From positions 1,391,202-1,455,201 of the forward strand of contig OZ244046.1 in the NCBI GenBank assembly GCA_965215055.1: 64,000 nt of DNA, written 5' to 3'. How positions within the stretch are numbered: the first letter of the stretch is position 1; every line of letters begins with the position of its first letter. This DNA is from Gammaproteobacteria bacterium (GTDB lineage Bacteria; Pseudomonadota; Gammaproteobacteria; UBA4575). The position numbers were made by a program, and so were the translations under genes. Below are positions 1-64,000 of this stretch, piece by piece. The notes under the pieces are model-generated. The model ran no database searches. It was not told where the DNA came from and worked only from the letters and a program-made list of their open reading frames with translations.

Positions 1-64
1 AGAAAACAGGCTGGCAATGCAATACCCGTTCCGATGGTGCGAGCAGTAATAAGAGAGGTAATGA

Positions 65-787
65 GTGCGGCAAGTCAAAACGCGGGACGGAATCAGGAAG
101 CACGAACCCTACCCGATAAACGAGTTTCCAGAATCAGTTATTGAATCTGTCTGCAAGCGTATTGTCCACTTGAAAGCAGTGGGTCATGCGGATATGACCG
201 GCGATCAGTTCAGCAGGATATTCTCGGATTCAATATCAGGCCAATCACACGGCAAGCCAATAGGGATTGCAGATGTGTCTTGGAACGGCTGCTGTTGGTC
301 AGTTAAGACTGTTCAGCATAAGAACCCACACACTGCGGGGAAAATTCGCCTAATCAGTGGCAGGAATAGCCCTGTATACTCATCTGGTATCAATGATCCG
401 TTTTCTGATTTGCAGGCTACTGGCCAATCTGTACTCGATATATACAATGACAGAATCAACAAGGCAAAGTGGGATCACGACGACCCTCGCCTTGTAGTAT
501 TGGTTCGCAATATGGCTATACAGGAGTTCACACTGTTTGAACGGCCTATCTATCCGTTAGTGGTAAATAGCTATCACTGGAAGGTGAATAAAAATAATAA
601 TCTTGAAGGCTTTGAAGAAGATCAACATGTATTCACTTGGCAGCCTCACGGTTCACAGTTCACAATCCATGAACCAATTCCACCTAGTGCAACACGGTTT
701 TTAATCAATCGGGAGCCAGGTTTACTGGAGATGAAACACGTCCTAAGACTGGTAAAATTCAAACCTAACTGGGTGGAGATTCTTTAG
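65..787 (+). CDS. hypothetical protein (GTG start) in DNA that replaces the 5' part of speA
   Basis: 240-codon ORF from track. No motif I recognise. In-frame stops at 47-64 upstream. Confidence 0.4.
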   Translation: MRQVKTRDGIRKHEPYPINEFPESVIESVCKRIVHLKAVGHADMTGDQFSRIFSDSISGQSHGKPIGIADVSWNGCCWSVKTVQHKNPHTAGKIRLISGRNSPVYSSGINDPFSDLQATGQSVLDIYNDRINKAKWDHDDPRLVVLVRNMAIQEFTLFERPIYPLVVNSYHWKVNKNNNLEGFEEDQHVFTWQPHGSQFTIHEPIPPSATRFLINREPGLLEMKHVLRLVKFKPNWVEIL

Positions 788-807
788 CTTGTGTGTCAAG
801 TATATAG

Positions 808-1296
808 TTCCCCGATATTTGGGGGCTGAGTCAGATCTTTCCAATCCTGCCACTGCATCGCCTGCAAGAATTTCCTTCGCGCAAGGCGCGGTTGCATGAC
901 CTGACCTGCGACTCGGACGGACAGATACATCACTACGTGGAAGATAATGCCATCAGGCCGTACCTGTCTCTGCACGAATTTCACTCCCGACAAGATTATA
1001 TTCTGGGCTTTTTTCTGATAGGGGCTTACCAGGAGATACTTGGTGACATGCATAATCTATTCGGCAATACGTATGCAGTCAATGTAGAGATAAATGCCGA
1101 CGGCAACCATCGGATTTGCGAGCAGAAGCCCGGTAACACCATTGAGGAGATACTGTCTTGCATACACGTCGATAGTGCGGATATGCGCCAAACCTGGCTG
1201 GAAAAACTTTCCCGAACAGGGGTGTCTGTAAAGGCTGGAAAACTCGCGCTACAGGAACTGGAAACCTTCCTCAAGTCAAACAACTACTTGAGTTGA
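808..1296 (+). pseudogene. speA: 3' remnant of biosynthetic arginine decarboxylase (last ~160 codons only)
   Basis: Frame of ORF 892-1296 stays open upstream to a TAG at ~805-807. Translation FPDIWGLSQIFPILPLHRLQEFPSRKARLHDLTCDSDGQIHHY...GAYQEILGDMHNLFG matches the conserved SpeA C-terminal region (E. coli LPDAWGIDQLFPVLPL..LLDITCDSDG..GAYQEILGNMHNLFG). No SpeA-like sequence 5' of 805. Confidence 0.7.
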
Positions 1297-1361
1297 TATC
1301 CCGCAAATCAATTTTATTAGAAGAAAATGCAGGGTTGCCTTAATGAAACGATAGCCCTTAA

Positions 1362-2408
1362 CTAATGACTGACAAAATCCAGCATACGGCTGGTCGAGCG
1401 GTAGGCTTTCTTGCGAATCTCTTCATCTACAAAAATCTCGTTTTCACCTGACTCCAACACCGCTTCCAGGTTATGCAGGCCGTTCATGGCCATCCACGGG
1501 CAGTGCGCACAACTCTTGCAGGTCGCGCCTTCTCCTGCGGTAGGGGCTTCAATGAAGATCTTGTCCGGTGCCTGCTGTTTCATTTTGTAGAAAATGCGGT
1601 TGTCCGTCGCAACGATGAATTTCTGATGCGGCAACTCCTTGGCTGCTTTTATCAGTGCCGTAGTTGAACCTACGACGTCTGCGACATCGATAACGGCTGC
1701 CGGAGATTCGGGATGCACCAGGATAGCGGCTTCGGGGTGCTGTTCCATTAAATCCCCCAATGCGCGCGCCTTGAATTCTTCATGTACGATACATGCGCCC
1801 TGCCACAGTGTCATGTCCGCACCGGTAACCCGTTCAATGTAACGCCCAAGATGCTTGTCCGGCGCCCACAGTATTTTTTTATCCAGGTCCGTGAGGTGTG
1901 AAATGACCTTTAGCGCAATGCTGGAAGTGACTACCCAATCTGCACGCGCCTTTACTTCGGCACTGGTATTGGCATAGACCACTACTTCATGATCCGGGTA
2001 CTGATCGCAGAACTCGCTGAATTCTTTTATCGGACAGCCAAGATCAAGTGAGCAGGTCGCCTCCAGTGTCGGCATTAACACACGCTTTTCCGGGTTTAAT
2101 ATCTTCGCGGTTTCGCCCATGAACCGAACACCTGCGACGATAAGCGTTGTTGCCGGATGATGGTTGCCGAAGCGCGCCATTTCCAAGGAATCGGATACGC
2201 AGCCGCCCATTTCCTCGGCAATTATTTGTAAGTCTTCATGCGTGTAGTAGTGCGCAACCAGCACGGCATCTTCCTGTTTGAGCAGGCGTTTTATGGCCGC
2301 GATTTTTTCCTCTCTCTGTTGCGGAGAATAAACGGGTAGGCTCGATTGGATAACCGCCGTTTCAGGCACGGCAAATTCGACTGACGAACCTGACATACTA
2401 AAAGCCAT
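1362..2408 (-). CDS. nadA: quinolinate synthase
   Basis: Full-length NadA-like sequence with conserved Cys ligands ([24 protein letters not shown]). Confidence 0.9.
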
Positions 2409-2534
2409 GGTAGTTCATGTACTTTATATATAAGGGTGTGAAGGGGAAATCAAGCCTAAAAAACCTATAACTTGAAGTCACACTCTACTCCGAAGTCATT
2501 TTGAGGTGTTATTGTTCATAAACACGAGTAGAGT

Positions 2535-3848
2535 ATGATCAACATAGACTCAAAGTGTTGCATAATGCGATCTCACTTTTCCCTTCTGGCTCTATGCCTG
2601 TGCCTAGCTACCCTTCAGGCTTGTAAAAGCACAACAAGTCTCAGTGCTCCCATGTTGGACCCCATTTCTGTGCCAACACTCGAAGGCACAAAGCCCATTG
2701 CTTTCAGGAAAATCGTCTTGAAAATCCCCCATCATCGTCCGATTGGTAAGCTATCTAGGGGTCTTCTGTGCCTAAAAAAAGATGATTTTACGCTATCTGG
2801 TGGGCGTCACCAACTGAACACTGATCGGTTCAATGAAATCTTTCACACCGAGCTTCAACTCGCAAACTACAAAGTTGTCGGTGACCCGGATGCTTTGTTC
2901 GAAGACCCAGAGATCAAATCGGCAGAATATTTAATCGCTGGCCTAGTCAAGAGCATAGAGGCGAACGTGTGCTATCCAAAGAGTAGGTCTGGAAATTACA
3001 GTTCCTCGAGTGCGGCGGTCTACATGGAAGTAGAGTGGCAGATTTTTGATGCGTTGCGGCGCAAGATTGTAGAGAAAGTGCACACACAGGGTTCATCCAA
3101 GGTTGGTATAAGCTATAACGGTATTGGGAAGGCGTTTGATAATGCCTTCGCGCTTGCGACGCGGAATCTGCTCGCAGACAAGAAATTTTATCAACTCGTG
3201 CACATAAGCGACGCGGAGAACCAATACACTGATCAAGTTAAAAAAGACAACGACTGGAAGCTTGCAGCTTTGAACACTGTGAAAATATCAACAGTTAATG
3301 GAGAGGTCGACATAGACTTACTGAAACAAGCTACTGCGGTCGTGCGGTCTGCACTCGGCCATGGTAGCGGTTTCGTGATCGGAGAGGGGTTTCTCGTCAC
3401 TAGTGAGCATGTCGTCGCTGGAGCGAAGAAGGTCAGGTTAATTTTTGGTGATGGCGCGGAGATCGATGCGAATGTAGTGATTGTCGATGATCGCAGAGAT
3501 GTCGCGTTGATTCATTTCACCGATAGCTTCATAAGACCTTTGTTGCCCATAAGGCCCACAAGCGTGGAGGTTGGGGAGGAAGTTTATTCGTTTGGTGCGC
3601 CTTTGAGTGAGAAATATAGCGGCACGCTCCGAAAAGGCGTTGTTAGTGCCCATCGCAGGGTCCAAGGCCTCGATTACATACAAAGCGACGCTCCTGTCAA
3701 TCCTGGAAACTCTGGCGGGCCGTTGATCGACAGAAACGGTTCTGTGGTAGGTATCTCGGTGTCAGGTCTTTTGTATGATAGCTCTGTGGAGCAAGGGGTA
3801 AACTTTTTTATTCCTATCAAAGAGGTACTCGCCGCTTTAAGGAAGTAG
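2535..3848 (+). CDS. lipoprotein with unknown N-terminal domain and C-terminal trypsin-like (S1) serine protease domain. True start probably ~2565
   Basis: Lipobox LALCLCLATLQAC. C-terminal GSGFVIGEGFLVTSEHVV...GNSGGPLIDRNGSVVGISVSG (His and Ser active-site motifs of DegP-type proteases). Lower GC than flanking core genes. Confidence 0.6.
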   Translation: MINIDSKCCIMRSHFSLLALCLCLATLQACKSTTSLSAPMLDPISVPTLEGTKPIAFRKIVLKIPHHRPIGKLSRGLLCLKKDDFTLSGGRHQLNTDRFNEIFHTELQLANYKVVGDPDALFEDPEIKSAEYLIAGLVKSIEANVCYPKSRSGNYSSSSAAVYMEVEWQIFDALRRKIVEKVHTQGSSKVGISYNGIGKAFDNAFALATRNLLADKKFYQLVHISDAENQYTDQVKKDNDWKLAALNTVKISTVNGEVDIDLLKQATAVVRSALGHGSGFVIGEGFLVTSEHVVAGAKKVRLIFGDGAEIDANVVIVDDRRDVALIHFTDSFIRPLLPIRPTSVEVGEEVYSFGAPLSEKYSGTLRKGVVSAHRRVQGLDYIQSDAPVNPGNSGGPLIDRNGSVVGISVSGLLYDSSVEQGVNFFIPIKEVLAALRK

Positions 3849-3954
3849 CTTCCATATACCGCACCGGATAAGGAGGACTATACAAGGAGATATATAGTTA
3901 ATGCGATATATGACCCATTACTTACCATGCTAAGGGAGGAACAAGATAAGTAAA

Positions 3955-4239
3955 CTAGTGCTGCCATCGGTTCCTACACACAGCAGAGTACTTGTCGCAA
4001 CCAGTAGAGGTGATCCAGTCGTTTCTACCTCTATATTCAACCTCAGAAACCTGTCTTTCAGCCTCTCTAGTTCGTCGTGCTGCGTCTTCCATGCTGTAAT
4101 CAGGCCGCCATTCTCGCTCATAACTTGCATTGATTCTGGCTTGGGCTTCATCTATTTTCGGATCGCCTGTAGGCCAAGCTCCCGCATTGCTGAACATAAA
4201 GGCTCCGAATAGCATCAATATCAGTAGTTTAATCTTCAT
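3955..4239 (-). CDS. small secreted hypothetical protein
   Basis: N-terminal signal peptide MKIKLLILMLFGAFMFSNAGA. AT-rich context. Confidence 0.4.
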   Translation of the reverse strand: MKIKLLILMLFGAFMFSNAGAWPTGDPKIDEAQARINASYEREWRPDYSMEDAARRTREAERQVSEVEYRGRNDWITSTGCDKYSAVCRNRWQH

Positions 4240-4433
4240 AGTTATCTCCTTTTAGGTTAGTCATTTCTTCCGTCTCTTATCTGCCCTATGAAACTTGCAA
4301 GCTACTTTTCGTGAAATCTTCTTGCGAACCCTGCCTTTACAAGCGGCTGCCATAAATCGTCTCTGTTTGGCAGTCTTGCTAGGCATGTCGTTTTTATCCT
4401 TGTAAAGAGTATATGCAGGTATTTAATCAACAG

Positions 4434-4739
4434 TCAACCTCCTCTTGGTATCTGATCCTCTGGACTTGACCATACATTCGCTATTCTTTTCCAGTGTTCA
4501 TTATTAGTCGGGTTAAAGTCATGGAGGTGGTCATACGAATCTGTGATATTTATCCACGCCTTAATTGCTTCATAGCGCCGGATATACTGCCCTCGCTTTG
4601 TATCGAAAGTCTGCTTTTCCGTATCAGACATGGCTAATCTTATATGTATTTCGTCAATCTCGTCATCTGCCAAGTATACTTTTGTGCATATTCGCTTTCG
4701 GCAGTTCTCTTTCAGGGTTTTCAACTTGCCAAACTTCAT
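4434..4739 (-). CDS. hypothetical protein (101 aa) immediately downstream of the giant NTPase gene
   Basis: ORF from track, no recognisable motif. AT-rich. Confidence 0.35.
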   Translation of the reverse strand: MKFGKLKTLKENCRKRICTKVYLADDEIDEIHIRLAMSDTEKQTFDTKRGQYIRRYEAIKAWINITDSYDHLHDFNPTNNEHWKRIANVWSSPEDQIPRGG

Positions 4740-4817
4740 TCTACGAACCTGATCTTCCTTAAAAGCCGATACGATGTCATTCCAACTAGGCTTTGGACAT
4801 CGTTCTGAATGAAGGCA

Positions 4818-7800
4818 CTAGATTTCATGCTGTGCCTCTCGTTCCTCGTCTTCGGTGTGGGCGTTCTCGATCTCGGTATTGAGTCGGCGAAGCATGGTTT
4901 TGGCCCAGCGTTGCACTTGCCCCCGTGGATGATCATTCAGCGTGCTTAGCGGCGCTTGGTAAAGCTCGTAATAGGCTCCTAATGCTCCCCACCAAACGAA
5001 GGTATGTATATTGCGAGAGATAGCTTGCAGCACATCCTGACGGTCGCCGAACTCGTCGAGTAGCCGCGTCATGACTTGATGCAGCAAGCGTTTGGTGGCA
5101 TCAACTCGATAAGTGTTGAGTACCGGCACGATCGCTGCTGTGAAAGCCGGTGCGCGCTCCGGGTTAGCATGGCACCAAGCGAACAAGGTATCCTGGGGAA
5201 GGCTCAAGATTGGGGGATTCTCCCCGCGCATGGAAGAACCCAGGCCGTTCAAGACAGATTCAAAGTGCAACGCTTGCCTTCGGTCAGAAACGATTGCTTG
5301 ACCAATGAGAGGCCAAGTTATTTCGGGAAAGTTAGACAGCAGTATGGGAATCATAGGCTCCAAAAGCCGCCCATGGTGCTGCTCAGCAATTTTGACCAGC
5401 GCACGCGCCAGCACCAAGGCTATGGTACAAGCGTCGCGGTCCTGCCGGCCATGCTTCAGCATCCACTCAGTGATTGTCTCGAAGTGGTAAGCTACCATTG
5501 TTTCACGCGGTGGCTGTTCCCACCGGGCTATATTTTCTGCAGACTTAAGGATTTGTGGTCGTAGGTCATCGAGCTTATCGAGTGCACCATGAACATACTT
5601 CCCCATTAGGCTCACAGCTACTGCAAACGCTTCCATATTGTGGTCGAGCATCGCATCAAACAAGGGCGCTACCACAGGGGCAGGAACCTTAGCAAGCACT
5701 CCACCAAATTTCCAGCACTCTAATTGTTCAGGATCCAGCAAGCCCTCCTGAAGAGCATCAATAATCAACTCGATATCTGATGGGGTGATGCCGATTCGCA
5801 AACAAATTAGGGGAAGTGCTGATGCAAGCTCGGGCGATTGTGCCGCCTTCCGTTTAAAATCATCCACGACATCTGGATGGTTCTCAACGATACCCTTTAC
5901 ATACCCTGAAAGCAGATCGAAGTTACGCTCTTCCGGCACTTCTACGACAGCGGAGGTGATTGGTTTCAGCCAGTCCAGCGGTGACTCAGCAGAGGTGGCG
6001 ATAGACTTTCCAAAGATATAAGCTTTACGCTGCTGACCTTGGCTGACTCGGAGCAGAATTCTCTTAAGGGTCGCTGGTGGTTGTTTGACGATCTCGACTG
6101 CTAGCACACGCACTGCCTCAGCTTGGCGCTGTTCGAGTGTATCGAAATCTAACTTTTCTTCACAAGGAAAGTCCCATGGCATCTCGGTGACGAGGAAACG
6201 CACGCGCGCTTCTATATCCTTCGGCTGCAGCTTGGCAATCAATGTCTTGACCCGACTGATCATTTCATGATCATCGTCGGTAGCATCGTGCTTGAGGAAA
6301 TGACCAAGACTTTCCAGTGCCTCTACCCACTGATCAACTTTATCGCCTACCTGGTCGACCACTGTTTCCACGGTATCAATGAGACCATGCTCAATCAGTG
6401 AGTGTAGATGACGGCCGAGACTGGCGCGAGCAGCGATACCGGAGTCGTCGTCCTGCTCAGCAAATTGAGCAAGGTACATCACACAATTCTTAATATAGTC
6501 AGTTGCCTTCTCGTTTGTGTCTGGACGCCAATCTTTTAGAGCTGGTCGGGACCCGTGAATCTCTGCGCCCACATAACGCGAGAAATAATCCGTCTTCACT
6601 CCAGCAATCAGAGCTTTGACGACAATAGAGCGTTGTACAGGATTGTTAGTTTTGGTTGCTTCATTCAGGATGGAGAGCCGCGAATTGCCATCGGCGGCAG
6701 TGTTACCAGCCAGCATAGGAAAGAGTGCTTTGAACTGATTGGCGGCGTTGTTGTGGATATGTTGTTTGTTCTCGGCAACTGCGAGGCGTAGCAGGAGTCG
6801 GGTGCCATCCTCAAAGGTGTCAGAACAAAAGGCAATTTTCTCCAGTGCCAAGACAAGGTGACAGTGCACGTCGCCTTTGATCTCCGACAGATTCTCAATT
6901 TCTATCAAGGAGCGCTTAATCTGGTCCACAACAACTCTAGAGTTGATTTCGGCAAAAGCTGACAGCACCTCGGCGTGGTCCGCCTTGTAAACTCCTTCGG
7001 AGCCATCGAACGGTCCATCCCGACGGCAGACATGAGCAACCACTTTCTGGGAAATGTCAGTCGTGTTAAGCAGGGCGAGCTGCCGAGCAGCCCGGATTTT
7101 GAGATTGGAACTAGTATCGCCGGCCAGTACCTCATCCCATTTATCTGGGGTCCACCTTTGCCACTGACTCTCGGCTAGTCTCATGGCGACCGGGCGAGGC
7201 TGAAGAATAGCTAATCTTCCTCTCCGTTGAACAACGCCTCGCTCGGTAAGTTGCTGGAAAGCGTCGTGTAGGTCTTCGACCGTAAGATTACAGCTCACGT
7301 GGGCAATCTCACCGAGTTCAGTTGAGTCCTCTATCTCGACTAAGCCAAATGTGGCCAGTAACGCCGCCGACTTGCGTAACAGGTCGGGCTTATGAGGCTT
7401 GCGTCCCAGGACGAATGCGTCGACAAGATCATGGTCCTCGACATGAGCAACGGGTATGCCCTCAGTCCATGCTTTCCTGATGCGGATGGCGATTCTCGGG
7501 AAGCCTTTGGAGAAATGCACAAGCCGTCGCTGGTCTTCGGACGGCAAGCCCAGTGGCACTTGATTGACGATGGCCTCAATAACAGAAAGTGGTGCCTCCT
7601 CAACCTTGAATGTCATCTTATCCAACGTTTCCAACGTTCCAGGAGGTATCTCGCTGTCGATAGTGACTAGTGAAAGATGGCTACACTCACGCGAAACTAT
7701 GCCAGTGAGAATCCTATGCGTTCCAGGAGTACAACAATCGACGACCACAATGGCGCGCTGCCCCATATCCACCAGATTTTGAACGATGTTATTGATAGAT

Positions 7801-8849
7801 TCCGAGTCGGCCTCGGACTCGTTGGCATAAAGCACGATGTTGCTAACGAAGAGGTCCTCTTCGTTAGCGGAACCAAGAGCTTCAAGTGTCAATCGGGATT
7901 TGCCGACGCCCGATAGTCCGACTATGCGGACAACACCTTTTGGTTTTGTTACCCGCTCACGCAGCCAGGTACGCAACACGGGAAGACGCTCGTCATCGAC
8001 CCGGAGCGAGCTGTCATGCTCGGCGCGACCAGCCCAGTGGGACCAGGAGCGGAAGGGACCAATGGTTCCGGGCTGTGTCTGCTCCTTCACCCAGGTAGCA
8101 ACAGCGGGGTGGCTATTTGTCCACGCAGCGATCTGGTCGGCGTCGCGAAACTGGACTTGGTCATCGTCGATGGTGATACCAGTGCCACGAAGTGCTTCCA
8201 GAATCCGCATTTCTCGTTTTTTGATATCCTTGTAGACGTAACGATGGGCACACAGCATAATGTAGCGACCGCCATCCTCAATAGTCGAGCCCACCATACC
8301 CTTGACCGATCCTGCTTTGGTCAGAACATCGCTGCCTGCCTTGGCCGGCGTAATTTTGCTCGCTTTTAATTGGAACTGATTGAGCCGTGAAGGAAGGAAT
8401 GGTGTATGGTCAGGGCCGTCGTCCCATCTGATGTGTCCGTCTTCGCCTTCATCAGGGGTAGTAATTTTGCTGGCCACATGGACGTTATAAGCTGGCAGCC
8501 CATTGGCTGCGGCTTCCGCATGTAGTATCCGCTCTAAAAATAGGGAGAATGTCCGCTCGGTTAGAAATGCGATGTGCTCCCCTGTCACTTCGAATGGGCG
8601 GTGTTTTACAATGGTGGTCATAGGACGAGACTTACTTCCTTGAAGGGTAGAGATCGCGGCTGGGTTAGCCTTCAGCAACCGCAGCAGGTTAACGACAGAA
8701 GCAGCAGGCTTCACAGTTCCAGACTCATATTTTGTGAAGGCGCGTGGCCCACCACCCAATAGTTCACCGGCCTCTACTTGGGAAAGGCCAAGCTCTTTTC
8801 GAATAGCGCGGATTTCATCAGGGTCGATCTCGTTTTTATTTTCTTTCAT
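4818..8849 (-). CDS. 1,343-aa multidomain protein: N-terminal MqsA-type (XRE) HTH, unknown middle region, P-loop NTPase, ~900-aa alpha-helical (HEAT/ARM-like) repeat tail. Candidate defence-type STAND-like NTPase
   Basis: aa 14-66 IRKELGLSQVEAGELLGGGPRAFTKYESGTVKPAASVVNLLRLL aligns with the MqsA C-terminal HTH (VRKKLSLTQKEASEIFGGGVNAFSRYEKGNAQPHPSTIKLLRVL). Walker A GLSGVGKS (aa 311-318, nt ~7896-7919). Walker B-like AIVVVDCC (aa 366-373). No stop in 4 kb. Confidence 0.65.
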   Translation of the reverse strand: MKENKNEIDPDEIRAIRKELGLSQVEAGELLGGGPRAFTKYESGTVKPAASVVNLLRLLKANPAAISTLQGSKSRPMTTIVKHRPFEVTGEHIAFLTERTFSLFLERILHAEAAANGLPAYNVHVASKITTPDEGEDGHIRWDDGPDHTPFLPSRLNQFQLKASKITPAKAGSDVLTKAGSVKGMVGSTIEDGGRYIMLCAHRYVYKDIKKREMRILEALRGTGITIDDDQVQFRDADQIAAWTNSHPAVATWVKEQTQPGTIGPFRSWSHWAGRAEHDSSLRVDDERLPVLRTWLRERVTKPKGVVRIVGLSGVGKSRLTLEALGSANEEDLFVSNIVLYANESEADSESINNIVQNLVDMGQRAIVVVDCCTPGTHRILTGIVSRECSHLSLVTIDSEIPPGTLETLDKMTFKVEEAPLSVIEAIVNQVPLGLPSEDQRRLVHFSKGFPRIAIRIRKAWTEGIPVAHVEDHDLVDAFVLGRKPHKPDLLRKSAALLATFGLVEIEDSTELGEIAHVSCNLTVEDLHDAFQQLTERGVVQRRGRLAILQPRPVAMRLAESQWQRWTPDKWDEVLAGDTSSNLKIRAARQLALLNTTDISQKVVAHVCRRDGPFDGSEGVYKADHAEVLSAFAEINSRVVVDQIKRSLIEIENLSEIKGDVHCHLVLALEKIAFCSDTFEDGTRLLLRLAVAENKQHIHNNAANQFKALFPMLAGNTAADGNSRLSILNEATKTNNPVQRSIVVKALIAGVKTDYFSRYVGAEIHGSRPALKDWRPDTNEKATDYIKNCVMYLAQFAEQDDDSGIAARASLGRHLHSLIEHGLIDTVETVVDQVGDKVDQWVEALESLGHFLKHDATDDDHEMISRVKTLIAKLQPKDIEARVRFLVTEMPWDFPCEEKLDFDTLEQRQAEAVRVLAVEIVKQPPATLKRILLRVSQGQQRKAYIFGKSIATSAESPLDWLKPITSAVVEVPEERNFDLLSGYVKGIVENHPDVVDDFKRKAAQSPELASALPLICLRIGITPSDIELIIDALQEGLLDPEQLECWKFGGVLAKVPAPVVAPLFDAMLDHNMEAFAVAVSLMGKYVHGALDKLDDLRPQILKSAENIARWEQPPRETMVAYHFETITEWMLKHGRQDRDACTIALVLARALVKIAEQHHGRLLEPMIPILLSNFPEITWPLIGQAIVSDRRQALHFESVLNGLGSSMRGENPPILSLPQDTLFAWCHANPERAPAFTAAIVPVLNTYRVDATKRLLHQVMTRLLDEFGDRQDVLQAISRNIHTFVWWGALGAYYELYQAPLSTLNDHPRGQVQRWAKTMLRRLNTEIENAHTEDEEREAQHEI

Positions 8850-8854
8850 AATGT

Positions 8855-8865
8855 ACCTTAAAGGT
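8855..8865. promoter_or_regulatory. MqsA-type operator-like palindrome ACCT-TAA-AGGT 6-16 nt upstream of the start codon of the giant HTH-NTPase gene
   Basis: Plus strand atgtACCTTAAAGGTcat directly adjacent to the ATG at 8849-8847 (minus). MqsA is known to bind ACCT-N(2-4)-AGGT palindromes. Confidence 0.5.
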
Positions 8866-9130
8866 CATATATTAAATAATAAGCACCATTATGGTATATA
8901 TTTTTTATGGTGTCAAGATTTGATTCTAATATGAGGTTGTTGAGTTCTCTTACACCACCTCTTCTCCTACGCAACCTCTTAATGTATTTCTCGGTGGTCC
9001 TCGCCAGAACTTTGATTGATCACTGATTTCGAGAAGTTGTTCTGAAGAAGGAGTGGGAGTCATGTTGTTTTACCTGAAATAGGGAATAGTAGGCGTAAAA
9101 TAACTTGCTTGTTACCAACCTTTTGTCTTC

Positions 9131-10935
9131 ATGGCCGAAACTGATTACATCACTCCGGAAATTGCGGGGACTCTACCTGGCCTGCTGAATGAGCGCATAT
9201 CACGGTCACCTGCTTCAGTGGCGTATGGCTATTATGATGATGAAAAACAAGCTTGGCAGTACTTGAACTGGCAGCAAGTTGCGCAACGGGTCGCCGCCAT
9301 TCAGGCCGCTTTGCGGCAGGAGCAGCTTGTAAAGGGTGACCGTGTTGCCATCATGTTGCGCAATTGCCCCGAGTGGATAGCATTTGATCTTGCAGCACTA
9401 AGTCTGGGTTTGGTTACGGTGCCCTTGTACACCCATGACTCGTTTGAGAACGTAGCTTACGTGGTTCAGGACGCAGGCGTGAGGCTTATGCTTGTTCAAA
9501 ACCGGCGTCAGTGGCGACAGTTAGCACAGACAGGCTTGGGCAGCGACTCATTGCAGCGAGTGGTTACTGTCGAGCCGATTGCTCACCAGGATACCTTGGT
9601 CGTATCCATGCAAATGTGGCTGGCAGGCCACGCGGATGCCAAGTTTCATAGAATCCCCATCGATACGGATGAACTGGCAACGATTATCTATACTTCTGGC
9701 ACAACCGGGCGTCCCAAGGGGGTCATGTTGAGCCACAGAAATATCCTGTCCAATGCGTATGCGGCTTTGCAATGTGCGGATTTCTTCGCGCACGACGTGT
9801 TTTTATCTTTTTTGCCGTTATCTCATGCCTTGGAACGCACCTCAGGTTGTTATCTGCCGATGATGGCGAATGCGAAGGTATATTTTGCGCGTTCGGTGCA
9901 GCAATTGGCGCAAGACATCCAGGAAGTTCGCCCGACCGTGCTTGTATCGGTACCACGCATCTACGAAATGATATATGCAAAGGTCCTCGACTCGTTACGG
10001 CAACAATCTTTATTCGGGCAAAAGATATTTGCATGGACGCAGTACGTCGGCTGGCGTCGGTTTCGGTTCATGTCAGGTAGAGCCGGTTGGCACTGGAGTC
10101 TATTGAGCTGGCCTTTGTTGAACCGCCTGGTTGCCAGAAAGATCAATCAGAAGCTTGGTGGAAGATTGCGCTACGCCATTGCCGGCGGCGCTGCGCTGAG
10201 CAAGACAATTGCAAAGTTTTTTGTCAGCCTGGGTGTACCGCTTTACCAGGGTTATGGGATGACGGAAAGCAGCCCTGTAATCAGTGTCGGCCGACCGCAA
10301 GATAATGATCCGTTCAGTGTTGGCAAGGTGCTGCCAAGCTTGGAAATCAGGGTTACTGAAGATGGCGAGCTGTGCACGCGCAGCGATTGCGTAATGCTGG
10401 GCTATTACAAGAATGAAGATGCTACACGAGAAGTTGTAGACGATGAGGGCTGGTTGCATACGGGAGACATGGCTGCCGTAAGCGATGATGGGTATTTGTA
10501 TATCACGGGCAGAATCAAGGACATCATAGTCCTGGCAAATGCTGAAAAGGTACCACCGCAAGATATGGAGACTGCAATTTGTGCGGATGCTTTGTTTGAT
10601 CAGGTTATGGTGTTGGGTGAGGGTAGGCCTTTTCTGGTAGCCCTGCTGGTATTGCATGAGGCAGAGTGGCGGAAACGGAAGGTACTCTTGGCTTCGATGC
10701 TACGGGAACGGAAAGTTTGCAGTCATCGCGGGCGCGAAAATATATATTGAAGCGTTTGTCAGGTTGCCTAAGGGAGTTTCCCGGTTATGCTCAAATACGA
10801 AGGGTCAGTCTCTATCTTGATCCGTGGACGATTGAGAATGGTTTGCTGACACCGACTCTGAAAATAAAAAGGGCACAACTTCAGCGGCGGTTTGAAAAAG
10901 ATATAGAGGCTATGTACGAATCTCTGGCGCACTGA
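9131..10935 (+). pseudogene. long-chain-fatty-acid--CoA ligase (FadD-like, AMP-binding) with an apparent frameshift near 10670-10690. Genuine pseudogene or sequencing error
   Basis: ORF 9131-10750 carries the AMP-binding signature TSGTTGRPKGVMLSHRN. The conserved C-terminal end (FPGYAQIRRVSL..PWTIENGLLTPTLKIKRAQL) continues in ORF 10666-10935 in another frame. Confidence 0.6.
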
Positions 10936-10976
10936 ATCGCTTTGATGTCATCGGCGGCCAAAAGATTACGCGGGAG

Positions 10977-11504
10977 TCACTGCTTGACCTGTATCAACAT
11001 GGCGTCAATCCCGTTTGTGCGCAAATGCCCGCGTATTTGCTCCAGGTACTGTCGGTTGCTGACAGGACCGATACGTACCCTGTGCCACGTCTCGTTGTTT
11101 ACGCTTACCGACTGAACGTTAGCTGTCACGTTCAGCTGTGCCAAGCGTGTTTTCAGGTTGTCGGCATCATCCAATTGTTGGAATGAACCGACCTGCAACA
11201 GGTATTCTCCGGTAAGTATTGTACGTTCCCTGTGCGCAGGGTTTTTCGTCTCTTCCTCAGGGATTACAACTTCCAGTTCCGGCAATATGGTGTAGAAGTC
11301 GAATGTACGTTGTGCAGGTGGCTTGCCGCTTGTCCCGCCTTGTTCATCATGAGCCGTGGAGCCTGTCTGTAATGGGTCGGCCTGGTGGTCATCGGTGCTT
11401 GTTATCTTTGCAATGCCCAGCCCTATCAGAATACCCAGCGTCAGCCAAATCCAGGCACGGGGATTTCTTTGAGACCGGATCGGTCGTCTCTTTGCGCCGG
11501 ACAT
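10977..11504 (-). CDS. SPOR domain-containing protein (FtsN/DedD-like), N-terminal TM helix
   Basis: C-terminal YLLQVGSF...WHRVRIGP SPOR-like sequence. TM segment WIWLTLGILIGLGIA. Confidence 0.65.
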   Translation of the reverse strand: MSGAKRRPIRSQRNPRAWIWLTLGILIGLGIAKITSTDDHQADPLQTGSTAHDEQGGTSGKPPAQRTFDFYTILPELEVVIPEEETKNPAHRERTILTGEYLLQVGSFQQLDDADNLKTRLAQLNVTANVQSVSVNNETWHRVRIGPVSNRQYLEQIRGHLRTNGIDAMLIQVKQ

Positions 11505-11509
11505 CAGTT

Positions 11510-13261
11510 CTACATGTGCCGAGGAGCGCTTACGTCAAGCAGTGTAAGGCCATTTTGTAATATGATCTGCGTTGCCCGAATCAGTTTGAGACGTGCTTCT
11601 CGCAGTGGCGGATCGTCGACTAAAACCTGGTGAGCGTTGTAGAAACTGTGAAAGGCATTTGCAAGGTCGCGCAAATAGTTGACCATGACGTGAGGAGAAA
11701 GCTGCTCAGCTGCCGTTAGAACCTTCTCCGGAAATTGATCCAGGTGCTTTATCAAATCCAGCTCCTGTTCTTCAGCCAGAAGGGCTGCATCCGCTTTAAC
11801 GAGATTGTGTTCCCGGCCACCGGCCTGCCCAAAAATGCTGCAAATTCTTGCATGTGCATATTGTACATAATAAACGGGGTTGTCTTGTGTTTGTGAAGTC
11901 GCCAAGTCCAGGTCAAAATCCAGGTGCTGTTCACACCTGCGCATCACGTAAAAAAAACGCGCGGCATCTTTGCCAATCCGTTTTCGCAATTGGCGCAAGG
12001 TGATGAATTCACCAGCGCGGGTAGACATGGCAAGTTTGTTTTTGCCTTCATACAAATTTGCAAACTGTACCAACAGGATACGCAGCCGGTTTGAATCTTT
12101 GCCAAGTGCCCCGACAGCAGCTTTTACACGTGCAATGTAGCCGTGATGGTCAGCACCCCATACGTCAATCAGTTGATCAAACCCGCGTTCATATTTTTCC
12201 AGATGATAGGCAACGTCTGATGCGAAATAGGTGGTTTGGCCGTTTTTACGTACCAGCACCCGGTCCTTCTCGTCACCAAATGCAGTGCTGCGAAACCAAA
12301 GTGCACCATCTTTGTTATACGTGTGGCCGCTATGAGTTAATTTGTCAAGCGCAGTCTGTACTTTGTTCTCCGTTACCAAGGTTCGCTCTGAGTACCAGTT
12401 GTCAAAATATACCCCGAAGTGTTCCAAATCATCCTTGATATCGTCAGTGATAATATCCAGTGCGCGTTTGCCGAAGGTTGCATAATCAGACTCGCCAAGT
12501 AATTCTTTGGCTATGTTGATAATGGCGTTTATGTAAGCCTCTTGATCCTTGTCTTGCAATTCATGCGGGTCCGGTAGCCGTGGTAGCCAAGTCTGTACCG
12601 GATGGTGGAATTGATTTTCATATTCCCTGTGCAGGGAGGCGGCGATGTCCCAAATATAGTCGCCCTGGTAGGCGTTGTCTGGAAAGGCAAGTGTTTCACC
12701 ACACAATTCCAGGTATCTCAGCCACACCGACGTCGTCAGAATATCAATCTGTCGGCCCGTATCGTTTACGTAGTATTCGCGATAGACTTCGTAACCAACC
12801 GCTTCAAGTAAATTGGCGATAGTCGCCCCGTAAGCGGCGCCGCGTCCGTGACCGACGTGTAAAGGACCTGTGGGGTTTGCGGAGACGAATTCGATCTGTA
12901 TCTTGTTACTGGCGTATTTGTCCGTGCTGCCGAAGCTGTCTTTTTTACTCAAGATTTGATTGAGAGTCTCGCCGTGAAGTCCGGTGTGCACGTGGAAGTT
13001 GAGAAACCCTGCACCTGCGATTTCGATTTTGGCGATTGCATCATCATCGGGTATGTGGTTGACAATCTTTTCTGCCATCTTGCGCGCCGGCACGTTCATG
13101 CGCCCCGCAAGTTGTAATGCCAGGTTGCTGGCGAAATCGCCATGGGCCTTGTCCTTGCTGCGCGTAACATGGATATCGATTTTTACATCTGCCGGCAGGT
13201 CGCCCCGAGCCTGCAAGCTGGATACGGCGTCCCGCAATAATTGAATAATGTGTAATTGCAT
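11510..13261 (-). CDS. argS: arginine--tRNA ligase
   Basis: Class I HIGH motif SANPTGPLHVGHGRGAAYG. Full-length ArgS-like, 583 aa. Confidence 0.95.
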   Translation of the reverse strand: MQLHIIQLLRDAVSSLQARGDLPADVKIDIHVTRSKDKAHGDFASNLALQLAGRMNVPARKMAEKIVNHIPDDDAIAKIEIAGAGFLNFHVHTGLHGETLNQILSKKDSFGSTDKYASNKIQIEFVSANPTGPLHVGHGRGAAYGATIANLLEAVGYEVYREYYVNDTGRQIDILTTSVWLRYLELCGETLAFPDNAYQGDYIWDIAASLHREYENQFHHPVQTWLPRLPDPHELQDKDQEAYINAIINIAKELLGESDYATFGKRALDIITDDIKDDLEHFGVYFDNWYSERTLVTENKVQTALDKLTHSGHTYNKDGALWFRSTAFGDEKDRVLVRKNGQTTYFASDVAYHLEKYERGFDQLIDVWGADHHGYIARVKAAVGALGKDSNRLRILLVQFANLYEGKNKLAMSTRAGEFITLRQLRKRIGKDAARFFYVMRRCEQHLDFDLDLATSQTQDNPVYYVQYAHARICSIFGQAGGREHNLVKADAALLAEEQELDLIKHLDQFPEKVLTAAEQLSPHVMVNYLRDLANAFHSFYNAHQVLVDDPPLREARLKLIRATQIILQNGLTLLDVSAPRHM

Positions 13262-13334
13262 CAGAAAAGCCGGTTAACCGGAAAGGCGTTGCATTATACC
13301 TGTTGCTTTTGTATGCGACTTGCCATCTTCTTTT

Positions 13335-15353
13335 TTACTCCATTTCCAGCGGGTCTACTTCAATGTTCCAGCGGACTCGCTTGGCGAGGGGGCGTTGTTG
13401 AATAATGTGCGCCCAGTTGCCCAGTTGTTGCTGCATGACTTTTCTACTGGGAGAGGTGAGGATCAGTTGGCTTTGATACATTCCAGCTTTGCGTGCCAAC
13501 AAGGCTGGAATAGGCCCCATGATTTTGAGTCGGGATGAGTTTTTTGCGGACATTAAGTTTTTGACGTCTTGCAAGAATCGTTGTTGCAGGTTTTTCTGGC
13601 GTGCGCGTGCATGTATCAAGGTCATGCAAGTATAGGGAGGTAGCGCACAGCCCTTGCGCGTTTTCAAGGCCTCTTCGGAAAAGACGTCATAACCATCGGC
13701 CAGCAAGCGAGTAAGTAACGGATGCTCGGGTTGATGAGTCTGTAATAATACCTTTCCCTTGTCAGCCCCGCGGCCTGCTCTGCCAGCGACTTGTATTACC
13801 AACTGTGCAAGGCGTTCCATGGCGCGGAAATCCGTGCTGAATAAACCATGATCAACATTGAGAATGCCCACCAGCGTTACCTTCGGAAAGTCATGGCCTT
13901 TGGACAGCATTTGTGTGCCAATGATGATTTGATACTTGCCGCGATGGATATCATCCAGCTTGGTTTGTAATGCATGCTTTTTGCGGGTGCTGTCGCGATC
14001 AATTCGGGTAACGGCTGTGTCGGGAAATAGTTTTCTCAGCTTGTTTTCAATTCGCTGTGTGCCTTCTCCCAGCCATAGCAGGTTGTTGCGGCGGCATTGT
14101 GGGCATGTATCGGGGGCATCCTCTTCTTTCAGGCAATAATGACACTTCATGATTTTTCGCTTTTTATAGAAGGTCATTCGAGCGTCGCAGCGCGAGCATT
14201 CGGCTATCCAGCTACAATCCTGACAAAATAAGACGGGCGCATAGCCGCGACGATTCAAGAAAAGCAGAACTTGGCGTTTTTTACTCAACTCGGACTCGAT
14301 CGCTTCCAGAAGATCAATGGATAAGCCTCCGGAAGCCATCCTGGTGCGCATGTCAATCAGTTCTACCTGCGGGATTTCCGCCTGCCGGGCACGTTGGCTA
14401 AGTACCAGTTTTTGATATTTTTTTGTATTGACATTGTGCTGGCTTTCAAAGGAAGGGGTTGCACTACCCAGAATGATGGGGATTGATGCGCGTTTGGCGC
14501 GATAGACGGCGATATCGCGGGCATGATACAAGAATCCTTCCTGTTGTTTGAATGACAGGTCGTGTTCTTCATCAACAATAATCAAACCAAGATTTTTGAA
14601 AGGTAAAAAAACGGCAGAGCGTGTCCCTACGATTATTTGTGTCGTTCCGTTACTGGCTGCAAGCCAAGCCTGGGCGCTTTCACTTGCGTTCAGGTTCGAG
14701 TGCATTACGGCAATCTGTCCTCCCAGCCTTGCCTTGATGCGTCGTACCAGTTGCAGGGTCAGTCCGATTTCAGGTACAAGAATGAGGACTTGTCTGTCGC
14801 TGCGAATCACGTCTTTGGCCAAGGCAAGATAAACCTCGGTTTTACCACTGCCGGTAACTCCGGCAAGCAAATAGCTGTTGAACTCGTTCAGTCTTTTTTG
14901 AATTTGAGTATAGGCGCGTTGTTGCTCTTCATTAAGGGTAAGGCGTTGTAAAGAATGGCTCGGAATTGTGTCATTACGGCTTCGATAGAAAATCTTGCCT
15001 GGTGATGTAATGAATTGCCTATTGCGCAATGTTCTGGGCATTGCAGCACCAAGTACTTCCCCTAATGGTTGCTGGTAATAACTGGCGACCCAAAATAGTA
15101 CCTCCAGCAAAGGCTGATCGAGCACGGGCTGCTCGTCAAGAATTTTGGTAACGGTTCTCAGTTTACTGAGTGGCAGGGCACTGTGGTCGCTCTTGTCAAT
15201 GACGATACCGGTAAGTGTACGTTGCCCGAACGGTACTTGTACGCGCACGCCGATTTCAATACTATCGGTGGCCGGTTTTTCAGGTGCCAGGTATTCAAAG
15301 TTTTGGTATAGTGGTACAGGCAGTGCAATTTGCAGAATGGACGCTGATTTCAT
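13335..15353 (-). CDS. priA: primosomal protein N' (replication restart helicase)
   Basis: Walker A GVTGSGKT, DEEH box, Cys4-type zinc-finger region CQDCSWIAECSRCDARMTF...CHYC...CPQC. Confidence 0.95.
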   Translation of the reverse strand: MKSASILQIALPVPLYQNFEYLAPEKPATDSIEIGVRVQVPFGQRTLTGIVIDKSDHSALPLSKLRTVTKILDEQPVLDQPLLEVLFWVASYYQQPLGEVLGAAMPRTLRNRQFITSPGKIFYRSRNDTIPSHSLQRLTLNEEQQRAYTQIQKRLNEFNSYLLAGVTGSGKTEVYLALAKDVIRSDRQVLILVPEIGLTLQLVRRIKARLGGQIAVMHSNLNASESAQAWLAASNGTTQIIVGTRSAVFLPFKNLGLIIVDEEHDLSFKQQEGFLYHARDIAVYRAKRASIPIILGSATPSFESQHNVNTKKYQKLVLSQRARQAEIPQVELIDMRTRMASGGLSIDLLEAIESELSKKRQVLLFLNRRGYAPVLFCQDCSWIAECSRCDARMTFYKKRKIMKCHYCLKEEDAPDTCPQCRRNNLLWLGEGTQRIENKLRKLFPDTAVTRIDRDSTRKKHALQTKLDDIHRGKYQIIIGTQMLSKGHDFPKVTLVGILNVDHGLFSTDFRAMERLAQLVIQVAGRAGRGADKGKVLLQTHQPEHPLLTRLLADGYDVFSEEALKTRKGCALPPYTCMTLIHARARQKNLQQRFLQDVKNLMSAKNSSRLKIMGPIPALLARKAGMYQSQLILTSPSRKVMQQQLGNWAHIIQQRPLAKRVRWNIEVDPLEME

Positions 15354-15588
15354 GGTAATCGTTGACGAAGCAGCCCTTCGGGATAGACGCGCGGTCAGCC
15401 CACTCTACTTTCTCGTAGCACCTGTGAGACTTCTAACAGACATCTGATTTGGCAGCTTTTCACCAGGTGTGCAGGGCTGAGGCCGGTTCAACCCTTGTCA
15501 GGGGCAGTTCTTTGTTTGTGCTGACGCAGCAATCATAGCACAAGCTTTTATCGTGGTTTTGTGGGAAAATAAAAGGTAACGTATCTTC

Positions 15589-17016
15589 ATGTCTGAACTC
15601 CCCGGCGAGCCTGATCAGTTCCAAATATTTGTTATTTTCCGAGTGAGACCTTTTTCAAGCATGACTCAAAAAGCTGTTCATCTGTTCGTTCTGGGTTGCC
15701 TGCTGTGTTTTGCAACGGCAACTACCGCCGCGCTGCCCGTCAGTGTTGATGGACAACCATTGCCTACCTTGGCATCCATGCTGGAGAGAACTACGCCCGC
15801 TGTAGTAAATATTTCTACTACCGGAAAGGCCGTGGTGCGTGATCCGTTTTTTGATGATCCGTTCTTTCGCCGCTTTTTTGATATGCCGGAACGACGACGG
15901 GAAAGACGCGTCAAGGGGCTTGGGTCGGGGGTAATTATTGATGCGGATAATGGCTACATTGTAACCAATTCACATGTAATTGATAAGGCCGAAGACATCG
16001 TTGTGACACTGGAAGATGGCCAGCGATTTGATGCCCAAGTCATCGGTAAAGATGCTGGTGCCGATATTGCCGTGATTAAAATTGAAGCGAAACGTTTGCA
16101 GGAAATTTCACTGGGTGATTCCGATGACTTGCGGCAGGGGGATTTTGTCGTGGCGATTGGAAATCCGTTTGGCCTGGGGCAGACCGTAACCTCGGGAATT
16201 GTCAGTGCCCTGGGACGTAGTGGACTTGGTATAGAGTCTTATGAGGACTTTATTCAAACCGATGCTTCTATCAACCCTGGAAACTCCGGCGGCGCCCTGG
16301 TGAATTTACGCGGTGAACTGGTTGGTATCAACACTGCTATTTATGCACCCAGTGGCGGCAATATCGGGATTGGTTTTGCAATTCCCGTCAACATGGCTCA
16401 ACAGATTACGGCACAGTTGATCGAACATGGTGAAGTGAGACGCGGTCGTCTGGGCCTGGTTGCGCAAGATCTGACTCCTGAATTGGCGGAAGCCTTTGGC
16501 ATATCCCGCAACAAGGGTGTTGTAGTGGCGCGGGTGGAAACGAGTTCTCCAGCAGACAAGGCGGGTATTCAGGTAGGAGACGTCATAGTTGCGGTAAACA
16601 AAAGCAAAGTGGAAAGTGCGGCGCAGGTGCGTAATGCAATTGGCCTGTTGCGCATTGGCAATCGAGTTAATATCAAGATATTACGCGATGGTAAGTCCAA
16701 ATCGCTCACCGCTGTCATTGAAGAAAAAGTCAAAAAGAACATTAGCGGGGAATCCCTCAGCAGTAAATTGACCGGGGTGGAATTCAGGCAAGTCCCGGAA
16801 AACGCCGCTCGTGGCACTGCTGCTGGTATAGAGGTCGTGCGCGTAAGTGGAAGGGCGCGCTCGGCAGGGCTGCGAAGAGGCGACATTATTATCAGCGTGA
16901 ATAGAAAGCGCGTGAAAACCATTCGCGACATGAAGGCCGCAATCAAGAAGAATCCGAGTGCGATATTGCTGAATATCCAGCGGGATATGCAAGGCCTGTT
17001 TATTCTTATTCGCTAA
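15589..17016 (+). CDS. periplasmic serine endoprotease DegP/DegQ/MucD family with two PDZ domains. Likely true start ~15661 (MTQKAVHLF signal peptide)
   Basis: Catalytic triad motifs NSHVI, D, GNSGGALVN. Two PDZ-like segments. Confidence 0.9.
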   Translation: MSELPGEPDQFQIFVIFRVRPFSSMTQKAVHLFVLGCLLCFATATTAALPVSVDGQPLPTLASMLERTTPAVVNISTTGKAVVRDPFFDDPFFRRFFDMPERRRERRVKGLGSGVIIDADNGYIVTNSHVIDKAEDIVVTLEDGQRFDAQVIGKDAGADIAVIKIEAKRLQEISLGDSDDLRQGDFVVAIGNPFGLGQTVTSGIVSALGRSGLGIESYEDFIQTDASINPGNSGGALVNLRGELVGINTAIYAPSGGNIGIGFAIPVNMAQQITAQLIEHGEVRRGRLGLVAQDLTPELAEAFGISRNKGVVVARVETSSPADKAGIQVGDVIVAVNKSKVESAAQVRNAIGLLRIGNRVNIKILRDGKSKSLTAVIEEKVKKNISGESLSSKLTGVEFRQVPENAARGTAAGIEVVRVSGRARSAGLRRGDIIISVNRKRVKTIRDMKAAIKKNPSAILLNIQRDMQGLFILIR

Positions 17017-17064
17017 TCGTGAAGGACGTTGTTCAGGCGTGAAAATTTTTATAGAGTAGTCTTT

Positions 17065-17298
17065 TCAACCGCCTGTAACAGGAGGGAAAAATGCAACTTC
17101 ATCTCCTTCCTTCACTTCTTTGCTGAAGTCGGCATATTCATGGTTGACCGCGACCAGGAGTCGCTCTGGTCGCTCCATGTTATTTGTTGCCTGCCGCCAA
17201 ATTTTTTCAACTGTCGTGGTTCCGGTGATTAACAAATGGTCGCTATCTCGTCCCATGGTTTCCCGCAGGCTGGCAAAGTACTTTACATGTACAGTCAT
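17065..17298 (-). CDS. moaD: molybdopterin synthase sulfur-carrier subunit
   Basis: 77 aa ending FPPVTGG. Confidence 0.8.
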   Translation of the reverse strand: MTVHVKYFASLRETMGRDSDHLLITGTTTVEKIWRQATNNMERPERLLVAVNHEYADFSKEVKEGDEVAFFPPVTGG

Positions 17299-17387
17299 TT
17301 TTCAGATACGGTAGCCGAATGCTTATACTACTTGTAAAACTAAATGGTACCATCGCATGGCAATGAAGGCAGCATGGCAGGCACATC

Positions 17388-17867
17388 GTGAGAAAATTCA
17401 CGCATTTTAATCAAGCGGGCGAGGCGCACATGGTGGACGTGGGCGAAAAAACCGTCAGCCACCGGGTTGCAATAGCCGGGGGACGCATCCGTATGCAGGC
17501 GGAAACGCTGCAACAGGTACAAAACAGGGGGCATAAGAAAGGTGATGTCCTTGGCGTAGCGCGTATTGCCGGTATTATGGCGGCCAAGAGAACGTCGGAA
17601 CTGGTGCCGTTGTGTCACCCTTTGTCATTGACTACTGTGGAGATCGAGTTCGACATTGAACAGGCATCTGCCTCGATATATTGCAGGGCAACCACGGAAA
17701 CCCATGGCCCAACTGGTGTGGAAATGGAAGCTCTTACGGCAGTGCAGATCGCCTTGTTGACGATTTACGATATGTGTAAAGCCGTTGACCGAGGCATGAT
17801 CTTACAAGATATCAAATTACTGAAAAAAACAGGTGGGACGTCTGGCACGTGGGTGTGCAAGGACTAG
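17388..17867 (+). CDS. moaC: cyclic pyranopterin monophosphate synthase
   Basis: Conserved MoaC sequence ([13 protein letters not shown]). Confidence 0.9.
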
Positions 17868-17889
17868 TTTGTTTTAGTCTTGCAAAAGC

Positions 17890-18951
17890 ATGCCGATGAA
17901 TGAATCTTTCAGCGATCGGATTCTGACGTGGTTCGATCAATATGGCCGTAAAGATTTGCCTTGGCAGCGTGGTCGAAGCCCTTATGGTATCTGGGTTTCC
18001 GAGATCATGTTGCAGCAGACACGTGTTGAAACCGTAATTCCATATTATGAGAAATTCATACGCAGGTTTGCAAACGTGGAACAGCTTGCGCATGCACCAC
18101 TTGATGAAGTGTTACACCATTGGACGGGTCTAGGCTACTATGCGCGGGCAAGGAATTTGCACAAGGCTGCCAGGCAGCTATGCGAGAAACATCATGGTGT
18201 TTTCCCGCAAACCTTTGATGAAGTCGTTGCGCTGCCAGGTGTTGGTCGTTCTACGGCCGCCGCAATCTTGGCCCTGAGCTTTGATCAGCGGCACGCCATT
18301 TTGGACGGCAATGTAAAGCGTGTGTTGACCAGGTATTTTGCGGTAACGGGTTGGCCTGGTAATCGCTCAATTGAAACAAAACTCTGGCAACACGCGGAAT
18401 CATTATTGCCACAAAATGAGGTTGGGCGGTATACGCAGGCGATGATGGATTTGGGGGCTACACTGTGCACGCGCACCAATCCGGGTTGTGCAGGTTGCCC
18501 GATTCGTTTCGGGTGCATGGCCTTTAGGCAGCAACGTCAGTTGGAATTTCCTACTCCGAAACCTGTGCGAAATTTGCCCCGCCGTAAAGTGCTGGTTGCC
18601 CTGCTTCAAAATCGCGAAGGCGAAGTGTGGCTGGAAAAACGCCCGCCCGTCGGTATTTGGGGAGGTCTGTACAGCTTCCCTGAATTTGTGGATGAATCCA
18701 GTATGCAGAGATGGCTTGAGAAAACATGCAAAATGGGTCGTTCTAAAGTTACCGTATTGCCGACTGTCACCCATATTTTTTCTCACTTTCAACTGCACAT
18801 GTATCCAAAACTGGTGCAACTGCAACGATTTCCCAACGTTGTGATGGAAGACGGCCTCGGGGTTTGGTATAAAGGCGGTGAACAAAAAATTGGATTGGCA
18901 TCGCCGATCAAGAAGACCTTACGACTGGTAACAGAAGGGAGACTCCCATGA
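17890..18951 (+). CDS. mutY: A/G-specific adenine DNA glycosylase
   Basis: HhH-GPD and 4Fe-4S cluster loop [18 protein letters not shown]-terminal NUDIX-like domain. Confidence 0.9.
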
Positions 18952-19223
18952 CGCGCACGGTACAATGCGTGAAGCTCGGTAGAGAAGCCGAGGGCTTGGA
19001 ATATATGCCATATCCCGGGGAATTGGGCCAGAAGATTTATGATAGTGTTTCGAAAGAAGGCTGGGAAATGTGGGTCAATCATCAAACGATGCTGATGAAC
19101 GAATACAGGCTCACTCCCGTTGACCCGAAAGCGCGTAAATTCCTGGAAGAGGAAATGGAAAAGTTCTTTTTTGGTGAAGGCTCGGCAAGGCCAAAAGAGT
19201 TTGTCGACCCCAATGCTCAATAA
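18948..19223 (+). CDS. yggX: Fe(2+)-trafficking protein YggX
   Basis: 91 aa [31 protein letters not shown]. Classical mutY-yggX pairing. Confidence 0.9.
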
Positions 19224-19303
19224 CGAGCACACGTCGAGCAGGCATTGACATCTCATATACAGGCTCGTCTAATTGCGCGCTACAAACTATCCTTCTGATA
19301 TCT

Positions 19304-19379
19304 GGCCAGGTAGCTCAGTCGGTAGAGCAGTGGACTGAAAATCCTCGTGTCGGTGGTTCGATTCCGCCCCTGGCCACCA
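19304..19379 (+). tRNA. tRNA-Phe (anticodon GAA)
   Basis: 76-nt cloverleaf GGCCAGGTAGCTCAGTCGGTAGAGCAGTGGACTGAAAATCC..GGTTCGATTCC..CCTGGCCACCA, close to E. coli tRNA-Phe. Confidence 0.9.
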
Positions 19380-19485
19380 TATAATCAAATGTATCTATAC
19401 GAGCTTGAAACTATTCAGATGTATTTATAGCCATATTATTCACTCCCTGATTTTCTCTTACATCCCCATAACACGTGAATGATGT

Positions 19486-20922
19486 ATGAAGCTTCCCCTG
19501 TTTTTTCTCTACAGTATATTTTTTCTGGCTTCTTGCTCGCTGACACCTGAATACCAGCGACCTTCTGTCGAACAATATTTAGGAAAAAAGTTTAGCCAAG
19601 CTCGCGTTGAACCTTCAGCAGAAGTGTTGAATACCGTTTCATGGTGGAAAGGATTCGACGACCCTATTATTAATAGCCTTGTTGAAACAGCATTAAAACA
19701 CAATCTCGATGTAAAAGTAGCAGCGGCAAATGTATTGGAGACTGAAGCTCTCGTGAGATCTGCAACTGGAAATCGTTGGCCGGAAGTAAGCGCACAGGCC
19801 TCAGGTGAGCGCAGTTTTACAGGCAATGACTTGAAAGCGGGTCCGGAAAGACTGTATACGACAACATATCTGTTGGGTGCTTCTGTTTCTTGGCAGACGG
19901 ATTTGTTCGGAAAGTTGCGCAGTGCTGAAAAAGCGTCAATAGCAGGTTGGCAGGCTTCACAAACTGATCGTGAGGCACTGATACATACCATTATTGCAAA
20001 TGTAATCCGTCAACGCGTGCAATTGGCGATTGCGATGCAACGTTTGGATGTTGCCAAAGATATTTTGAAAAGCCGTGAACATACACTGGATATCGTAAAT
20101 CGAAGATATCGTCACGGTGTTGCAACTACTTCTGCAGTCGACGTGCGTCTGGCACGAGAGAACGTGTATTCTGCACAAGCAAACATCGCGGCCCAGGAAC
20201 GGAATACTGTTCTTGCTCGACATGCCCTGGATATTTTACTTGGTAAAAAACCTGGAACCGTATTCTCGGCCCCTGGTGAATTAAAAGACCTTCCCGAATT
20301 GGACGATGCTGTGGCGGGTGTTCCCGCACAATTACTGGATCGGCGTCCTGATCTTCGCGCCGCAGAATTTCGTGTGATCGCCAGTAATGAACGTATAGGA
20401 GTTGCAATTGCAGATTTGTATCCTGATTTAACAATTACGGTTGGTGGTGGATGGCGAGGTGCGGAGATGTCGGAGTTGTTTTTGTCAGATACCTTGTCCG
20501 GAAGGTTGCTTGGTGAACTGACACAAACACTATTTTCTGGAGGTCGTTTACGGGCAGAAACTGATGCAGCAAGGGCACGTTTGCAAGCACAGGCAAGCAC
20601 TTATGCGAATGAAGTACTGCGAGCAATTCGAGAAGTAGAAGATGCACTTGTTAAAAATCGTAAATTAAAAGAGCAGCTGGAAAAGGTTAATGAGCAAGTG
20701 AGCGAAGCACGATTGGCTGAGGAACTGTCACGTGGTCGATATTCGAGGGGAGTAGAAAATTTACTAACAGTATTGGAAACTGAGCGTCGAAGACAAAATG
20801 CAGAGGACTCTCTATTACAAGTTGAATTAGATTATTGGAATGCGCGCATTGATTTGTATCTGGCACTAGGCGGTGACTGGTTGGAAAATGGATATGGGCG
20901 CATCGCTAATGCAATAAAATAA
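19486..20922 (+). CDS. RND efflux outer-membrane factor lipoprotein (NodT/TolC family)
   Basis: Lipobox FLASCSL. Two OEP repeats. Confidence 0.85.
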   Translation: MKLPLFFLYSIFFLASCSLTPEYQRPSVEQYLGKKFSQARVEPSAEVLNTVSWWKGFDDPIINSLVETALKHNLDVKVAAANVLETEALVRSATGNRWPEVSAQASGERSFTGNDLKAGPERLYTTTYLLGASVSWQTDLFGKLRSAEKASIAGWQASQTDREALIHTIIANVIRQRVQLAIAMQRLDVAKDILKSREHTLDIVNRRYRHGVATTSAVDVRLARENVYSAQANIAAQERNTVLARHALDILLGKKPGTVFSAPGELKDLPELDDAVAGVPAQLLDRRPDLRAAEFRVIASNERIGVAIADLYPDLTITVGGGWRGAEMSELFLSDTLSGRLLGELTQTLFSGGRLRAETDAARARLQAQASTYANEVLRAIREVEDALVKNRKLKEQLEKVNEQVSEARLAEELSRGRYSRGVENLLTVLETERRRQNAEDSLLQVELDYWNARIDLYLALGGDWLENGYGRIANAIK

Positions 20923-20934
20923 ACCTGCAGTCGT

Positions 20935-22095
20935 ATGAAAAAAATATCAAAAACTTATCGCTGGATAATCCAACCGATATTGGTAGTCGCTATTTTATTG
21001 GCGGGTTTTATTGGTGCAATGAACTTTTCGATGTTCGAGGATGAGCCACGCAAGTCGGAAAAAGTAAGTTATGCACCACTGGTTCGCGTAATAGAAACTG
21101 AGGTGAGTACTCAACAAATTGTCGTACATGGTAATGGAACCTTACAAGCGCGCACACGTATTAACATTGTCCCGCAAGTTGGTGGGCGCATTACTTATAT
21201 ACATCCCGAATTGCGTGCAGGTGGAAAATTCAAAGCCAGTGAAGTTTTGATAGAAATTGAGAGAATCGATTATGAGCTTGCTGTCACTCAAAATGAAGCC
21301 GAGGTTGCGGGTGCACACACGGCACTGGAGTTGGAAATAGCAAGGGCTGAAGCAGCCCGTGAGGAGTGGCAGGAAATCAACCCGGGCATGTCCATTCCAA
21401 CTCTTGTAGGACGTGAGCCACAAATTGCAGAAGCCAAGGCTGAACTGGAATCGGCGCAGGCACGGTTAACACAGGCCCGTTTGAATTTGGAACGCACTCG
21501 GATTCGCATGCCGTTTGCAGGTCGTGTAGTGGAGGCAATGATCGACGTGGGAGAGGTTATTTCCGCTAATCAACAAGTGGGGGTTGTATACGGTTCAGAA
21601 CGTTTTGAAATACCAATCCCACTTGAAATTGAAAAACTTGCCTGGATTGACGTGGCTCAAAAAGGAATTGCAGGCAGTACTGTCAAGGTTCATGTAAATA
21701 TTGGCACACAGGAACGTGAGCTGCATGGTGAAGTGACACGTATAGAAAGCGAGCTCCAGGAAATTTCACGATTCGCGCGCGTAGTCGTGACGTTACTGTC
21801 GCAAGATATCCCTGATGATCTCAATTCGAAAGTTATTCCTGGTTTATTTGTGGATGTGTCGATAATAAGCAAACAATTCGTAGAGGTAACAACACTACCA
21901 AGGGCCAGCTTACGACGAGGGGACGTACTGTGGACAATTGATAAAGGCCAATTACGGTTTATAGAACCGAATATTGTTTACAAATCGGAAAAAGAAATCG
22001 TTGTGCGTCATCTCAAACAAGGCACTCAGGTAGTAATGAACGATTTGGCAGTGGTTACTGAAGGGATGAATGTCCGGGTAGCCAGTGACACATAG
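20935..22095 (+). CDS. efflux RND periplasmic adaptor (HlyD/MFP family)
   Basis: N-terminal TM, coiled-coil and beta-barrel MFP regions. Operon position. Confidence 0.85.
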   Translation: MKKISKTYRWIIQPILVVAILLAGFIGAMNFSMFEDEPRKSEKVSYAPLVRVIETEVSTQQIVVHGNGTLQARTRINIVPQVGGRITYIHPELRAGGKFKASEVLIEIERIDYELAVTQNEAEVAGAHTALELEIARAEAAREEWQEINPGMSIPTLVGREPQIAEAKAELESAQARLTQARLNLERTRIRMPFAGRVVEAMIDVGEVISANQQVGVVYGSERFEIPIPLEIEKLAWIDVAQKGIAGSTVKVHVNIGTQERELHGEVTRIESELQEISRFARVVVTLLSQDIPDDLNSKVIPGLFVDVSIISKQFVEVTTLPRASLRRGDVLWTIDKGQLRFIEPNIVYKSEKEIVVRHLKQGTQVVMNDLAVVTEGMNVRVASDT

Positions 22096-22101
22096 TGGTA
22101 A

Positions 22102-25100
22102 ATGCAACAGGAAAAATATAAAGGTCTTTTTGCATGGTTTGTACATAACCATGTAGCTGCCAACTTGTTGATGATATCACTGCTTGTCAGTGGATTTGTT
22201 CTCGCGCTGACAATGAGGGTTGAAATTTTTCCAGAAATTGATCCACGTACAGTAACAGTTACCGTACCGTATCCCGGGTCAACGCCTGATGAAGTAGAAG
22301 AAAGTATTAATCGTCGTGTCGAGGAAGCAATTACAGGAATTGAAGGGATTAAAAAAATACGTTCAGTTGCTGCAGAAGGGGTGGGTACAGTAACTGCTGA
22401 ATTGGACGATCATGTTGATGACCGAGAGATACTGGACGATATAAAAACAGCAGTAGAGGCCATACAAGATTTTCCGCCCGAAGATGCAGAAGATGAAGAA
22501 ATTGTTGACACGTCTCCAAAACGATTCGTAATTACTATAGCCCTTTATGGCGATGTATCTGAGCGTGCTTTACGCGAATTAGCTTACCGTGTTCGTGATG
22601 ACTTGACTTCACAGCATGGAATTTCCATTGCAGACGTTACCGGTGTGCGAGATTACGAAATTGGCGTGGAAGTAAGCGAAGCTTCGTTACGTAAATTCAG
22701 CTTGACTTTCAATGAAGTTGCAGAAGCAATCAGGCAGTTTTCAATAAATTTACCTGGGGGCACTATTCGCTCCGAAGCAGGCGAAATTTTATTGAGGACT
22801 GACCACCAAGCCTATGATCAAAGTGATTTTGAAAAAATCGTGTTACGCACAAATTCAGATGGCACGGTCTTAAACCTGGATGATGTTGCTACCGTAAATG
22901 ATGGGTTTAAGGCTGTTGATGAGCTGAGTTTATTCAACGGCAGACCAGCGGCATTTGTGGATATTCTGCAAGTAGGCGATCAACAAGTTTTAGAAATCGA
23001 AGAAAAGGTTAAGAGTTATGTAAATGAACTTGTGTTGCCTGCAGGTGTTAATGCCACTACATGGTCTAATTATGCCGACCGCTTGCGTGGTCGCATAGAC
23101 TTACTGGTACGTAATGGGTTGATGGGGTTGATGCTGGTATTTGGTGTGCTGGTTTTGTTCTTGAATCTGAAGCTTGCGTTCTGGACCACGATGGGTATCC
23201 CGATCTCTTTTTTGGGCGCATTTGTTGTTATTGCGATATCAGGTGGAACTATAAACATGATTTCCCTGTTTGCGTTTATCGTTGTACTTGGCATTGTAGT
23301 GGATGATGCAATTATTGTCGGAGAAAGCATTTATTCAAAACGTGAGGAAGGTGTGCCACCGATACAGGCGGCCATAGATGGTCTGAAAGACGTGATGACG
23401 CCCGTTACGATCGGGATACTGACAACGGTGATTGCATTTGTGCCCATGTTTTTTACTTCAGGAAGAATAGGGCAAATCTTGGTGGCGATCCCCTTAGTGG
23501 TTATAAGCGTTTTATTAATATCGCTTGTGGAGGCTTTTTTTATTTTACCGGCACACCTGTCCAACGTAAAAACAAGTGGTATTGACGGTGCGATTCCATT
23601 ATTACAGGGAAAATTGCGCAATGGATTGCAGTTTCTTATTAACAGGGTGTATATGCCTACACTGAGTCGTGCACTGAAAGCGCCCTACATCGTCGTTGCA
23701 ATTGCATTGTCAATGCTGATGTTGACACTCGGCGCCATGAATGGTGGTCACTTGAAAACCGTATTTTTCCCGCCCATTGATGGCGATGAAATTGCAGCCA
23801 GACTTCGCATGCCCAACGGCACACCTGCAAGTGAGACTGAGGCGGCCATCCGCCATATGCTGGCCATGGCTGATAAAACACGTGCCGAATACGATAAAAA
23901 ATTACCACCGGAACTGGGCTCAATATTCAGAAATATATCTGCAAATGTCGGGTCTACACCTTTTTCAGGCCGTCGTGCCGGTGGAGGTAGATCTTCATCC
24001 AGAGGTTCGCATTTTGGCGAAATTAAAATTGAGTTATTAGCGGGAGAACTGAGGCCTTTCAGTGCCTCGGAGATCGAGTCACGGTGGCGTGAACTGATAG
24101 GTGAGATTCCAGGTGCCGAGTTGAACTTTTTCAGTAGTATTTTTGGAGCCGGCTCTGATATATATGTTGAACTGGCGCATGATAAATTTGACACTCTTTT
24201 GTTTCTATCTGAACGGGTAAAAGAAGTTATCAGTCAGTATGAAGGTGTAGTAGAAATAAAAGACAGCTTCAACGTTGGTAAGCCCGAATTGCAGTTAGAG
24301 TTGACCCAAGAGGGATTGGCCGCCGGCCTGACACTGAGCGATTTGGCACGACAGGTGCGCCAGGGATTCTATGGTGAAGAGGCACAGCGCGTCCAGCGTG
24401 GACGTGATGACATCAAAGTGCTAGTGCATTACTCGGAGCATGAACGCCGAGACCTAAGTAGCATTTATAATATGCGCGTACGACTTAATAATGGCAATGA
24501 AGTGCCATTACGTACAGTAGCAAAAGTCAGAGAAGCAAGAGGATTTTCAACTATCGAGCGTGCCAACCAACGCAGAATAGTTGATGTTACTGCAAAGGTG
24601 GAAGCCGACAAAGCTAATGCAAATGAGATCAATAAAAATTTAAGAGAAAATATCCTTCCGAAACTCAAGTCAGAATTTCCTGGTCTTTCCTATAGTTTTG
24701 AAGGGGCACAAAAAGCACGAAAAGACAGTTTTGGCAGTCTGTTACGTGCACTGGTGATTGCAGTTCTGGGGATATTTGTGTTACTTGCCGTACAGCTACG
24801 TAGTTACACCCAGCCGCTGATTATTATGTCGGTAATTCCTATCGGAATTATAGGTGCAGTCATAGGCCACGTCTTACTTGGTTTTCCAATTAGCTTCTTT
24901 TCCTTCTTTGGTATTGTTGCTTTAACCGGTGTGGTGATAAACGATTCACTAATACTGATGGATATGATTAATCGCTTGCGTAACCAGGGTGAAGAACTGG
25001 CTGATGCGATACTGAAGGCGGGTCAGCGAAGATTTCGTCCAATTATGTTTACAACACTAACGACCTGTGCTGGCTTGGCACCTATCATATTAGAAAAAAG

Positions 25101-25269
25101 TTTACAGGCACAGTTTCTTATACCAATGGCGATAAGTCTTGCTGCCGGCGTGGTGTTTGCAACAATGATAACTTTAGTCCTTGTTCCTTCGCTTTATGTA
25201 ATCAGGTATCAAAGTATGGAGCGTTTGCGCAATTTAAGTAAGTTGGTCGGCACGGTGACCAGCGCTTAA
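22102..25269 (+). CDS. RND efflux permease (AcrB/HAE family, 12 TM)
   Basis: 1055 aa with AcrB-like N-terminus and two large periplasmic loops. Confidence 0.9.
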   Translation: MQQEKYKGLFAWFVHNHVAANLLMISLLVSGFVLALTMRVEIFPEIDPRTVTVTVPYPGSTPDEVEESINRRVEEAITGIEGIKKIRSVAAEGVGTVTAELDDHVDDREILDDIKTAVEAIQDFPPEDAEDEEIVDTSPKRFVITIALYGDVSERALRELAYRVRDDLTSQHGISIADVTGVRDYEIGVEVSEASLRKFSLTFNEVAEAIRQFSINLPGGTIRSEAGEILLRTDHQAYDQSDFEKIVLRTNSDGTVLNLDDVATVNDGFKAVDELSLFNGRPAAFVDILQVGDQQVLEIEEKVKSYVNELVLPAGVNATTWSNYADRLRGRIDLLVRNGLMGLMLVFGVLVLFLNLKLAFWTTMGIPISFLGAFVVIAISGGTINMISLFAFIVVLGIVVDDAIIVGESIYSKREEGVPPIQAAIDGLKDVMTPVTIGILTTVIAFVPMFFTSGRIGQILVAIPLVVISVLLISLVEAFFILPAHLSNVKTSGIDGAIPLLQGKLRNGLQFLINRVYMPTLSRALKAPYIVVAIALSMLMLTLGAMNGGHLKTVFFPPIDGDEIAARLRMPNGTPASETEAAIRHMLAMADKTRAEYDKKLPPELGSIFRNISANVGSTPFSGRRAGGGRSSSRGSHFGEIKIELLAGELRPFSASEIESRWRELIGEIPGAELNFFSSIFGAGSDIYVELAHDKFDTLLFLSERVKEVISQYEGVVEIKDSFNVGKPELQLELTQEGLAAGLTLSDLARQVRQGFYGEEAQRVQRGRDDIKVLVHYSEHERRDLSSIYNMRVRLNNGNEVPLRTVAKVREARGFSTIERANQRRIVDVTAKVEADKANANEINKNLRENILPKLKSEFPGLSYSFEGAQKARKDSFGSLLRALVIAVLGIFVLLAVQLRSYTQPLIIMSVIPIGIIGAVIGHVLLGFPISFFSFFGIVALTGVVINDSLILMDMINRLRNQGEELADAILKAGQRRFRPIMFTTLTTCAGLAPIILEKSLQAQFLIPMAISLAAGVVFATMITLVLVPSLYVIRYQSMERLRNLSKLVGTVTSA

Positions 25270-25412
25270 AAAATAATAGACAAGAGTGAGGGACAGCCTG
25301 AAACTATCCATCAATTGAGGGAGCCTGGTATTGGACTGAAAGTAAGCGGGTTGGAGGTACTCTATCTCAGAATAATCCGATTCACCTTATTATTGTTGGT
25401 TACTTTCTTGGC

Positions 25413-26117
25413 TTAACCCGCTGCTGCATTCGTCACTGCGCTTTTCTCAGGGTTTCCAATTCTGTCAAAGAAGTAGGCGCTGAGTATTCCCAGCACAACC
25501 CAGAAGATTGCATTAGTGGCAAGAGACGCGTAATGAAAGTAAGTTCTCAACTCTTCAGATGCCAAACCCCCGTGAACTTCGGGTTGTGGTGCGCCAAACA
25601 GGTGCGGCAGTATTATTAACGCTGTACCAATTATACCAAACAACTTGAGATCCGGTTGAAAAGCGATAATCCATAGCCCTGCTGCCGTAGCAATGACAGT
25701 TATCAACCACCACACTTGCCGTATTTCCAATCCCGCAGCAGCGTCACCGGGAAGCTCTGGCGGCAGACCAAAAGAGGGTGCAAGGTGAAATGCAGCAAAG
25801 CCTGCAAGTCCCCACAATATACCTCTGCGCCAGGTAACGGCTCCTCGAAGGGCATAACATGCCGTCAACAACAGACCGAATCCGATGCTGATGATCACGC
25901 TATTCATTGCGGTGAAAAAAGTTCGCTCGGCACCATCTGCAGGCGCCCATGGTTCTTCATTTTGATGCGTGTCACCTTCGTCGCTATCTGTAACTTCGAA
26001 GGCCTCCGCTTCAATGATCGAGGGGACAATTATAAAGTGTTGCATGCCCGCAAGCAGCAGGCCGGCAATTCCTCCTGCCAGAAGTGCGGCAAGAAATACC
26101 CTGTTAAAAGCTTTCAA
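25413..26117 (-). CDS. cbtA: cobalt transporter subunit CbtA
   Basis: Multi-TM protein with acidic/His loop, CbtA-like. Follows cbtB. Confidence 0.7.
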   Translation of the reverse strand: MKAFNRVFLAALLAGGIAGLLLAGMQHFIIVPSIIEAEAFEVTDSDEGDTHQNEEPWAPADGAERTFFTAMNSVIISIGFGLLLTACYALRGAVTWRRGILWGLAGFAAFHLAPSFGLPPELPGDAAAGLEIRQVWWLITVIATAAGLWIIAFQPDLKLFGIIGTALIILPHLFGAPQPEVHGGLASEELRTYFHYASLATNAIFWVVLGILSAYFFDRIGNPEKSAVTNAAAG

Positions 26118-26139
26118 TTATATTTGAACCCGAGAGGGC

Positions 26140-26334
26140 CTAGTGACAGGGAAAAGCGAGCCCGTGTCGAATATCATGTGCTGCGTTGTGAAGAGCTTCT
26201 GGCCCGAAACCCACAGCGGCAATAATAAGCGCGCTTGTAAGAACTGCTGCCATGACGGCATATACTGTACCCCACGGCATAACTCCAGCTTGAATTTGAG
26301 CTAATAGACCTGTTGCTTCTTTAACTGTGCTCAT
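26140..26334 (-). CDS. cbtB: cobalt transporter subunit CbtB
   Basis: 64 aa, one TM, C-terminal His-rich HNAAHDIRHGLAFPCH typical of CbtB. Confidence 0.7.
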   Translation of the reverse strand: MSTVKEATGLLAQIQAGVMPWGTVYAVMAAVLTSALIIAAVGFGPEALHNAAHDIRHGLAFPCH

Positions 26335-26403
26335 TATCTACTTCTCCTTTGCAAATTTCGATTAATGGTATCGGAGTGAAGAGTGTTGGCAATACATTTG
26401 TCA

Positions 26404-26661
26404 GGCGACGACATGCGTTATGAACTCCTCATTTACTATACTTATGATTAGATACCGTCAAACAAACCGTTTCACAAGCCCAAGCTTACTGCATTTGAGA
26501 GTTTTTATCACTATTTGTTATGATGCATGCACTTGGTCTAATGAACAGCCTATCAAAAAGATAAGTTTGCAATCAAAGACTTTGTTATTATCAATCCCAT
26601 AGGAGTTGGCTATGGATCAACGAGGTATTCCCCCTGCAATACTTGATCGCTATTGCGGAAT
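26404..26661. repeat. copy A of a ~260-bp repeat: inverted duplicate of the lysR-scnB divergent promoter region
   Basis: Reverse complement matches 29434-29695 at >95% (e.g. atgaactcctc..tatgattagataccgtcaaacaaaccgtttcacaagccc...aatcccataggagttggctatggatcaacgagg). Confidence 0.85.
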
Positions 26662-26704
26662 TTGGTCTCGTATCTCGTTATGCCGCAGTTTTGCCGATAT
26701 AGGG

Positions 26705-27175
26705 TTAGAGCCCTAATTCCGTCAATCCGGGATGATCATCTGGACGCGGGCCTTGTTCCCACAGAAATTTCCGCTCAGACTCAAGAATAGGAACGTCGTT
26801 GATGCTGGCCTCACGCCGACGCATGAGTCCACGCTCATCAAATTCCCAGTTTTCATTGCCATGGGCACGGAACCAGTTACCCGAATCATCGCGCCACTCG
26901 TATTGAAAACGCACCGCGATGCGATCGTCATGGAACGTCCAGAGTTCTTTAATCAAGCGGTAGTCGAGTTCACGTACCCACTTGCGTTTAAGAAACGCGA
27001 CGATCTCCTCTCGCCCATGAAGAAATTCTGCACGATTACGCCAAAGACTGTCTTCAGTATAAGCAAGTGAAATTTTTTCCGGGTCACGTGAATTCCATGC
27101 ATTCTCTGCCATTCTGATTTTCTGTATGGCATCCTCTCGGGTAAACGGAGGCAGTGGCGGTCGTTCAGCAGACAT
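26705..27175 (-). CDS. DUF1348 family protein
   Basis: [52 protein letters not shown] matches the DUF1348 signature. Confidence 0.65.
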
Positions 27176-27270
27176 TGTTGTCCCCCCTTATTTGATGATT
27201 ACTACCAAGTGCAGTATACCGGACGGCATATTTCCGTAAAAGTTCAAATGTCTTCCCTTGTATCTGGACG

Positions 27271-27603
27271 TTGCTTGGTATTATTGACGAAGAAAGTGTG
27301 CCATATCCAAAAACACGGAGGCAGCAAGATGTGAAGCGGCAATTGAAGGACAAATTTGTTGATGCGATAACAAGCGGTAACAGGCCGATACGCATCTTCT
27401 TTTTCGGAGGGGTATTCATCGCGTATTTTATGATGACGATACTGGCTGATATTCTTGGCGTGAATATGGCGATAGGCAGGGATATCGATCTACCGAGTGC
27501 TGTAGTGATGATGGTTTCTTTGCTTATTGGTTTTGGTATCTCGTTCAGTGTTATACACTTTGCCGACGCTATCAAACGACAACGCGAGGAGGACGAACGC
27601 TAA
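27271..27603 (+). CDS. small membrane protein (2 TM), hypothetical
   Basis: Hydrophobic segments IRIFFFGGVFIAYFMMTILADILGV and VVMMVSLLIGFGISFSVI. Confidence 0.4.
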   Translation: MLGIIDEESVPYPKTRRQQDVKRQLKDKFVDAITSGNRPIRIFFFGGVFIAYFMMTILADILGVNMAIGRDIDLPSAVVMMVSLLIGFGISFSVIHFADAIKRQREEDER

Positions 27604-27615
27604 GGAATGAAGCTT

Positions 27616-27939
27616 TTACGCACCGGTATGCCAAACCAGGGCATAGTCTGATTTATCCACCTTGTTTCGATTGTCGGTGATGATGATCTCAGCTCCATGT
27701 AATTTAGTGGCTTGATTGATATTGCTGCTGAAAATCAATTTTCGAAACTGTTCATAGTCAATGTGGCTGAAAACGTCTTCCTGGCGTTGAAGGAAGGAAT
27801 GCAGGTCCGGCAAGGTAAAACGCCAACACCTCTGCTCAACGCTGAAACACCGCTCCTGTTGCAGCTTCTGCAGTTGGGCCTTGTTTCTCTGGGCTACTCG
27901 TTCAAAAAAAGAAATCAGTGCTTGTTCAATGGCCTGCAT
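27616..27939 (-). CDS. hypothetical protein downstream of cynS
   Basis: ORF from track, co-directional with cynS/lysR. Confidence 0.35.
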   Translation of the reverse strand: MQAIEQALISFFERVAQRNKAQLQKLQQERCFSVEQRCWRFTLPDLHSFLQRQEDVFSHIDYEQFRKLIFSSNINQATKLHGAEIIITDNRNKVDKSDYALVWHTGA

Positions 27940-28011
27940 TGAAAAAATCGTCTCGACGCGCGAGATAAAGTACCATCCAGAAAAGTGCTGCTAGCCAGGG
28001 CCGGCGGGCGA

Positions 28012-28452
28012 TCACCATGTAGCATAACGCAGGAATTTGCCGTTCAGGGTGATAACGACACGATCACCCTTTGGGTCCTCCTGTTTATCAATATCCATTG
28101 AAAAGTCAATGGCGCTCATAATTCCGTCACCAAACTTTTCATGGATGATTTCCTTGATAGTATCGCCATATACGCCGACAATTTCATATAGCCGATAGAC
28201 CACCGGGTCCTGCGGAACCGTCTTTTCCCATGATTTATGAGGATACTCTTGCAGTGCCGCACAGACTTCATCGTCGAGCTCAAGAATTTCACAAAGTCTT
28301 TTGGCCGCATCCGCAGGCATGCTATTCATTCCAAGGCATGCTGATGTGACCCATGTTGCACCCATATTCAACTTGTCTGCGATACCTTCCCAGGTTAATT
28401 TTCCAGCCTTCTTTTTCGCGATGATGAGATCAGTCATTTCCTGTTTAGTCAT
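28012..28452 (-). CDS. cynS: cyanate hydratase (cyanase)
   Basis: C-terminal [51 protein letters not shown] aligns with E. coli CynS ([51 protein letters not shown]). Confidence 0.9.
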   Translation of the reverse strand: [146 protein letters not shown]

Positions 28453-28489
28453 TATTGTGCCTCCTGTTGATATAGCGGTCTGTTTTGTT

Positions 28490-29497
28490 TCAAATTATTT
28501 TTTCCAAACTTGTAGTCCCAAGTTTTTGATCTTCTAACAGGGAACAAGGTTTCCGCCTGCGAATGAGTGCTTGCTGTAGCTTGTGAGTGGACCAATTTGA
28601 TGCCAGCCTTGAAAAGGCCAGACAAGCCGGACTCCTGTAACCATCTTTGCGGTAGACCAAAGTAATTGCTTTACAAGGCATTTCCGGGGTCAGTTCAATC
28701 GAGTGAAGTTGGCACTTCATTTGGATAATACTGCTTGGTAGCACGGTGGCAAGCGTGCCGAGCCGGACCATTTCTATGATTACACTAAGCGAGTTGGTTT
28801 CAACCGTAATATGCGGCATGATGCCTTGGTCAAGACAATACTGGTCTATATGGCGCCGCAATGCAAAATCAGTATTGAGTAGTGCTAACGACTCCTGTTC
28901 AAACTCCTGTACACCCATTTGCTTGTTCTGATATTTGGCATGAGGGTGGGCATTGCCGACTGCAATGTGGAGCATTTCTTCAAAAAGTATGTCCGTCTGG
29001 ACTTCTAGTGATCGCGTCTTGGCCGAAAACGGTTTGCTAAAAACAATACCGATGTCAACATGATCTTCGGCTACGGCTATTTCAATATCGTCTTGAGGCA
29101 TTTCCAATGTACTCAAACTGATGTTGGGATAGCTCGTATTAAAGTCTTCCAGCAATGGACAAGCCAAACAGTCAGTGATGGGAGTCCATCCCAGGCGAAG
29201 TGAGCCGCGACTCAGGTTTTGCACGTCGTGAATAGCGCGTGTCCCTGCCTCCAAGTCTCTACGGGCACAACGAGCATAGTGCAAATAAGCCTCGCCGGCA
29301 TCGGTCAATCGTACCGTACGTCCGGTTCGGTCCAGTAACGGTGTCTGCAACAGTTCTTCTAAATGTTTGATCTGCTGAGATAAGGTTGGCTGAGAAACGT
29401 GCAATGCTTTAGCGGCCCGGGTGTAGCTGCCGTATTCCGCAATAGCAATCAAGTATTGCAGGGCGCGGGGGAAAATACCTCGTTGATCCATAGTCAA
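28490..29497 (-). CDS. LysR-family transcriptional regulator (CynR-like position, divergent from scnBAC)
   Basis: N-terminal HTH LQYLIAIAEYGSYTRAAKALHVSQPTLSQQIKHLE. LysR substrate-binding domain. Confidence 0.9.
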   Translation of the reverse strand: MTMDQRGIFPRALQYLIAIAEYGSYTRAAKALHVSQPTLSQQIKHLEELLQTPLLDRTGRTVRLTDAGEAYLHYARCARRDLEAGTRAIHDVQNLSRGSLRLGWTPITDCLACPLLEDFNTSYPNISLSTLEMPQDDIEIAVAEDHVDIGIVFSKPFSAKTRSLEVQTDILFEEMLHIAVGNAHPHAKYQNKQMGVQEFEQESLALLNTDFALRRHIDQYCLDQGIMPHITVETNSLSVIIEMVRLGTLATVLPSSIIQMKCQLHSIELTPEMPCKAITLVYRKDGYRSPACLAFSRLASNWSTHKLQQALIRRRKPCSLLEDQKLGTTSLEKII

Positions 29498-29695
29498 CTC
29501 CTATGGGATTGATAATAACAAAGTCTTTGATTGCAAACTTATCTTTTTGATAGGCTGTTCATTAGACCAAGTGCATGCATCATAACAAATAGTGATAAAA
29601 ACTCTCAAATGCAGTAACTTGGGCTTGTGAAACGGTTTGTTTGACGGTATCTAATCATAAGTATAGTAAGAGGAGTTCATAACTATGTCGTCGCC
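29434..29695. repeat. copy B of the ~260-bp repeat: native lysR 5' end plus lysR-scnB intergenic promoter region plus first 11 nt of scnB
   Basis: See copy A. Contains candidate LysR-box dyad cTTATCtttttGATAGg at ~29538-29554. Confidence 0.85.
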
Positions 29696-30116
29696 TACCA
29701 GACAGAAAGTAATGAAGCATCTTGATATTGTCGGCCATTTACAGCCGGCTTTGCATCAACCCCAGCATGCACCATTTCCAGATGAGGTTGATAATGCCCA
29801 TTTCAGAGCCTATATGCGGACATCTCATGATGTTGGCGGTGAACCGGATGTGTCCATCCCTTGGCAGGAAAAAGAAGAAGAGCAGTGGGAACTGAATACC
29901 TACGTGACTTGCGAATGCCTGGCTTGGCGCGGTGTCTGGAACGCCGAGGAGAGGCGCCGTCGGCAGAATGTTGACTTGGGGCAGACTCAGTATCTGGGCT
30001 TACCCTATTACGGACGATGGCTGCTTTCCGCTGCGAGGATTATGGTCGATAAGCAGCACGTCACACTCACTGAGTTAATGAATAAGATTGATGAGGTCAA
30101 GAAACGCTATGAGTAG
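29685..30116 (+). CDS. scnB: thiocyanate hydrolase beta subunit (nitrile hydratase beta N-terminal-like)
   Basis: Gene order and sizes (143/118/232 aa) match scnB-scnA-scnC of Thiobacillus thioparus SCNase. NHase-beta-like sequence. Confidence 0.65.
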   Translation: MSSPTRQKVMKHLDIVGHLQPALHQPQHAPFPDEVDNAHFRAYMRTSHDVGGEPDVSIPWQEKEEEQWELNTYVTCECLAWRGVWNAEERRRRQNVDLGQTQYLGLPYYGRWLLSAARIMVDKQHVTLTELMNKIDEVKKRYE

Positions 30117-30462
30117 AAGTCACCACGCTGACAAAGCTACGGGGAAAGGCGACCCCCAGTGTTTTTTGGGTGAAGCGGGCCCACCCAAGTTCAAGGTGGG
30201 CGATCGTGTGCGGGTAAGAGATTTGCCAGATATTTTTTATACCCGCTGTCAGGTTTATACTCGCGGTGCGGTGGGAACAGTGGCAGTTGTAACTCATGAA
30301 AGCCCTGCCCCAGAGGACGAGGCTTGGGATAATGTTGACGCTCCCGAGTGGTTTTACATTGTGCGATTTCGGCAGAAAGACCTTTGGTCTGATTATCCCG
30401 ATGCTTACCCGAACGATACGCTACAGACTGAATTTTCCGAGCGTTGGCTAGAGTCGGCATAA
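30088..30462 (+). CDS. scnA: thiocyanate hydrolase alpha subunit (nitrile hydratase beta C-terminal SH3-like barrel). Probable start ~30109 (MSRSHH)
   Basis: KFKVGDRVRVRDLP...YTRCQVYTRGAVGTV NHase-beta C-terminal-type motif. Confidence 0.65.
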   Translation: MMRSRNAMSRSHHADKATGKGDPQCFLGEAGPPKFKVGDRVRVRDLPDIFYTRCQVYTRGAVGTVAVVTHESPAPEDEAWDNVDAPEWFYIVRFRQKDLWSDYPDAYPNDTLQTEFSERWLESA

Positions 30463-31208
30463 ATCTTGACCTAACTTTTAAGGATACAGTACAGAGCAGA
30501 GAGGAAAAACAAATGGCAGAGAAGCATAAAGCTGCACCCATGGTTGATGAGGTCAGCGATTTTGAGGTACTTGAAGTTGCCGTTCGTGAGCTTGCTATTG
30601 AAAAGGGTCTTTTCACCGCTGAGGATCATCGGCGATTTGCGGAGTTTGCGCACAGCATAGGCCCCTTACCGGCAGCACGTCTTGTCGCCAAGGCATGGTT
30701 AGACCCCGAGTTCAAGAAACTTGCCTTGGAGGATGGCTTTACGGCCAGCAAGGAAGTCGGTATTGACTGGCTGAATCCAACCGGGTTTGGCACACCAAGC
30801 GATTACTGCGACTTACGCGTTCTGGAAGACACGCCTGAAGTGAAGCACGTTGTCGTGTGTACGCTGTGCTCGTGTTACCCCAGGCCAATTCTTGGTCATT
30901 CACCGGAATGGTATCGAACGCCGAATTATCGCCGCCGCTTGGTTCGCTGGCCGCGGCAGGTACTTGCGGAATTTGGTCTTCAGCTTCCCGAGGACATAGA
31001 AATAAGAGTAGAAGACTCAAACCAGAAGTGCCGTTTCATGGTACTGCCGATGCGTCCAGAAGGCACTGATGGTTGGGACGAAGATCAGCTTGCTTCGATT
31101 GTAACCAGGGATTGTATGATTGGCATAGCGTTACCACACCCTGACAGAAAAGCGGACGATAAAAGGCCAGTGCATCCAGCGGTTAACCCGGTGGCGCACG
31201 ACCATTAA
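30444..31208 (+). CDS. scnC: thiocyanate hydrolase gamma subunit (nitrile hydratase alpha-type, Co/Fe-binding). Probable start ~30513 (MAEKHK)
   Basis: Metal-centre signature VCTLCSCYPRPILG (CxLCSC) of nitrile hydratase alpha / SCNase gamma. Confidence 0.8.
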   Translation: MARVGINLDLTFKDTVQSREEKQMAEKHKAAPMVDEVSDFEVLEVAVRELAIEKGLFTAEDHRRFAEFAHSIGPLPAARLVAKAWLDPEFKKLALEDGFTASKEVGIDWLNPTGFGTPSDYCDLRVLEDTPEVKHVVVCTLCSCYPRPILGHSPEWYRTPNYRRRLVRWPRQVLAEFGLQLPEDIEIRVEDSNQKCRFMVLPMRPEGTDGWDEDQLASIVTRDCMIGIALPHPDRKADDKRPVHPAVNPVAHDH

Positions 31209-31220
31209 ACGGCACAAGGC

Positions 31221-31607
31221 ATGGCTAACTTGGGTAAGAAAAGACTTTGGCACCAAGACGACTCATCAGACCCTGATCAGTCACCAATCTCGTTGCTTGA
31301 GAAAATCCGCAGCCAGGGAAAAGTCTGGGAAGATCTGGCTGACAAGTATGGCGTAACCAACCCTGATCCTCCTTGGAAGATCAGCATGCTTTCAATATGC
31401 GAGGCACTTGCGGCCAACGATTGTCTTGGCACGCTTGAGCGCCGTGCTGCCGAGGACGATCTTTCTGAGACTATTTACCGTGACGTTCCTCAACCTGAGC
31501 GGCAACTTTTGACTTTGGCACATACCATGATTCAGCAAGGCCTACTGGATGAAGGCGAGCTCACTCGTCGAATAGAGCAAGTCAGTAGGCGTCTCAACAG
31601 TGTCTGA
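31221..31607 (+). CDS. hypothetical protein in the slot of a nitrile-hydratase/SCNase accessory (activator) protein
   Basis: Position directly after scnC. No firm motif. Confidence 0.35.
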   Translation: MANLGKKRLWHQDDSSDPDQSPISLLEKIRSQGKVWEDLADKYGVTNPDPPWKISMLSICEALAANDCLGTLERRAAEDDLSETIYRDVPQPERQLLTLAHTMIQQGLLDEGELTRRIEQVSRRLNSV

Positions 31608-31699
31608 AAGCAAGTACCAGCTATTCATGGGAAAGGAAAGGAGCCATGATGATTTTTGAATATGATGGTGCACTTACTTTTTTACAAGGAAATTGATCA

Positions 31700-32515
31700 A
31701 TGGCAGACCGCACCGGTGTACACATCAAGATTGAGGACCTTGCTCACCGCTATACTCCGAAAAGCCCGATTACCTTTGATGAGGTTAATATAGAGGCGCA
31801 GCCGGGAGATTCGCTCGTCATCATCGGTCGTTCCGGTTGTGGTAAATCGACTCTTCTCCACGTGTTGGCTGGCCTGCTGCACCCCACCAAGGGCACGGTC
31901 CACATTGGTGGTGCACAGGTTCAAAAACCGTCCTCACGTTGGGTGATGATGTTCCAGGCCCCTCATCTTTTTCCCTGGATGACAGTTTCACATAATGTTG
32001 GCATCGGCCTCCATTTTGCTCATTGGCCCAGGAAAAAAATGCAGGAGCGCGTTACCGAGGTGCTCGGCCTTGTTGCGCTTGAAGACTATGCCCGCAGCAA
32101 CGTGCAGGATCTTTCTGGTGGACAGCAGCAGCGCGTCGCGCTTGCCCGCTCGCTGGTGATGGAACCCGAATTACTTCTTTTGGATGAACCCTTTTCGGCA
32201 CTTGACGCCTTTACCCGTGCGACCTTGCAGAAAGACGTTCGTTCCATAGTGAAACAACTGGGTATAAACATGGTGATGGTTACCCACGACATCGATGAGG
32301 CGGTGTTAATGGCCGACCGTGCATTGGTTATGGCTGGAGAACCCGGCAGGATCGTTCACGATTTCAGCGTTGATCTTGCCGACCCGCGTGAACGTCAGGA
32401 CCCGGCTGTTCAGTCCATGCGTTCACGCCTGATGCAGATTTTCCATGATGCGGCGCAGCCGTTGGAAAGTGCCGACACGGAAGCTGTTGGTGAACTACAC
32501 CCCAGTCCTGGCTGA
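31700..32515 (+). CDS. ABC transporter ATP-binding protein (NitT/TauT family; nitrate/cyanate-type)
   Basis: Walker A GRSGCGKST, ABC signature LSGGQQQRVALAR, Walker B LLLDEPF. Confidence 0.85.
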   Translation: MADRTGVHIKIEDLAHRYTPKSPITFDEVNIEAQPGDSLVIIGRSGCGKSTLLHVLAGLLHPTKGTVHIGGAQVQKPSSRWVMMFQAPHLFPWMTVSHNVGIGLHFAHWPRKKMQERVTEVLGLVALEDYARSNVQDLSGGQQQRVALARSLVMEPELLLLDEPFSALDAFTRATLQKDVRSIVKQLGINMVMVTHDIDEAVLMADRALVMAGEPGRIVHDFSVDLADPRERQDPAVQSMRSRLMQIFHDAAQPLESADTEAVGELHPSPG

Positions 32516-32577
32516 TCGACATTCAGTATTCGTGAGCATATACTTAAACTTAAATTAACCAAACGAGGAAGCCCGAC

Positions 32578-33858
32578 ATGAAAAAAGTTTATCAAAGACA
32601 TGGTGACGGGATACGAGAAGACTCAGATCTCGTCTTGGAGTATGACCCGCTTTTCAAAGGCGTATTAGGTACAGGTATCAACCGGCGAGATTTTCTTGCA
32701 ATGGGCGGCCTTGCTGCGTTAAGTGGTGCGATGCCATTTCCCACCTTTGCGAAAAAGAAGTGGGACCCGGTAGTTAAAATCTGTTACATCCCCATAACTG
32801 ACGCGGCTGCACTGCTTGTTGCGCATGAATTGGGTTTATTCAAGGCGGAAGGCATTGATTCCGTTCGCCCAACGCTCATCCGAGGCTGGTCGCCGCTGGT
32901 TGAAGCATTTGCAGCACATCGCTTCAATCTCACGCACATGCTGATTCCGATTCCGGTCTGGATGCGCTATAACAACAAATTCCCTATAAAAATTACGGCG
33001 TGGGATCATACCAACGGCTCCGCCGTTCTTGTTGGCAAGGATAGTGGTATCAATACTCCCGAGGATTTCGGAGGTAAGCAGTTTGCAGTGCCGTACTGGT
33101 ATTCGATCCATAACATTGTTTCACAAAGAATAATGAAGGCAGCGGGGATTACTCCGGTGATTCGGCCGCAGAGTGCAAAGCTTGCTCCGAACGAGTGCAA
33201 CTACCTCGTTTTACCACCTCCTGCCATGCCGCCTGCACTTGCAGCAAGAACGATTGACGGTTATTGCGTGGCTGAACCTTTCAATGCTTTGGGTGAACTC
33301 AAGGCAGGAGGCAAGGTGCTGCGCTTTACCGGTGATGTTTGGAAGGGTCATCCCTGCTGTGTTGTAGTAATGCATGAAGATGACGCCATGGACCCTGATC
33401 GTGCAGCTTGGGCACAAGGGATACATAATGCTGTAATTGCTGCGCAAATTCATCTTGCCGAGAATAGAGAGGCGATGTCAGAAATGCTTTCTCGTGAAGG
33501 CAAAAGGTACTTGCCATTCCCGAAAGAAGTAATCAAGCGGGCGATGATGTTCTACGATCCAGCTTATTACAACAATCCTGCGGCGATCCAGCATCCGGAG
33601 TGGGGTCAGGATCGCATCAACTTCCAGGGTTGGCCATATCCATCTGCCACCAGGCTTGTTACAAACGACCTGAAGGATACGGTACTTACTGGTAATGCCA
33701 AGTTCCTTAAAGATCTTACCCCTGATCACGTTGCAGGTGACCTGGTCAACTATAACTACGTCAAGAACTCGCTGGAAGCCAATCCCAAGTGGCGAGACGA
33801 TGCCAGCGTTCCTAAGACAGGTGATCCCTATGTACGCACAGAGGTGTTTGAACTTTGA
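32578..33858 (+). CDS. ABC transporter periplasmic substrate-binding protein (NrtA/CynA-like) with Tat signal
   Basis: Twin-arginine motif NRRDFLAMGGLAALSGA. NrtA-like fold signature. Confidence 0.8.
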   Translation: MKKVYQRHGDGIREDSDLVLEYDPLFKGVLGTGINRRDFLAMGGLAALSGAMPFPTFAKKKWDPVVKICYIPITDAAALLVAHELGLFKAEGIDSVRPTLIRGWSPLVEAFAAHRFNLTHMLIPIPVWMRYNNKFPIKITAWDHTNGSAVLVGKDSGINTPEDFGGKQFAVPYWYSIHNIVSQRIMKAAGITPVIRPQSAKLAPNECNYLVLPPPAMPPALAARTIDGYCVAEPFNALGELKAGGKVLRFTGDVWKGHPCCVVVMHEDDAMDPDRAAWAQGIHNAVIAAQIHLAENREAMSEMLSREGKRYLPFPKEVIKRAMMFYDPAYYNNPAAIQHPEWGQDRINFQGWPYPSATRLVTNDLKDTVLTGNAKFLKDLTPDHVAGDLVNYNYVKNSLEANPKWRDDASVPKTGDPYVRTEVFEL

Positions 33859-34679
33859 GCAACGGCATTGCACTTTCTGAGGAAAACCAATCTTCCCGCG
33901 TCCTCAAGTCAGCGGGAAAACGTTTGTTCAATTGGGCGGCCGGCTTGGCCATCCTGTTTGCTCTTTGGTGGGTCGGCGGCTATCTTATCTATATCAACCC
34001 TTATACGACGGATTTTGCTGGTTTCCGTCCCATCCCCACCTTCATGGCGTTCCCAGAGCTTTGGATGGATGGCACGATTCCGAATGCTGTTATGTCAAGT
34101 GGTTACCGATTGGGTGTTGGGCTTCTTATTGCCATTGGATGTGGCATACCAATCGGTATTCTCCTTGGCCGCAGCAAGACGTTTCGCGAGCTGAGCAATT
34201 CTCCGTTTCAGTTGTTGCGCATGATCAGTCCGCTCTCTTGGGAGCCGATTGCAGTAATTGTGTTTGTTACCTGGAACCAGTCGATCATTTTTCTTATTGC
34301 AGTAGCTTCAGTCTGGCCGGTAGTGTTTGCGACGGCTGCCGGCTTGGCCAAAGTAGACCCATCCTGGTTCAAGGTAGCGCGCAATCTTGGTGCCAAGCGT
34401 TGGCACATGTTGACGCAGATTATTCTGCCAGCAATTACTTTTGACATTATGACGGGTATTCGCCTTGCTCTTGGCGTTGCGTGGATCGTCCTCGTACCGG
34501 CGGAATTTCTTGGAGTAACCTCTGGGCTTGGCTATTCCATCAATGATGCGCGAGAAACACTCTCCTATAGTCACCTCACTGCAATGGTGCTCGTTATTGG
34601 GGTCATTGGCTATATACTTGACAGCACCTGTGCGTTTGCCATCAAGCGTTTCAGTTGGCACCATGCAGCGGAACACTAG
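33855..34679 (+). CDS. ABC transporter permease (NitT/TauT family)
   Basis: 6-TM permease, overlaps the SBP gene by 4 nt. Confidence 0.85.
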   Translation: MSNGIALSEENQSSRVLKSAGKRLFNWAAGLAILFALWWVGGYLIYINPYTTDFAGFRPIPTFMAFPELWMDGTIPNAVMSSGYRLGVGLLIAIGCGIPIGILLGRSKTFRELSNSPFQLLRMISPLSWEPIAVIVFVTWNQSIIFLIAVASVWPVVFATAAGLAKVDPSWFKVARNLGAKRWHMLTQIILPAITFDIMTGIRLALGVAWIVLVPAEFLGVTSGLGYSINDARETLSYSHLTAMVLVIGVIGYILDSTCAFAIKRFSWHHAAEH

Positions 34680-34731
34680 CCGGTTGCATCCCGTACAAAA
34701 TCGAGCTGCACACTAGGCAAGGGGAAACGAA

Positions 34732-34962
34732 GTGAGTGAAAGCAAAGTTATTGATGCGCGCAATACTTTTTGTCCTGGACCGCTTATGGAACTCATTACC
34801 TATATGAAACAAGCCAATGTGGGAGATACGCTCGAACTGCTATCAACCGATCAGGGTACAGCTTCCGATGTTCCGGAGTGGGTTGACAAAGTTGGGCACG
34901 AGATGATCAGCAGTGAAAAAGTCGACGAAGTCTGGCATATTAAGGTTCGCAAGACTAAATAG
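34732..34962 (+). CDS. tusA: TusA-like sulfurtransferase
   Basis: 76 aa with CPGP motif (DARNTFCPGPLMEL). Confidence 0.8.
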   Translation: MSESKVIDARNTFCPGPLMELITYMKQANVGDTLELLSTDQGTASDVPEWVDKVGHEMISSEKVDEVWHIKVRKTK

Positions 34963-35006
34963 CATGCAGTTGGGGAATGGTAAGTATGTTGAGTAGGAGA
35001 ATATAG

Positions 35007-36140
35007 ATGAGAATCCTGGTAGTTGGTGGTGGTACGGGCGGTACCATTGTAGCCAATAATCTTGCGCGTCGGTTGGTCAGAGAAACTCGCTCCGGCAAAG
35101 TTTCAATCACCATGCTGTCGGCTTCTGACCAGCATATATATCAGCCTGGCCTGTTTTACGTCGCGTTTGGACAGATGACTCCGGATCAACTATATCGCGA
35201 TCAAGCAAGCTTGCTTGAGTCCAATATCGAATTTCATGTAGACCCGGTCGAGCAGTTCCAGCTCGATCAAAATCAGGTAAGAACTGAAAGTGGCAATACT
35301 TATGAATATGACACTCTTGTGATAGCAACCGGCTCGCGCATGGTGCCCGAGGAAATTCCCGGGTTGGCAGATGCAGCCGAGTTCTTCTACACTGAGAAAA
35401 GCGCGGTGAAAATGTTCAAACGTTTGCGTGAATTTCAAGGTGGCAAAGTTGCCATTATTGTCGGCGTGCCGCATAAGTGTCCGATAGCCCCGGTTGAGCT
35501 CACGTTTGCCTTGCACGATTATTTCAAAACACGTGGCATCCGCGACAAAGTCGAAATTAAATACCACTATCCGATTGGCCGTATTCACAGCATTGAGAAC
35601 GTTGCCAAGTGGGCAACACCAGAGTTTGAGCGTATCGGTATTGAGTACGAGACGCTGTTCAATGTCAAGGAAGTGGATGCGAAAAACAAGATAGTGAAGA
35701 GTGAAGAAGGTACGGAAACCTCCTATGACCTGCTCATTTCCATACCTGCGCATCGTGGTATGGAAGTGATTGAGAAGGATCAGCTTGGCCAAGGCGGATG
35801 GATCCCGACTGATCGTCATCAACTCACCATGGATGGTCATGACAACGTCTACATAGTAGGTGATACTACCAACCTGCCAGTCAGTAAAACGGGTTCAGCA
35901 GCGCACTTTGAGGCAGAAGTGATTGCCGAGAACATTGCCTCAATTATCAAAATCGGCACCCCGGTACGTGAATACGATGGCAAGGTCTACTGCTTTATTG
36001 AAACCGGCCATGACAGTGCCACCTACGCCATGTTCAACTACATTAATCCTCCTGACCTGAAGCAGCCAAACAAGTCAATGCACTGGTTTAAGATGTCTTA
36101 TAACCAGATGTACTGGACCAGCGTACGCGGCTTGCTTTAA
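35007..36140 (+). CDS. FAD-dependent pyridine-nucleotide-disulfide oxidoreductase, sulfide:quinone oxidoreductase-like
   Basis: N-terminal FAD-binding ILVVGGGTGG. Conserved Cys in VPHKCPIAPVE and C-terminal VYCFIETGHD resembling SQR redox cysteines. Confidence 0.65.
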   Translation: MRILVVGGGTGGTIVANNLARRLVRETRSGKVSITMLSASDQHIYQPGLFYVAFGQMTPDQLYRDQASLLESNIEFHVDPVEQFQLDQNQVRTESGNTYEYDTLVIATGSRMVPEEIPGLADAAEFFYTEKSAVKMFKRLREFQGGKVAIIVGVPHKCPIAPVELTFALHDYFKTRGIRDKVEIKYHYPIGRIHSIENVAKWATPEFERIGIEYETLFNVKEVDAKNKIVKSEEGTETSYDLLISIPAHRGMEVIEKDQLGQGGWIPTDRHQLTMDGHDNVYIVGDTTNLPVSKTGSAAHFEAEVIAENIASIIKIGTPVREYDGKVYCFIETGHDSATYAMFNYINPPDLKQPNKSMHWFKMSYNQMYWTSVRGLL

Positions 36141-36152
36141 GGAGGCCATGTC

Positions 36153-36593
36153 ATGACCGCTCAGGCAGAGACAGAGACGCCTCCCGCCGGAACAGCTAGT
36201 ACCGGCGATCTGCAGCAGCTCACCGAGCTCGCGACACTTGTCACCTCCGCTCGGGATGCAATGTCGGACGAGATTGTCACCCGGTTAGCCTCGGCAGTGA
36301 GCGAGGGCATTACCTTGCTCGATCGCCTCACGCGCAATGAGGGGCTGATGCGTTTGATTCGGGCACTTGATCGCCCGGAAAATCAGGACCTTCTGATTAG
36401 CTTGTCCAATGCCATCACTGCAATGAGTCGAGATCTCGCAACTACTTCTTCGCCAGCCAAAGGCGGTATTGGAGGGATATTACAACTGGCTCGCGAGCCA
36501 GCCACGCAGGAGGGGGTTCGATTGCTTTCGCTATTCAGCCAGCATCTGAGAGAGAGCGTTCGTGAACTGCATCAGCACGACGCTAATAGCTGA
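36153..36593 (+). CDS. DUF1641 domain protein (frequent partner of SQR-like/NADH-dehydrogenase-like flavoproteins)
   Basis: Helical 146-aa protein immediately after the flavoprotein gene. Confidence 0.55.
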   Translation: MTAQAETETPPAGTASTGDLQQLTELATLVTSARDAMSDEIVTRLASAVSEGITLLDRLTRNEGLMRLIRALDRPENQDLLISLSNAITAMSRDLATTSSPAKGGIGGILQLAREPATQEGVRLLSLFSQHLRESVRELHQHDANS

Positions 36594-36615
36594 AATTTAA
36601 AATTTAACAGCCAAG

Positions 36616-36650
36616 AAGGGGCGCGGGAGAGAGGTGCCCCTTTGGCTTTT
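36616..36650. terminator. bidirectional rho-independent terminator between convergent DUF1641 and OMP genes
   Basis: aaggggc-gcgggagagaggt-gcccctt hairpin followed by tggctttt. Confidence 0.5.
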
Positions 36651-36684
36651 CTAGCTTTCGAGTATCTTCTATCTTCGCTTCAGA

Positions 36685-38217
36685 CTATTTGAACCGATAC
36701 TGAAGCATCGCCCAGAACTTCTGGGTGTCATTGCTGAACTCATCGGCGTCGTAACTGGTGTATTTTACTAACCCAAGCCATTTCTTTGTAAACGGCTTGG
36801 CAAACAACATGCTCCACTCATCCCCGTAGTCTTTCATTCTGACTCCATTTACGCTCTTCTTGTCAGCTTCATATTTGTGATACTGGAAGACCAGCTTGGA
36901 CGGGCCGATCAATCCTTTCACTACATATGTAACACTGGTGTCCTTGAGGCCTCGGGCGGGAGTATTGGACCCACCAGGGCCGCCTACGAACTTGTCAGCC
37001 CAACCATTGAAGGCGTGTACCGTAGAAAGGGGGGTTTGCACAGCATTCACGCCGTTGCCTTCCAGAACTTCGTGACCTACCTTCAAAACCATCGGTTTGC
37101 CAAGTGCCGTGAAGGCACCGCCAAGCTCGATATTGTAGTAGTCGTTGTCATCCAGAGTGTCAAGGGCGTCATCCTCGGGGTCCTGGTTTGCCCATTCCAG
37201 CTCGGAAAGCAGGGTTAAATTATCGTTTAACTTGTGTTTGCCCAAAAATCGCACGCCCCAGGTATCGGAATCAAAAGGAAATTGAAGGCTACCTACGGCC
37301 ATTCCCATTGGTTGCCCTGTTACAGGGTTTATATTGGGGGGAGTAAATACAGGTACTGTTCCACCTTCACCTTCTTTAGGCGGGGTTCGCGAATTGTCTT
37401 TAAAGTCCAGTATGTAACGGTAGGCGGTCAGCTTTCCAAAGGGAAGTTTGTAAGAGATGTTAATGAGGTGGGAGTCATCCATATCATATTCATTGAATAC
37501 TGAATCCTTACCGAACAGTCGATTTACCTTATCAATATAGGAGTAAGAGATACTGAGGTTCTTGATTGATGAGTTGTCGATTCTGAAGGCATCAAAGGAC
37601 TGGTTATTATTGCGCCAGATAACGTCGCCTACCCAGCGATGATTATCATAGATGATGAGCTGTCTTCCCAACTTGAATGAAGTGTTGCCACTGCAGGGAC
37701 CTGGTGCCATCGGGCAACCGCCGGTTGGACTGCGCCAGCCGATGTAGAATTCTTCAACTTCTTCAAAATTGTTATCTGGAATAATGGCATGTCCCTCTGC
37801 GACGCGACTTGCACCCAGAAGATTCGGTGGAGCAAGCTTTAAGTCTTCGTCAAGGTTCAATGCATTATCACTGCCTAATCGCGTTGCTGCTTCTACCGAA
37901 CCACGGAAGTAAAAGCCATGATAGCGAGCTGTGGTATAGCCCAGTACGGCACGCAGGCTTAGCAGATCGGCGTCATCGGCGGCATTCAAGGGAGACGTTG
38001 GGGGGAGATCTTCGTCATTCACATCTTCATAGCGCATACGCAGCCAAACGTCGGGCTTGCCGCTCATCATTGCGTGTTGAATTTCAGTTGTATTTGGTAA
38101 AAACTTGCCGCGGTGGACGTTGGGAACATCGGGTAAGCCTGCTGCCCAGGCACTTTGTGCGATCATAAAAATGATAGCAGTGGTTATGAGACACGAAAGC
38201 GACTTGAAATTGATCAT
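36685..38217 (-). CDS. outer-membrane beta-barrel protein / putative porin (signal peptide)
   Basis: Signal peptide MINFKSLSCLITTAIIFMIAQSAWA. Alternating amphipathic beta-strand pattern. Aromatic C-terminus. Confidence 0.5.
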   Translation of the reverse strand: MINFKSLSCLITTAIIFMIAQSAWAAGLPDVPNVHRGKFLPNTTEIQHAMMSGKPDVWLRMRYEDVNDEDLPPTSPLNAADDADLLSLRAVLGYTTARYHGFYFRGSVEAATRLGSDNALNLDEDLKLAPPNLLGASRVAEGHAIIPDNNFEEVEEFYIGWRSPTGGCPMAPGPCSGNTSFKLGRQLIIYDNHRWVGDVIWRNNNQSFDAFRIDNSSIKNLSISYSYIDKVNRLFGKDSVFNEYDMDDSHLINISYKLPFGKLTAYRYILDFKDNSRTPPKEGEGGTVPVFTPPNINPVTGQPMGMAVGSLQFPFDSDTWGVRFLGKHKLNDNLTLLSELEWANQDPEDDALDTLDDNDYYNIELGGAFTALGKPMVLKVGHEVLEGNGVNAVQTPLSTVHAFNGWADKFVGGPGGSNTPARGLKDTSVTYVVKGLIGPSKLVFQYHKYEADKKSVNGVRMKDYGDEWSMLFAKPFTKKWLGLVKYTSYDADEFSNDTQKFWAMLQYRFK

Positions 38218-38354
38218 GGCCTTTTCCCCCCAAATTAAATAAGAAACCCGTGGCTTTTGTTGTTATTGGTGTTCTAAAACCACATCTTCGAACTTGTTAT
38301 GACCACCCTATTGTAATAGAAACATAATATAAAAGGATAGTACGTTATTCGTCC

Positions 38355-38400
38355 AAGACTTTGTTGTTATTGAATCCATAGGAGTTGACTATGAATCAAG
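38355..38400. repeat. copy C: partial (~46 bp, ~80% identical) copy of the lysR-start/promoter repeat, upstream of the OMP gene
   Basis: aagactttgttgttattgaatCCATAGGAGTTGACTATGaatcaag versus copy B aagactttgttattatcaatCCCATAGGAGTTGACTATGgatcaac. Confidence 0.6.
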
Positions 38401-38443
38401 ATTCAATATCCGTCCTATCAAGAAAGAACATCGTTTGAACTGT

Positions 38444-38776
38444 CTAGGCGACGCTGCCAAATCCTTTATCTACTGCGCCTGCGGGAACCTGCAGACCGGC
38501 GAGCCTGCATCCCTGCGCCACAGGGCCGCCCGGAAACAGACTATACAGGTATTTCATGCCGCCTTTATGGTGAAACTTCTCATCCAGTGCATCGTGAAGC
38601 TCACGCATGTTGATATGACTGGCTTCATGGTGCGAGTAATACTCCTGCAATGCTTGCAATACTTCCAGGTGGTCATCACCAAGTGTCAATCCCTCCGCTG
38701 CTGCTGCGTCTCTTGCACTATCTTTACTCCAGTCTTCAGGCACGTAAGAACCTGTTTGCTCACTTGCACTGGACAC
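38444..38776 (-). CDS. TusE/DsrC-family sulfur-relay-like protein lacking the C-terminal cysteine
   Basis: MKYLYSLFPGGPVAQGCRLAGLQVP aligns with E. coli TusE [25 protein letters not shown]. Ends GFGSVA instead of ..KCI. Confidence 0.7.
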   Translation of the reverse strand: MSSASEQTGSYVPEDWSKDSARDAAAAEGLTLGDDHLEVLQALQEYYSHHEASHINMRELHDALDEKFHHKGGMKYLYSLFPGGPVAQGCRLAGLQVPAGAVDKGFGSVA

Positions 38777-38929
38777 TATGCTGCTCCTCGTTTCTTTCCT
38801 CGTAAGAGACTAGTTCAATTATACTATGGAAATCAAGCAGAATCGGGGCGATTACTGTTCGATTAAACATCAAAACAACGCCGTCTGCATTTGTATCAAG
38901 TTATATAGCTTTTTTAGCCCTGTTGAATA

Positions 38930-39727
38930 TCATCGATCACGCTTGAAATAGTATCCGCAGATCCATTTTCTCCGTACGAGTTCAGGAAGAATTTTTTGCA
39001 GTTGGGCATCAATATTTTCCCGGGTCGCCAAACTCTCGCATTCGCCCAAAGATAAGCCATTTTGAATTTTATCTATCACCCACCAGCAAGCGTGGTCTAT
39101 CTTGTGAACGACTGGTTTAAAATTATCTCTGGCGATACATAAATACTGGGGACCGGAAATCGCATCGATTTCCTGGGATTTATCTTGTTCACGGTTAGCG
39201 CGCCAGATTTCGTGGATAGGGTAGCTCGACCTCAGTACGGACAGGGAGGCACTTGGCCTGAAACATATATATTGATAATGATCGTGATGTAACGTGGGCA
39301 GGGAATTGAAATCAAATAGCGGATCGTCTTTTGCGTAATAGGCTTGCTCATAAGCCCACTCGAGTTTTGCCATATCAGGCAGATATTGATAATCAATCAA
39401 CTCTGCGTGATCTTCGATCCAGTCTTGTAAAAACAGTGGGAATGACTCCCCGTACAGGTTCAAATTTTGACTTGTCGCCGGGTATTTATAAAAATATTCA
39501 TTTGCGATTTGTTTGAAGTACCTTTTTCCCAGGATCTTTTTACAGCATGGATAGCTTTGTGCCAGGGCGTCAATGTGGGCGGTGCGTGCCGTATTACGGT
39601 AAATATCAAGTCTCTCTTCCGGTGTGAGTTTTTTATTGGTGGAAGATAATAGGGCGCAGACAGAACTGGTTTTGCGGTTTCTCAAGCTGTCCCAGAACTG
39701 CTGTTGCAAGCTGGTCAACTGGTTCAT
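38930..39727 (-). CDS. bufC: DUF2063 protein (BufC-like partner of the MNIO enzyme)
   Basis: DUF2063-like N-terminus. Translationally coupled (4-nt overlap) to the DUF692 gene. Confidence 0.7.
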   Translation of the reverse strand: MNQLTSLQQQFWDSLRNRKTSSVCALLSSTNKKLTPEERLDIYRNTARTAHIDALAQSYPCCKKILGKRYFKQIANEYFYKYPATSQNLNLYGESFPLFLQDWIEDHAELIDYQYLPDMAKLEWAYEQAYYAKDDPLFDFNSLPTLHHDHYQYICFRPSASLSVLRSSYPIHEIWRANREQDKSQEIDAISGPQYLCIARDNFKPVVHKIDHACWWVIDKIQNGLSLGECESLATRENIDAQLQKILPELVRRKWICGYYFKRDR

Positions 39728-40629
39728 GTCCTGTTACCCAAGCCGGGTTGGGCACTCTTTTTTATTTGCTGTGAGCCATGTGGTTTTACCGATTGCCTGT
39801 ACCATCGTGCCTTTTCTGCTTCTTGCAGCAGAGTTGAGAAAGCCGGTAGATCGTTATCCCACTCGATTATCGTCGGGGCCGAACAGCCATGTTTCAAGAT
39901 CTCCTGGTACAGCTTCCATACCGGCTCAGATACCTCGTGGTTGTGCGCATCGAGCAGATAGGCGCCTTTATGTTCATACCCGGCCAAGTGTATTTCGGCA
40001 ACCAGATAAAGCGGAATATTCTTTACATACTCCTGCGCATCAATCTGATTGTTATATTGACTGACGTAGATGTTGTTCAAGTCAAGCAGAATCTTACTGC
40101 TTGATTTTTCTGCAACGGCAGTCAAGAATTCCCATTCATGCAACGTTGAGCATTCAAAGCTCAAATAGCTGGAGACATTCTCGACTACTAGAGTTGTTTC
40201 CAGATAATCCTGTATTTTTTTAATGCGGCGGCTGACGTGGTTTACTACTTCTTCCGTATAAGGTAGCGGCAGCAGGTCATTTGCATACTGTTTCTTGAAA
40301 GAAGTCCAACATAAATGATCCGAGATACACAAAGGCTCAAGCTCGTCAGCAAGTTTTTTTATTTTACTCAAATAGGTGAAATCAATCGGGTCCGTTCCAC
40401 CTAACGACATGCCAACGCAATGCAGTGTTACCGGATAATCACGTCGTATGGCATAAGCCTGTTGTCTGGCATAACCACCATCGGCCAAATGATTGTCTGC
40501 GAGAAGCTCGAAAAAATCCACACGGGGCTTTGTCGCCAGAATTTCCTTTACATGGGGTGAGCGAAGCCCTACTCCAATCTCTGGTGCAGGGGGCTTCGCG
40601 TTACTGGAAGAGGGAACATTTCCCATCAC
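39724..40629 (-). CDS. bufB: DUF692 / MNIO (multinuclear non-heme iron oxidase, MbnB/BufB-like) RiPP-modifying enzyme
   Basis: TIM-barrel DUF692 signature (EIGVGLR..DFFEL..LHCVGMSLGG..ISDHLCW). Confidence 0.8.
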   Translation of the reverse strand: MMGNVPSSSNAKPPAPEIGVGLRSPHVKEILATKPRVDFFELLADNHLADGGYARQQAYAIRRDYPVTLHCVGMSLGGTDPIDFTYLSKIKKLADELEPLCISDHLCWTSFKKQYANDLLPLPYTEEVVNHVSRRIKKIQDYLETTLVVENVSSYLSFECSTLHEWEFLTAVAEKSSSKILLDLNNIYVSQYNNQIDAQEYVKNIPLYLVAEIHLAGYEHKGAYLLDAHNHEVSEPVWKLYQEILKHGCSAPTIIEWDNDLPAFSTLLQEAEKARWYRQSVKPHGSQQIKKSAQPGLGNRT

Positions 40630-40644
40630 TGGTTGTTGTTTTGG

Positions 40645-40932
40645 TTATTTAGCGGGCTTGACTGCTTTGACAACGCCTCCTGCAATTTTCGTACAGGTCC
40701 CTTCTGGCACATAAATCCATTCAGTAGCCATATTATCTTCTTTAGCCTGACCGGCACATTTATGTGAGCCGTCCAAGGCACCGCAGTCATTTTTCCCTGC
40801 TTTGGAAACTCCGGCACATTTTTCCCAATTTGCAGGCGCATCAGGCACTGCCATGGCATTTTGTACAGCCATGCTGGAGCCGATAGCTAAAATTCCAGCC
40901 ATAGTAGATTTTATTACGGTTCGTCTATTCAT
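40645..40932 (-). CDS. bufA: DUF2282 secreted Cys-containing precursor peptide (bufferin BufA1-like)
   Basis: Sec signal peptide then core with 4 Cys ([26 protein letters not shown]...[10 protein letters not shown]). Sits immediately upstream of the MNIO gene. Confidence 0.7.
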
Positions 40933-41174
40933 TATCTATATTCTCCCGTGTTGATTGATTAACTTTTTGATGCGTTTCATCGCTATCCCATTAGATACAT
41001 TACGAGATATATTGTTCACATAGTCGTGAAAGTTTTTAGGCAGGAAGTCTGCGACTTTAGCTTTTTTCCAGTTTGCACAATATACTTTCCGTTTAGCTTG
41101 CGGGCTCGCTTGTTTTACAATACTTCAGCATTCGTTTTCAGTAAAGCAATGCCGCATTCATAAGGAAAAATGCA

Positions 41175-42137
41175 ATGGTACTGAAGCGGACAGGGCATAT
41201 TCCGTCAACACGGGACCGGTTTCGGGGCTGCCTGCTGGGTCTTGCCACAGGTGACGCCCTGGGCGTTACGCTGGAGTTCAAGAGCCCTGGCACGTTTGAA
41301 CCGATCAATGAAATGCTCGGCGGCGGCTCGTTCAATCTGGAACCAGGCCAATGGACAGATGACACATCAATGGCCCTGTGCCTTGCCACGAGTCTGGTTG
41401 AATGCGGATTCGACGTGCGAGATCAGATGGAGCGTTACGTGCAGTGGTATAGCAACGGTTACCTATCCTCGACCGGCGAGTGTTTCGATATTGGCAACGC
41501 GACTCGTGATGCCCTCGTTCGATTCAGGGATACTGGTGAGCCGTATGCAGGTTCAACGGAACCCGATACAGCAGGGAACGGCTCACTGATGCGTCTTGCT
41601 CCGGTTCCGATGTTCTACGCCCACGATACTACAAAGGCCATTGAACAGAGTGGGGAAAGTTCGAGAACAACACATGGTGCTGATGAAGCAGTAGATGCCT
41701 GTCGCTACTACGGCGGTCTTCTGGTTGCTGCCTTGCAGGGTGTGACAAAGAAGGCACTTCTTTCCTCCCACTTTTGTCCGGTTCAGGGTTTTTGGCAGCG
41801 TCATGCGTTAGCGAAGAACGTTGCTACCGTTGCCGCAGGCTCCTTTATTCACAATGAGCCGCCAGAAATTGAAGGCACAGGCTACGTCGTCAAGGCTTTA
41901 GAAGCAGCACTATGGGCATTTAGCCGATCTTCCAACTTTCGCGACGGGGCCCTGCTCGCCGTCAATCTGGGAAACGATGCCGACACCACCGGGGCCATCT
42001 ACGGTCAACTTGCCGGAGCCCATTACGGAGTAGGTGCCATCCCGCTCGAATGGCGAAAAAAGTTGACAATGGGCGCGGAGATCGAACTACTGGCCGACCA
42101 ACTGCTTGAACGTTCCATGTCACTCCCGGTAACGTGA
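41175..42137 (+). CDS. ADP-ribosylglycohydrolase family protein (DraG-like)
   Basis: N-terminal RFRGCLLGLATGDALGVTLEF and C-terminal GNDADTTGAIYGQLAGAHYG metal-binding motifs. Confidence 0.85.
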   Translation: MVLKRTGHIPSTRDRFRGCLLGLATGDALGVTLEFKSPGTFEPINEMLGGGSFNLEPGQWTDDTSMALCLATSLVECGFDVRDQMERYVQWYSNGYLSSTGECFDIGNATRDALVRFRDTGEPYAGSTEPDTAGNGSLMRLAPVPMFYAHDTTKAIEQSGESSRTTHGADEAVDACRYYGGLLVAALQGVTKKALLSSHFCPVQGFWQRHALAKNVATVAAGSFIHNEPPEIEGTGYVVKALEAALWAFSRSSNFRDGALLAVNLGNDADTTGAIYGQLAGAHYGVGAIPLEWRKKLTMGAEIELLADQLLERSMSLPVT

Positions 42138-42147
42138 ATCAAACAGC

Positions 42148-43446
42148 CTAGTGATGACTTTGCGGCCGAGTCAACCACTTTGGGTCCGTGGCAGGAGGTG
42201 CAGACAGGCTGTGCAGAAAGGCTTCAAGTTGCTGCATTTCAACCGGATTCAGGTTTAGAGATTTAATTTCATTGTGACCGATCATTGCTGGCGGTGCACG
42301 GTTATAGTGTTCTACCACCTCATCAAGACGGTTCAGTTGACCGGCGTGCATATATGGACCGGTTTCAGCGACGTTCCTGAGCGAGGGGACTTTATGCGCG
42401 CCAACTGTCTCATCTCCCGTCCTGGTAAAGCGCAACTCTGCACATTCCTTACTTGCTGCGTCGCTGAATGACCCCAGACAATTAAAGGTATCCGCACGTA
42501 CGACTCGTACCGCGCTAACGCGGCCTAGGCCAGGAAGCTGACCGGGTGGTGAGAGCACTCCCGTGTTATGAAATTCGTTATTGGTGAAGAGTGGCCCGTT
42601 GTGACAATTGATGCATTGTGCCTTACCTATGAACAATCCCAGCCCGGCGACTTCATCACGAGTAAGCGCAGACATTTTTTCAGAATTGTTTTCCATTACG
42701 CCTTCAACATAGAGATCAAATCGTGAAGCCCCTGGCAGCAGCAAGCGCTCATACGCCGCAATAGATTTGGCAATGTTTACAAACACTTTTGTCACTACGT
42801 TCTTGTTTTCAGGTGACATCAATTGCCAAGCACTATTCCACTCTTTTATACCTACCGACCCTGCTTGGCCACTGGCCAGGCGGGCAACGGTTGGAAAACG
42901 TGAGCTATCAGATAAATCCGGAAAAGGCTCATACAATGTTTCATACAGGGCTCGGTAATTTTCGTCCCGAGATACTAAAAGCGCGTACTGCATACGGGAG
43001 CCGGCGTGTTCTATCGGGGACTCCAGTGGCGACAAGGCTTGTGACCAGAGACTGTCTTTACGGCCATCCCAAAACATCCATGGACTATAAGCGGCTCCAA
43101 TAATACTCATCGTGTTGCGTATTCCAGCTTTGTTGCCTTGGGCAACTTTCAGATCATCGGTAAAAAATCGCTCAGGTCGATGACAGGTAGCACAAGAGAC
43201 GTTTTCATTACCACTTAACCGCGTGTCAAAGAACAATTGATAACCGAAGCTGGCTGCCTGCGGATTGTTTGCTACTGCGTTACTGCCGTCATCAGGTACG
43301 GGTGGAAGGCTACCGATCCAGAGTGATTGCAGCGTTTTGATTTCAGCAGATGTCCAGGTTCTCGGTTGGGTAGATATCCAGACACCTGCGAGGACTATTC
43401 CAATAACAACGATGACGGATAAAAGGATTCGGAAAACATTCGGCAT
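42148..43446 (-). CDS. di-haem cytochrome c peroxidase (CCP/MauG family)
   Basis: Two CxxCH motifs (CATCH, CINCH). N-terminal TM/signal. Confidence 0.85.
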   Translation of the reverse strand: MPNVFRILLSVIVVIGIVLAGVWISTQPRTWTSAEIKTLQSLWIGSLPPVPDDGSNAVANNPQAASFGYQLFFDTRLSGNENVSCATCHRPERFFTDDLKVAQGNKAGIRNTMSIIGAAYSPWMFWDGRKDSLWSQALSPLESPIEHAGSRMQYALLVSRDENYRALYETLYEPFPDLSDSSRFPTVARLASGQAGSVGIKEWNSAWQLMSPENKNVVTKVFVNIAKSIAAYERLLLPGASRFDLYVEGVMENNSEKMSALTRDEVAGLGLFIGKAQCINCHNGPLFTNNEFHNTGVLSPPGQLPGLGRVSAVRVVRADTFNCLGSFSDAASKECAELRFTRTGDETVGAHKVPSLRNVAETGPYMHAGQLNRLDEVVEHYNRAPPAMIGHNEIKSLNLNPVEMQQLEAFLHSLSAPPATDPKWLTRPQSHH

Positions 43447-43457
43447 GGTTCCGTATT

Positions 43458-43895
43458 TTACAGGTTGAGGTCGAAGGTTATCTGGTCACTTGCGTTTCCG
43501 TCAGTCACTGTCACCGTTACTGTCCACAGCCCGCCCATGTGAAATTTCATACCCTCAACCAGATAATTACCTTTCCCCAGGTTCCGGGTCATTTGTGGAC
43601 GGGTGGGTAATCCGTGGTCGTGTGCCGGCATGCCGCCGTCAACGCTGATTTCCGCATCAGGTACCGGTTCCCCGGTTACATCTTTAACGTGAATGATCCA
43701 GGCATGTATGGTATTGATCACGACAGGCTCAAGTTTGCTTGTAAAGCCTACTTGGAAAAGTCCGTTTTCAGTGAGCCTGGTCGTCTCGACACGGGATGCA
43801 GTTTGCCCCGAATCGCCGTGCGCCATCACGCATAGTATCAGCAGCAGGAGTGAACATGAGAGTTTTACGGTTTTCATAGTTCCGATTTTTAGCAA
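43458..43895 (-). CDS. secreted protein with His/Met-rich putative metal (Cu)-binding motifs
   Basis: Signal peptide. Motifs DGGMPAHDHG and KFHMGG. Confidence 0.4.
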   Translation of the reverse strand: MLKIGTMKTVKLSCSLLLLILCVMAHGDSGQTASRVETTRLTENGLFQVGFTSKLEPVVINTIHAWIIHVKDVTGEPVPDAEISVDGGMPAHDHGLPTRPQMTRNLGKGNYLVEGMKFHMGGLWTVTVTVTDGNASDQITFDLNL

Positions 43896-43906
43896 GTCGT
43901 AAAAAT

Positions 43907-44590
43907 TTATGATTTCAGTTTTTTATGTATGCGTGCGTAGCCACCATTGATCAACCAGTAATTTAATTGTAGAAGTATGGCCAGTGCAATAAGCAAGGGT
44001 ATGTAGCCCCAGTCGCGGCCCCCGACTCTGAAAGGAAACACCGCAGTGTAAACGCTATCATTACCTGGATTTTCAGTTGTTACGATGCCGATGTAGTTCC
44101 CTTCCTCCCTGAATTGATGCAGCGCGAGAAACACCCCGTACGGTTGAACCGAAGGCGGCTGGTAAAATACGGTATGCTGGTCCAAATCATCAATTTTGTC
44201 GATATCTTTCCGCTTGGCAAAGCGTCCGCGGTTGTGTACGTCCCTGATAATGCGAAACTCAATTGGCGACTCTCGCAGACTATCATGTAGATATTCCATA
44301 ACGAATACACTTTCGTCAGCGTGCGGAATATCTTCACAGAACTCTTCATGTCGACTTGTCTGGGGTTGGTAGATCGTGAAATGTGCTTTATAGAAACCGA
44401 TTTGGATTACACACAAATCATCCTCGAGAAACACGCCTCCATGCGCGTGTGCCTCGGCGCAATAAAGCACCAGGCATGCAAGCAGGAGCCATTTAAGTTT
44501 TGTTCGCGTATCACCGACTGAAATACCCGTACTTTGCGTATTCTTCATGCTAGTCAAGCCATGAAAAATACCGTCTACGGATGATGACAA
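43907..44590 (-). CDS. membrane-anchored hypothetical protein (N- and C-terminal TM) downstream of cox genes
   Basis: ORF from track, hydrophobic termini. Confidence 0.4.
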   Translation of the reverse strand: MSSSVDGIFHGLTSMKNTQSTGISVGDTRTKLKWLLLACLVLYCAEAHAHGGVFLEDDLCVIQIGFYKAHFTIYQPQTSRHEEFCEDIPHADESVFVMEYLHDSLRESPIEFRIIRDVHNRGRFAKRKDIDKIDDLDQHTVFYQPPSVQPYGVFLALHQFREEGNYIGIVTTENPGNDSVYTAVFPFRVGGRDWGYIPLLIALAILLQLNYWLINGGYARIHKKLKS

Positions 44591-44653
44591 TGCAGTGAAA
44601 AGCGGGTGACGGTAATCAGGGGGTCGAAAATTGAAACGCGAACTTCAGAAGGA

Positions 44654-45016
44654 TTAGTGTTCGGCAGCATTGTGATGATGTTCTACCACGGGCGCCTCAT
44701 CCACGCCAAAGAATTGGGCGCGGCCCAGGTAAGTGTAATCACCTTCTATGGACATCATTCCTACAAGCACGAGTAATACGACTGGTGGCACCAGTATGGC
44801 AGTGATGAGTGCCAGTCGTTCCCACGCCATGTGCATAAAAATAGCGACGATAAATCCGGCTTTCAGCATCATGAAGATCAGGATCAGGTTCCATCGCATA
44901 TACCCCTGGAATTGGAGATAATCCACCATGTACGAAGCCGCACTGAATACAAACAGCAAGATCCAAATCCAAATGTAGATACTAAGCGGGTGTTGTTGTC
45001 CTTCTGCTTCTGCCAT
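44654..45016 (-). CDS. cytochrome c oxidase subunit IV-like small membrane protein
   Basis: 3-TM 120-aa protein terminating the cox cluster. Confidence 0.55.
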   Translation of the reverse strand: MAEAEGQQHPLSIYIWIWILLFVFSAASYMVDYLQFQGYMRWNLILIFMMLKAGFIVAIFMHMAWERLALITAILVPPVVLLVLVGMMSIEGDYTYLGRAQFFGVDEAPVVEHHHNAAEH

Positions 45017-45025
45017 TGTTCTTTC

Positions 45026-45703
45026 TCACCATAAATAAAAGAATGCGAAAATGAATACCCATACCAAGTCTACGAAGTGCCAGTACAGGCCGGCGATTTC
45101 TACTATATCGTAGCCTTTTTTCTCGTAGCGTCCATTGAGCACGCCGATTGCGACGTACACCAGGTAGACAACACCGCCACTGACGTGACCACCGTGAAAA
45201 CCCGTGATCATAAAAAAACATGCACCAAACTGTGCGGCGCCAAACGGGTTACTCCAAGGACGTACCCCTTCATCAACGATCAGCTTGGTCCACTCAAAGG
45301 CCTGCATACCAACAAAGAGAAGTCCAAATGTGGCAGTGATGAGTAGAAACGTCGCGGTTTTTGCACGGTCACGTCGGTATCCGTAATTTACCGCAAGTGC
45401 CATGGTACCGCTGCTGGTGATCAACACGAAAGTCATAATGGCGATGAGAATAAGAGGAATAGGTGCGCCGCCAAAACTTAATGCAAAGATCTCGCTTGCA
45501 TTTGGCCAGGGGACGGTGGCGCTGATGCGCACCTTCATGTAGCCAGTCAGGAATGAAGTGAAGATAAACGTATCGCTGAGCAGAAAGATCCACATCATGG
45601 CCTTGCCCCAGTGGACCTTGAATACTTCTTTTTCTGCCGCCCAATCCGATACGAGATCGGTTACAACGTCATTTGCCGTGGCTTCTCCCGGATTCTGTGC
45701 CAT
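45026..45703 (-). CDS. cytochrome c oxidase subunit III family protein
   Basis: GFHGGHV and YWHFVDLVW subunit-III motifs. Confidence 0.8.
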   Translation of the reverse strand: MAQNPGEATANDVVTDLVSDWAAEKEVFKVHWGKAMMWIFLLSDTFIFTSFLTGYMKVRISATVPWPNASEIFALSFGGAPIPLILIAIMTFVLITSSGTMALAVNYGYRRDRAKTATFLLITATFGLLFVGMQAFEWTKLIVDEGVRPWSNPFGAAQFGACFFMITGFHGGHVSGGVVYLVYVAIGVLNGRYEKKGYDIVEIAGLYWHFVDLVWVFIFAFFYLW

Positions 45704-45723
45704 GTGTATTTATAATTCCCGAT

Positions 45724-46389
45724 TTATGTTGATAACAGCAGTGCGAACAGCACCAGCCAGACCAAAAGCAAGAAATGCCAGTAAATTGTACATAACTCGA
45801 CACTCATGCGAATTTTATAAACCTCGGCATCACCTTGCAGCTTGAATACAGTTTTACTCCATACCCACAGTCCTCCAAAAATATGCAAGGCATGCAGTGC
45901 CGTCAGCACGTAGAAAAATGCGTTGGACGGGTTAGAGGTAAGGAAGTAACCCGAATCATGCAATGCTTGCCAGGCCCACAATTGGCCGATGATAAAGGCA
46001 AAAGTCAAAAGGCCTGCAATCATCAGGTTGGACTTCACCGCGTTGAGTTGACTGCGTATTACCGCATTGCGTGCGAGCTGAAAGAAAATGCTTGCTGCAA
46101 CAAGGGCTCCAGTATTAAGCCACAAAATTCCGGGTTCAGGCAGTGGTGCCCAATCGCCGTATTCCATGCGTTGAAAATAGGCACTGATAAACAGCGAAAA
46201 TAGTGAACTTGCAACGGCGAGAAATACAATCAGGCCGATTTTTGCCGCAGGAATAGAGAATGCTCCTCCGACGTGATGCTGTCCAATAGCACCTTCCTCG
46301 GCCCAGGGTTGAACGTTAATGGTTTGGCGGATGAGCCAAAACACAACGGCACCCATAATCAGGGCTAAAACGATAAGTGTTGCCGTCAT
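45724..46389 (-). CDS. second cytochrome c oxidase subunit III family paralogue
   Basis: TALHALHIFGG...IYWHFLLLVW subunit-III-like. Confidence 0.7.
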   Translation of the reverse strand: MTATLIVLALIMGAVVFWLIRQTINVQPWAEEGAIGQHHVGGAFSIPAAKIGLIVFLAVASSLFSLFISAYFQRMEYGDWAPLPEPGILWLNTGALVAASIFFQLARNAVIRSQLNAVKSNLMIAGLLTFAFIIGQLWAWQALHDSGYFLTSNPSNAFFYVLTALHALHIFGGLWVWSKTVFKLQGDAEVYKIRMSVELCTIYWHFLLLVWLVLFALLLST

Positions 46390-48234
46390 CTAGGTTTCCA
46401 TTTCGTGCCTGGAATTTTCGCCTGGTTCTTCAGTTTGGGGGATAAAATCTTCTTTTGCACCCGGCACGCTGTAGGAATATGCCCAACGATACACCACTGG
46501 TAACTCGGCACCCCAGTTACCGTGTTTGGGTACCAAGTCGGGCGTCTGCCATTCAATCGTTGTGGCACGCCAGGGGTTGCGCTCGGCCTTTTTACCTTTG
46601 AAAAGGCTCCAGATGATATTAACCAGGAACAGGAACTGGGCAATTGCGACGACTATTGCTGCAATGGTAATACTCATGTTCGCAGCCTGTACGGAATCTG
46701 GCAGGAACTCAGTCGTGCCATTGGCAAAGTAACGGCGTGGTACACCGAGAATACCGATATAGTGCATGGGCAGGTAAATCGCGTAAGTACCGAGAAAAGT
46801 CAGCCAGAAATGGATTTTACCCATGGCGTCATTCAACATGCGGCCCGTAAACAGGGGGAACCAGTGGTAGATACCTCCGAATACCACCAGGAAGGGCGAT
46901 ACGCCCATCACCATGTGGAAATGTCCGACGACAAAATAGGTGTCGGATAATGGCACGTCTACAACCACGTTACCCAGGAACAGACCCGTTATACCGCCGT
47001 GTATAAATGTGAAGACAAAGCCAATGGCAAAGAGCATGGGTACCGTCAGATGTATGTTGCCTTCCCAAAGCGTAAGCACCCAGTTATACACTTTGATTGC
47101 AGTAGGCACGGCAATGATCAATGTAGTCGTGGCAAAAAAGAAACCAAAGTAGGGATTCATGCCACTTACGTACATATGGTGAGCCCACACTATAAAGCTC
47201 AAGCCGCCGATAGCGACAATTGCCCACACCATCATGCGGTAACCGAAAATGTTTTTCCGTGCGTGTGTACTGATCAAATCGGAGACAATGCCGAAAGCCG
47301 GTAATGCCACAATATAGACTTCCGGATGTCCAAAGAACCAAAACAGGTGCTGAAACAATATCGGACTGCCGCCCTCGTGACTCAAATTTTCACCGAGAGA
47401 AGAGATGGCAGGCATGAAGAAACTGGTGCCCAGGGCCTTATCCAGAGTCATCATGATGACGCTGACCAATAATGCCGGGAACGCCAGCAAGCCCAGGATA
47501 GTTGCCATGATGATACCCCACACGGACAGTGGCATACGCATCAGGGTCATACCGCGCGTACGTGCCTGAAACGCGGTAGTAACATAATTAAGTCCTCCCA
47601 TGGTAAAGGCGACCACGAACAGGCCGAGCGATACGGTCATACAGATGATTCCCCAATCTGCTCCCGCAGAGCCTTCAGTAATAGCTTGGGGCGGATACAA
47701 GGTCCAGCCGGCACCGGTCGGGCCTTCCGGTACGAAAAAGCTCGCGCACAATACCAGTACGGACAGCAGGTATACCCAGTAACTGAGCATGTTCATATAG
47801 GGGAAAGCCATGTCACGTGCGCCGCACATCAACGGCACCAGCAGATTGCCAAAGCCGCCGAGAAAGAAAGCCGTCAGCATGAAGACGATCATAATCATGC
47901 CGTGCATCGTTACTGCCTGGTAATACTCATCGGGCTGAATCAAATCGAATGCACCGGGAAAACCCAATTGCAGTCGCATCATGCCGGACAGTATCAACGC
48001 GATAACCCCTACCGCCGTTGCAGTAATGATGTACTGAATACCGATTATCTTATGATCCTGGCTCCAAACATACATACCAATCCAGGTTTTCGGGTGAGCC
48101 AGATGTTGTTCCTTGTCGGCCAATGCAACGTGCGCCATTACAATATCCTCGCTGTTCTCTGTATTACTGCTGTCAAGCCTGTATTTAATATCTTCATTGT
48201 TACTACAAAGTATTGATGTAGGCAACAATATCAT
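46390..48234 (-). CDS. ctaD: cytochrome c oxidase subunit I (probable true start ~48138, MAHVALAD)
   Basis: Canonical haem-copper oxidase subunit I (WFFGHPEVY, HHMY etc.). Confidence 0.95.
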   Translation of the reverse strand: MILLPTSILCSNNEDIKYRLDSSNTENSEDIVMAHVALADKEQHLAHPKTWIGMYVWSQDHKIIGIQYIITATAVGVIALILSGMMRLQLGFPGAFDLIQPDEYYQAVTMHGMIMIVFMLTAFFLGGFGNLLVPLMCGARDMAFPYMNMLSYWVYLLSVLVLCASFFVPEGPTGAGWTLYPPQAITEGSAGADWGIICMTVSLGLFVVAFTMGGLNYVTTAFQARTRGMTLMRMPLSVWGIIMATILGLLAFPALLVSVIMMTLDKALGTSFFMPAISSLGENLSHEGGSPILFQHLFWFFGHPEVYIVALPAFGIVSDLISTHARKNIFGYRMMVWAIVAIGGLSFIVWAHHMYVSGMNPYFGFFFATTTLIIAVPTAIKVYNWVLTLWEGNIHLTVPMLFAIGFVFTFIHGGITGLFLGNVVVDVPLSDTYFVVGHFHMVMGVSPFLVVFGGIYHWFPLFTGRMLNDAMGKIHFWLTFLGTYAIYLPMHYIGILGVPRRYFANGTTEFLPDSVQAANMSITIAAIVVAIAQFLFLVNIIWSLFKGKKAERNPWRATTIEWQTPDLVPKHGNWGAELPVVYRWAYSYSVPGAKEDFIPQTEEPGENSRHEMET

Positions 48235-49555
48235 TCATTTTTTCTTCATTGATGCTGAGCACCATGGATTCCATTTGCCTGCCGGTTGCATCTTGCGGAT
48301 GAGCACCACGAATTCCGTGTTTGAAGTTCTTCAATTGAGTCACCAGGTACCAGTCACTCATCCCTGCAATCCTGGGAGCGTTGACTGCCCATCTGCCTTC
48401 CGCCTGTTTTCCGTGGCATTTGCTGCAAGTAGTATAAAGTCGTTTACCTCTTTCGATATCACCCGCTACGGTGTGCGGCGCGGGTTTATCAGGCAGGGTT
48501 TGAATATAGGCAGCAATATTTTCCATTGCAGCTTCATCTGCAAGGATTGTTGCCATTGGTGCCATTTGTTGTCCGAAGGTATCCCGTGTATCGGCACCCC
48601 GCACGCCATGCTTGAAATACGCGAGTTGACGCTTTATATACCAATCTTCCTGCCCGCTGATCTTGGGTGCGTTGAGTTCGCGCTTGCCTTCACCCTCCGA
48701 GCCGTGACACGCAACGCACGTCTGGTACAGGGTTTTGCCCACGGCGACATTAGCTGGCGGGTGAGCGGATAACTGTGCGTATGTAGATTGCCGAGCCAAC
48801 CACGCCCGGTAATCTTTTTCTTCTTCAACCACCACCCTGCCGCGCATCGTGTGATGGCCGATACCACATAACTCTTCACAGAGAATTTCAAAAGAGCCGA
48901 TACGGGTAGGGGTTAACCACTGCCACGTTATCATGCCGGGGACCAAGTCCATCTTCACGCGGAATTGCGGTACCGTGAAATTATGCAATACGTCTTTAGA
49001 GCGCAACAGGAACTTGACGGGCTGGTCTAACGGTATATGTAACTCATTACCGGGGATCAGGACATCATCCTGTCCGTAAGGGTCTTCTTCATTCATACCG
49101 AATGGATTATCGATACTTATTTTCCTCGCATCGGTCGTGCCCAATCTGCCGTCCTCACCGGGAAGCCGAAAGCTCCATTGCCATTGTTGTCCGACAACCT
49201 CAACGATTGCGGAATGCTCGGGAGGCGATACAAACTTGCCCCAGACGAATAATCCAGGCGCAAGCATCGCCACCACACCCACCGTAGTGATGGCCGTAAG
49301 CCAAGCCTCCAGTTTTTTGTTTTCCGGTTCATATTTGGCGCGCTGGTTTTTACTTTTGTTGCGGTAGCGCAGAATGGCATAAGCCATGAACAGGTTAGCC
49401 GCGACGAAAACGATACCGCATACGATAAACGTGATAGTTACAGTGAGATCAATAGCGCCCCAATTGGAAGCCAACTCAGTGAAGTACCACGGGCTGAGAA
49501 AGTGAAAGATCACTGACCCAACGACTAATACAATCAATATAATGGCAATGGCCAT
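48203..49555 (-). CDS. ctaC: cytochrome c oxidase subunit II with C-terminal di-haem cytochrome c extension (caa3-type)
   Basis: CuA motif CEELCGIGHHTM plus CVACHG and CSKCHG haem c motifs. Confidence 0.9.
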   Translation of the reverse strand: MAIAIILIVLVVGSVIFHFLSPWYFTELASNWGAIDLTVTITFIVCGIVFVAANLFMAYAILRYRNKSKNQRAKYEPENKKLEAWLTAITTVGVVAMLAPGLFVWGKFVSPPEHSAIVEVVGQQWQWSFRLPGEDGRLGTTDARKISIDNPFGMNEEDPYGQDDVLIPGNELHIPLDQPVKFLLRSKDVLHNFTVPQFRVKMDLVPGMITWQWLTPTRIGSFEILCEELCGIGHHTMRGRVVVEEEKDYRAWLARQSTYAQLSAHPPANVAVGKTLYQTCVACHGSEGEGKRELNAPKISGQEDWYIKRQLAYFKHGVRGADTRDTFGQQMAPMATILADEAAMENIAAYIQTLPDKPAPHTVAGDIERGKRLYTTCSKCHGKQAEGRWAVNAPRIAGMSDWYLVTQLKNFKHGIRGAHPQDATGRQMESMVLSINEEKMNDIVAYINTL

Positions 49556-49611
49556 ACTTAAGACCCCTTATCTACAAGCTTCTCTGTTAGACGTATTGGT
49601 GCTTGGCGTTA

Positions 49612-50514
49612 TCACCATGTTATCCCGCCACTGCACTGACAATCCACGAAAATCAAGGTAAACAAACCAAGCAAATATAAAATCGAGAATCCGAATAGCC
49701 TGCGTGTACCATGGTTAGTGATAGGCTTGCGTGCAAAATCTATGGTCAATACCAGGTAAACGCCCCACAACGCAATCGCCAGGATCAAATAAGTCAAGCC
49801 CACCAGTTGAAACCAGTACATTGCGGCACTTGCGGGTAGCAATGCAACAGTATACAGCAACATGCGAAGCTTGGTCGCATGGTCACCACCGACCACGGAC
49901 AAAATCGGCAGCTTGGCCTGACGATATTCATCAACGCGCAACAGTGCCAACGCCCAAAAGTGGGGGGGTTGCCAGATAAACATGATTGCAAACATCACCA
50001 ATGCCGGCCAGCCAACCTCATTAGTCACGGCGGCCCAGCCGATCACGGGCGGTAATGCGCCGGCTATGCCTCCAATTTCCGTACACATCGGGGAAGAACG
50101 CTTGAGCCATCTGGTATAAATGATTACGTAGAAAAACGTCGTACCCGCAGCCAGGTAAGCCGTCAGGGGATTAACCAGGTAAAACAAAATAGCAAAAGAC
50201 CACAAGCTGAGCATAACCCCCAACCACAAGGCCTGTTGCGGGTGCAGCCGAGATGACGGTAGTGCGCGCATGCGAGTGCGTGCCATTTGTTTATCAATTT
50301 CCCGATCTACAAAATTATTGAGTGCACCGCTTGCAGCTGAGGCAAGACCCGTACCCAGCAAGGTCAGTATCACCAAGTCCAAGGCTACCTCGCCATTGCT
50401 GGCCAGCCACATGCCCGTAAACGTGGTAACCAGCACCAATACCGCAATGCGCGGTTTGCACAACTCGAGAAAATCACTCGCTTGACTGCGAACTACAGTT
50501 GTTGTCGCGCTCAA
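49612..50514 (-). CDS. ctaB: protohaem IX farnesyltransferase (haem O synthase)
   Basis: UbiA-family with CyoE/CtaB-like sequence. Confidence 0.9.
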   Translation of the reverse strand: MSATTTVVRSQASDFLELCKPRIAVLVLVTTFTGMWLASNGEVALDLVILTLLGTGLASAASGALNNFVDREIDKQMARTRMRALPSSRLHPQQALWLGVMLSLWSFAILFYLVNPLTAYLAAGTTFFYVIIYTRWLKRSSPMCTEIGGIAGALPPVIGWAAVTNEVGWPALVMFAIMFIWQPPHFWALALLRVDEYRQAKLPILSVVGGDHATKLRMLLYTVALLPASAAMYWFQLVGLTYLILAIALWGVYLVLTIDFARKPITNHGTRRLFGFSILYLLGLFTLIFVDCQCSGGITW

Positions 50515-50986
50515 GATGTAATACCCCGTCGTGGATTATGAATCGAGATGGTATGCAACTCTTTAACTTGTCAGCAAAATATCGCGGTACTACAGCTTCC
50601 AGACCGCCCTGCGGATATTTTCAGATATAAACTGAAATCGAAAATCAAACGTCTTTGTAACTCGCTGTGAAACACTCGCCAACTTGCCATTTTCATACTA
50701 CGCAACCTAGAAGGCCACCATCCATAATGTCCGCCCAGCACGTCTTCAAAAATCTACAGAGAACCGTTTACGTGGATAATGGGATGATAACTGACTCGGA
50801 CAAAATTTTCCAATTACTTTGTCTCGGATAAAATATGCCTAAATGTATATACCGTGCGAGAATTCCTGGTCACGTTACCTGCAGGCAATTATTCATTACC
50901 CATATTGAAATAATGTTGTAGCACATATCAGTTTATACTACGTGGGCGTTATACGTTGAATACAAGCAACAAAACGGAGAGCGATT

Positions 50987-52009
50987 TTGAAAGCAGTTGG
51001 CCTATATAAATATCTTCCGATTCACCAAGCTGATGCCCTGCTCGACCTGGAAGTAGAAAAGCCCGGCCCCGGGGCGAGAGAATTGCTCGTCAACGTACAT
51101 GCTATTGCCGTCAACCCGGTAGACACGAAAATGCGGGCGCCGCAAGACAAGGTCGAAGACACGCCGCGCATATTGGGCTGGGACGCCGCGGGTATCGTTA
51201 CAGCCGTTGGCCCTGGCGCAAATTTATTCAGGCCCGGAGACGAAGTATTTTATGCCGGCAGCTTTATTCGGCCCGGATGCAATAGTGAATTTCACGTTGT
51301 GGACGAACGTATCGTTGGCAGCAAGCCCAAAAGTCTGGATTTTACGCAGGCGGCAGCCTTGCCTCTTACCAGCATTACTGCCTGGGAGGCATTATTCGAC
51401 CGCCTGGGTATAAGCCGCCATGGCGAAAATCAAGGTAAACAACTACTTATTCTGGGCGGAGCCGGGGGTGTAGGCTCGATTGCAACGCAACTTGCCAAGC
51501 AGCTTGCAAAGCTCGTGGTAACCGCCAGCACCTCTCGTTCTCAATCACGCAAGTGGTGCAAGGAACTGGGCGCGGATCATATTATAAATCACTATACAGA
51601 CATTCCGCAGCAGGTCGCCAAGCTTGGCATCGATGGTTACGACTTTATTCTGTGCTGCAATGATACAGATGAACACTGGCAATCAATGGCCACGGTGATA
51701 GCTCCGCAGGGCAAAATCTGCTCCATTGTTGAAACTGCAGCGGACGTGGACCTTGGGGCATTAAAGAGTAAGAGCGCGACGTTTGTCTGGGAATTCATGT
51801 TCACGCGCTCCATGTACGAAACCGAAGACATGATTCAACAACACCATTTGCTTGATAACGTGGCCGAGCTGGTCGATGCGGGCACCGTCAAGACAACCAT
51901 GAACAAGTTACTGAAGCCTATAAATGCCAGCAACTTGAAAAAGGCGCATGCTGAAATTGAAAGCAGGCATACAATAGGCAAAATTGTGCTGCAAGGTTGG
52001 GCAGCGTAG
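50987..52009 (+). CDS. zinc-binding alcohol dehydrogenase / quinone oxidoreductase family (MDR) protein
   Basis: GGAGGVGSIATQLAK Rossmann motif, MDR fold. Confidence 0.8.
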   Translation: MKAVGLYKYLPIHQADALLDLEVEKPGPGARELLVNVHAIAVNPVDTKMRAPQDKVEDTPRILGWDAAGIVTAVGPGANLFRPGDEVFYAGSFIRPGCNSEFHVVDERIVGSKPKSLDFTQAAALPLTSITAWEALFDRLGISRHGENQGKQLLILGGAGGVGSIATQLAKQLAKLVVTASTSRSQSRKWCKELGADHIINHYTDIPQQVAKLGIDGYDFILCCNDTDEHWQSMATVIAPQGKICSIVETAADVDLGALKSKSATFVWEFMFTRSMYETEDMIQQHHLLDNVAELVDAGTVKTTMNKLLKPINASNLKKAHAEIESRHTIGKIVLQGWAA

Positions 52010-52019
52010 AAAACGTTTT

Positions 52020-52904
52020 CTATCCGAGCGTGAGAAAATCACGCCATTGGTCATTCAGGTCGCCGACTGCAACGAACGGCGGATTCAGAAGAGAATCTTT
52101 AGTGTTATAGCGCAATGGCATCAACTCCTGGTCTACCAGCCAGCCTCCTGCTTCCTGCACCACGCACTGGGCTGCCGCGGTATCCCATTCCGAAGTTGGG
52201 CCAAAACGGGGATAGATATCAGCTGCTCCTTCAGCCACCAGGCAAGTTTTGATGGAACTGCCTATGCTGATCAACTCGTATTTACCCACCCGTGCCAACA
52301 ATGCCTGTAATGATTTTCCTGCATTCGAGCGGCTGCCGCATATTGTCGGGGTATTGCCTGGCATGGAACGGCGCGTATTGATTCGGTGCGCAGGTTTATT
52401 CACTCGCTGCTTGAAGGCACCATTATCTTTCGTTGCAAAATAACAGATTTTTTGAGTTGGCACGTACACCACGCCCAGGCTTGTATCCTGGTCTGTTATC
52501 AGCGCGATGTTCACGGCGAACTCGCCGTTCCTTTTAACAAACTCCCTGGTTCCGTCTAACGGGTCGATGAGCCAATAATTCGTCCAGGCGGACCTCTCGC
52601 TATAAGGTATTTCGCCCGATTCTTCCGAAAGTATGGGGATATCAGGAGTCAGCATCCGTAACTGCTCGGATATCAGGCAGTGTGAGGCCATATCTGCGGT
52701 CGTCAGAGGGGAGTGATCATTTTTCTCCTCGACCTCGAACCCATGTCGGTATATTTTCATAATCTCCGCACCGGCCTGCCTGGCAATCTCACAAACCGGA
52801 TTGACCAGTTCTCGCAGCAGCGCGCTATCTATTTTCTTCATCGCCGTATGATGGCGAGCATTCACGAGCGGGATGCCGGGCCTGGATTTTTTGCGGGTAG
52901 ACAA
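52020..52904 (-). CDS. cysQ: 3'(2'),5'-bisphosphate nucleotidase CysQ (inositol monophosphatase family). Start likely internal (MKKIDSAL)
   Basis: Motifs EESGE and WLIDPLDGT. Confidence 0.8.
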   Translation of the reverse strand: MSTRKKSRPGIPLVNARHHTAMKKIDSALLRELVNPVCEIARQAGAEIMKIYRHGFEVEEKNDHSPLTTADMASHCLISEQLRMLTPDIPILSEESGEIPYSERSAWTNYWLIDPLDGTREFVKRNGEFAVNIALITDQDTSLGVVYVPTQKICYFATKDNGAFKQRVNKPAHRINTRRSMPGNTPTICGSRSNAGKSLQALLARVGKYELISIGSSIKTCLVAEGAADIYPRFGPTSEWDTAAAQCVVQEAGGWLVDQELMPLRYNTKDSLLNPPFVAVGDLNDQWRDFLTLG

Positions 52905-53321
52905 TCACCTGTGCCCCCATGTCTTGAAACGCTTTTTACAGTACTTCAACAACGTTTCATAGTTGGGAAAATGCAGGTAATAGCCATCCTCCGCAGGCGA
53001 ATCGAACTCACAATAATCGTTGGAATGATCGCGACAGATCTGTGGGCGCGTCTCGTAAATTCCACAACCACCGTTATCTTGCAGGTGTGTACAGCGAGCA
53101 GACACCATCATCCACCAGCCTTCCTCGTCTTTATAGACTTCGATTCCCTCATGCGACACTTGCCACAGCATGTGCTCATAGTCCAGCTTACTTCTCGGCG
53201 TCGCAAGCTCTTCAGTAACATAGGTACAACAATATGAATTCGTACAATAGCCGCATTTATTCTCAGCAGTGATCGCGGTACCTGGTTCAAGCTTTACTTT
53301 GATATCTGTCAACCGTGTCAT
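52905..53321 (-). CDS. YkgJ-family cysteine-cluster protein
   Basis: CGYCTNSYCC and later Cys-rich motifs. Confidence 0.55.
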   Translation of the reverse strand: MTRLTDIKVKLEPGTAITAENKCGYCTNSYCCTYVTEELATPRSKLDYEHMLWQVSHEGIEVYKDEEGWWMMVSARCTHLQDNGGCGIYETRPQICRDHSNDYCEFDSPAEDGYYLHFPNYETLLKYCKKRFKTWGHR

Positions 53322-53327
53322 CTGCTC

Positions 53328-53612
53328 TCACTTATCTTTGTGAGGCTTTTTTGGTGGTGGCTTGAATCGAACAACCGTAGAGGTCTTGGGTTCATCCGCA
53401 AAATGTGGCCGGTCCTTGTTTTCAATCCCTGCTTGTTCGGCTAACTCGCGTTCACGCGCGGCGATCAAGCTGAAACAGTCGCGAATGTCCTTAATAGTTT
53501 GTTCAGGCAGGGGGTGGCGCATACCGGGACCAGGAGTCGTATCCCTTACTATCTGCGCCAGCAGTTTGCGCATTACCACCAGTATGCGCTGTTCTTTACT
53601 TCTGCTGACCAT
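53328..53612 (-). CDS. hypothetical protein
   Basis: ORF from track. Confidence 0.35.
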   Translation of the reverse strand: MVSRSKEQRILVVMRKLLAQIVRDTTPGPGMRHPLPEQTIKDIRDCFSLIAARERELAEQAGIENKDRPHFADEPKTSTVVRFKPPPKKPHKDK

Positions 53613-53791
53613 TTGAAAAGCACGTCTTTGTACATATCGTGATAGCTAAATATCGAATATCCACTTAGTCCTAGCCTAGCAGATTATGTTATATATACCA
53701 TCGTTCTTTCTCGGCCTTAATACTTGGCGCGGACGCAAATAAAATAATAGAGTTACTGCCATTCGGGCATGAGTATATTATTCAAATAACC

Positions 53792-54241
53792 ATGTTCAAA
53801 TCTATTGCTGCATTCGTCGGAGAGAGAATATCAACTCAACAGCAAGAGATTGACGATCAGCACGTGATGCACCTGGCCGCCGCCGCATTACTGCTGGAAG
53901 TGAGCCGCGCGGATTTTGATATTCAGGACGAAGAGCTTGAGATTATTGCCACGGCGTTACAGAAGAGATTCGATTTCACCCAGGAAGAAGTACGCAACTT
54001 GGTTAACTTGGCACTTACCGAACAGGAAGCGCACGTCTCGATTCATCCGTTTGTAAAAATTATCAACGACGGCTGCACTCCGCAGGAGAAAAAGATGTTG
54101 CTACAGGATTTATGGAGCGTTGCCTATGCTGATGACAAGCTGGACAAATACGAAGAATATCAAATAAGAAAAATTGCCGACTTGCTACACCTGCCGCACA
54201 GCACCTTTATTCAGACCAAGTTGAAAGTTTTGGAGGGCTAG
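53792..54241 (+). CDS. TerB-family (tellurite-resistance-like) protein
   Basis: TerB-like helical domain. Confidence 0.55.
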   Translation: MFKSIAAFVGERISTQQQEIDDQHVMHLAAAALLLEVSRADFDIQDEELEIIATALQKRFDFTQEEVRNLVNLALTEQEAHVSIHPFVKIINDGCTPQEKKMLLQDLWSVAYADDKLDKYEEYQIRKIADLLHLPHSTFIQTKLKVLEG

Positions 54242-54313
54242 GCCAAAGCAGCACAGAAAATATTTAGGCTAATTCAAAATCAGAATTTGAATTAGCCTAA
54301 AGCTTGAATCCAG

Positions 54314-54928
54314 CTAGGCATCATTTCTGCAAAAGCGGTACAAGGCAATTTCGCCAAGCAGGTTTGGCAGCAATTTAATCGTCAAGCTATGCCGGTGGGC
54401 GTAATCCACCGCGGTGCGCTGTATGATTTTTATATTCAGTTCTTCACACAGATTTTCGAAGTCACGGATTGAACAGAGGTGGATATTAGGCGTGTCATAC
54501 CACTCGTTCGGCAGTGTTCTTGTAATCGGCATATGCCCATGCAGGCCAAGTTGCAAGCGACTCTTCCAATGCGCCATATTAGGGAACGTGACAATACCTT
54601 CCCTGCCTATGCGCATCATCTCCTCCAGCAGCTTTTCCGGGTGTTGAATCGCTTGCAGCGTTTGCGTCATTACCACGTAATCAAAAGAATTTTCATCAAA
54701 AAACTCGGTAATGCCTGCATCGAGGTTAGTTTGAATAACCTGTACCCCCTTCTCCACGCACTGAAGTATGTTCTCTTCATCTATTTCCAGGCCATACCCC
54801 GTTACATTGCAGGTTTTCTTCAAATGGGCAAGCAGAGTACCGTCGCCGCAACCCAGGTCGAGTATGCGAGTATCAGGTTTGATCCACTCGCAGATAATCT
54901 CCAGGTCCGGGCGCAGCACTGCATTCAT
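54314..54928 (-). CDS. metW: methionine biosynthesis protein MetW
   Basis: SAM-MTase-like ILDLGCGDG and MetW-like sequence. Overlaps metX by 4 nt. Confidence 0.9.
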
Positions 54929-56064
54929 GTCCGTATGGTATCCAGGTAGGCACGAAGGGCATTGTGATAGGTGGGAATTGCCATCAGAAACGCGTCGTGT
55001 CCGAGTTCAGCCTCAATCTCCATGTAACTTACCTCCTTGTTGGCGGCAATCAGGGCGCGGGCGATTTCCCGTGAACGCGAGGGTGAAAATCTCCAATCGC
55101 CAGTGAAAGAAACGACCAGGAAATTGGCCTCCGTTGCCTTGAATGCCTTGGCCAGATCATTATCAAAATTAAGTGCCGGATCAAAATAATCCAGCACCTT
55201 GGTCATGATGAGATAAGTGTTTGCATCAAACCGGTCGACAAAGGATTCACCCTGGTAGCGCAAGTAACTTTCCACCTGGAACTCTACGTCAAAGCCGAAA
55301 TTCAGCTTGCCTTCGCGCAAATCACGCCCGAACTTTTCACGCATCGCGTCATCGGACAGATAAGTAATGTGTCCGAGCATACGCGCCAGCATCAACCCGC
55401 GGCGTGGAATCGTGTCATGCTCGTAATAACGCCCCTCGTAGAAATCAGGGTCAGAAAATATCGCTTGGCGCGCCACCTCGTTGAAAGCGATGTTCTGTGC
55501 CGTAAGTTTGGGTGCCGCTGCAATTACCAGCGCGTGACGCAACTGCTTTGGAAAGTCGATCGCCCACTGCATCACCTGCATCCCCCCCAGGCTGCCGCCG
55601 ATGACGGCCGCCCATTGCTCAATGCCCAGTTCCTCGGCCAGGTAGCGTTGACTCACCACCCAGTCATGCACCGTCACGACCGGGAAATCGAGCCCGTAAG
55701 GCTTGCCCGTAGCGGGATTCGTGGTAACGGGTCCGCTGCTGCCTTTGCAGCCGCCCAGGTTATTGGGGCATACGACAAAAAAGCGGTTCGTATCAAACGG
55801 CTTGCCGGGGCCGATGCAATTATCCCACCACCCTGGTTTGCGATCCTGCTCACCGTGATAGCCTGCGGCGTGTTGATCTCCTGAGAGGGCGTGGCAGATC
55901 AACAGTGCATTGGTTTTACGTGGATTTAATTCCCCGTAAGTCTCATAGGCAAGCGTAAATTCCGGCAGCGTGTGCCCGCAATCGAGAGACAGGCTCCTCT
56001 TGATAGTTCTGGATTGAGCCTCGACAAGGCCGACCGAATCTTCGGGAAATGAGCGCGTAGTCAT
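54925..56064 (-). CDS. metX: homoserine O-acyltransferase MetX
   Basis: alpha/beta hydrolase GGSLGGMQ nucleophile motif, MetX-like. Confidence 0.9.
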
Positions 56065-56083
56065 TTTAATGCTTCAAGGCCAG

Positions 56084-56635
56084 CTAAAAGTAAATCGAAG
56101 CAAGAAGGATTTTTATGCAATACAAGGCGATTACGACTACCAGTGGAGAGAGGTCAAACATTCCGATAGGGGGGATGTACCTTCTCACCGGTCGCAGCAA
56201 AGGGCCCGTAACCGTGCGCAGTACGGACGCAAGCGGGTTGTTTTGCACGTACGGGGCAGCCCAACTGAGCAACGCCAATATGATGATTGCGAAAATAAAC
56301 AAATTAATCACCATGTCCACGAGCCCGAATAAGGTAGAGATAATAAGTGGACCAAGCATTATTTTTTTCCCGACCAGCAAGCTCCTGATAAGCAATTCCG
56401 CAAACTTGAGCACAATAACCAGTGCCAGTGCCCCGCTATCAAGGCGGCCGGTGCCGGGCAGCCATCTCCTCAATGGTTGAAGGGCCGGGCTGGTAATCGT
56501 CACTATGAACTGTGAGAACGGGTTATAAAAATCAGCGTTGGTTGCCTCCAGCAACATGCGAATAATGATCGCGTAAATGTACAAGGTAAATAAAATATCC
56601 ACCAGGAAATCAATGACGTTGAGAAAAGGATTCAT
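56084..56635 (-). CDS. yggT: YggT family membrane protein
   Basis: Duplicated YGGT domain. Classical proC-yggT neighbourhood. Confidence 0.8.
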   Translation of the reverse strand: MNPFLNVIDFLVDILFTLYIYAIIIRMLLEATNADFYNPFSQFIVTITSPALQPLRRWLPGTGRLDSGALALVIVLKFAELLIRSLLVGKKIMLGPLIISTLFGLVDMVINLFIFAIIILALLSWAAPYVQNNPLASVLRTVTGPLLRPVRRYIPPIGMFDLSPLVVVIALYCIKILLASIYF

Positions 56636-56637
56636 GT

Positions 56638-57585
56638 CTACTTGTCCTCGGAGGAATTCGTAACCGAAGTCGATGCAGCAAGCTGTTGAGCCTTCTCAGC
56701 CGCGTTGGTGATGGCTGCACAAATAATGTCTTTCACGTTTCCTTGATCCAGTGTCTTGATTGCCGTTTCGGTAGTGCCGCCTTTCGAAGTAACCGCTTGT
56801 CGCAGTTCTTGCGGAGTCTTACCAGTCTTTTCAATCAGTCTTGTCGCACCCGCCGCCGTATGAATGACGAGCTGTCGCGCCTGCTCCTCATCCAGGCCCA
56901 GTGATTGACCGGCCTTCATCATCGCTTCGATCAAATAGAAAAAATAAGCCGGGCCACTGCCCGACACCGCGGTAACCGCATCCAGCATGGCTTCCTGCGG
57001 CAGCCACAGGCTGAAGCCTACGCTGTCGAGGATGGCCCCTGCAATTTCACGTTGTTCAGGGGATACCCTCGGATTTGCGTACATGCCAGCCGCACCGGAT
57101 TGAACCAGGGCAGGGGTGTTGGGCATACAACGCACGATGGCCAATTCACCACCAAGCCAGGCATCCATATCCTTGACGGGTATTCCGGCGGCAATGGAAA
57201 TGATCAGCGGGCGTGTAGACTGACATTGCACTGCTATTTGTTCACATGCAAGGCGCATTGCCTGGGGCTTCACGGCCAGCACGACGATATCGGCAAGCGT
57301 GAGCACCGCTTCCGTTTGCGAGAACACGCCACACTGCTCAAACTGCCCTTTCAGCTTGGCAGATACTTCCGGGTCGGTATCCACGATGGCAATGTCTTGC
57401 GCCGGCCAGCCGCTGTCCAGCAGACCGCTCGCCATGGCTTGTCCCATGTTGCCACCACCGATAAAAACGATTTTCATGCCTGCTGACATTTGACTCATCA
57501 ACCTACGATATCCTCTTTCCAAATATGGCGGTACCCACGCGCACGATAGTTGCGCCTTCGGCAATTGCCGCCTCCAGATCTCCAC
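56638..57585 (-). CDS. proC: pyrroline-5-carboxylate reductase (true start probably ~57498)
   Basis: MKIVFIGGGNMGQAMASGL Rossmann motif. ProC-like throughout. Confidence 0.9.
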   Translation of the reverse strand: MEIWRRQLPKAQLSCAWVPPYLERGYRRLMSQMSAGMKIVFIGGGNMGQAMASGLLDSGWPAQDIAIVDTDPEVSAKLKGQFEQCGVFSQTEAVLTLADIVVLAVKPQAMRLACEQIAVQCQSTRPLIISIAAGIPVKDMDAWLGGELAIVRCMPNTPALVQSGAAGMYANPRVSPEQREIAGAILDSVGFSLWLPQEAMLDAVTAVSGSGPAYFFYLIEAMMKAGQSLGLDEEQARQLVIHTAAGATRLIEKTGKTPQELRQAVTSKGGTTETAIKTLDQGNVKDIICAAITNAAEKAQQLAASTSVTNSSEDK

Positions 57586-58279
57586 TCATCCCCATGGATA
57601 ATGTATCAAGATTCAGCCCGAATTGATTCAGATGTTCAAGCAGCTTGCGCAATTGTGCAAACCGCTGGCGTTGCCGGCCAACGTCATTATCGGCTTGAGG
57701 GATTGCCATCAGCCCCCGCAGCCTGATTTGCGGCAAGCTTTGCAGTGCCCTTGCCAGGTCCAACGCCTCTTTGACAGACACGCCCGACTTCGAGGCTTCA
57801 TGGTCAACGTTCACCTGGATACAAACCTGCAAAGGTGCCAGTGTCGCAGGGCGTTGGGTACTGAGACGCTCGGCGATAATCAAGCGATCTACACTATGCA
57901 CCCAGTCAAAATGCTGTGCAACAAGCCTGGTCTTGTTTTTTTGTACGGGGCCGATGAAATGCCAGCGTAATTCCCTGTCTTCAAGCGCAGTTATTTTTTT
58001 TACAGCCTCCTGGACGTAACTTTCACCAAATTCGTGTTGGCCACGGAGCCTGGCTTCAAACACGTCACCGGCAGGCATGGTTTTACTCACGGCTACGAGA
58101 CAAACACTGCCGGGCGCACGTTGGTACCTGGCCTCCATCCGCTTGATGTCCGCTTTTACACTGGCCAGCCGCGAGCCTATTTGTGAATTCATAGCACCTT
58201 TTACACTATATGACATGGGTTGCCCAAGTTCAGATAAATAATCTTCCTGTTTCGTTTTAGTGATGAAACGGCATATCAT
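57503..58279 (-). CDS. yggS: YggS-family PLP homeostasis protein (start probably internal)
   Basis: CLVAVSKT PLP-lysine motif and YggS-like sequence. Confidence 0.85.
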   Translation of the reverse strand: MICRFITKTKQEDYLSELGQPMSYSVKGAMNSQIGSRLASVKADIKRMEARYQRAPGSVCLVAVSKTMPAGDVFEARLRGQHEFGESYVQEAVKKITALEDRELRWHFIGPVQKNKTRLVAQHFDWVHSVDRLIIAERLSTQRPATLAPLQVCIQVNVDHEASKSGVSVKEALDLARALQSLPQIRLRGLMAIPQADNDVGRQRQRFAQLRKLLEHLNQFGLNLDTLSMGMSGDLEAAIAEGATIVRVGTAIFGKRIS

Positions 58280-60291
58280 TGGAGAGCATGGACACGCAAC
58301 AAGGTCAGCTCAACTGGATTGCCAATTACATCTGGGGTATCGCGGACGACGTGCTGCGCGACCTCTACGTGCGCGGCAAATACCGGGATGTAATCCTGCC
58401 GATGACCGTGCTGCGTCGCCTGGACGTAGTGCTGGAAGACACCAAGAAAGCAGTACTGGACATGCAGCAAAAGCTTGATGAAGCCGGTGTGGTCGAGCAG
58501 GACTCCGCCTTGCGCTCGGCGGCCGGACAGGCGTTCTACAACACCTCCCCCTTTACGATGCGCGATCTGAAAGCCCGTGCAAGCCAGCAGCAACTACGCA
58601 AGGACTTCGAGGCCTATCTCGACGGCTTCTCGCCCAACGTCCAGGACATCCTCCGGAACTTCGAGTTCCGCGACCGGGTTCTGCGTCTTTCCAGGGCCGA
58701 TGCCTTGGGTACGTTGATCGAAAAACTCACCTCGCCCGACGTTAACCTGAGCCCCGACCCGGTCAGAAACGCCGATGGCTCCATCAAGCATCCTGGCCTC
58801 GACAACCACGGCATGGGCACCATCTTCGAGGAACTGGTACGCCGTTTCAACGAGGAGAACAACGAAGAAGCAGGCGAACATTGGACGCCGCGCGACGCCG
58901 TCAAGCTCATGGCGAATCTCGTGTTTCTCCCGGTCGCTGACAAGCTCGCCGACAGCACCTACCTGCTCTACGATGGAGCCTGTGGCACCGGTGGTATGTT
59001 GACAGTGGCCGAGAAAACGTTGCAGGAACTGGCGGACAAATGCGGCAAAACGATCTCCACCCACCTCTACGGCCAGGAGATCAACGCTGAAACCTACGCC
59101 ATCTGCAAGGCTGACCTGCTGCTCAAGGGCGAAGGTGATGCAGCAGACAACATCATCGGTGGCCCGGAGCACTCGACACTCTCGAACGATGCCTTTCCAT
59201 CACGCGAGTTCGACTTCATGCTTTCCAATCCTCCTTACGGCAAGAGTTGGAAAAGCGACCTGGAACGTATGGGAGGCAAGAGTGAGATGCGCGACCCGCG
59301 CTTTTTGATCGAGCACGCGGGGGGGGGGGGGGGGGGGGGGGGGGTACCCCACGAATATTCGCTGGTAACGCGCACGTCAGACGGTCAGATGCTGTTTCTC
59401 GCCAACATGCTGAGCAAGATGAAGCAGGGTACGAAACTCGGCAGCCGCATTGCCGAAGTCCACAATGGCAGTTCCCTCTTTACTGGCGATGCCGGCCAGG
59501 GCGAGAGCAATATCCGCAGATGGATTATCGAGAAAGACTGGCTGGAAGCCATCGTCGCGCTACCACTCAACATGTTCTACAACACCGGCATTGCTACCTA
59601 CATCTGGGTGCTCACCAATCGCAAGCCCGAGCACCGCAGGGGCAAGGTGCAACTCATTGACGCCACCGAGTGGTGCCAGCCGTTGCGCAAGAATCTCGGC
59701 AAGAAAAACTGCGAGTTGGATGAGATCGACATCGAGCGTATCTGCAAAGTGTTCCTCGACTTCGAGGAGACAGAGCAAAGCAAGATATTCGACAACGCCG
59801 CCTTCGGTTACTGGAAGGTAACCGTCGAGCGACCCCTGCGTATCGAGGGTGCGGACCCGAATCGTGCCTACAAGGCCCAGGAAATCAAAAAACTCAAGGA
59901 AAACGGCGAACGTAACGCAGCCGCTCCACCTGTCATCAAGAAGATCCACAAGAAAGGCACTGCACCGGAACCGTTGCATGGTCTTTTTGAAGCCATCATC
60001 AACGACAAGCCTGCGGTAGTCGAGTACGAACCCGACACCGACCTGCGCGATACCGAGCAGGTTCCGCTCACCGAAGAGGGTGGCATCGAAGCGTTCCTGG
60101 AACGCGAAGTCCTGCCCTATGCCCCGAATGCCTGGTACCTTGCAGACAAGGCAAAGATCGGTTACGAAATCAGCTTTACCCGCCACTTCTACAAGCCGCA
60201 ACCCATGCGTTCATTGGACGAAATTCGCACTGACATTCTGGCATTGGAAAAGGAGACCGAGGGGATATTGGGCGAAATTTTGGGAAAGTGA
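58279..60291 (+). CDS. hsdM: type I restriction-modification DNA methyltransferase subunit M
   Basis: N6-adenine MTase motif LSNPPYGKSW. HsdM N-terminal domain. Contains poly-G tract (see repeat feature). Confidence 0.9.
   Translation: MESMDTQQGQLNWIANYIWGIADDVLRDLYVRGKYRDVILPMTVLRRLDVVLEDTKKAVLDMQQKLDEAGVVEQDSALRSAAGQAFYNTSPFTMRDLKARASQQQLRKDFEAYLDGFSPNVQDILRNFEFRDRVLRLSRADALGTLIEKLTSPDVNLSPDPVRNADGSIKHPGLDNHGMGTIFEELVRRFNEENNEEAGEHWTPRDAVKLMANLVFLPVADKLADSTYLLYDGACGTGGMLTVAEKTLQELADKCGKTISTHLYGQEINAETYAICKADLLLKGEGDAADNIIGGPEHSTLSNDAFPSREFDFMLSNPPYGKSWKSDLERMGGKSEMRDPRFLIEHAGGGGGGGGVPHEYSLVTRTSDGQMLFLANMLSKMKQGTKLGSRIAEVHNGSSLFTGDAGQGESNIRRWIIEKDWLEAIVALPLNMFYNTGIATYIWVLTNRKPEHRRGKVQLIDATEWCQPLRKNLGKKNCELDEIDIERICKVFLDFEETEQSKIFDNAAFGYWKVTVERPLRIEGADPNRAYKAQEIKKLKENGERNAAAPPVIKKIHKKGTAPEPLHGLFEAIINDKPAVVEYEPDTDLRDTEQVPLTEEGGIEAFLEREVLPYAPNAWYLADKAKIGYEISFTRHFYKPQPMRSLDEIRTDILALEKETEGILGEILGK
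59319..59344. repeat. 26-nt homopolymeric G tract inside hsdM (encodes Gly8 in frame)
   Basis: gcacgcGGGGGGGGGGGGGGGGGGGGGGGGGGtacc read directly. Confidence 0.9.
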
Positions 60292-60393
60292 AGCAATGCA
60301 GTGGATTGGTTAGCGAATCTGATTAAATTAACATTTAATGCTAAAAATGTTAATTTACTCGTCGCTTATTAACGTTTCTTTAAGGATTTCAGT

Positions 60394-61563
60394 ATGGATC
60401 GCGGAGAAATCGGCAGTTACGAAATCACGAGCACGGGGGGTGAACAGGTTCATGCTTTCGTACCTGCACCGTTGCCACCCACTCCACCCCTGGCGTTGGA
60501 CAGCCTTCAGCAAACGTTTGAACTGGCGACGCTCGCCCTGGGGAAGCTCGAAGGTGTCGCCGCACTGCTGCCAAACCTGACGCTGTTCCACCATGCCTAC
60601 GTGCGCAAAGAGGCAGTGCTTTCTTCTCAGATAGAGGGGATACAGTCGTCGTTTTTTGATCGCCTGCTCTATGAACTGGAAGAACCCCCCGGCTCGTTGC
60701 TGGATGACGGCGTCGAAGTCTCGAACTATGTGGCAGCACTGGGGCATGGTCTGCACCTTCTGAAAAGAGGTATTCCATTATGCAACCGGTTGATCTGCGA
60801 GATTCACGGTGTGTTATTGCAGAAAGGACGAGAAAACGACAAGACACCCGGTGAGTTCCGCCGTTCGCAGAACTGGATTGGCGGCACCCGACCCGGCAAC
60901 GCGGTATTCGTGCCCCCGCCGTACACCGCTGTGCCGGACTGCATGGCTGACCTGGAACGCTTTCTGAACGCAGAGGACGACGGGCTGCCGGTATTGGTCC
61001 GCGCAGGGCTCGCCCATGTACAGTTCGAGACTATCCATCCCTTCCTCGACGGCAACGGGCGCGTAGGAAGGCTGCTTATTGTTCTTTTGCTTTGCCAGTC
61101 CAGCGTATTGCGGGAACCGCTGCTGTATTTGAGTCTTTACTTCAAGCAGCACCGAAGTACTTATTACGATTTGTTATCCCACGTGCGCCGCACCGGTGAC
61201 TGGGAAGCGTGGCTTACCTTTTTCCTGGAAGGTGTACAGGTGACGGCGGCAGATGCAGTTGACACGGCACACCGATTGCTGGATATGTTTGCATCGCACC
61301 GTACCGTTATCGAACAAAGTGGTCGTCGCGCAGGGTCCGCCTTGCGCGTGTACGAAGTGCTGAAGGAGCGTCCGATTCTTTCCTTGTCCGAAGCTTGCAA
61401 GCGCACGACACTTTCTTTTCCTGCCGTTTCCAGGGCGATGAACCTCCTGGTGGAAAAGGGAGTGGCACTTGAAGTTCCGGTCAAGCGTCGCGGTCGGCTG
61501 TTCGCGTATAACCAATATCTTTCCATCCTCAATGAAGGAACCGAACTGGAGGCCACTCCATGA
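60394..61563 (+). CDS. Fic/DOC family protein embedded between hsdM and hsdS
   Basis: Fic motif HPFLDGNGRVGR. Confidence 0.85.
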   Translation: MDRGEIGSYEITSTGGEQVHAFVPAPLPPTPPLALDSLQQTFELATLALGKLEGVAALLPNLTLFHHAYVRKEAVLSSQIEGIQSSFFDRLLYELEEPPGSLLDDGVEVSNYVAALGHGLHLLKRGIPLCNRLICEIHGVLLQKGRENDKTPGEFRRSQNWIGGTRPGNAVFVPPPYTAVPDCMADLERFLNAEDDGLPVLVRAGLAHVQFETIHPFLDGNGRVGRLLIVLLLCQSSVLREPLLYLSLYFKQHRSTYYDLLSHVRRTGDWEAWLTFFLEGVQVTAADAVDTAHRLLDMFASHRTVIEQSGRRAGSALRVYEVLKERPILSLSEACKRTTLSFPAVSRAMNLLVEKGVALEVPVKRRGRLFAYNQYLSILNEGTELEATP

Positions 61564-62933
61564 ACGGAGTAGTTGCCAATAGACTCAAACCATACCCGGC
61601 TTACAAGGACTCCGGCGTCGAGTGGCTGGGGGAAGTGCCGGAGCATTGGGAGGTGCGGCGAGGTAAGCAGATTTTTCGTTGCATTAATGTTCGCTCTAAT
61701 ACAGGGCAAGAAGAACTACTAACTGTTTCATCTAACCACGGCGTTGTGTCTCGGCAATCTGTCAACGTAACGATGTTCAAAGCAGAGTCATACATTGGCT
61801 ATAAGCTCTGTTGGCCTAAGGACCTTGTAATTAACAGTCTCTGGGCATGGGCACGAGGATTAGGTGTATCAGAGCGCCATGGAATCATTAGCGGCGCTTA
61901 TGGTGTTTATCGACCAAATCAATTTGCTAAACCAAAATTTATCCACTTACTCGTCCGCTCAATGCCTTTCCAGTGGGAATTACGTGTACGTTCAAAGGGC
62001 ATTTGGATTTCAAGACTTCAATTGACAGATGATGCTTTCCTTTGTGCCTCTCTTCCCCTCCCACCCCTCCCCGAACAAACTGCCATTGTGCGGTACCTGG
62101 ACTATGTAGACCGTCGGGTACAGCGACTTACGCAAGCGAAGCAGAAGTTGGTAGCCCTGCTCAAAGAGCAGAAGCAGGTCATCATCCATCGCACCGTTAC
62201 CCGCGGCCTCGACCTGGACGTACCCATGAAAGACTCTGGCATCGAATGGCTGGGCGAAGTGCCCGCACATTGGGAGGTGGTTCCAGTGAAGCGTAACTAC
62301 GAGATTCAACTCGGGAAGATGCTTCAGAACAAGCCTGATAGCCCGAGTGATATAGAAGTACCCTATCTGAAAGCACAGCATGTTCAGTGGTTTGCTGTAA
62401 ATGCGGGGTCTGCTCCGAAGATGTGGGCAAGTCCACATGATGTTGAGCAGTTCGGGATAGCCACCGGTGACCTACTCGTCTGTGAAGGAGGAGAAGGTGG
62501 GCGGTCAGGGATTGTGCGGGACATTTTACATGGGTTCATCATTCAAAATGCCCTACATCGGGTTCGATCTCACGATAACTGTCTGAATACCTACTTGCTG
62601 TATTTGATGAATTCAGTATCAGCGACTGGATGGTTCGATGCTGTAAGTAACAAGGCTACTATCGCCCATTTTACACGAGAGAAATTCGGTTCTTTAATGA
62701 TGCCACTCCCACCGCTCCCCGAACAAACTGCCATTGCCAAATACCTCGACAAAGTAACTGCTGACATAGATGTTGCTATTGACCGCACTCGTCGCTGGGT
62801 TGAGCTATTGAACGAATACCGCACCCGCCTGATCGCCGACGTGGTTACCGGCAAACTTGACGTGCGTGAAACGGCAACAAGGCTACCTGTCGAACCTGAC
62901 AAGCCGGGCAAAATAGCAGAAAAATGCACATAA
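61560..62933 (+). CDS. hsdS: type I restriction-modification specificity subunit S
   Basis: Two target-recognition halves, each starting SG(V/I)EWLGEVP(E/A)HWEV and followed by the conserved LPPLPEQTAI(V/A)(R/K)YLD repeats. Confidence 0.85.
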   Translation: MNGVVANRLKPYPAYKDSGVEWLGEVPEHWEVRRGKQIFRCINVRSNTGQEELLTVSSNHGVVSRQSVNVTMFKAESYIGYKLCWPKDLVINSLWAWARGLGVSERHGIISGAYGVYRPNQFAKPKFIHLLVRSMPFQWELRVRSKGIWISRLQLTDDAFLCASLPLPPLPEQTAIVRYLDYVDRRVQRLTQAKQKLVALLKEQKQVIIHRTVTRGLDLDVPMKDSGIEWLGEVPAHWEVVPVKRNYEIQLGKMLQNKPDSPSDIEVPYLKAQHVQWFAVNAGSAPKMWASPHDVEQFGIATGDLLVCEGGEGGRSGIVRDILHGFIIQNALHRVRSHDNCLNTYLLYLMNSVSATGWFDAVSNKATIAHFTREKFGSLMMPLPPLPEQTAIAKYLDKVTADIDVAIDRTRRWVELLNEYRTRLIADVVTGKLDVRETATRLPVEPDKPGKIAEKCT

Positions 62934-62985
62934 ACCACGTGTCGAAATCAGGGGAGACTGGTATTATCAATAGCAAGGGGGTGTC

Positions 62986-64000
62986 ATGATCAAATATAAA
63001 ACCGGCGACATTCTTGCTGAAAAGGCTGAAGCCTTGGTCAACACCGTCAACTGCGTTGGCTTCATGGGGCGCGGCATAGCAAAGCGATTCAAGGAGACCT
63101 TCCCCGATAATTTCAAAGCCTATGCTGCGAGATGTAAGCATGATGAAATGCAGCCGGGGCACGTGTTCGTCTTCGAGACGGGCCAGGTTCTACCTCCTCG
63201 CTATATCATCAATTTCCCGACCAAGCGGCACTGGCGAGGCAAAAGCCGTATCGAGGACATTGAGTCCGGTTTGGTGTCGCTCGTAAAAGAAATCCAGTCG
63301 CGTGACATTCGCTCGATCGCAATTCCTCCTCTCGGCTGCGGCCTGGGGGGGTTACACTGGCCGGACGTGCGTGCCCATATGCAAGAAGCCCTGGGTGAAC
63401 TGGTTGACGTGGAGATCGTCATATTCGAGCCAAGCGAGGAACCTGGGGATGAACGGGCTAATCGTTCAAGCAGTGTCCCGAACATGACGGTCGGACGCGC
63501 TGTGCTGGTTGAGTTGATGGACCGCTATCTTCGCGGCTTGCTGGACCCCTTTGTGACGCTACTGGAAGTGCATAAATTGATGTACTTCATGCAAGTTGCG
63601 GGCGAACCATTGAAACTGAAGTTTGTTAAAGAATCTTATGGGCCATACGCTCAAAATCTTCGGCACGTGTTGAATGTCATCGAGGGACACCTGATATCCG
63701 GTTTTGCCGGTGGTGGTGACGTGCCCGACAAACAACTGGAACTGGTGCCGGGTGCGCTCGAGGATGCCCGCGCGTTTCTTGAGGACAAAGCTGAAACTCT
63801 GGCTCGCTTTGCAAGAGTTTCTGATCTCGTCAAAGGATTTGAATCTTCATTCGGCCTGGAACTGCTTTCCACGGTTCACTGGGTTGCTCAAAAGGAAACT
63901 CCCCGAACCTTTGAAGACGTGGTGAAAAAAACTTACGCCTGGAACGATAGAAAGAAGCAGTTTTCTCGTCGCCAACTCAAGATTGCAATTGACGCACTAT
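62986..64000 (+). CDS. darG: DarG-like macrodomain protein (DNA ADP-ribosyl glycohydrolase antitoxin-like). Runs off the window end
   Basis: N-terminus MIKYKTGDILAEKAEALVNTVNCVGFMGRGIAKRFKETFP..YIINFPTKRHWRGKS..IAIPPLGCGLGGL matches the DarG macrodomain. No stop before 64000. Confidence 0.7.
   Translation, partial: MIKYKTGDILAEKAEALVNTVNCVGFMGRGIAKRFKETFPDNFKAYAARCKHDEMQPGHVFVFETGQVLPPRYIINFPTKRHWRGKSRIEDIESGLVSLVKEIQSRDIRSIAIPPLGCGLGGLHWPDVRAHMQEALGELVDVEIVIFEPSEEPGDERANRSSSVPNMTVGRAVLVELMDRYLRGLLDPFVTLLEVHKLMYFMQVAGEPLKLKFVKESYGPYAQNLRHVLNVIEGHLISGFAGGGDVPDKQLELVPGALEDARAFLEDKAETLARFARVSDLVKGFESSFGLELLSTVHWVAQKETPRTFEDVVKKTYAWNDRKKQFSRRQLKIAIDAL

Follow-up and report, generated by a model that had tools for sequence, protein, structure and literature searches.

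The locus considered here, which lies in a stretch of 64 kb (hereafter, the window), raises the question of why a bacterial protein of 1343 residues should begin with the DNA-binding domain of an antitoxin and continue with the domains of an NLR-like immune receptor. A preliminary description proposed a candidate undescribed single-gene antiphage system of the STAND/Avs/NLR-like type, made of an MqsA-type helix-turn-helix (HTH), a P-loop NTPase and helical repeats, and located in an AT-rich segment with its own operator-like palindrome. In the light of the data gathered below, it is probable that the gene encodes a single-chain STAND antiviral protein of the Avs8 family (PD-lambda-4), whose N-terminal MqsA-type HTH serves as its own transcriptional repressor.

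The reading frame is real and has more than 120 full-length homologues, with identities of 54-79%. The domain order of the protein is shown to be HTH, flexible linker, predicted PD-(D/E)xK nuclease, STAND NTPase, and alpha-solenoid sensor (Table 1). The three-part architecture initially proposed is thereby upheld, HTH, NTPase and repeats being all found, but the region called unknown or effector corresponds to an overlooked, predicted nuclease domain. The linker, whose residues 69-85 have a pLDDT below 50, varies in both sequence and length within the family alignment.

Table 1. Coordinates of the features of the locus in the window.
Feature	Position	Strand	Remarks
HTH-fused Avs8-like STAND protein ORF	4818..8849	minus	complete, 1343 aa + stop; from ORF list and translation
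All-alpha solenoid sensor, C-terminal, aa ~552-1343	4821..7196	minus	homologous to Avs8A sensor
STAND NTPase module, aa ~285-550 (nucleotide-binding, helical, winged helix)	7200..7997	minus	
PD-(D/E)xK (Mrr-type) nuclease effector domain, aa 86-260	8070..8594	minus	by homology to Avs8A
Flexible linker, aa 68-85, HTH to nuclease	8595..8648	minus	low pLDDT, variable in family alignment
MqsA-type XRE helix-turn-helix domain, aa 4-67	8649..8840	minus	
Putative operator O2, palindrome ACCTTTAAGGT	8855..8865		overlaps Shine-Dalgarno region
Putative operator O1, palindrome ACCATAATGGT (coding-strand reading)	8885..8895		contains -10 hexamer
Sigma-70-type promoter, TTGACA 8916-8911, 17-bp spacer, CATAAT 8893-8888	8888..8916	minus	11/12 positions
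Right-hand synteny breakpoint of strain-variable cargo	9006..9055		identity to L084 ends here

The PD-lambda-4 system was reportedly discovered by Vassallo et al. in 2022. Judging from sequence comparison, the protein of the window, HTH aside, is homologous to PD-lambda-4A/Avs8A and colinear with it over the full length, and the claim of an undescribed system does not hold in this respect. The PADLOC model PD-Lambda-4_A (PDLC03991) is matched nearly end to end (E 5.8e-93, 310 bits, aa 86-1341 against profile positions 4-1282 of 1283), while BLASTP against Avs8A of E. coli ECOR07 (WP_000963924.1), the very protein whose activity was assayed after purification, gives an E value of 3e-44 with 21% identity over 1305 columns (query 86-1324, subject 4-1261). 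Since close PD-Lambda-4_A members score 1777 and 969 bits on the same model, a score as low as 310 bits places the protein in a distant clade. In the same line, the Enterobacter member scoring 1777 bits is colinear with it at 23% identity, and identity to the canonical Avs8 clade as a whole amounts to 19-23%, the nuclease, Walker A and Walker B residues being conserved between the clades. Neither a LAL/MalT-like regulator nor a housekeeping ATPase turned up as a homologue when these were looked for.

Avs8A was described as an Mrr-nuclease STAND protein that binds the HK97-fold major capsid protein, including lambda gpE and the capsid protein of Bas21, and then degrades DNA; its DNase activity depends on Mg and ATP, and mutants of the nuclease active site lose defence (Nagy et al., bioRxiv 10.1101/2025.07.02.662641). 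Capsid sensing by Avs8 was independently reported (Lee et al., bioRxiv 10.64898/2026.01.04.697583). The two proteins share the nuclease-NTPase-solenoid order, with the nuclease predicted in the protein of the window, over about 1250 colinear residues and have kept the nuclease and Walker motifs; besides, protein A alone is enough for defence by Avs8, which is found in variable defence loci, as is the gene of the window. The latter differs by an additional N-terminal extension of 85 residues (MqsA-type HTH and linker), by a promoter with cognate palindromes, and by an identity of only 21-23%. Moreover, the Avs8 system has an accessory downstream protein, Avs8B, reported as dispensable, whereas none is found in the window or in any locus of the HTH clade (tblastn with WP_000443183.1, no match in the window or 80 loci; no PADLOC match among the downstream ORFs). 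Finally, the HTH clade comes mostly from environmental and symbiont MAGs of many phyla rather than from Enterobacterales.

As to the effector, residues 86-260 align to the N-terminal Mrr nuclease domain of EcAvs8A, in which nuclease activity was shown experimentally, and it is by this homology that they are predicted to form an Mrr-type PD-(D/E)xK nuclease. The motif residues (E112, D133-x-G-x-D137, Q160-x-K162) are invariant or nearly so in hundreds of sequences from three clades and sit at the canonical positions of an alpha-beta-beta-beta-alpha-beta topology in a model with a pLDDT of 84. The domain searched alone gave no significant Pfam, PDB-sequence or fold match. The Walker A/B NTPase claimed earlier was recovered with the motifs GLSGVGKS (7896-7919, aa 311-318, K317) and VVVVDCC (7731-7751, aa 367-373, D371), both conserved family-wide, and the fold of this module matches plant NLR resistosomes, Apaf-1, CED-4, SAMD9, NOD2, and the bacterial STAND protein 6mfv. 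The Walker B of STAND proteins is typically D-D/E, and the D-C-C found here casts doubt on ATP hydrolysis by the protein of the window.

The C-terminal helical repeats are likewise borne out: the AlphaFold2 model (pLDDT 84) shows an all-alpha solenoid of about 790 residues and about 40 helices, and this, the larger model, has Avs3 (8dgc, Avs3-terminase) as its top fold match, followed by the HEAT-repeat karyopherins, CAND1 and SF3B1. Avs1-4 (AVAST), such as SeAvs3 (PDB 8dgc), share with the protein of the window the N-terminal nuclease effector, here predicted, the STAND NTPase and the C-terminal helical sensor; in these systems, the sensor binds a conserved phage protein, which is followed by tetramerisation. 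Their sensors and targets (terminase and portal) are however different, and no description of a fused autoregulatory HTH on Avs1-4 was found.

What this solenoid recognises is the point at which the closest competing explanation arises, namely that architecture and autoregulation are as proposed here but that the sensor responds to some part of the phage different from the HK97 major capsid protein, the clade being a functionally separate Avs family. With an identity to the validated Avs8A of only 21%, and to the canonical clade of just 19-23%, the ligand could indeed differ, and different sensor clusters are known to recognise different phage proteins (Lee et al., bioRxiv 10.64898/2026.01.04.697583); the HTH clade may have its own trigger specificity. 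However, the sensor is colinear with that of Avs8A (up to residue 1261 in BLASTP), the PADLOC profile is covered to its end (1282/1283), and Avs8 recognises by shape capsid proteins that have very low mutual identity (Nagy et al., bioRxiv 10.1101/2025.07.02.662641), so that another trigger is considered as a serious but rather unlikely alternative.

The genomic surroundings are in agreement with an Avs8-family defence gene. The gene itself is not AT-rich, contrary to what was first stated: its GC content (0.523) exceeds the window mean (0.492), and AT-richness is confined to the 281-bp spacer preceding it (0.363) and to the stretch of small ORFs downstream, at 3849-4817 (0.429). To the right of the breakpoint lies conserved chromosome (AMP-ligase, SPOR, argS, priA), and positions 9055-20000 of the window are 97.9% identical to L084, from a near-identical strain, while nothing left of 9006 matches. 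At the same site, L084 carries the DISARM genes DrmMII, DrmB and DrmA and lacks the gene of interest, which is strain-specific cargo and not part of the syntenic core. Homologues adjoin type III, type IIG and type II restriction-modification genes, HEC-09, integrases and recombinases. No conserved neighbouring gene was found at the homologue loci, which suggests that the gene works alone. Taken together, the Avs8 family match and these variable, defence-rich surroundings support the reading as a STAND/Avs/NLR-like single-gene antiphage protein.

The N-terminus, in turn, was correctly assigned to the MqsA DNA-binding domain, with aa 4-67 matching it by sequence and by fold. Among the closest folds are also those of Aca2, Aca10 and Aca1. 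The base-contacting residues of MqsA are substituted (N97 -> R36, R101 -> K40), and it is co-occurrence, not any conservation of contacts, that supports the operator assignment presented below. The HTH is present in at least 55 sequence clusters from more than 10 phyla, in a tree of the core region only all 55 HTH-bearers group into a single clade, and the sequences show a single gain within the Avs8-like family; EcAvs8A has neither HTH nor palindrome. An N-terminal MqsA-type HTH on an Avs8-like protein appears to be a new part, and the initial statement that no characterised system has a toxin-antitoxin-type HTH in front of a STAND/Avs/NLR-like antiphage protein still stands, as no published description of such a fusion was found. 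The logic has precedents: in Aca1/2/10 (anti-CRISPR operons), CapH/CapP, CapK/CapS, BrxR, and the HTH-fused HipA-like kinases, a potentially harmful or costly gene has its promoter repressed by a small HTH of the XRE type, as proposed here. Most of these regulators are separate proteins, whereas the repressor of the window is in one polypeptide with sensor and effector.

The HTH most likely acts on two conserved palindromes to silence the promoter of its own gene. The sigma-70-type promoter is the best promoter-like match between 4300 and 9200, and the same arrangement is seen in the proteobacterial homologue loci L001, L002, L003, L009, L026, L031, L066 and L087. The single operator-like palindrome of the preliminary description has become two, O1 and O2, which are 30 bp apart from centre to centre and would therefore lie on the same face of the helix. 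MqsA represses its own transcription through ACCT-N3-AGGT, an operator that can overlap the RBS (PMC5422877). O2 is an exact instance of this operator of E. coli and P. putida, whereas the preferred operator of the window clade is ACCA-TWA-TGGT. The family consensus palindrome, ACCATWATGGT, contains a -10-like CATAAT, and promoter conservation could explain part of its own conservation.

Within -200 to +30, ACC-N5-GGT occurs in 50 of 65 HTH-bearing loci (about 4.5 expected by chance) and in none of 15 HTH-less relatives (Fisher p 2e-8), these statistics overstating independence since the loci are related by descent. Nevertheless, the inner bases of the palindrome, which were not constrained by the search, are conserved and symmetric (A49 T50 W A50 T46 of 61) whereas the flanks are not, which speaks against a region simply inherited as a whole. 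The palindromes cluster at about -45 and about -16 from the start codon, and where they are paired, 10 of 14 loci have them 29-30 bp apart. No exact ACC-N5-GGT is present in the remaining 15 of the 65 HTH loci, of which some hold degenerate copies and some may have a mis-assigned start codon.

The HTH could also act as a tether that keeps the resting or activated nuclease on DNA, either raising the local DNA available for cleavage or parking the protein on the chromosome, in which case the promoter palindromes would be one of many sites. Such a role would fit the flexible 18-residue linker that joins the HTH directly to the DNA-cutting domain, and MqsA also binds outside its own promoter, for instance at rpoS and csgD (PMC5422877). 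We consider it improbable, however, given that O1 and O2 are the sole AT-cored ACC-N5-GGT sites of the 64 kb, that this placement over the -10 box and RBS has been kept from phylum to phylum, and that canonical Avs8A, which has no HTH, cuts DNA all the same (Nagy et al., bioRxiv 10.1101/2025.07.02.662641).

The same repressor geometry bears on the proposal of a ligand-responsive STAND transcription factor, following the logic of MalT, GutR or AfsR, with an inactive nuclease-like domain and no killing of infected cells. A DNA-binding domain followed by an NTPase and helical repeats superficially resembles AfsR/SARP- and MalT-type regulators, which are listed as non-immune STAND proteins (Lee et al., bioRxiv 10.64898/2026.01.04.697583). 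Nevertheless, a conserved domain, predicted to be a nuclease, lies between HTH and NTPase, with E112, D133, D137, Q160 and K162 being (near-)invariant, and full-length homology is to a validated defence nuclease; in the Pfam scan the XRE/MqsA HTH is the only DNA-binding domain, without any of the LuxR or SARP type; and operators on the gene's own -10 box and RBS, with no conserved target gene nearby, as well as defence-island and mobile-element contexts, make such a regulator very improbable. Least credible of all is a type II toxin-antitoxin-like fusion in which the HTH would neutralise the downstream nuclease 'toxin' in cis: although NCBI names one homologue 'type II toxin-antitoxin system MqsA family antitoxin' and TIGR03830 is matched above cut-off, the match covers only profile positions 60-126, that is the C-terminal DNA-binding/dimerisation domain of MqsA (TIGR03830/PF15731), the MqsR-binding Zn-ribbon (CxxCG-CxxCG) is missing and aa 1-85 are devoid of Cys motifs, neither Pfam nor PADLOC gave a toxin match in the neighbouring ORFs that would denote an MqsR gene, and HTH-less relatives, including the validated Avs8A, are non-toxic without antitoxin (Nagy et al., bioRxiv 10.1101/2025.07.02.662641). 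MqsA itself (E. coli YgiT; PDB 3fmy, 3gn5, 3o9x) has both the Zn-ribbon and the MqsR partner, and carries its HTH at the C-terminus of a 131-aa antitoxin, whereas here it stands at the N-terminus of a 1343-aa enzyme.

In the favoured reading as a self-repressed Avs8-family protein, HTH dimers would bind O1 and O2 in the resting state, and this occupancy would block RNA polymerase and possibly ribosome access. Such negative feedback would keep a potentially self-toxic nuclease at a low and constant level, whatever the host or copy number. The homology with Avs8A suggests that, upon infection, the solenoid would capture a phage protein, the best candidate being the HK97-fold major capsid protein in monomeric form; the STAND module would then oligomerise with ATP, probably into a tetramer, and the activated nuclease domains would degrade DNA and abort the infection. 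Oligomerisation may, speculatively, pull the HTH off its operators and de-repress the gene. In that event, sensor, effector and transcription factor would be coupled within one polypeptide, the binding of the trigger and oligomerisation freeing O1 and O2 so that the same event fires the nuclease and de-represses the gene in a feed-forward burst, a scheme that we put forward only tentatively. Low and constant expression would be fitting for a gene carried from one phylum to another with its own promoter and, if the coupling were true, the HTH and its operators would constitute a portable, host-independent expression-control module helping an NLR-like receptor to spread across more than 10 phyla.

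The longest ORF of the neighbourhood, 4818..8849 on the minus strand, encodes a protein of 1343 aa whose core, from residue 86 onward, is on homology grounds a member of the known and recently characterised Avs8 family. The PADLOC model PD-Lambda-4_A covers residues 86-1341 (profile positions 4-1282 of 1283, E 5.8e-93), and residues 86-1324 are colinear with Avs8A of E. coli ECOR07 (WP_000963924.1; 21% identity over 1305 columns, E 3e-44), one of the two validated ECOR07 proteins that were traced by accession to an E. coli chromosome, the other being the accessory Avs8B (WP_000443183.1). A plasmid copy from Enterobacter, scoring 1777 bits against the PADLOC model, is also colinear with the window protein (23% identity). 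Given the full-length model match, the claim of an undescribed system made in the preliminary description does not hold for this core. PD-lambda-4 was reportedly found by Vassallo et al. when they screened the E. coli pangenome, and was later renamed Avs8. Avs8A, a STAND NTPase that carries an Mrr-family nuclease at its N-terminus, binds the major capsid proteins of lambda (gpE) and Bas21 with nanomolar affinity, whereupon it degrades dsDNA in a reaction dependent on Mg and ATP; defence needs Avs8A only and is lost in nuclease active-site mutants (Nagy et al., bioRxiv 10.1101/2025.07.02.662641). An independent report also counts Avs8 among the capsid-sensing STAND families (Lee et al., bioRxiv 10.64898/2026.01.04.697583).

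The nuclease motif (E112, D133-G-x-D137, Q160-x-K162) is aligned across clades and invariant or nearly so, as are the conserved Walker A (GLSGVGKS, K317) and Walker B (VVVVDCC, D371) motifs. The structure was predicted in two pieces, residues 1-560 and residues 86-1285, the latter with AlphaFold2 from a 90-sequence two-clade alignment (mean pLDDT 84). In this model, residues ~86-260 form an alpha/beta domain whose elements follow the PD-(D/E)xK nuclease topology (alpha-beta-beta-beta-alpha-beta), the motif residues occupying canonical positions, residues ~285-550 a P-loop NTPase joined by a helical domain and a winged helix, and residues ~552 onward a solenoid of about 40 helices. Its top PDB fold match is Avs3 with phage terminase (8dgc), followed by the HEAT-repeat karyopherins, CAND1 and SF3B1, in agreement with the HEAT/ARM-like C-terminus proposed earlier. 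Since the nuclease domain alone gave no significant match by Pfam, PDB-sequence or fold search, its assignment rests on Avs8A homology, motif and topology.

In front of this core, Pfam MqsA_antitoxin is matched by residues 4-65, which cover the C-terminal, DNA-binding portion of the profile (positions 65-126 of 131) at E 8.8e-15, the NCBIfam TIGR03830 match exceeds the curated cut-off, and the alignment with residues 65-128 of E. coli MqsA (PDB 3fmy, 2kz8, 3gn5/3o9x) is gap-free (E 1e-11). The N-terminal ~65 aa had thus been correctly read as the MqsA DNA-binding domain and, in view of the Walker motifs and the solenoid model, the proposed architecture of HTH, P-loop NTPase and helical repeats stands as well. 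Of MqsA the protein has just the DNA-binding half, and because the toxin-binding zinc ribbon is absent, as is an MqsR partner (none among the neighbouring ORFs), the database name "MqsA family antitoxin" is misleading. The base-contacting N97 and R101 of MqsA are replaced by R36 and K40, invariant in the family of the window protein, and the MqsA operator ACCT...AGGT differs from the HTH-clade palindrome ACCA...TGGT; together, the replacement and the palindrome fit a putative related operator of shifted specificity. An HTH-less isoform from a conserved internal start at M77 was ruled out, as Met occupies that position in only 25 of 40 sequences.

Canonical Avs8A proteins (1280-1285 aa, from Enterobacterales, Aeromonas, Pseudomonas, Halomonadaceae and other groups) carry neither a Pfam domain nor an HTH, and the alignment of distant relatives, plasmid-borne ones included, starts only at residue ~86. 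HMMER, run exhaustively against 1.84 billion representatives, yielded 4125 relatives, of which 1228 have E <= 1e-30; among the best 150 of the 4125, the full-length hits form two groups, one of about 60 clusters (1330-1400 aa) whose alignment begins at residue 1-12, the other of about 50 clusters (~1250-1270 aa) whose alignment begins at residue ~86. In a neighbour-joining tree of the core region only, with the HTH left out, all 55 HTH-bearers fall within a single clade of 59, whose four HTH-less members are N-terminally truncated or divergent, and the remaining 58 HTH-less proteins all lie outside it. This grouping indicates that the HTH was acquired once and then long retained. The HTH clade comprises at least 55 clusters at 50% identity from many phyla, with fused-form loci in Gamma- and Alphaproteobacteria (including Legionella, Luteibacter and Methylocystis), Chloroflexota, Acidobacteriota, Gemmatimonadota, Nitrospinota, Bacteroidota, Cyanobacteria, Spirochaetia, Dadabacteria and others. 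Many of its loci (L001-L064) come from MAG sets with isolate names resembling those of marine sponge or other host-associated metagenomes, and several genomes hold two gene copies, e.g. OZ253555.1 (L018, L020) and OZ246950.1 (L038, L042). Two more distant relatives (about 32-33% identity) from Verrucomicrobiae and Xanthobacteraceae MAGs, L056:5869-6150 and L057:622-800, have an N-terminal XRE-type HTH of a different, divergent kind and lack any ACC-N5-GGT site, while in the locus L036 the HTH is cut short by a deletion, which suggests that members at the clade's periphery have had their HTH reshaped or exchanged.

The best sigma-70-like site of the region (TTGACA, 17 bp, CATAAT; 11 of 12 positions) lies shortly upstream of the ATG. 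The operator-like palindrome announced in the preliminary description proved to be two, O1 on the -10 box and O2 on the Shine-Dalgarno region, the latter being an exact instance of ACCT-N3-AGGT, through which MqsA represses its own operon, with two copies in E. coli and an RBS-overlapping one in P. putida (PMC5422877). At least one ACC-N5-GGT occurs within -200..+30 of the start codon in 50 of 65 HTH-bearing loci, where chance (0.07 sites per region) would give about 4.5 loci, and in none of 15 HTH-less relatives (Fisher p 2e-8); the upstream region of the validated EcAvs8A also lacks such a palindrome. The co-occurrence of HTH and operator is, like the domain order and the homologies of the protein, a direct observation, and so is the geometry of the sites: the palindromes cluster at about -45 and -16, in 10 of 14 loci with paired ones the spacing is 29-30 bp, and in loci with a recognisable sigma-70 promoter the distal one encloses the -10 box. 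The five inner bases, left free by the search pattern, are conserved and symmetric (ACCATWATGGT), whereas the flanking bases are essentially random.

Regarding the genomic context, the AT-rich segment claimed earlier does not include the gene itself, whose GC (0.523; GC3 0.540) is slightly above the window mean of 0.492 and whose composition resembles that of its neighbours; only the 281-bp upstream spacer (GC 0.363) and the downstream small-ORF stretch (0.429) are AT-rich. No conserved neighbour gene was found among about 60 HTH-clade loci, nor was Avs8B by PADLOC, tblastn or neighbour clustering, and the gene is predicted to work alone, without a partner gene. None of the three small downstream ORFs is conserved beside homologues. 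The adjacent trypsin-like gene was ruled out as a defence partner, as it has a lipoprotein signal, is not conserved beside homologues, and is covered by PADLOC in its generic protease domain only (weak RT-Protease, HamA and Avs1b matches). Recurrent neighbours of the HTH clade are type III restriction-modification, type IIG/DrmMI-like enzymes, HEC-09, tyrosine integrases and serine recombinases, and the nearest relative (78% identity) adjoins an XhoI/Eco57I-type restriction-modification pair. L084, from a strain 97.9% identical to window 9055-20000 that shares the priA-argS-SPOR-AMP-ligase block, carries a DISARM-like cassette instead past the breakpoint at about 9006, in a comparison that covers the right border, the L084 stretch ending inside DISARM. 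Therefore, the gene, its promoter and its operators represent strain-specific cargo, and the site beside the AMP-ligase gene a defence hotspot. Typical defence-island neighbourhoods are also found at the canonical E. coli loci L085:287-4033 (-) and L086:1103-3993 (-), where an integrase and other large genes (uncharacterised, or helicase/DUF2290) lie beside Avs8A, and at the locus L083, with an RNA-directed DNA polymerase directly downstream.

Features of the window and of the related locus L084
Feature	Position	Strand	Remarks
O1, ACCATAATGGT	8885-8895		encloses the whole -10 hexamer (8893-8888)
O2, ACCTTTAAGGT	8855-8865		over the Shine-Dalgarno region, 30 bp from O1
AT-rich stretch	3955-4739	-	GC 0.43; directly downstream of the gene; three small same-strand ORFs
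Small ORF, 101 aa	4434-4739	-	no Pfam or PADLOC match
Lys/Arg-rich peptide, 41 aa, MPSKTAKQRRFMAAACKG...	4264-4386	-	no Pfam or PADLOC match
Small ORF, 94 aa	3955-4239	-	signal peptide; no Pfam or PADLOC match
Trypsin-like serine protease, 437 aa	2535-3848	+	lipoprotein signal peptide (…LATLQAC); long N-terminal region without domain match
tRNA-Phe (GAA)	19304-19379	+	only RNA gene in the 64-kb window (Rfam, ARAGORN)
DISARM-like cassette	L084:14539-21758		ENA ERZ25070786 contig; DrmMII, DrmB, DrmA, then NERD/UvrD-like gene; chromosomal site of window ~4800-9006

In the mechanism that we propose, HTH dimers would occupy O1 and O2 and repress transcription of the gene, thereby keeping a self-toxic nuclease-NLR low and buffered in any recipient host. 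Upon infection, the sensor would bind a protein of the phage; as in Avs8A, this would most likely be the HK97 capsid protein in its monomeric form. The STAND module would then oligomerise with ATP and the nuclease would destroy DNA; more speculatively, oligomerisation might also free the operators and give feed-forward induction. Since the window protein shares only 21% identity with the validated one, a trigger other than that of Avs8A is quite possible. An HTH serving as DNA tether rather than regulator scores lower than self-repression through sites on the -10 box and Shine-Dalgarno region, as does a MalT/AfsR-like transcription factor beside the nuclease motif of the core. A cis-antitoxin fusion, suggested by the MqsA match, also scores lower.

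Nothing specific on an HTH-fused Avs or STAND defence protein was found in the literature searched, a search that was not exhaustive, so that an earlier description is possible; within that scope, the earlier claim that no toxin-antitoxin-type HTH had been described on such a protein is upheld, and the fused, operator-matched MqsA-type HTH, which defines a large clade, appears to be undescribed. Its members, which currently go by 'MqsA family antitoxin' or 'hypothetical protein', should be re-annotated as Avs8-like defence genes. So far, work on how bacteria keep self-toxic NLR-like immune proteins in check has dealt mainly with separate regulators (such as CapH/CapP, CapK/CapS, BrxR and H-NS). 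The predicted autorepression is easily tested, since the consensus of the operator, the two places where it lies and the candidate contacts R36 and K40 are defined, and the HTH-less Avs8A clade offers a natural control. The HTH clade suggests a compact alternative, in which the receptor would repress its own promoter through a fused HTH and the operator would move with the gene.

What the first reader, a model, noticed from the sequence alone, without database searches (positions are those of the whole stretch)
8850..8870. MqsA-type operator palindrome ACCT-TAA-AGGT sits 6-16 nt upstream of the giant gene's start codon
The fused HTH is MqsA-like, and MqsA binds ACCT-N(2-4)-AGGT palindromes. 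Exactly such a palindrome overlaps the ribosome-binding region of the same gene. This predicts tight autorepression, as for a TA antitoxin, and argues the HTH is a functional regulatory module rather than a fossil.
Basis: partly seen in the sequence, partly recalled or inferred. Interest (0 to 1): 0.65.

Follow-up and report, generated by a model that had tools for sequence, protein, structure and literature searches.

The report
Self-repressor operators of an antiviral gene
The flagged palindrome is real and is probably the weaker of two conserved binding sites through which a giant antiviral sensor-nuclease (an Avs8/PD-lambda-4 relative) uses its own fused MqsA-type DNA-binding domain to switch off its own gene.

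Summary
The palindrome is confirmed at + 8855-8865. On the gene strand it reads ACCTTTAAGGT, at -16..-6 from the ATG, and it contains the only Shine-Dalgarno-like element (TAAGG). As a bare ACCT-N2-4-AGGT match it is not above chance in the window (3 found, 1.6 expected).

Comparative evidence shows it is one half of a conserved operator pair.
- In 70 HTH-bearing loci from more than 10 phyla, ACC-N5-GGT is 36-fold enriched in the 100 nt upstream; 53 of 70 loci carry it.
- The family consensus is ACCAT-W-ATGGT, not MqsA's ACCT-N3-AGGT.
- A second, more degenerate copy sits at a fixed +29 bp and overlaps the RBS or the start codon.
- Eleven homologue loci without the HTH (or, for L037, without a matched HTH N-terminus) have no site.
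- Loci with Ser instead of Arg at the residue aligned with MqsA Asn97 shift towards ACCT half-sites.

The gene encodes an MqsA-type HTH, a nuclease region, a STAND NTPase and a sensor region (PD-Lambda-4_A, E 6e-93).

Best reading: the gene represses itself through two operators. The mode is MqsA/Aca2-like, but the protein is not an MqsA antitoxin. This is a new variant of a known kind. It rests on inference only; no binding data exist.

The parts
8855..8865 (-). O2, the flagged palindrome (gene strand ACCTTTAAGGT, -16..-6). Proposed secondary, lower-affinity operator. It overlaps the Shine-Dalgarno sequence and lies in the predicted 5' UTR (about +16..+26 from the predicted transcription start).
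   Evidence: A site at +29(+/-1) bp from O1 is conserved: mean 3.84 of 6 matches against a background of about 1.4. The ACC left half is exact in 28 of 50 loci (chance 9%, p 7e-17).
8885..8895 (-). O1, the primary operator palindrome (gene strand ACCATAATGGT, -46..-36). It contains the -10 hexamer.
   Evidence: The consensus is ACCAT-W-ATGGT in 50 loci (position 4 is A in 48/50, position 8 is T in 44/50). It is invariant in the 7-way alignment of near and mid-distance relatives.
8888..8893 (-). Predicted -10 hexamer CATAAT, inside O1.
   Evidence: 11 of 12 match to the sigma70 consensus together with the -35.
8911..8916 (-). Predicted -35 hexamer TTGACA, 17-nt spacer to the -10.
   Evidence: TTGAC(A/G) is conserved in 6 of 7 aligned relatives. 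Across all loci only a subset shows it (5 of 50 with at least 5/6 at this offset).
8856..8860 (-). Shine-Dalgarno-like TAAGG (-11..-7), inside the right half of O2.
   Evidence: Read from the sequence. In loci that lost the ACC half the right half is still GAGGT (L002, L033, L012).
8847..8849 (-). ATG start codon of the giant gene.
8655..8840 (-). MqsA-type HTH domain (aa 4-65). Recognition helix at aa 35-43, carrying invariant Arg36 and Lys40.
   Evidence: Invariant columns are listed.
7980..8594 (-). N-terminal effector region (aa 86 to about 290). It corresponds to the Mrr-type PD-(D/E)xK nuclease domain described for Avs8A. Invariant D133, E136, D137, Q160, K162.
   Evidence: The PADLOC PD-Lambda-4_A profile covers aa 86-1341. 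The domain assignment comes from bioRxiv 10.1101/2025.07.02.662641. No Pfam nuclease hit, and the AF2 model here is only of moderate confidence.
7893..7919 (-). Walker A / P-loop GLSGVGKSR (aa 311-319) of the STAND NTPase.
   Evidence: sequence; weak AAA_16 hit, below the Pfam cutoff; G311, K317 and R319 invariant.
4818..8849 (-). Whole gene: HTH, nuclease region, STAND NTPase and C-terminal helical sensor region; 1343 aa; an Avs8 / PD-lambda-4A relative.

Best explanation
The giant gene encodes an Avs8/PD-lambda-4-like antiviral STAND NTPase with a nuclease-type effector region. A MqsA-type HTH, without the Zn-finger half of MqsA, is fused to its N-terminus. Dimers of this HTH bind two related palindromes in the gene's own promoter.

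O1 (ACCATAATGGT) overlaps the -10 hexamer and blocks RNA polymerase. O2 (ACCTTTAAGGT, the flagged site) lies 30 bp downstream in the 5' UTR and overlaps the ribosome-binding site. O2 is proposed to be a weaker auxiliary site that reinforces repression, either by cooperative binding at fixed spacing or as a transcriptional roadblock.

The result would be negative autoregulation: a potentially self-toxic nuclease-sensor is held at a low, copy-number-independent level by a self-contained one-gene module.

Shown here:
- the identity of the HTH;
- the existence, enrichment, fixed spacing and HTH-dependence of the two sites;
- the overlap of the sites with the predicted -10 and the Shine-Dalgarno sequence;
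- a small-sample association between the residue at the MqsA-Asn97 position and the fourth half-site base.

Inferred, not shown: actual binding, the direction of regulation (repression), the relative affinities of O1 and O2, and cooperativity.
For: 1. HTH identity. Pfam MqsA_antitoxin E 8.8e-15 and TIGR03830 66.2 bits. PDB MqsA E 1e-11, with a residue-by-residue alignment. AF2 model against 3fmy: TM 0.87, rmsd 1.1 A; the next best matches are the HTH proteins HigA2, Aca2, Aca10, C.Kpn2I and Aca1.
2. Site enrichment. ACC-N5-GGT occurs at 9.9 per kb in -100..-1 against 0.275 per kb in the rest of 70 loci, and 53 of 70 loci carry it. In the window the only two ACC-W5-GGT sites are O1 and O2.
3. 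Fixed geometry. A second site lies at +29 bp from O1, with 23 of 50 loci scoring at least 5/6 at that single offset and all other offsets scoring at most 3. ACC is exact in 28 of 50 (p 7e-17).
4. Dependence on the HTH. Eleven loci lacking the HTH match (10 HTH-less, plus L037 whose match starts at residue 53) have no site in 700 nt upstream. Fisher p = 1.8e-6.
5. Protein-DNA association. Arg36 loci have A at the fourth half-site base in 84 cases, T in 3 and G in 1. Ser36 loci have T in 4 and A in 2. Fisher p = 1.6e-4. L035 (His36/Arg40) instead has a 25-bp palindrome with a TCAC-G-GTGA core. L058 carries a different HTH and has ATATCCCA-T-TGGGATAT.
6. Promoter. TTGACA-17-CATAAT scores 11 of 12, with the -10 inside O1. 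Apart from a stretch further upstream shared with the two closest relatives, only the -35, O1 and O2 align across the seven relatives compared.
7. Precedents.
   - E. coli PmqsRA has two ACC-N5-GGT palindromes 32 bp apart.
   - The P. putida MqsA palindrome overlaps the mqsR RBS and is needed for binding (PMC5422877).
   - Aca2, modelled on MqsA, has a strong conserved IR1 in the promoter and a weak, less conserved IR2 in the 5' UTR (PMC6765145).
8. The HTH is under strong purifying selection: 17 invariant columns within aa 1-65 across 38 sequences of about 60% identity.
Against: - There is no experimental binding or expression data; everything is comparative.
- The strict flagged palindrome is not above chance in the window. 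It is not conserved in the closest relatives, L081 and L082.
- The right half of O2 coincides with the Shine-Dalgarno sequence, so part of its conservation has another cause.
- The fourth bases of O2 (T and A) are the ones disfavoured at O1 in Arg36 proteins. O2 could therefore bind poorly or not at all, as was found in vitro for Aca2 IR2.
- A spacing of 29-30 bp is not an integral number of helical turns.
- A -35 at the right distance from O1 is seen only in a subset of loci, so '-10 occlusion' is established only for the window and its nearer relatives.
- 17 of 70 loci lack an exact site within 100 nt. Some have it further upstream, in front of another gene.
- The HTH-less control is small and distant (26-28% identity).
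- The Ser36 association rests on three loci.
Confidence: 0.72

Rival explanations
1. O2 acts mainly or additionally at the RNA level. The palindrome is transcribed into the 5' UTR, and the HTH binds the small ACCU-UUA-AGGU hairpin or duplex-like element and blocks ribosome access to the Shine-Dalgarno sequence. This is translational autorepression, as shown for Aca2. It does not exclude the DNA model for O1.
For: O2 lies downstream of the predicted transcription start and contains the Shine-Dalgarno sequence or, in many loci, the start codon itself. Aca2 was modelled on MqsA and carries Arg at the position aligned with MqsA Asn97, as here. It binds conserved RNA hairpins in its 5' UTR to block the RBS (PMC6765145; PMC13551039). 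Aca2 is among the fold matches of the HTH model, at weak E-values.
Against: The hairpin has only 3-4 base pairs. Folding of the 5' UTR is no better than shuffles (-4.2 kcal/mol, z -0.27). From the O2 variants listed, changes at the outer pair show no clear preference for wobble-compatible substitutions (hand tally, about 6 of 21). A symmetric DNA site explains the same conservation. No Rfam family matches.
Confidence: 0.15
2. The flagged palindrome is not an operator at all. AAGGT is simply the Shine-Dalgarno sequence, the ACCT upstream is chance or a relic, and only O1 is functional.
For: The window-wide count of ACCT-N2-4-AGGT is at chance. The nearest relatives have degenerate right halves. 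GAGGT persists where ACC is lost. Aca2 IR2 showed no DNA binding in vitro.
Against: The ACC left half, which has no Shine-Dalgarno role, is exact at 26-31 bp from O1 in 28 of 50 loci against 9% expected (p 7e-17). The peak is confined to a single offset, +29. In several loci O2 is a perfect family-consensus site (L062, L065, L009, L013, L024, L025).
Confidence: 0.1
3. The palindromes are promoter elements, or sites for an unrelated host factor. The fused HTH would then have another job, for example tethering the nuclease-sensor to DNA or activating transcription.
For: The core of O1 doubles as a -10-like hexamer in either orientation. STAND proteins with HTH domains that act as transcription regulators are known (cited as nonimmune STANDs).
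Against: A shared host factor is unlikely across more than 10 phyla. The sites are absent from the homologues without the HTH. The half-site base tracks the residue on the recognition helix. Divergent HTHs come with different palindromes. A promoter role does not explain the conserved ACC/GGT flanks or the second copy at +29.
Confidence: 0.05

Closest known systems
MqsA antitoxin / PmqsRA operators (E. coli, P. putida)
   Same: The HTH fold and sequence family are the same (PF15731/TIGR03830; 40% identity to the MqsA C-terminal domain over the matched stretch). The operator architecture ACC-N5-GGT is the same. Both have two palindromes about 30 bp apart in their own promoter: 32 bp in E. coli, 29-30 bp here. 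In P. putida the palindrome overlaps the RBS.
   Different: There is no N-terminal Zn-finger/toxin-binding domain and no MqsR toxin gene. The HTH is fused to a 1260-aa STAND nuclease. The DNA-binding residues Asn97 and Arg101 are replaced by invariant Arg36 and Lys40. The consensus half-site is ACCA rather than ACCT, and the flanks differ.
Aca2 (anti-CRISPR-associated autorepressor, phage ZF40)
   Same: Its HTH was modelled on MqsA and carries Arg at the position aligned with MqsA Asn97. It has two inverted repeats: IR1 at the promoter (strong, well conserved) and IR2 in the 5' UTR (weak, less conserved), which is also bound as RNA to block the RBS. The O1/O2 conservation pattern here is the same.
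   Different: Aca2 is a separate small protein that regulates an anti-defence operon in phages, and its half-sites are different (TTCG). Here the HTH is covalently fused to a defence protein in bacteria. RNA binding is untested.
Avs8 / PD-lambda-4A (E. coli)
   Same: The PADLOC profile matches full length over aa 86-1341 (E 5.8e-93). The published architecture of Mrr-type nuclease, P-loop STAND and C-terminal sensor applies. It works as a single gene: Avs8B is dispensable in E. coli, and no conserved partner is found here.
   Different: The PD-Lambda-4_A profile has no HTH; the match starts at profile position 4 and residue 86. The HTH-less homologues found here (26-28% identity) lack the palindromes. 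The phage trigger and the nuclease activity of this subfamily are untested.
Other self-repressing HTH proteins found as fold neighbours, and fusions known from the literature
   Same: The shared logic is a toxic or costly activity kept in check by an autorepressing HTH. The fold neighbours include R-M controller protein C.Kpn2I, HigA2 and Aca1. From my own knowledge, not checked here: AcrIIA1 and methyltransferases such as M.SsoII carry a fused N-terminal HTH that represses their own genes.
   Different: The HTH subfamilies, operators and fused activities are different. None of them is a STAND/NLR-like immune sensor.

Membership tests
MqsA antitoxin family (type II TA) | C-terminal XRE-type HTH domain of the MqsA subfamily | tested here: met
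   PF15731 E 8.8e-15 (55.4 bits, cutoff 30). TIGR03830 66.2 bits (cutoff 61.8). In both cases only profile positions 60-126 are matched. PDB 3fmy E 1e-11. Fold TM 0.87.
MqsA antitoxin family (type II TA) | N-terminal Zn-binding (CxxC...CxxC) toxin-binding domain | tested here: not met
   The HTH starts at residue 4 of the protein. Profile positions 1-59/64 are unmatched, and there are no Cys pairs before the HTH.
MqsA antitoxin family (type II TA) | Adjacent MqsR (RelE-like) toxin gene in the same operon | tested here: not met
   The upstream neighbour is a divergent AMP-binding enzyme. The downstream small ORFs have no Pfam or PADLOC toxin hit.
MqsA antitoxin family (type II TA) | DNA-binding residues Asn97 and Arg101 (named as important for DNA binding in PMC5422877 and PMC6765145) | tested here: not met
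   The aligned residues are Arg36 and Lys40, invariant in the 38 aligned family members.
MqsA antitoxin family (type II TA) | Binds 5'-ACCT-N3-AGGT palindromes in its own promoter | tested here: inconclusive
   The window's O2 fits exactly, but the family consensus is ACCAT-W-ATGGT. The ACC-N5-GGT architecture and the two-site layout are shared with E. coli PmqsRA. Binding itself cannot be tested with these tools.
Avs8 / PD-lambda-4 (antiviral STAND NTPase) | Full-length similarity to PD-Lambda-4_A | tested here: met
   PADLOC PDLC03991 E 5.8e-93, aa 86-1341 against profile positions 4-1282 of 1283.
Avs8 / PD-lambda-4 (antiviral STAND NTPase) | P-loop (Walker A) NTPase core | tested here: met
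   GLSGVGKSR at aa 311-319, with G311, K317 and R319 invariant. The AAA_16 hit is weak and below the Pfam cutoff.
Avs8 / PD-lambda-4 (antiviral STAND NTPase) | N-terminal Mrr-type PD-(D/E)xK nuclease effector | tested here: inconclusive
   The region is covered by the PADLOC profile and has invariant D133, E136, D137, Q160 and K162. There is no Pfam nuclease hit. The AF2 model has pLDDT of about 50-80 in this region, and the fold search returned only HTH matches.
Avs8 / PD-lambda-4 (antiviral STAND NTPase) | Senses HK97-fold major capsid protein and protects against phage | not testable with these tools
   Known for E. coli Avs8A only.
Aca2-type dual DNA/RNA-binding HTH autoregulators | Promoter inverted repeat plus 5' UTR motif overlapping the RBS | tested here: met
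   O1 lies at the -10 and O2 over the Shine-Dalgarno sequence or start codon at +29 bp.
Aca2-type dual DNA/RNA-binding HTH autoregulators | Stable, conserved RNA hairpin(s) bound by the HTH | tested here: inconclusive
   The 5' UTR fold has z -0.27 and the stem has only 3-4 bp. RNA binding cannot be tested here.

The most novel reading that the evidence does not exclude
The fused HTH makes this NLR-like immune receptor a self-contained feedback device. In the resting state, HTH dimers hold O1 (on DNA) and O2 (on DNA and/or the mRNA leader, as with Aca2) at a fixed 29-bp register. When a phage capsid protein drives oligomerisation of the STAND core, the HTHs are pulled off the operators, giving an infection-triggered burst of receptor synthesis. 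The same module would let the gene move between phyla without needing host regulators.
Probability: 0.12. Interest if true: 0.8.

Novelty: new variant of a known kind. Interest (0 to 1): 0.55.

Why it matters
How bacterial NLR-like (Avs/STAND) immune receptors are kept at safe levels is poorly understood, even though their nuclease effectors can kill the host.

This family, with hundreds of members in more than 10 phyla, appears to carry its own repressor domain and a conserved two-operator promoter. That gives a directly testable model of built-in negative autoregulation of an antiviral sensor.

It also supplies a natural specificity series for MqsA-type HTHs: Arg36 with ACCA, Ser36 with ACCT, and His36/Arg40 with a TCAC core.

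It flags a systematic misannotation. At least one 1345-aa member (P0079) is named 'type II TA system MqsA family antitoxin' in NCBI.

There is a practical consequence as well. Expressing these genes from their native promoters will be self-limited, and deleting the HTH may unmask toxicity or stronger defence.

Tried and rejected
- Bare significance of ACCT-N2-4-AGGT in the window: at chance.
- RNA structure of the leader: not better than shuffles. No Rfam family matches.
- E. coli genomes: no near match to the locus.
- Source organism: P0001 is not on record with contig context and carries no name, so the organism stays unidentified.
- Free-standing HTH proteins of this subtype: all that were examined are frameshifted, interrupted or internally deleted copies of the same fused gene. 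No independent stand-alone lineage was found.
- A conserved downstream partner like Avs8B: none. The two small ORFs have no Pfam hit and no counterpart in the other loci.
- An internal start at Met77 producing an HTH-less isoform: the position is Met in only 23 of 38 sequences and Ile in 10, so this was not pursued.
- A conserved -35 at a fixed distance from O1 in all loci: found only in a subset.
- The nuclease fold from the AF2 model: confidence was too low, and the fold search returned only HTH matches.
- The primary MqsA-DNA structure paper (PMC3023523) is not held. The roles of Asn97 and Arg101 are therefore cited second-hand.
- Literature searches found no description of an HTH-fused Avs8 or of its autoregulation.

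Full report
**Observation.** The + strand at 8855-8865 reads ACCTTAAAGGT. On the gene strand this is ACCTTTAAGGT at -16..-6 from the ATG (8849-8847) of a 1343-aa ORF, 8849..4818 on the minus strand. TAAGG at -11..-7 is the only Shine-Dalgarno-like element, so the palindrome does overlap the ribosome-binding site. As a bare pattern it is not remarkable. ACCT-N2-4-AGGT occurs 3 times in the window against 1.63 expected, and 27 of 100 shuffles reach 3.

**The gene.**
- Residues 4-65 are an MqsA-type HTH. Pfam PF15731 gives E 8.8e-15 and TIGR03830 scores 66.2 bits against a cutoff of 61.8. Only the C-terminal HTH half of each profile is matched.
- The best PDB sequence matches are the MqsA structures (E 1e-11). 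The alignment places Arg36 opposite MqsA Asn97 and Lys40 opposite Arg101.
- An AF2 model of aa 1-296 (pLDDT 64.8) gives a five-helix HTH. Its best fold match is the MqsA C-terminal domain (3fmy, TM 0.87, rmsd 1.1 A). HigA2, Aca2, Aca10, C.Kpn2I and Aca1 follow.
- Residues 86-1341 match the PADLOC profile PD-Lambda-4_A end to end (E 5.8e-93).
- PD-lambda-4A has been renamed Avs8A. It is described as a STAND NTPase with an N-terminal Mrr-type nuclease that binds HK97-fold major capsid proteins and then degrades DNA. Its partner Avs8B is dispensable.
- The reference profile has no HTH.
- The window gene has a Walker A motif, GLSGVGKSR (aa 311-319), and invariant D133, E136, D137, Q160 and K162 in the effector region.
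- It sits alone among housekeeping genes (NadA, ArgRS, PriA) with no compositional break.

**A second palindrome.** Thirty bp upstream of the flagged site, at + 8885-8895, the gene strand reads ACCATAATGGT. It contains the -10 hexamer CATAAT of a near-consensus sigma70 promoter, TTGACA-17-CATAAT, which scores 11 of 12. ACC-W5-GGT occurs only twice in the 64-kb window, and these are the two sites (0.44 expected). I call the upstream site O1 and the flagged site O2.

**Comparative test.** The protein has hundreds of full-length homologues. Every one of the best 120 carries the MqsA domain. I fetched 80 loci from species-representative genomes. Of these, 69 carry the HTH, with 32-62% identity. 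They come from Gamma- and Alphaproteobacteria, Chloroflexota, Acidobacteriota, Gemmatimonadota, Bacteroidota, Cyanobacteria, Nitrospinota, Spirochaetia and others.
- With the window included (70 loci), ACC-N5-GGT occurs at 9.9 per kb in the 100 nt upstream of the start, against 0.275 per kb in the remaining 672 kb. Fifty-three of 70 loci have at least one site, clustered near -45 and -16.
- The distal site has the consensus ACCAT-W-ATGGT: position 4 is A in 48 of 50 and position 8 is T in 44 of 50. Weaker symmetric flanks extend it to about 19 bp.
- Scanning every offset from the distal site gives a single sharp peak at +29 bp. The mean there is 3.84 of 6 ACC/GGT positions against about 1.4 elsewhere. 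Twenty-three of 50 loci score at least 5/6 at that offset, and every other offset scores at most 3.
- The left half, ACC, has no Shine-Dalgarno role. It is exact within offsets 26-31 in 28 of 50 loci against 9% expected (p 7e-17).
- O2 is therefore a conserved element, but a degenerate one. It overlaps the Shine-Dalgarno sequence when it sits near -16 and the start codon itself when it sits at -6.
- In a seven-way alignment of the window with nearer relatives, only the -35, O1 and O2 align across all seven. The window and its two closest relatives also share a stretch further upstream.
- In the two closest relatives (79% and 78% identity) O1 is intact, but O2 reads ACCATAAAGAT and ACCATTAAGAC.

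**Link to the HTH.**
- Ten homologues that lack the HTH (26-28% identity), plus L037 whose match starts at residue 53, have no ACC-N5-GGT within 700 nt upstream. Fisher p = 1.8e-6 against 53 of 70.
- Among proteins with Arg36/Lys40, the fourth base of the O1 half-site is A in 84 cases, T in 3 and G in 1. In the three loci with Ser36 it is T in 4 and A in 2 (p 1.6e-4). MqsA itself has Asn at this position and uses ACCT.
- L035 (His36/Arg40) has a perfect 25-bp palindrome with a TCAC-G-GTGA core instead.
- L058 has an unrelated HTH and carries ATATCCCA-T-TGGGATAT. Its relative L060 has a looser TCCC-N3-GGGA element.
- These patterns tie the palindromes to the fused domain rather than to a host factor or to the promoter as such.

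**What the flagged site is.** In the window, L001 and L069, O2 has T and A at the fourth positions (ACCT..AGGT). These bases are rare at O1 in Arg36 proteins: 2 of 50 at position 4 and 5 of 50 at position 8. They are common at proximal sites, at 7 of 19 for each position. This choice creates AAGG at the ideal Shine-Dalgarno distance. The exact fit to the E. coli MqsA consensus is thus best read as a compromise between operator and Shine-Dalgarno sequence, and it predicts a weaker site.

**Comparison with known systems.**
- E. coli PmqsRA has two ACCTTTTAGGT palindromes 32 bp apart, at -73 and -41 from the mqsR start.
- In P. putida a single MqsA palindrome overlaps the mqsR RBS and is required for binding.
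- Aca2 has an HTH that was modelled on MqsA, with Arg at the position aligned with Asn97. It has a strong, conserved IR1 at the promoter and a weak, less conserved IR2 in the 5' UTR. It also binds the leader RNA to block the RBS.
- The O1/O2 pattern mirrors this. The locus works like MqsA and Aca2 but fails membership of the MqsA antitoxin family. It has no Zn-finger domain, no MqsR gene, and different DNA-binding residues.

**Rivals.**
- An RNA-only explanation is weak. The leader folds no better than shuffles (z -0.27) and no Rfam family matches. RNA binding in the manner of Aca2 cannot, however, be excluded.
- 'Shine-Dalgarno sequence plus chance' is contradicted by the conserved ACC half at a fixed offset.
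- A host-factor or pure promoter role is contradicted by the HTH-dependence and by the residue-base association.

**Limits.**
- Nothing here shows binding or repression directly.
- Overlap of O1 with the -10 is demonstrated only for the window and its nearer relatives. A -35 at the right distance is seen in only 5 to 8 of 50 loci.
- Seventeen of 70 loci lack an exact site within 100 nt. Some of these have near-matches, and some have the pair further upstream in front of another gene.
- The HTH-less control and the Ser36 group are small.

**Verdict.** I found no paper describing an HTH-fused Avs8 or its autoregulation. I rate it a new variant of a known kind, of moderate interest.

Noticed in passing
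L016:2150-6996 and L057:2220-6978: In two Pseudomonadales MAG loci the operator pair sits in front of a PemK/MazF-like toxin ORF (Pfam PF02452, E 1e-14) whose ATG lies inside O2. In L016 the pair is ACCATAATGGT at 2535 and ACCATTATGGT at 2564, 29 bp apart. The HTH-Avs8 gene follows directly, and a MazE-like ORF lies upstream of the operators. The Avs8 HTH may therefore also control a TA toxin there.
   Followed up: partly
L084-L087 (proteins P0123, P0136, P0143): The short 'MqsA-like' proteins (55-135 aa) found with the HTH as query are frameshifted, interrupted or internally deleted copies of the same fused gene. All keep O1 at -44 or -46. No genuine stand-alone HTH of this subtype was found.
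   Followed up: yes
P0079: NCBI names a 1345-aa member of this family 'type II toxin-antitoxin system MqsA family antitoxin'. The label fits only the first 65 residues or so and hides an Avs8-like defence protein.
   Followed up: no
L035:2941-2965; L058 at -64; L060 at about -60: Family members with divergent recognition helices carry different promoter palindromes. L035 (His36/Arg40) has TAAATATATCAC-G-GTGATATATTTA. L058 (a different HTH) has ATATCCCA-T-TGGGATAT, and L060 has TCCC-GAT-GGGA.
   Followed up: partly
window 8945-8978: There is a tandem 17-nt direct repeat (TTCTCTTACACCACCTC / TTCTCCTACGCAACCTC, 82% identity) just upstream of the -35. The region is also alignable with the 78%-identity relative L082. 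Its function is unknown.
   Followed up: no
window aa 70-85 of the giant protein (nt 8595-8642): The linker between the HTH and the nuclease region is predicted disordered but carries a conserved motif, L-x-G-x-K-S-R-P-(M/I). Met77 (Met in 23 of 38, Ile in 10 of 38) aligns with the start Met of the HTH-less homologues. This may be a relic of the fusion point.
   Followed up: partly
L015 and L017 (OZ253555.1); L039 and L045 (OZ246950.1): Some genomes carry two paralogous HTH-Avs8 genes. L015 and L017 have similar but not identical operators (ACCATTACGGT and ACCATTGTGGT), so cross-regulation is possible.
   Followed up: no
window 4434-4739 (-) and 3955-4239 (-): Two small ORFs (101 and 94 aa) lie downstream of the giant gene. 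They have no Pfam hit and no counterpart in any of the other loci, so they are not an Avs8B-like conserved partner. A trypsin-like peptidase gene lies at 2535-3848 (+).
   Followed up: partly
L082:1-668: The 78%-identity relative lies next to an Eco57I/N6_Mtase-type restriction-modification gene, which suggests a defence-island context. The window copy, by contrast, sits among housekeeping genes.
   Followed up: no

Follow-up and report, generated by a model that had tools for sequence, protein, structure and literature searches.

The cobalt importer gene nhlF of Rhodococcus rhodochrous J1 is co-transcribed with nhlBA, and cbtAB genes are reportedly, in the account of Rodionov and co-workers, usually controlled by B12 riboswitches. 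NhlF has been cited as a member of the NiCoT family, and CbtAB has been listed as a predicted candidate cobalt transporter (PMC2667541). For the thiocyanate hydrolase (scn) loci of Thiobacillus thioparus DSM 505 and Thioalkalivibrio thiocyanodenitrificans, gene contexts with 'different cobalt uptake systems' were reported in a study that describes no regulator, operator or promoter duplication for these loci (PMC5328954). In E. coli, the sites of the regulator CynR have the form ATAA-n7-TTAT and lie at -66 and -34 (IR1/IR3) (PMC5002191). The window analysed here, a 64-kb stretch of gammaproteobacterial DNA, contains an scn operon, a cynR-type regulator gene, cyanase and cbtBA, and carries the control region of the scn operon twice, in inverted orientation. 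Loci and contigs from other assemblies are designated by L numbers.

Gene content of the scn locus

The relevant genes of the window are as follows.

25413..26117, minus strand: cbtA, large subunit of a predicted cobalt transporter (Pfam CbtA 156 bits, above cutoff)
26140..26334, minus strand: cbtB, small subunit of a predicted cobalt transporter (Pfam CbtB 46.6 bits, 27-bit cutoff)
26705..27175, minus strand: DUF1348 gene, the final gene between the two repeat copies
27616..27939, minus strand: orf107, hypothetical
28012..28452, minus strand: cynS (cyanase)
28490..29491, minus strand: cynR-type LysR regulator (333 aa if translated from the ATG at 29491; an upstream TTG at 29497 belongs to the ORF as listed)
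29685..31607, plus strand: scnB-scnA-scnC and a P15K-like activator gene, from domain matches (scnB 29685-30116, scnA 30088-30462, scnC 30513-31208, P15K-like 31221-31607)
36685..38217, minus strand: orf510, porin-like signal-peptide protein with weak Alginate_exp similarity

The three subunits of a thiocyanate hydrolase (SCNase), the gamma-subunit motif and a downstream activator gene are all present, as known here from sequence alone. ScnC passes the thiocyanate hydrolase gamma equivalog TIGR03887 (395.7 bits against a cutoff of 291.45) and contains the invariant motif VCTLCSCY, which we take to be the mark of the cobalt-type enzyme. The P15K-like ORF encodes 128 aa with weak NHase_beta_N similarity and is followed by ABC transporter, tusA and sqr genes.

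The regulator gene (28490-29491, minus strand) diverges from scnB (29685, plus strand) with 193 nt between them, which is the arrangement expected of a LysR-type regulator (LTTR) and its target. Its product passes the NCBIfam CynR equivalog NF008416 (347.1 bits against a 277-bit cutoff) and shares 43% identity with E. coli CynR across 293 aa. The divergent cynTSX target that defines CynR was not found in this position, which is occupied by scnBAC, and cynS lies downstream of the regulator gene on the same strand. The regulator would act in the manner of a CynR, but may be a functionally distinct, thiocyanate-pathway subtype. Elsewhere, orf107 stands alongside cynS/cynR in L009 and L010 and has homologs in the scn loci L013 and L014, and a DUF1348 gene lies near cynS/cynR in L016 and L019.

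The adjacent cbtB and cbtA genes both match family models of CbtAB. CbtA is also above the NCBIfam cutoff (TIGR02458, 220.6 against 182.9 bits) and CbtB is below its own (48.2 against 64.4 bits), and NCBIfam describes the cobalt-transporter role of CbtAB as 'proposed' only.

An inverted duplication of the control region

A sequence-only reading of this DNA had claimed an inverted duplication of about 260 bp that comprises the lysR-scnB control region, and both a repeat search and BLASTN bore this out.

26403..26661, no strand assigned: copy A, inverted duplicate of copy B, with its scnB side towards cbtB and its lysR side towards the 3' end of the DUF1348 gene
29434..29696, no strand assigned: copy B, the native control region, adjoining full-length lysR and scnB
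26612..26716, plus strand: frameshifted lysR stub ORF in copy A, overlapping the 3' end of the DUF1348 gene by 12 nt

Copy B runs from within cynR (lysR), of whose coding sequence it holds the first 58 nt, across the 193-nt intergenic region into scnB, of which it includes the first 12 nt (ATGTCGTCGCCT) and not the 11 nt stated earlier. Copy B is identified as the native intergenic region because it is contiguous with full-length lysR and scnB, whose N-termini are conserved in other lineages. The scnB-side end of copy A points into cbtB-cbtA, as the sequence-only reading had it, and the lysR stub described there as 35 codons has 34 codons plus a stop.

Inverted arms were resolved by the repeat search at 26486-26634/29469-29617 (149 nt, 98%), 26433-26484/29618-29669 (52 nt, 100%) and 26632-26661/29434-29463 (30 nt, 97%), and BLASTN aligned the copies in a single stretch of 267 columns with 94.0% identity, 4 mismatches and 4-5 gaps. 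The identity above 95% that had been claimed thus holds for the ungapped arms (97-100%) and not when gaps are counted (94%). Sites of difference were mapped by MAFFT alignment. Relative to copy B, the lysR stub of copy A has lost 8 nt and shows about three adjacent substitutions and one change of A to G; a single T/C difference lies in the operator spacer, the leader of copy A is longer by a 1-nt insertion, and the stretch near the scnB Shine-Dalgarno sequence differs by two 1-nt insertions and a T-to-GC change. These differences are not significantly depleted in the regulatory core, where mismatch density is not significantly below that of the stub, and so give no direct sign of selection on copy A.

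Both copies occur with the same diagnostic indels in L001 (ENA, a 97-kb contig), in L002 (GCA_964347745.1) and in L003 and L008 together, and a fourth sample (L004 plus L091) extends over copy B and, in part, over copy A. In all, the repeat occurs in three to four other independently assembled genomes of this species, at least three of which come from different samples and assemblers and reproduce both copies with their unique flanks. Copy A itself was found in L001, L002 and L008 and partially in L091, and is absent from the nearest sister species, L009/L010. The stub in L001 has a 9-nt deletion, as against 8 nt in copy A of the window. The duplication is older than the divergence of the strains bearing it, which are 99.3-99.5% identical, and all of them have kept it.

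A composite operator in both copies

Both copies contain the pattern ATAG-N7-CTAT-N18-GTCTTKGAY, which has 3 perfect matches in the 64 kb against 0 expected, and no fourth match was found there even when 3 mismatches were allowed. The presence of a composite LTTR operator in both copies is statistically unambiguous.

29490..29531, plus strand: composite LTTR operator of copy B, a pattern match conserved across lineages
26572..26613, minus strand: composite operator of copy A, a pattern match facing cbtB
38351..38392, minus strand: third operator site, outside the 260-bp repeat and pointing into orf510

One site precedes each of scnB, cbtB and orf510, and all three are oriented for activation. 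In copy B the element IR1 is ATAGTCAACTCCTAT at 29490-29504, a box of the T-N11-A type flanked by CAT, the lysR start codon; AAAGTCTTTGAT, the second box, lies 30 nt downstream of IR1. This is the arrangement known for LTTRs, in which a T-N11-A site is accompanied by a second (activation) site about three helical turns on, here GTCTTTGAT at 29523-29531. The operator of copy A is intact, and its sole spacer difference, T to C, is the consensus of other lineages. Loci with ScnC 75-92% identical have the same composite site abutting the regulator start codon and preceding scnB. An orthologous site also lies upstream of the orf510 ortholog in L009, and the operator probably has orf510 as its third target. 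The literature searched describes no conserved operator for the LysR/CynR-type regulator of scn loci.

Promoter elements and the cbtBA leader

29579..29608, minus strand: best sigma70-like promoter in the repeat, TTGAGA-18-TG-TATGAT, with 10/12 consensus matches, directed at lysR
26495..26524, plus strand: copy A duplicate of the lysR promoter, directed into the stub and then antisense into the DUF1348 gene
29551..29556, plus strand: TAGGCT, candidate weak -10 of a regulator-dependent scnB promoter
26365..26392, minus strand: weak promoter-like site TTGCCA-16-TACCAT, a consensus match only (9/12)
26334..26414, minus strand: uORF of 26 codons plus stop, with the copied scnB Shine-Dalgarno sequence and ATG

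A sigma70 consensus scan found no promoter on the scnB/cbtB strand inside the repeat. In LTTR control regions the two sites lie near -65 and -35 of the activated promoter. The candidate -10 was placed from the -66/-34 geometry of E. coli together with AT-rich elements resembling a -10 that other modules have at the same offset, and it predicts transcription of scnB from near 29563; the mirror element of copy A is predicted at 26547-26552, with a start near 26540. The site TTGCCA-16-TACCAT sits in the 68 nt of unique sequence that separate copy A from cbtB and is possibly a promoter of cbtB's own, such that cbtBA may not depend on copy A.

The cbtB start lies 80 nt downstream of the copied scnB ATG. 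The uORF that begins there ends in a TAA overlapping the cbtB ATG (TAATG) and is identical in L001, L002 and L008. No Rfam match was obtained at gathering score in the window, nor at E<=1 in 26100-29800. A cobalamin riboswitch in the cbtAB leader was accordingly found neither here nor in related loci, and the fold of the cbtBA leader is unremarkable.

Operators and cobalt transporters in related loci

Comparison with related SCNase loci, which the sequence-only reading had suggested, revealed the same operator before other cobalt transporters, or else NicO or CbtAB genes within the scn operon. A predicted cobalt importer lies within 10 kb in 14 of the 14 proteobacterial scn loci that have adequate flanks. 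An extra operator copy stands directly upstream of a CbiM-family gene in L011, L012, L015, L016 and L019; NicO is inside the operon in L092, L094 and L095, and CbtA(B) in L013, L014 and L037. In some distant lineages, extra operator copies precede cynS.

Upstream of cbtB in the sister species L009/L010 lies a diverged half-site of the operator (0.02 expected), within a diverged module that is in register with the scnB module, and the region upstream of cbtB in L009 has no detectable homology to the lysR stub or the scnB leader outside the operator and -10 region. In L012 and L016, a duplication of lysR stub plus control region lies upstream of cbiM, older and decayed, with 77-83% identity, which indicates that this route to a second operator is recurrent. 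Modules within one genome are 88% (L012), 89.5% (L016) and 85% (L015) identical, against a between-genome mean of 63%. The duplication can be followed as a decay series through L012, L016, L015, L011 and L094/L095, always in the context of a cobalt-transporter or cyanase gene, and such a series of the same duplication at different stages in other lineages is undescribed in the literature searched.

Proposed model and alternative explanations

We think it likely that copy A is a working second CynR-type control region of the scn operon that co-regulates cbtBA. In this model, the regulator encoded at 28490-29491 would bind the two-part operator in both copies, ATAG-N7-CTAT followed about 30 nt on by GTCTTKGA, and upon induction would switch on a weak promoter just past the second box; the inducer would presumably be cyanate or a signal derived from thiocyanate. 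Transcription from copy B would then extend through scnBAC, the P15K-like gene and the ABC transporter, tusA and sqr genes, and transcription from copy A would proceed through a leader of about 205 nt with the 26-codon uORF into cbtB-cbtA. Import of cobalt, the presumed CbtAB substrate, would rise along with the cobalt-requiring apo-enzyme and its activator, and an older third operator copy would add the porin-like gene to the regulon. The suggestion that cobalt import falls under the scn LysR regulator, as the earlier reading proposed, is well supported by comparison, namely by the operator, by the CbiM, NicO and CbtAB cases and by the lack of a riboswitch. Against it, TAGGCT makes a weak -10 and was proposed on geometry alone, and copy A has the 1-nt leader insertion and the changes around the copied Shine-Dalgarno sequence. 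What the sequence-only reading called promoter capture may in fact have been replacement or refreshment, given the diverged half-site of L009/L010.

Copy A might instead be a neutral scar of a rearrangement of the cbtB-orf107 interval that at most titrates the regulator or makes an antisense transcript, with cbtBA running from its own promoter in the spacer. That interval does have wholly different content in the sister species (a metallophosphoesterase and an unknown gene in L009/L010, as against DUF1348 here), the promoter-like site is in unique sequence, indels have accumulated, some of them near the copied Shine-Dalgarno sequence and in the leader, and the core has not diverged significantly less than the stub. 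We nevertheless regard this as unlikely, in view of an intact copy A operator whose one change moves towards the cross-lineage consensus, the placement of the same operator before other cobalt transporters in independent lineages, the half-site kept by the sister species, and the retention of a duplication that predates the divergence of all the strains bearing it. Less probable still is a duplication that took place before the L009/L010 split and was kept near-identical here by gene conversion, with the same function as in the co-regulation model but a history other than recent promoter capture. The in-register module upstream of cbtB in L009/L010, the closer resemblance of modules within a genome than between orthologs (L012, L016 and L015) and three SNPs shared only by copy B of L003 and copy A of L008, from one sample and absent from other strains, would all be consistent with this history. 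The SNPs, however, come from a short-read de Bruijn assembly in which a collapsed repeat gives the same signal, L009 lacks homology to the stub and scnB leader beyond the operator and -10 region, and the copy-specific indels, being fixed in all strains, speak against frequent conversion.

The sequence-only reading had also raised inversion of the 2.8-kb segment between the copies. Inverted repeats of 258 bp with 94-100% identity are long enough for RecA-dependent inversion, so that flipping of DUF1348-orf107-cynS-cynR is possible in principle, and it could alter expression as a recombination switch. A single orientation was nonetheless found in every junction-spanning assembly (the window, L001, L002/L089, L003 with L008, and L004 with L091), a result that holds for assemblies, minor isomers being a matter for reads, and the four enclosed genes include no recombinase gene, so that of the features of an invertible DNA switch only the inverted repeats are present. 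A flip would moreover only swap the target beside the full-length regulator, and no switch-like output would be expected from near-identical promoters; a role as a switch is thus very improbable. We give hardly any credence to a chimeric or duplicated join made in assembly. Metagenome assembly carries that risk in general, and the repeat or its vicinity is where several short-read or Logan contigs break, but at least three further independent assemblies of the species reproduce both copies, their copy-specific indels and their unique flanks.

Taken with the sequence comparisons, the co-regulation model would make this locus a recent and clear case in which an LTTR regulon keeps or recruits a cobalt importer through duplication of a control region. 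More tentatively, it is possible that scn loci share a general habit, hitherto undescribed and seen in this window at an early stage, of repeatedly copying the whole CynR-type module (stub, operator, promoter and leader) inside the locus, perhaps with gene conversion, and so recruit new units. If so, the gains of the regulon would include three unrelated cobalt-importer families, cyanase and a porin, paralogous control regions within one genome would evolve in concert, and the regulon would be built by local segmental duplication and not by point-mutational gain of sites; the inverted layout seen here would also permit occasional flips of the regulator-cyanase segment.

How a bacterium may tie the uptake of a scarce metal to synthesis of the enzyme that needs it is illustrated by this locus in a concrete and testable form: an entire regulator-binding control region was copied in front of the transporter genes, rather than the transporter being brought into the operon. 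The small regulon predicted here, made up of the scn operon, a cobalt importer, cyanase and a porin-like protein, is not described in the literature searched. These findings are of use in annotating thiocyanate degraders, both in bioremediation and among host-associated sulfur oxidisers, and would count as indirect functional evidence that CbtAB and solitary CbiM-like proteins supply a non-corrin enzyme with cobalt.

Comparison with known systems

As in E. coli cynR-cynTSX, a LysR-type regulator is divergent from its target and cyanase lies in the same locus, and a 4-N7-4 inverted repeat (T-N11-A) beside the regulator start is followed by a second site about 30 nt on. The half-sites differ (ATAG/CTAT here, ATAA/TTAT in E. 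coli), nothing in E. coli clearly corresponds to the second box (GTCTTGGAC), and the E. coli cynR-cynT region has only the geometry and a CCTAT half-site in common with the window operator, not sequence. The locus differs further from E. coli cyn in that the divergent target is the scn operon and not cynTSX, cynS follows the regulator gene, and three operator copies are present. The coupling of a cobalt importer to a nitrile-hydratase-family enzyme that has a non-corrin cobalt center resembles nhlF of R. rhodochrous J1, whose direct analogue would be the NicO genes within the scn operons of L092, L094 and L095; here, in contrast, the transporter is CbtAB and not a NiCoT, and is encoded by a separate transcription unit outside the operon, behind a duplicated control region.

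The scn loci of T. thioparus and T. thiocyanodenitrificans share with this one scnABC, a P15K-like hypothetical gene and downstream NitT/TauT ABC transporter, DsrE/TusA and SQR genes, with cyanase and a cobalt-uptake gene nearby. What is new relative to their description (PMC5328954) is the regulator, the operator and the CbtAB variant with its inverted duplicated control region. The predicted transporter family is the same as in riboswitch-controlled cbtAB, whereas here there is no riboswitch and control would be transcriptional, through a LysR-type operator. The mechanism is not new in kind: as in other regulons that have grown by promoter duplication or capture, a segment of operator, promoter and leader was copied before another unit. 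Because fragments of both flanking genes, the lysR stub and the scnB start, came with it, the origin of the copied segment is known, and compared with other such cases this one is unusually clean and recent and is accompanied by a decay series in other lineages.

Gene content of the locus

The scn genes, which encode the cobalt enzyme thiocyanate hydrolase (SCNase), diverge from a gene string that includes a CynR-type LysR regulator (LTTR) and cbtBA, a predicted cobalt importer. ScnC scores 395.7 vs 291 bits on TIGR03887, and its VCTLCSCY motif is invariant. The genes concerned are:

25413-26117, minus strand: cbtA (family profile matches)
26140-26334, minus strand: cbtB (family profile matches)
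26705-27175, minus strand: DUF1348 gene (domain match)
27616-27939, minus strand: orf107, an ORF with no family assignment
28012-28452, minus strand: cynS (domain match)
28490-29491, minus strand: lysR, LysR-type regulator (CynR equivalog, 347 vs 277 bits; 43% identical to E. coli CynR)
29685 onwards, plus strand: scnB, scnA, scnC, P15K-like gene, NitT/TauT-type ABC transporter, tusA, sqr
36685-38217, minus strand: 510-aa signal-peptide protein with weak similarity to Alginate_exp (outer-membrane porin)

In L009 and L010, two uncultured gammaproteobacterial MAGs (ScnC 90% identical) that represent the closest other species of the genome collection, orf107 travels with cynS and the regulator, and it has homologs in the scn loci L013 and L014; for this reason, it probably has a function in the pathway. 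An adjacent RND efflux system was considered as a cobalt (Czc) exporter partner and rejected, since NCBIfam models assign it to generic multidrug RND permeases, below all cutoffs. Nearly all other proteins compared over 20 kb between strains are 99-100% identical; CbtA of the same-species strains L001 and L002 carries QSVLYLKLFGVAL in place of QPDLKLFGIIGTAL at residues ~154-167, an alternative peptide that resembles a compensated frameshift within a transmembrane stretch.

An inverted duplication of the lysR-scnB control region

The sequence-only reading had described inverted copies of the lysR-scnB control region, one of them (copy A) lying before cbtBA, and a repeat search of the window together with BLASTN finds them as described. 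The repeat search resolves three collinear inverted arms:

26486-26634 and 29469-29617: 149 nt, 98% identical
26433-26484 and 29618-29669: 52 nt, 100% identical
26632-26661 and 29434-29463: 30 nt, 97% identical

BLASTN joins copy A (26403-26661) and copy B (29434-29696) in a single alignment of 267 columns with 94.0% identity, gaps counted, so that the inverted copies are real but fall short of the >95% first given for them. The repeat takes in 12 nt of scnB instead of 11, and the lysR stub comprises 34 codons plus a stop (26612-26716) instead of 35. In the alignment, the lysR part of copy A has an 8-nt deletion, ~3 adjacent substitutions and an A-to-G change; the copies further differ by one T/C in the operator spacer, a 1-nt insertion in the leader, and two 1-nt insertions and a T-to-GC change near the scnB Shine-Dalgarno. 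These amount to ~4 events in the 61-nt stub vs 5 in the 187-nt core, too few for a test of selection on their distribution to reach significance.

On one side copy B runs into full-length lysR, and on the other into scnB, whose N-terminus, MSSPT, agrees with that of other lineages. As judged from these sequences, copy B is the native intergenic region and copy A the derived copy, which turns its scnB side to cbtB and its lysR side to the 3' end of DUF1348. A staggered-break inversion was rejected as the origin of the duplication: copy B forms an unbroken sequence with the conserved N-termini of lysR and scnB, and therefore the enclosed segment was never ancestrally in the opposite orientation.

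Is the duplication a product of assembly? The exact ScnB, CbtA and CbtB proteins occur on contigs of several samples and assemblers. Both copies, with the same copy-specific indels and orientation, are present in L001 (a 97-kb ENA contig), in L002/L089 (GCA_964347745.1) and in the pair L003 and L008 from one SPAdes assembly, while contigs L004 and L091 from a fourth sample span copy B and part of copy A. The duplication is thus reproduced in independent assemblies, which rule out an assembly artefact and leave that explanation with practically no probability. Over 20 kb, these same-species genomes match the window at 99.3-99.5% identity, while copies A and B share only 94%; therefore, the duplication is older than these strains. 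The suggestion that the 2.8-kb segment between the copies could invert finds no support, since all assemblies show a single orientation. The same observation, together with the lack of a recombinase and of any expected change in output, makes it very improbable that the repeat is a recombinational switch.

Outside the species, the inverted repeat was looked for in L009 and L010 and is absent; the gene order there is cbtA, cbtB, two other genes, orf107, cynS, lysR and then divergent scnB. Metagenome scans for copy A in divergent strains with the CbtA protein and a 28-nt repeat core gave no matches, and a look-up with exact CbtB added same-species contigs only. L005 and L007, Logan contigs of a more divergent strain from different samples, both end at window ~29512, inside the repeat and directly past the first operator box; this shared end hints at a repeat boundary there in the divergent lineage.

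A composite operator

Alignment of the regulator-scnB intergenic region from distant relatives reveals a conserved composite site adjoining the regulator start codon: CATAG-N7-CTATGG, followed after ~13 nt by A(A/T)AGTCTTGGAC. The pattern ATAG-N7-CTAT-N18-GTCTTKGAY has exactly three matches in the 64-kb window, all perfect, and no further match at three mismatches; shuffles lead one to expect 0.00 matches when one mismatch is allowed and 0.29 when three are. The matches lie at:

29490-29531, plus strand: copy B, upstream of scnB
26572-26613, minus strand: copy A, upstream of cbtB
38351-38392, minus strand: third operator, outside the 260-bp repeat, between dsrC and the 510-aa porin-like gene and upstream of the latter

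The 510-aa protein may form a regulated channel in the outer membrane through which thiocyanate or cyanate passes. Its ortholog in L009 (542 aa) is preceded by an operator copy of its own.

A classic T-N11-A inverted repeat makes up the first box, and the box centres lie 30 nt apart. E. coli CynR has ATAA-n7-TTAT sites at -66, -44 and -34 (PMC5002191), with which the window operator shares its geometry while being only loosely similar in sequence. A common recognition sequence with the E. coli cynR-cynT region was discarded, as only the CCTAT half-site and the general geometry are in common. No LysR regulator or operator of SCNase or scn loci was found in the literature searched.

Promoters and leader upstream of cbtB

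By CynR geometry, the regulated start sites would lie near 29563 (scnB) and near 26540 (cbtB). A weak hexamer, TAGGCT, occupies the position where other modules carry AT-rich -10-like hexamers, and we infer by analogy that it is the -10 of the regulated promoter. A consensus scan of the repeat yields one good sigma70 match, TTGAGA-18-TG-TATGAT, directed at lysR, and none for scnB or cbtB. A further candidate beside the Shine-Dalgarno, TTGACG-15-TATAGT, was rejected: its two hexamers stand too close together, and the transcript would be near-leaderless and without Shine-Dalgarno. The duplicate lysR promoter in copy A reads into the stub and then antisense into DUF1348 (26495-26716, plus strand), with no terminator-like site on the plus strand between it and 27627; an antisense effect on the DUF1348-orf107-cynS-cynR string is possible.

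The copied scnB Shine-Dalgarno and ATG (26414) start a 26-codon frame whose TAA overlaps the cbtB ATG as TAATG, and translation could therefore be coupled; cbtB also has an AGGAG of its own. A riboswitch or structured leader was ruled out, as no Rfam family matches, cobalamin riboswitch included, and both leaders fold ordinarily (MFE z-scores 0.47 and 0.30). The consensus scan detects a weak promoter-like TTGCCA-16-TACCAT in the unique 68-nt spacer before cbtB, which for this reason may hold an independent basal promoter.

Cobalt importers and operators in related scn loci

A predicted cobalt importer lies within 10 kb of every proteobacterial scn locus with usable flanks, although families and positions vary, and an earlier account of the scn contexts of two cultured species noted 'different cobalt uptake systems' (PMC5328954).

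Predicted cobalt importers of scn loci from other assemblies
L092, L094, L095 (ScnC 88-92% identical): NicO (Ni/Co permease), inside the scn operon behind the ABC permease
L013, L014, L037: CbtA(B), inside the scn operon
L011, L012, L015, L016, L019: CbiM family (226-230 aa, N-terminus MHIEPG), in a separate cbiM-cynS unit
L009, L010: cbtBA, downstream of the regulator-cynS string

The CbiM-family genes are solitary (L011 4744-5424, L012 2426-3106, L015 1038-1718, L016 4124-4804, L019 6272-6964), and no cbiN/Q/O was detected near them. This group has an extra operator copy in the same orientation directly upstream of cbiM, which cynS follows; in L094 and L095 the extra operator is upstream of cynS. 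The region upstream of cbtB in L009 and L010 aligns in register with the scnB module and retains ATAGTTATAATTTATGG and the TCCTTTAGACT -10 region, and L009 contains three distinct matches to the IR1-plus-GG pattern, where 0.02 are expected. The comparison with related SCNase loci, proposed along with the original reading, thus finds the operator again upstream of cobalt importers. Given the operators of the CbiM group and the cbtB upstream region of L009 and L010, these alignments indicate that the association is recurrent and independent of the window's particular duplication.

In L009 (14126-14320, plus strand, 64 aa) and L010 (14707-14904, plus strand), the scn operon ends, behind the ABC permease, in another cbtB paralog that stands alone: no cbtA follows it. 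The MAG L013 has a second scnB/scnA-like pair (7096-7852, minus strand; 56-58% identical), which is transcribed away from its main scn operon and has an operator copy of its own upstream, at 8464-8505 (minus strand).

Several of these loci carry within-genome duplications of the control region.

Control-region duplications in other lineages
L012: 1895-2347 vs 8496-9184, 77-78% identical; frameshifted regulator stub of ~75 codons, upstream of cbiM
L016: 3750-3901 vs 8797-8948, 152 nt, 83% identical; ~50 nt of regulator coding sequence
L015: 88 nt, 90% identical; control module
L011: 68 nt, 82% identical; control module
L094, L095: ~45 nt, 89% identical; bare operator only

Over 95 nt, modules within a genome (88% identical in L012, 89.5% in L016, 85% in L015; between-genome mean 63%) are often more alike than orthologous ones; the scnB modules of L011 and L012 are 75% identical. 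The pattern suggests either a series of duplications at successive stages of decay, the window showing the event fresh, or modules that evolve in concert. The L012 and L016 duplications are older and in direct orientation, and place a regulator 5' stub, operator and promoter before the cbiM-cynS unit; the L012 stub adjoins a tRNA gene. The regulator-scnB intergenic region is widened to 440-520 nt in L011 (a Candidatus Thiodiazotropha MAG; 8700-9150) and L012 (8720-9240), where operator-like modules stand in tandem, two to three of them; that of L012 also has short direct repeats, GCCCGATTTTGGACAATGAGTGTTGCGGGT, in two copies.

Proposed model for co-regulation of SCNase and cobalt import

We consider it probable, if short of secure, that one regulator co-activates the scn operon, cbtBA and the porin-like gene through three operators. 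The CynR-type regulator would bind copies A and B, whose operators are identical, as well as the older third site and, on induction, would activate the scn operon (enzyme, P15K-like activator, ABC transporter and sulfur-handling genes), cbtBA as the presumed cobalt supply, and the porin-like gene. The main proposal of the sequence-only reading, that a copy of the control region co-regulates cobalt import with SCNase, is supported by independent comparative evidence. As to its notion of promoter capture, the event may have been replacement of an older operator instead of a first capture.

Could copy A have a different meaning? It is unlikely, if conceivable, that copy A does nothing and was simply left behind when a rearrangement reshaped the stretch between cbtB and orf107; cbtBA would then be transcribed from its own spacer promoter. 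Less probable again is an old duplication of the same function whose copies have been held similar by gene conversion. Copy B of L003 and copy A of L008 (both from sample ERZ21849000) have three SNPs in common that are absent from all other strains (window ~29558-29563 and 26540-26545, alignment columns 149-154), and these would fit such conversion; however, a collapsed repeat in the short-read de Bruijn graph yields the same picture, and either could account for them.

New here are a defined operator, a predicted regulon, and recurrent duplications that set a regulator stub together with its control region in front of cobalt transporter genes. Compared with known LTTR regulons, the locus represents one with a duplicated control region. 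Moreover, linked cobalt importers are a known theme of nitrile hydratase-family enzymes, and it is matched in the window by SCNase and cbtBA.
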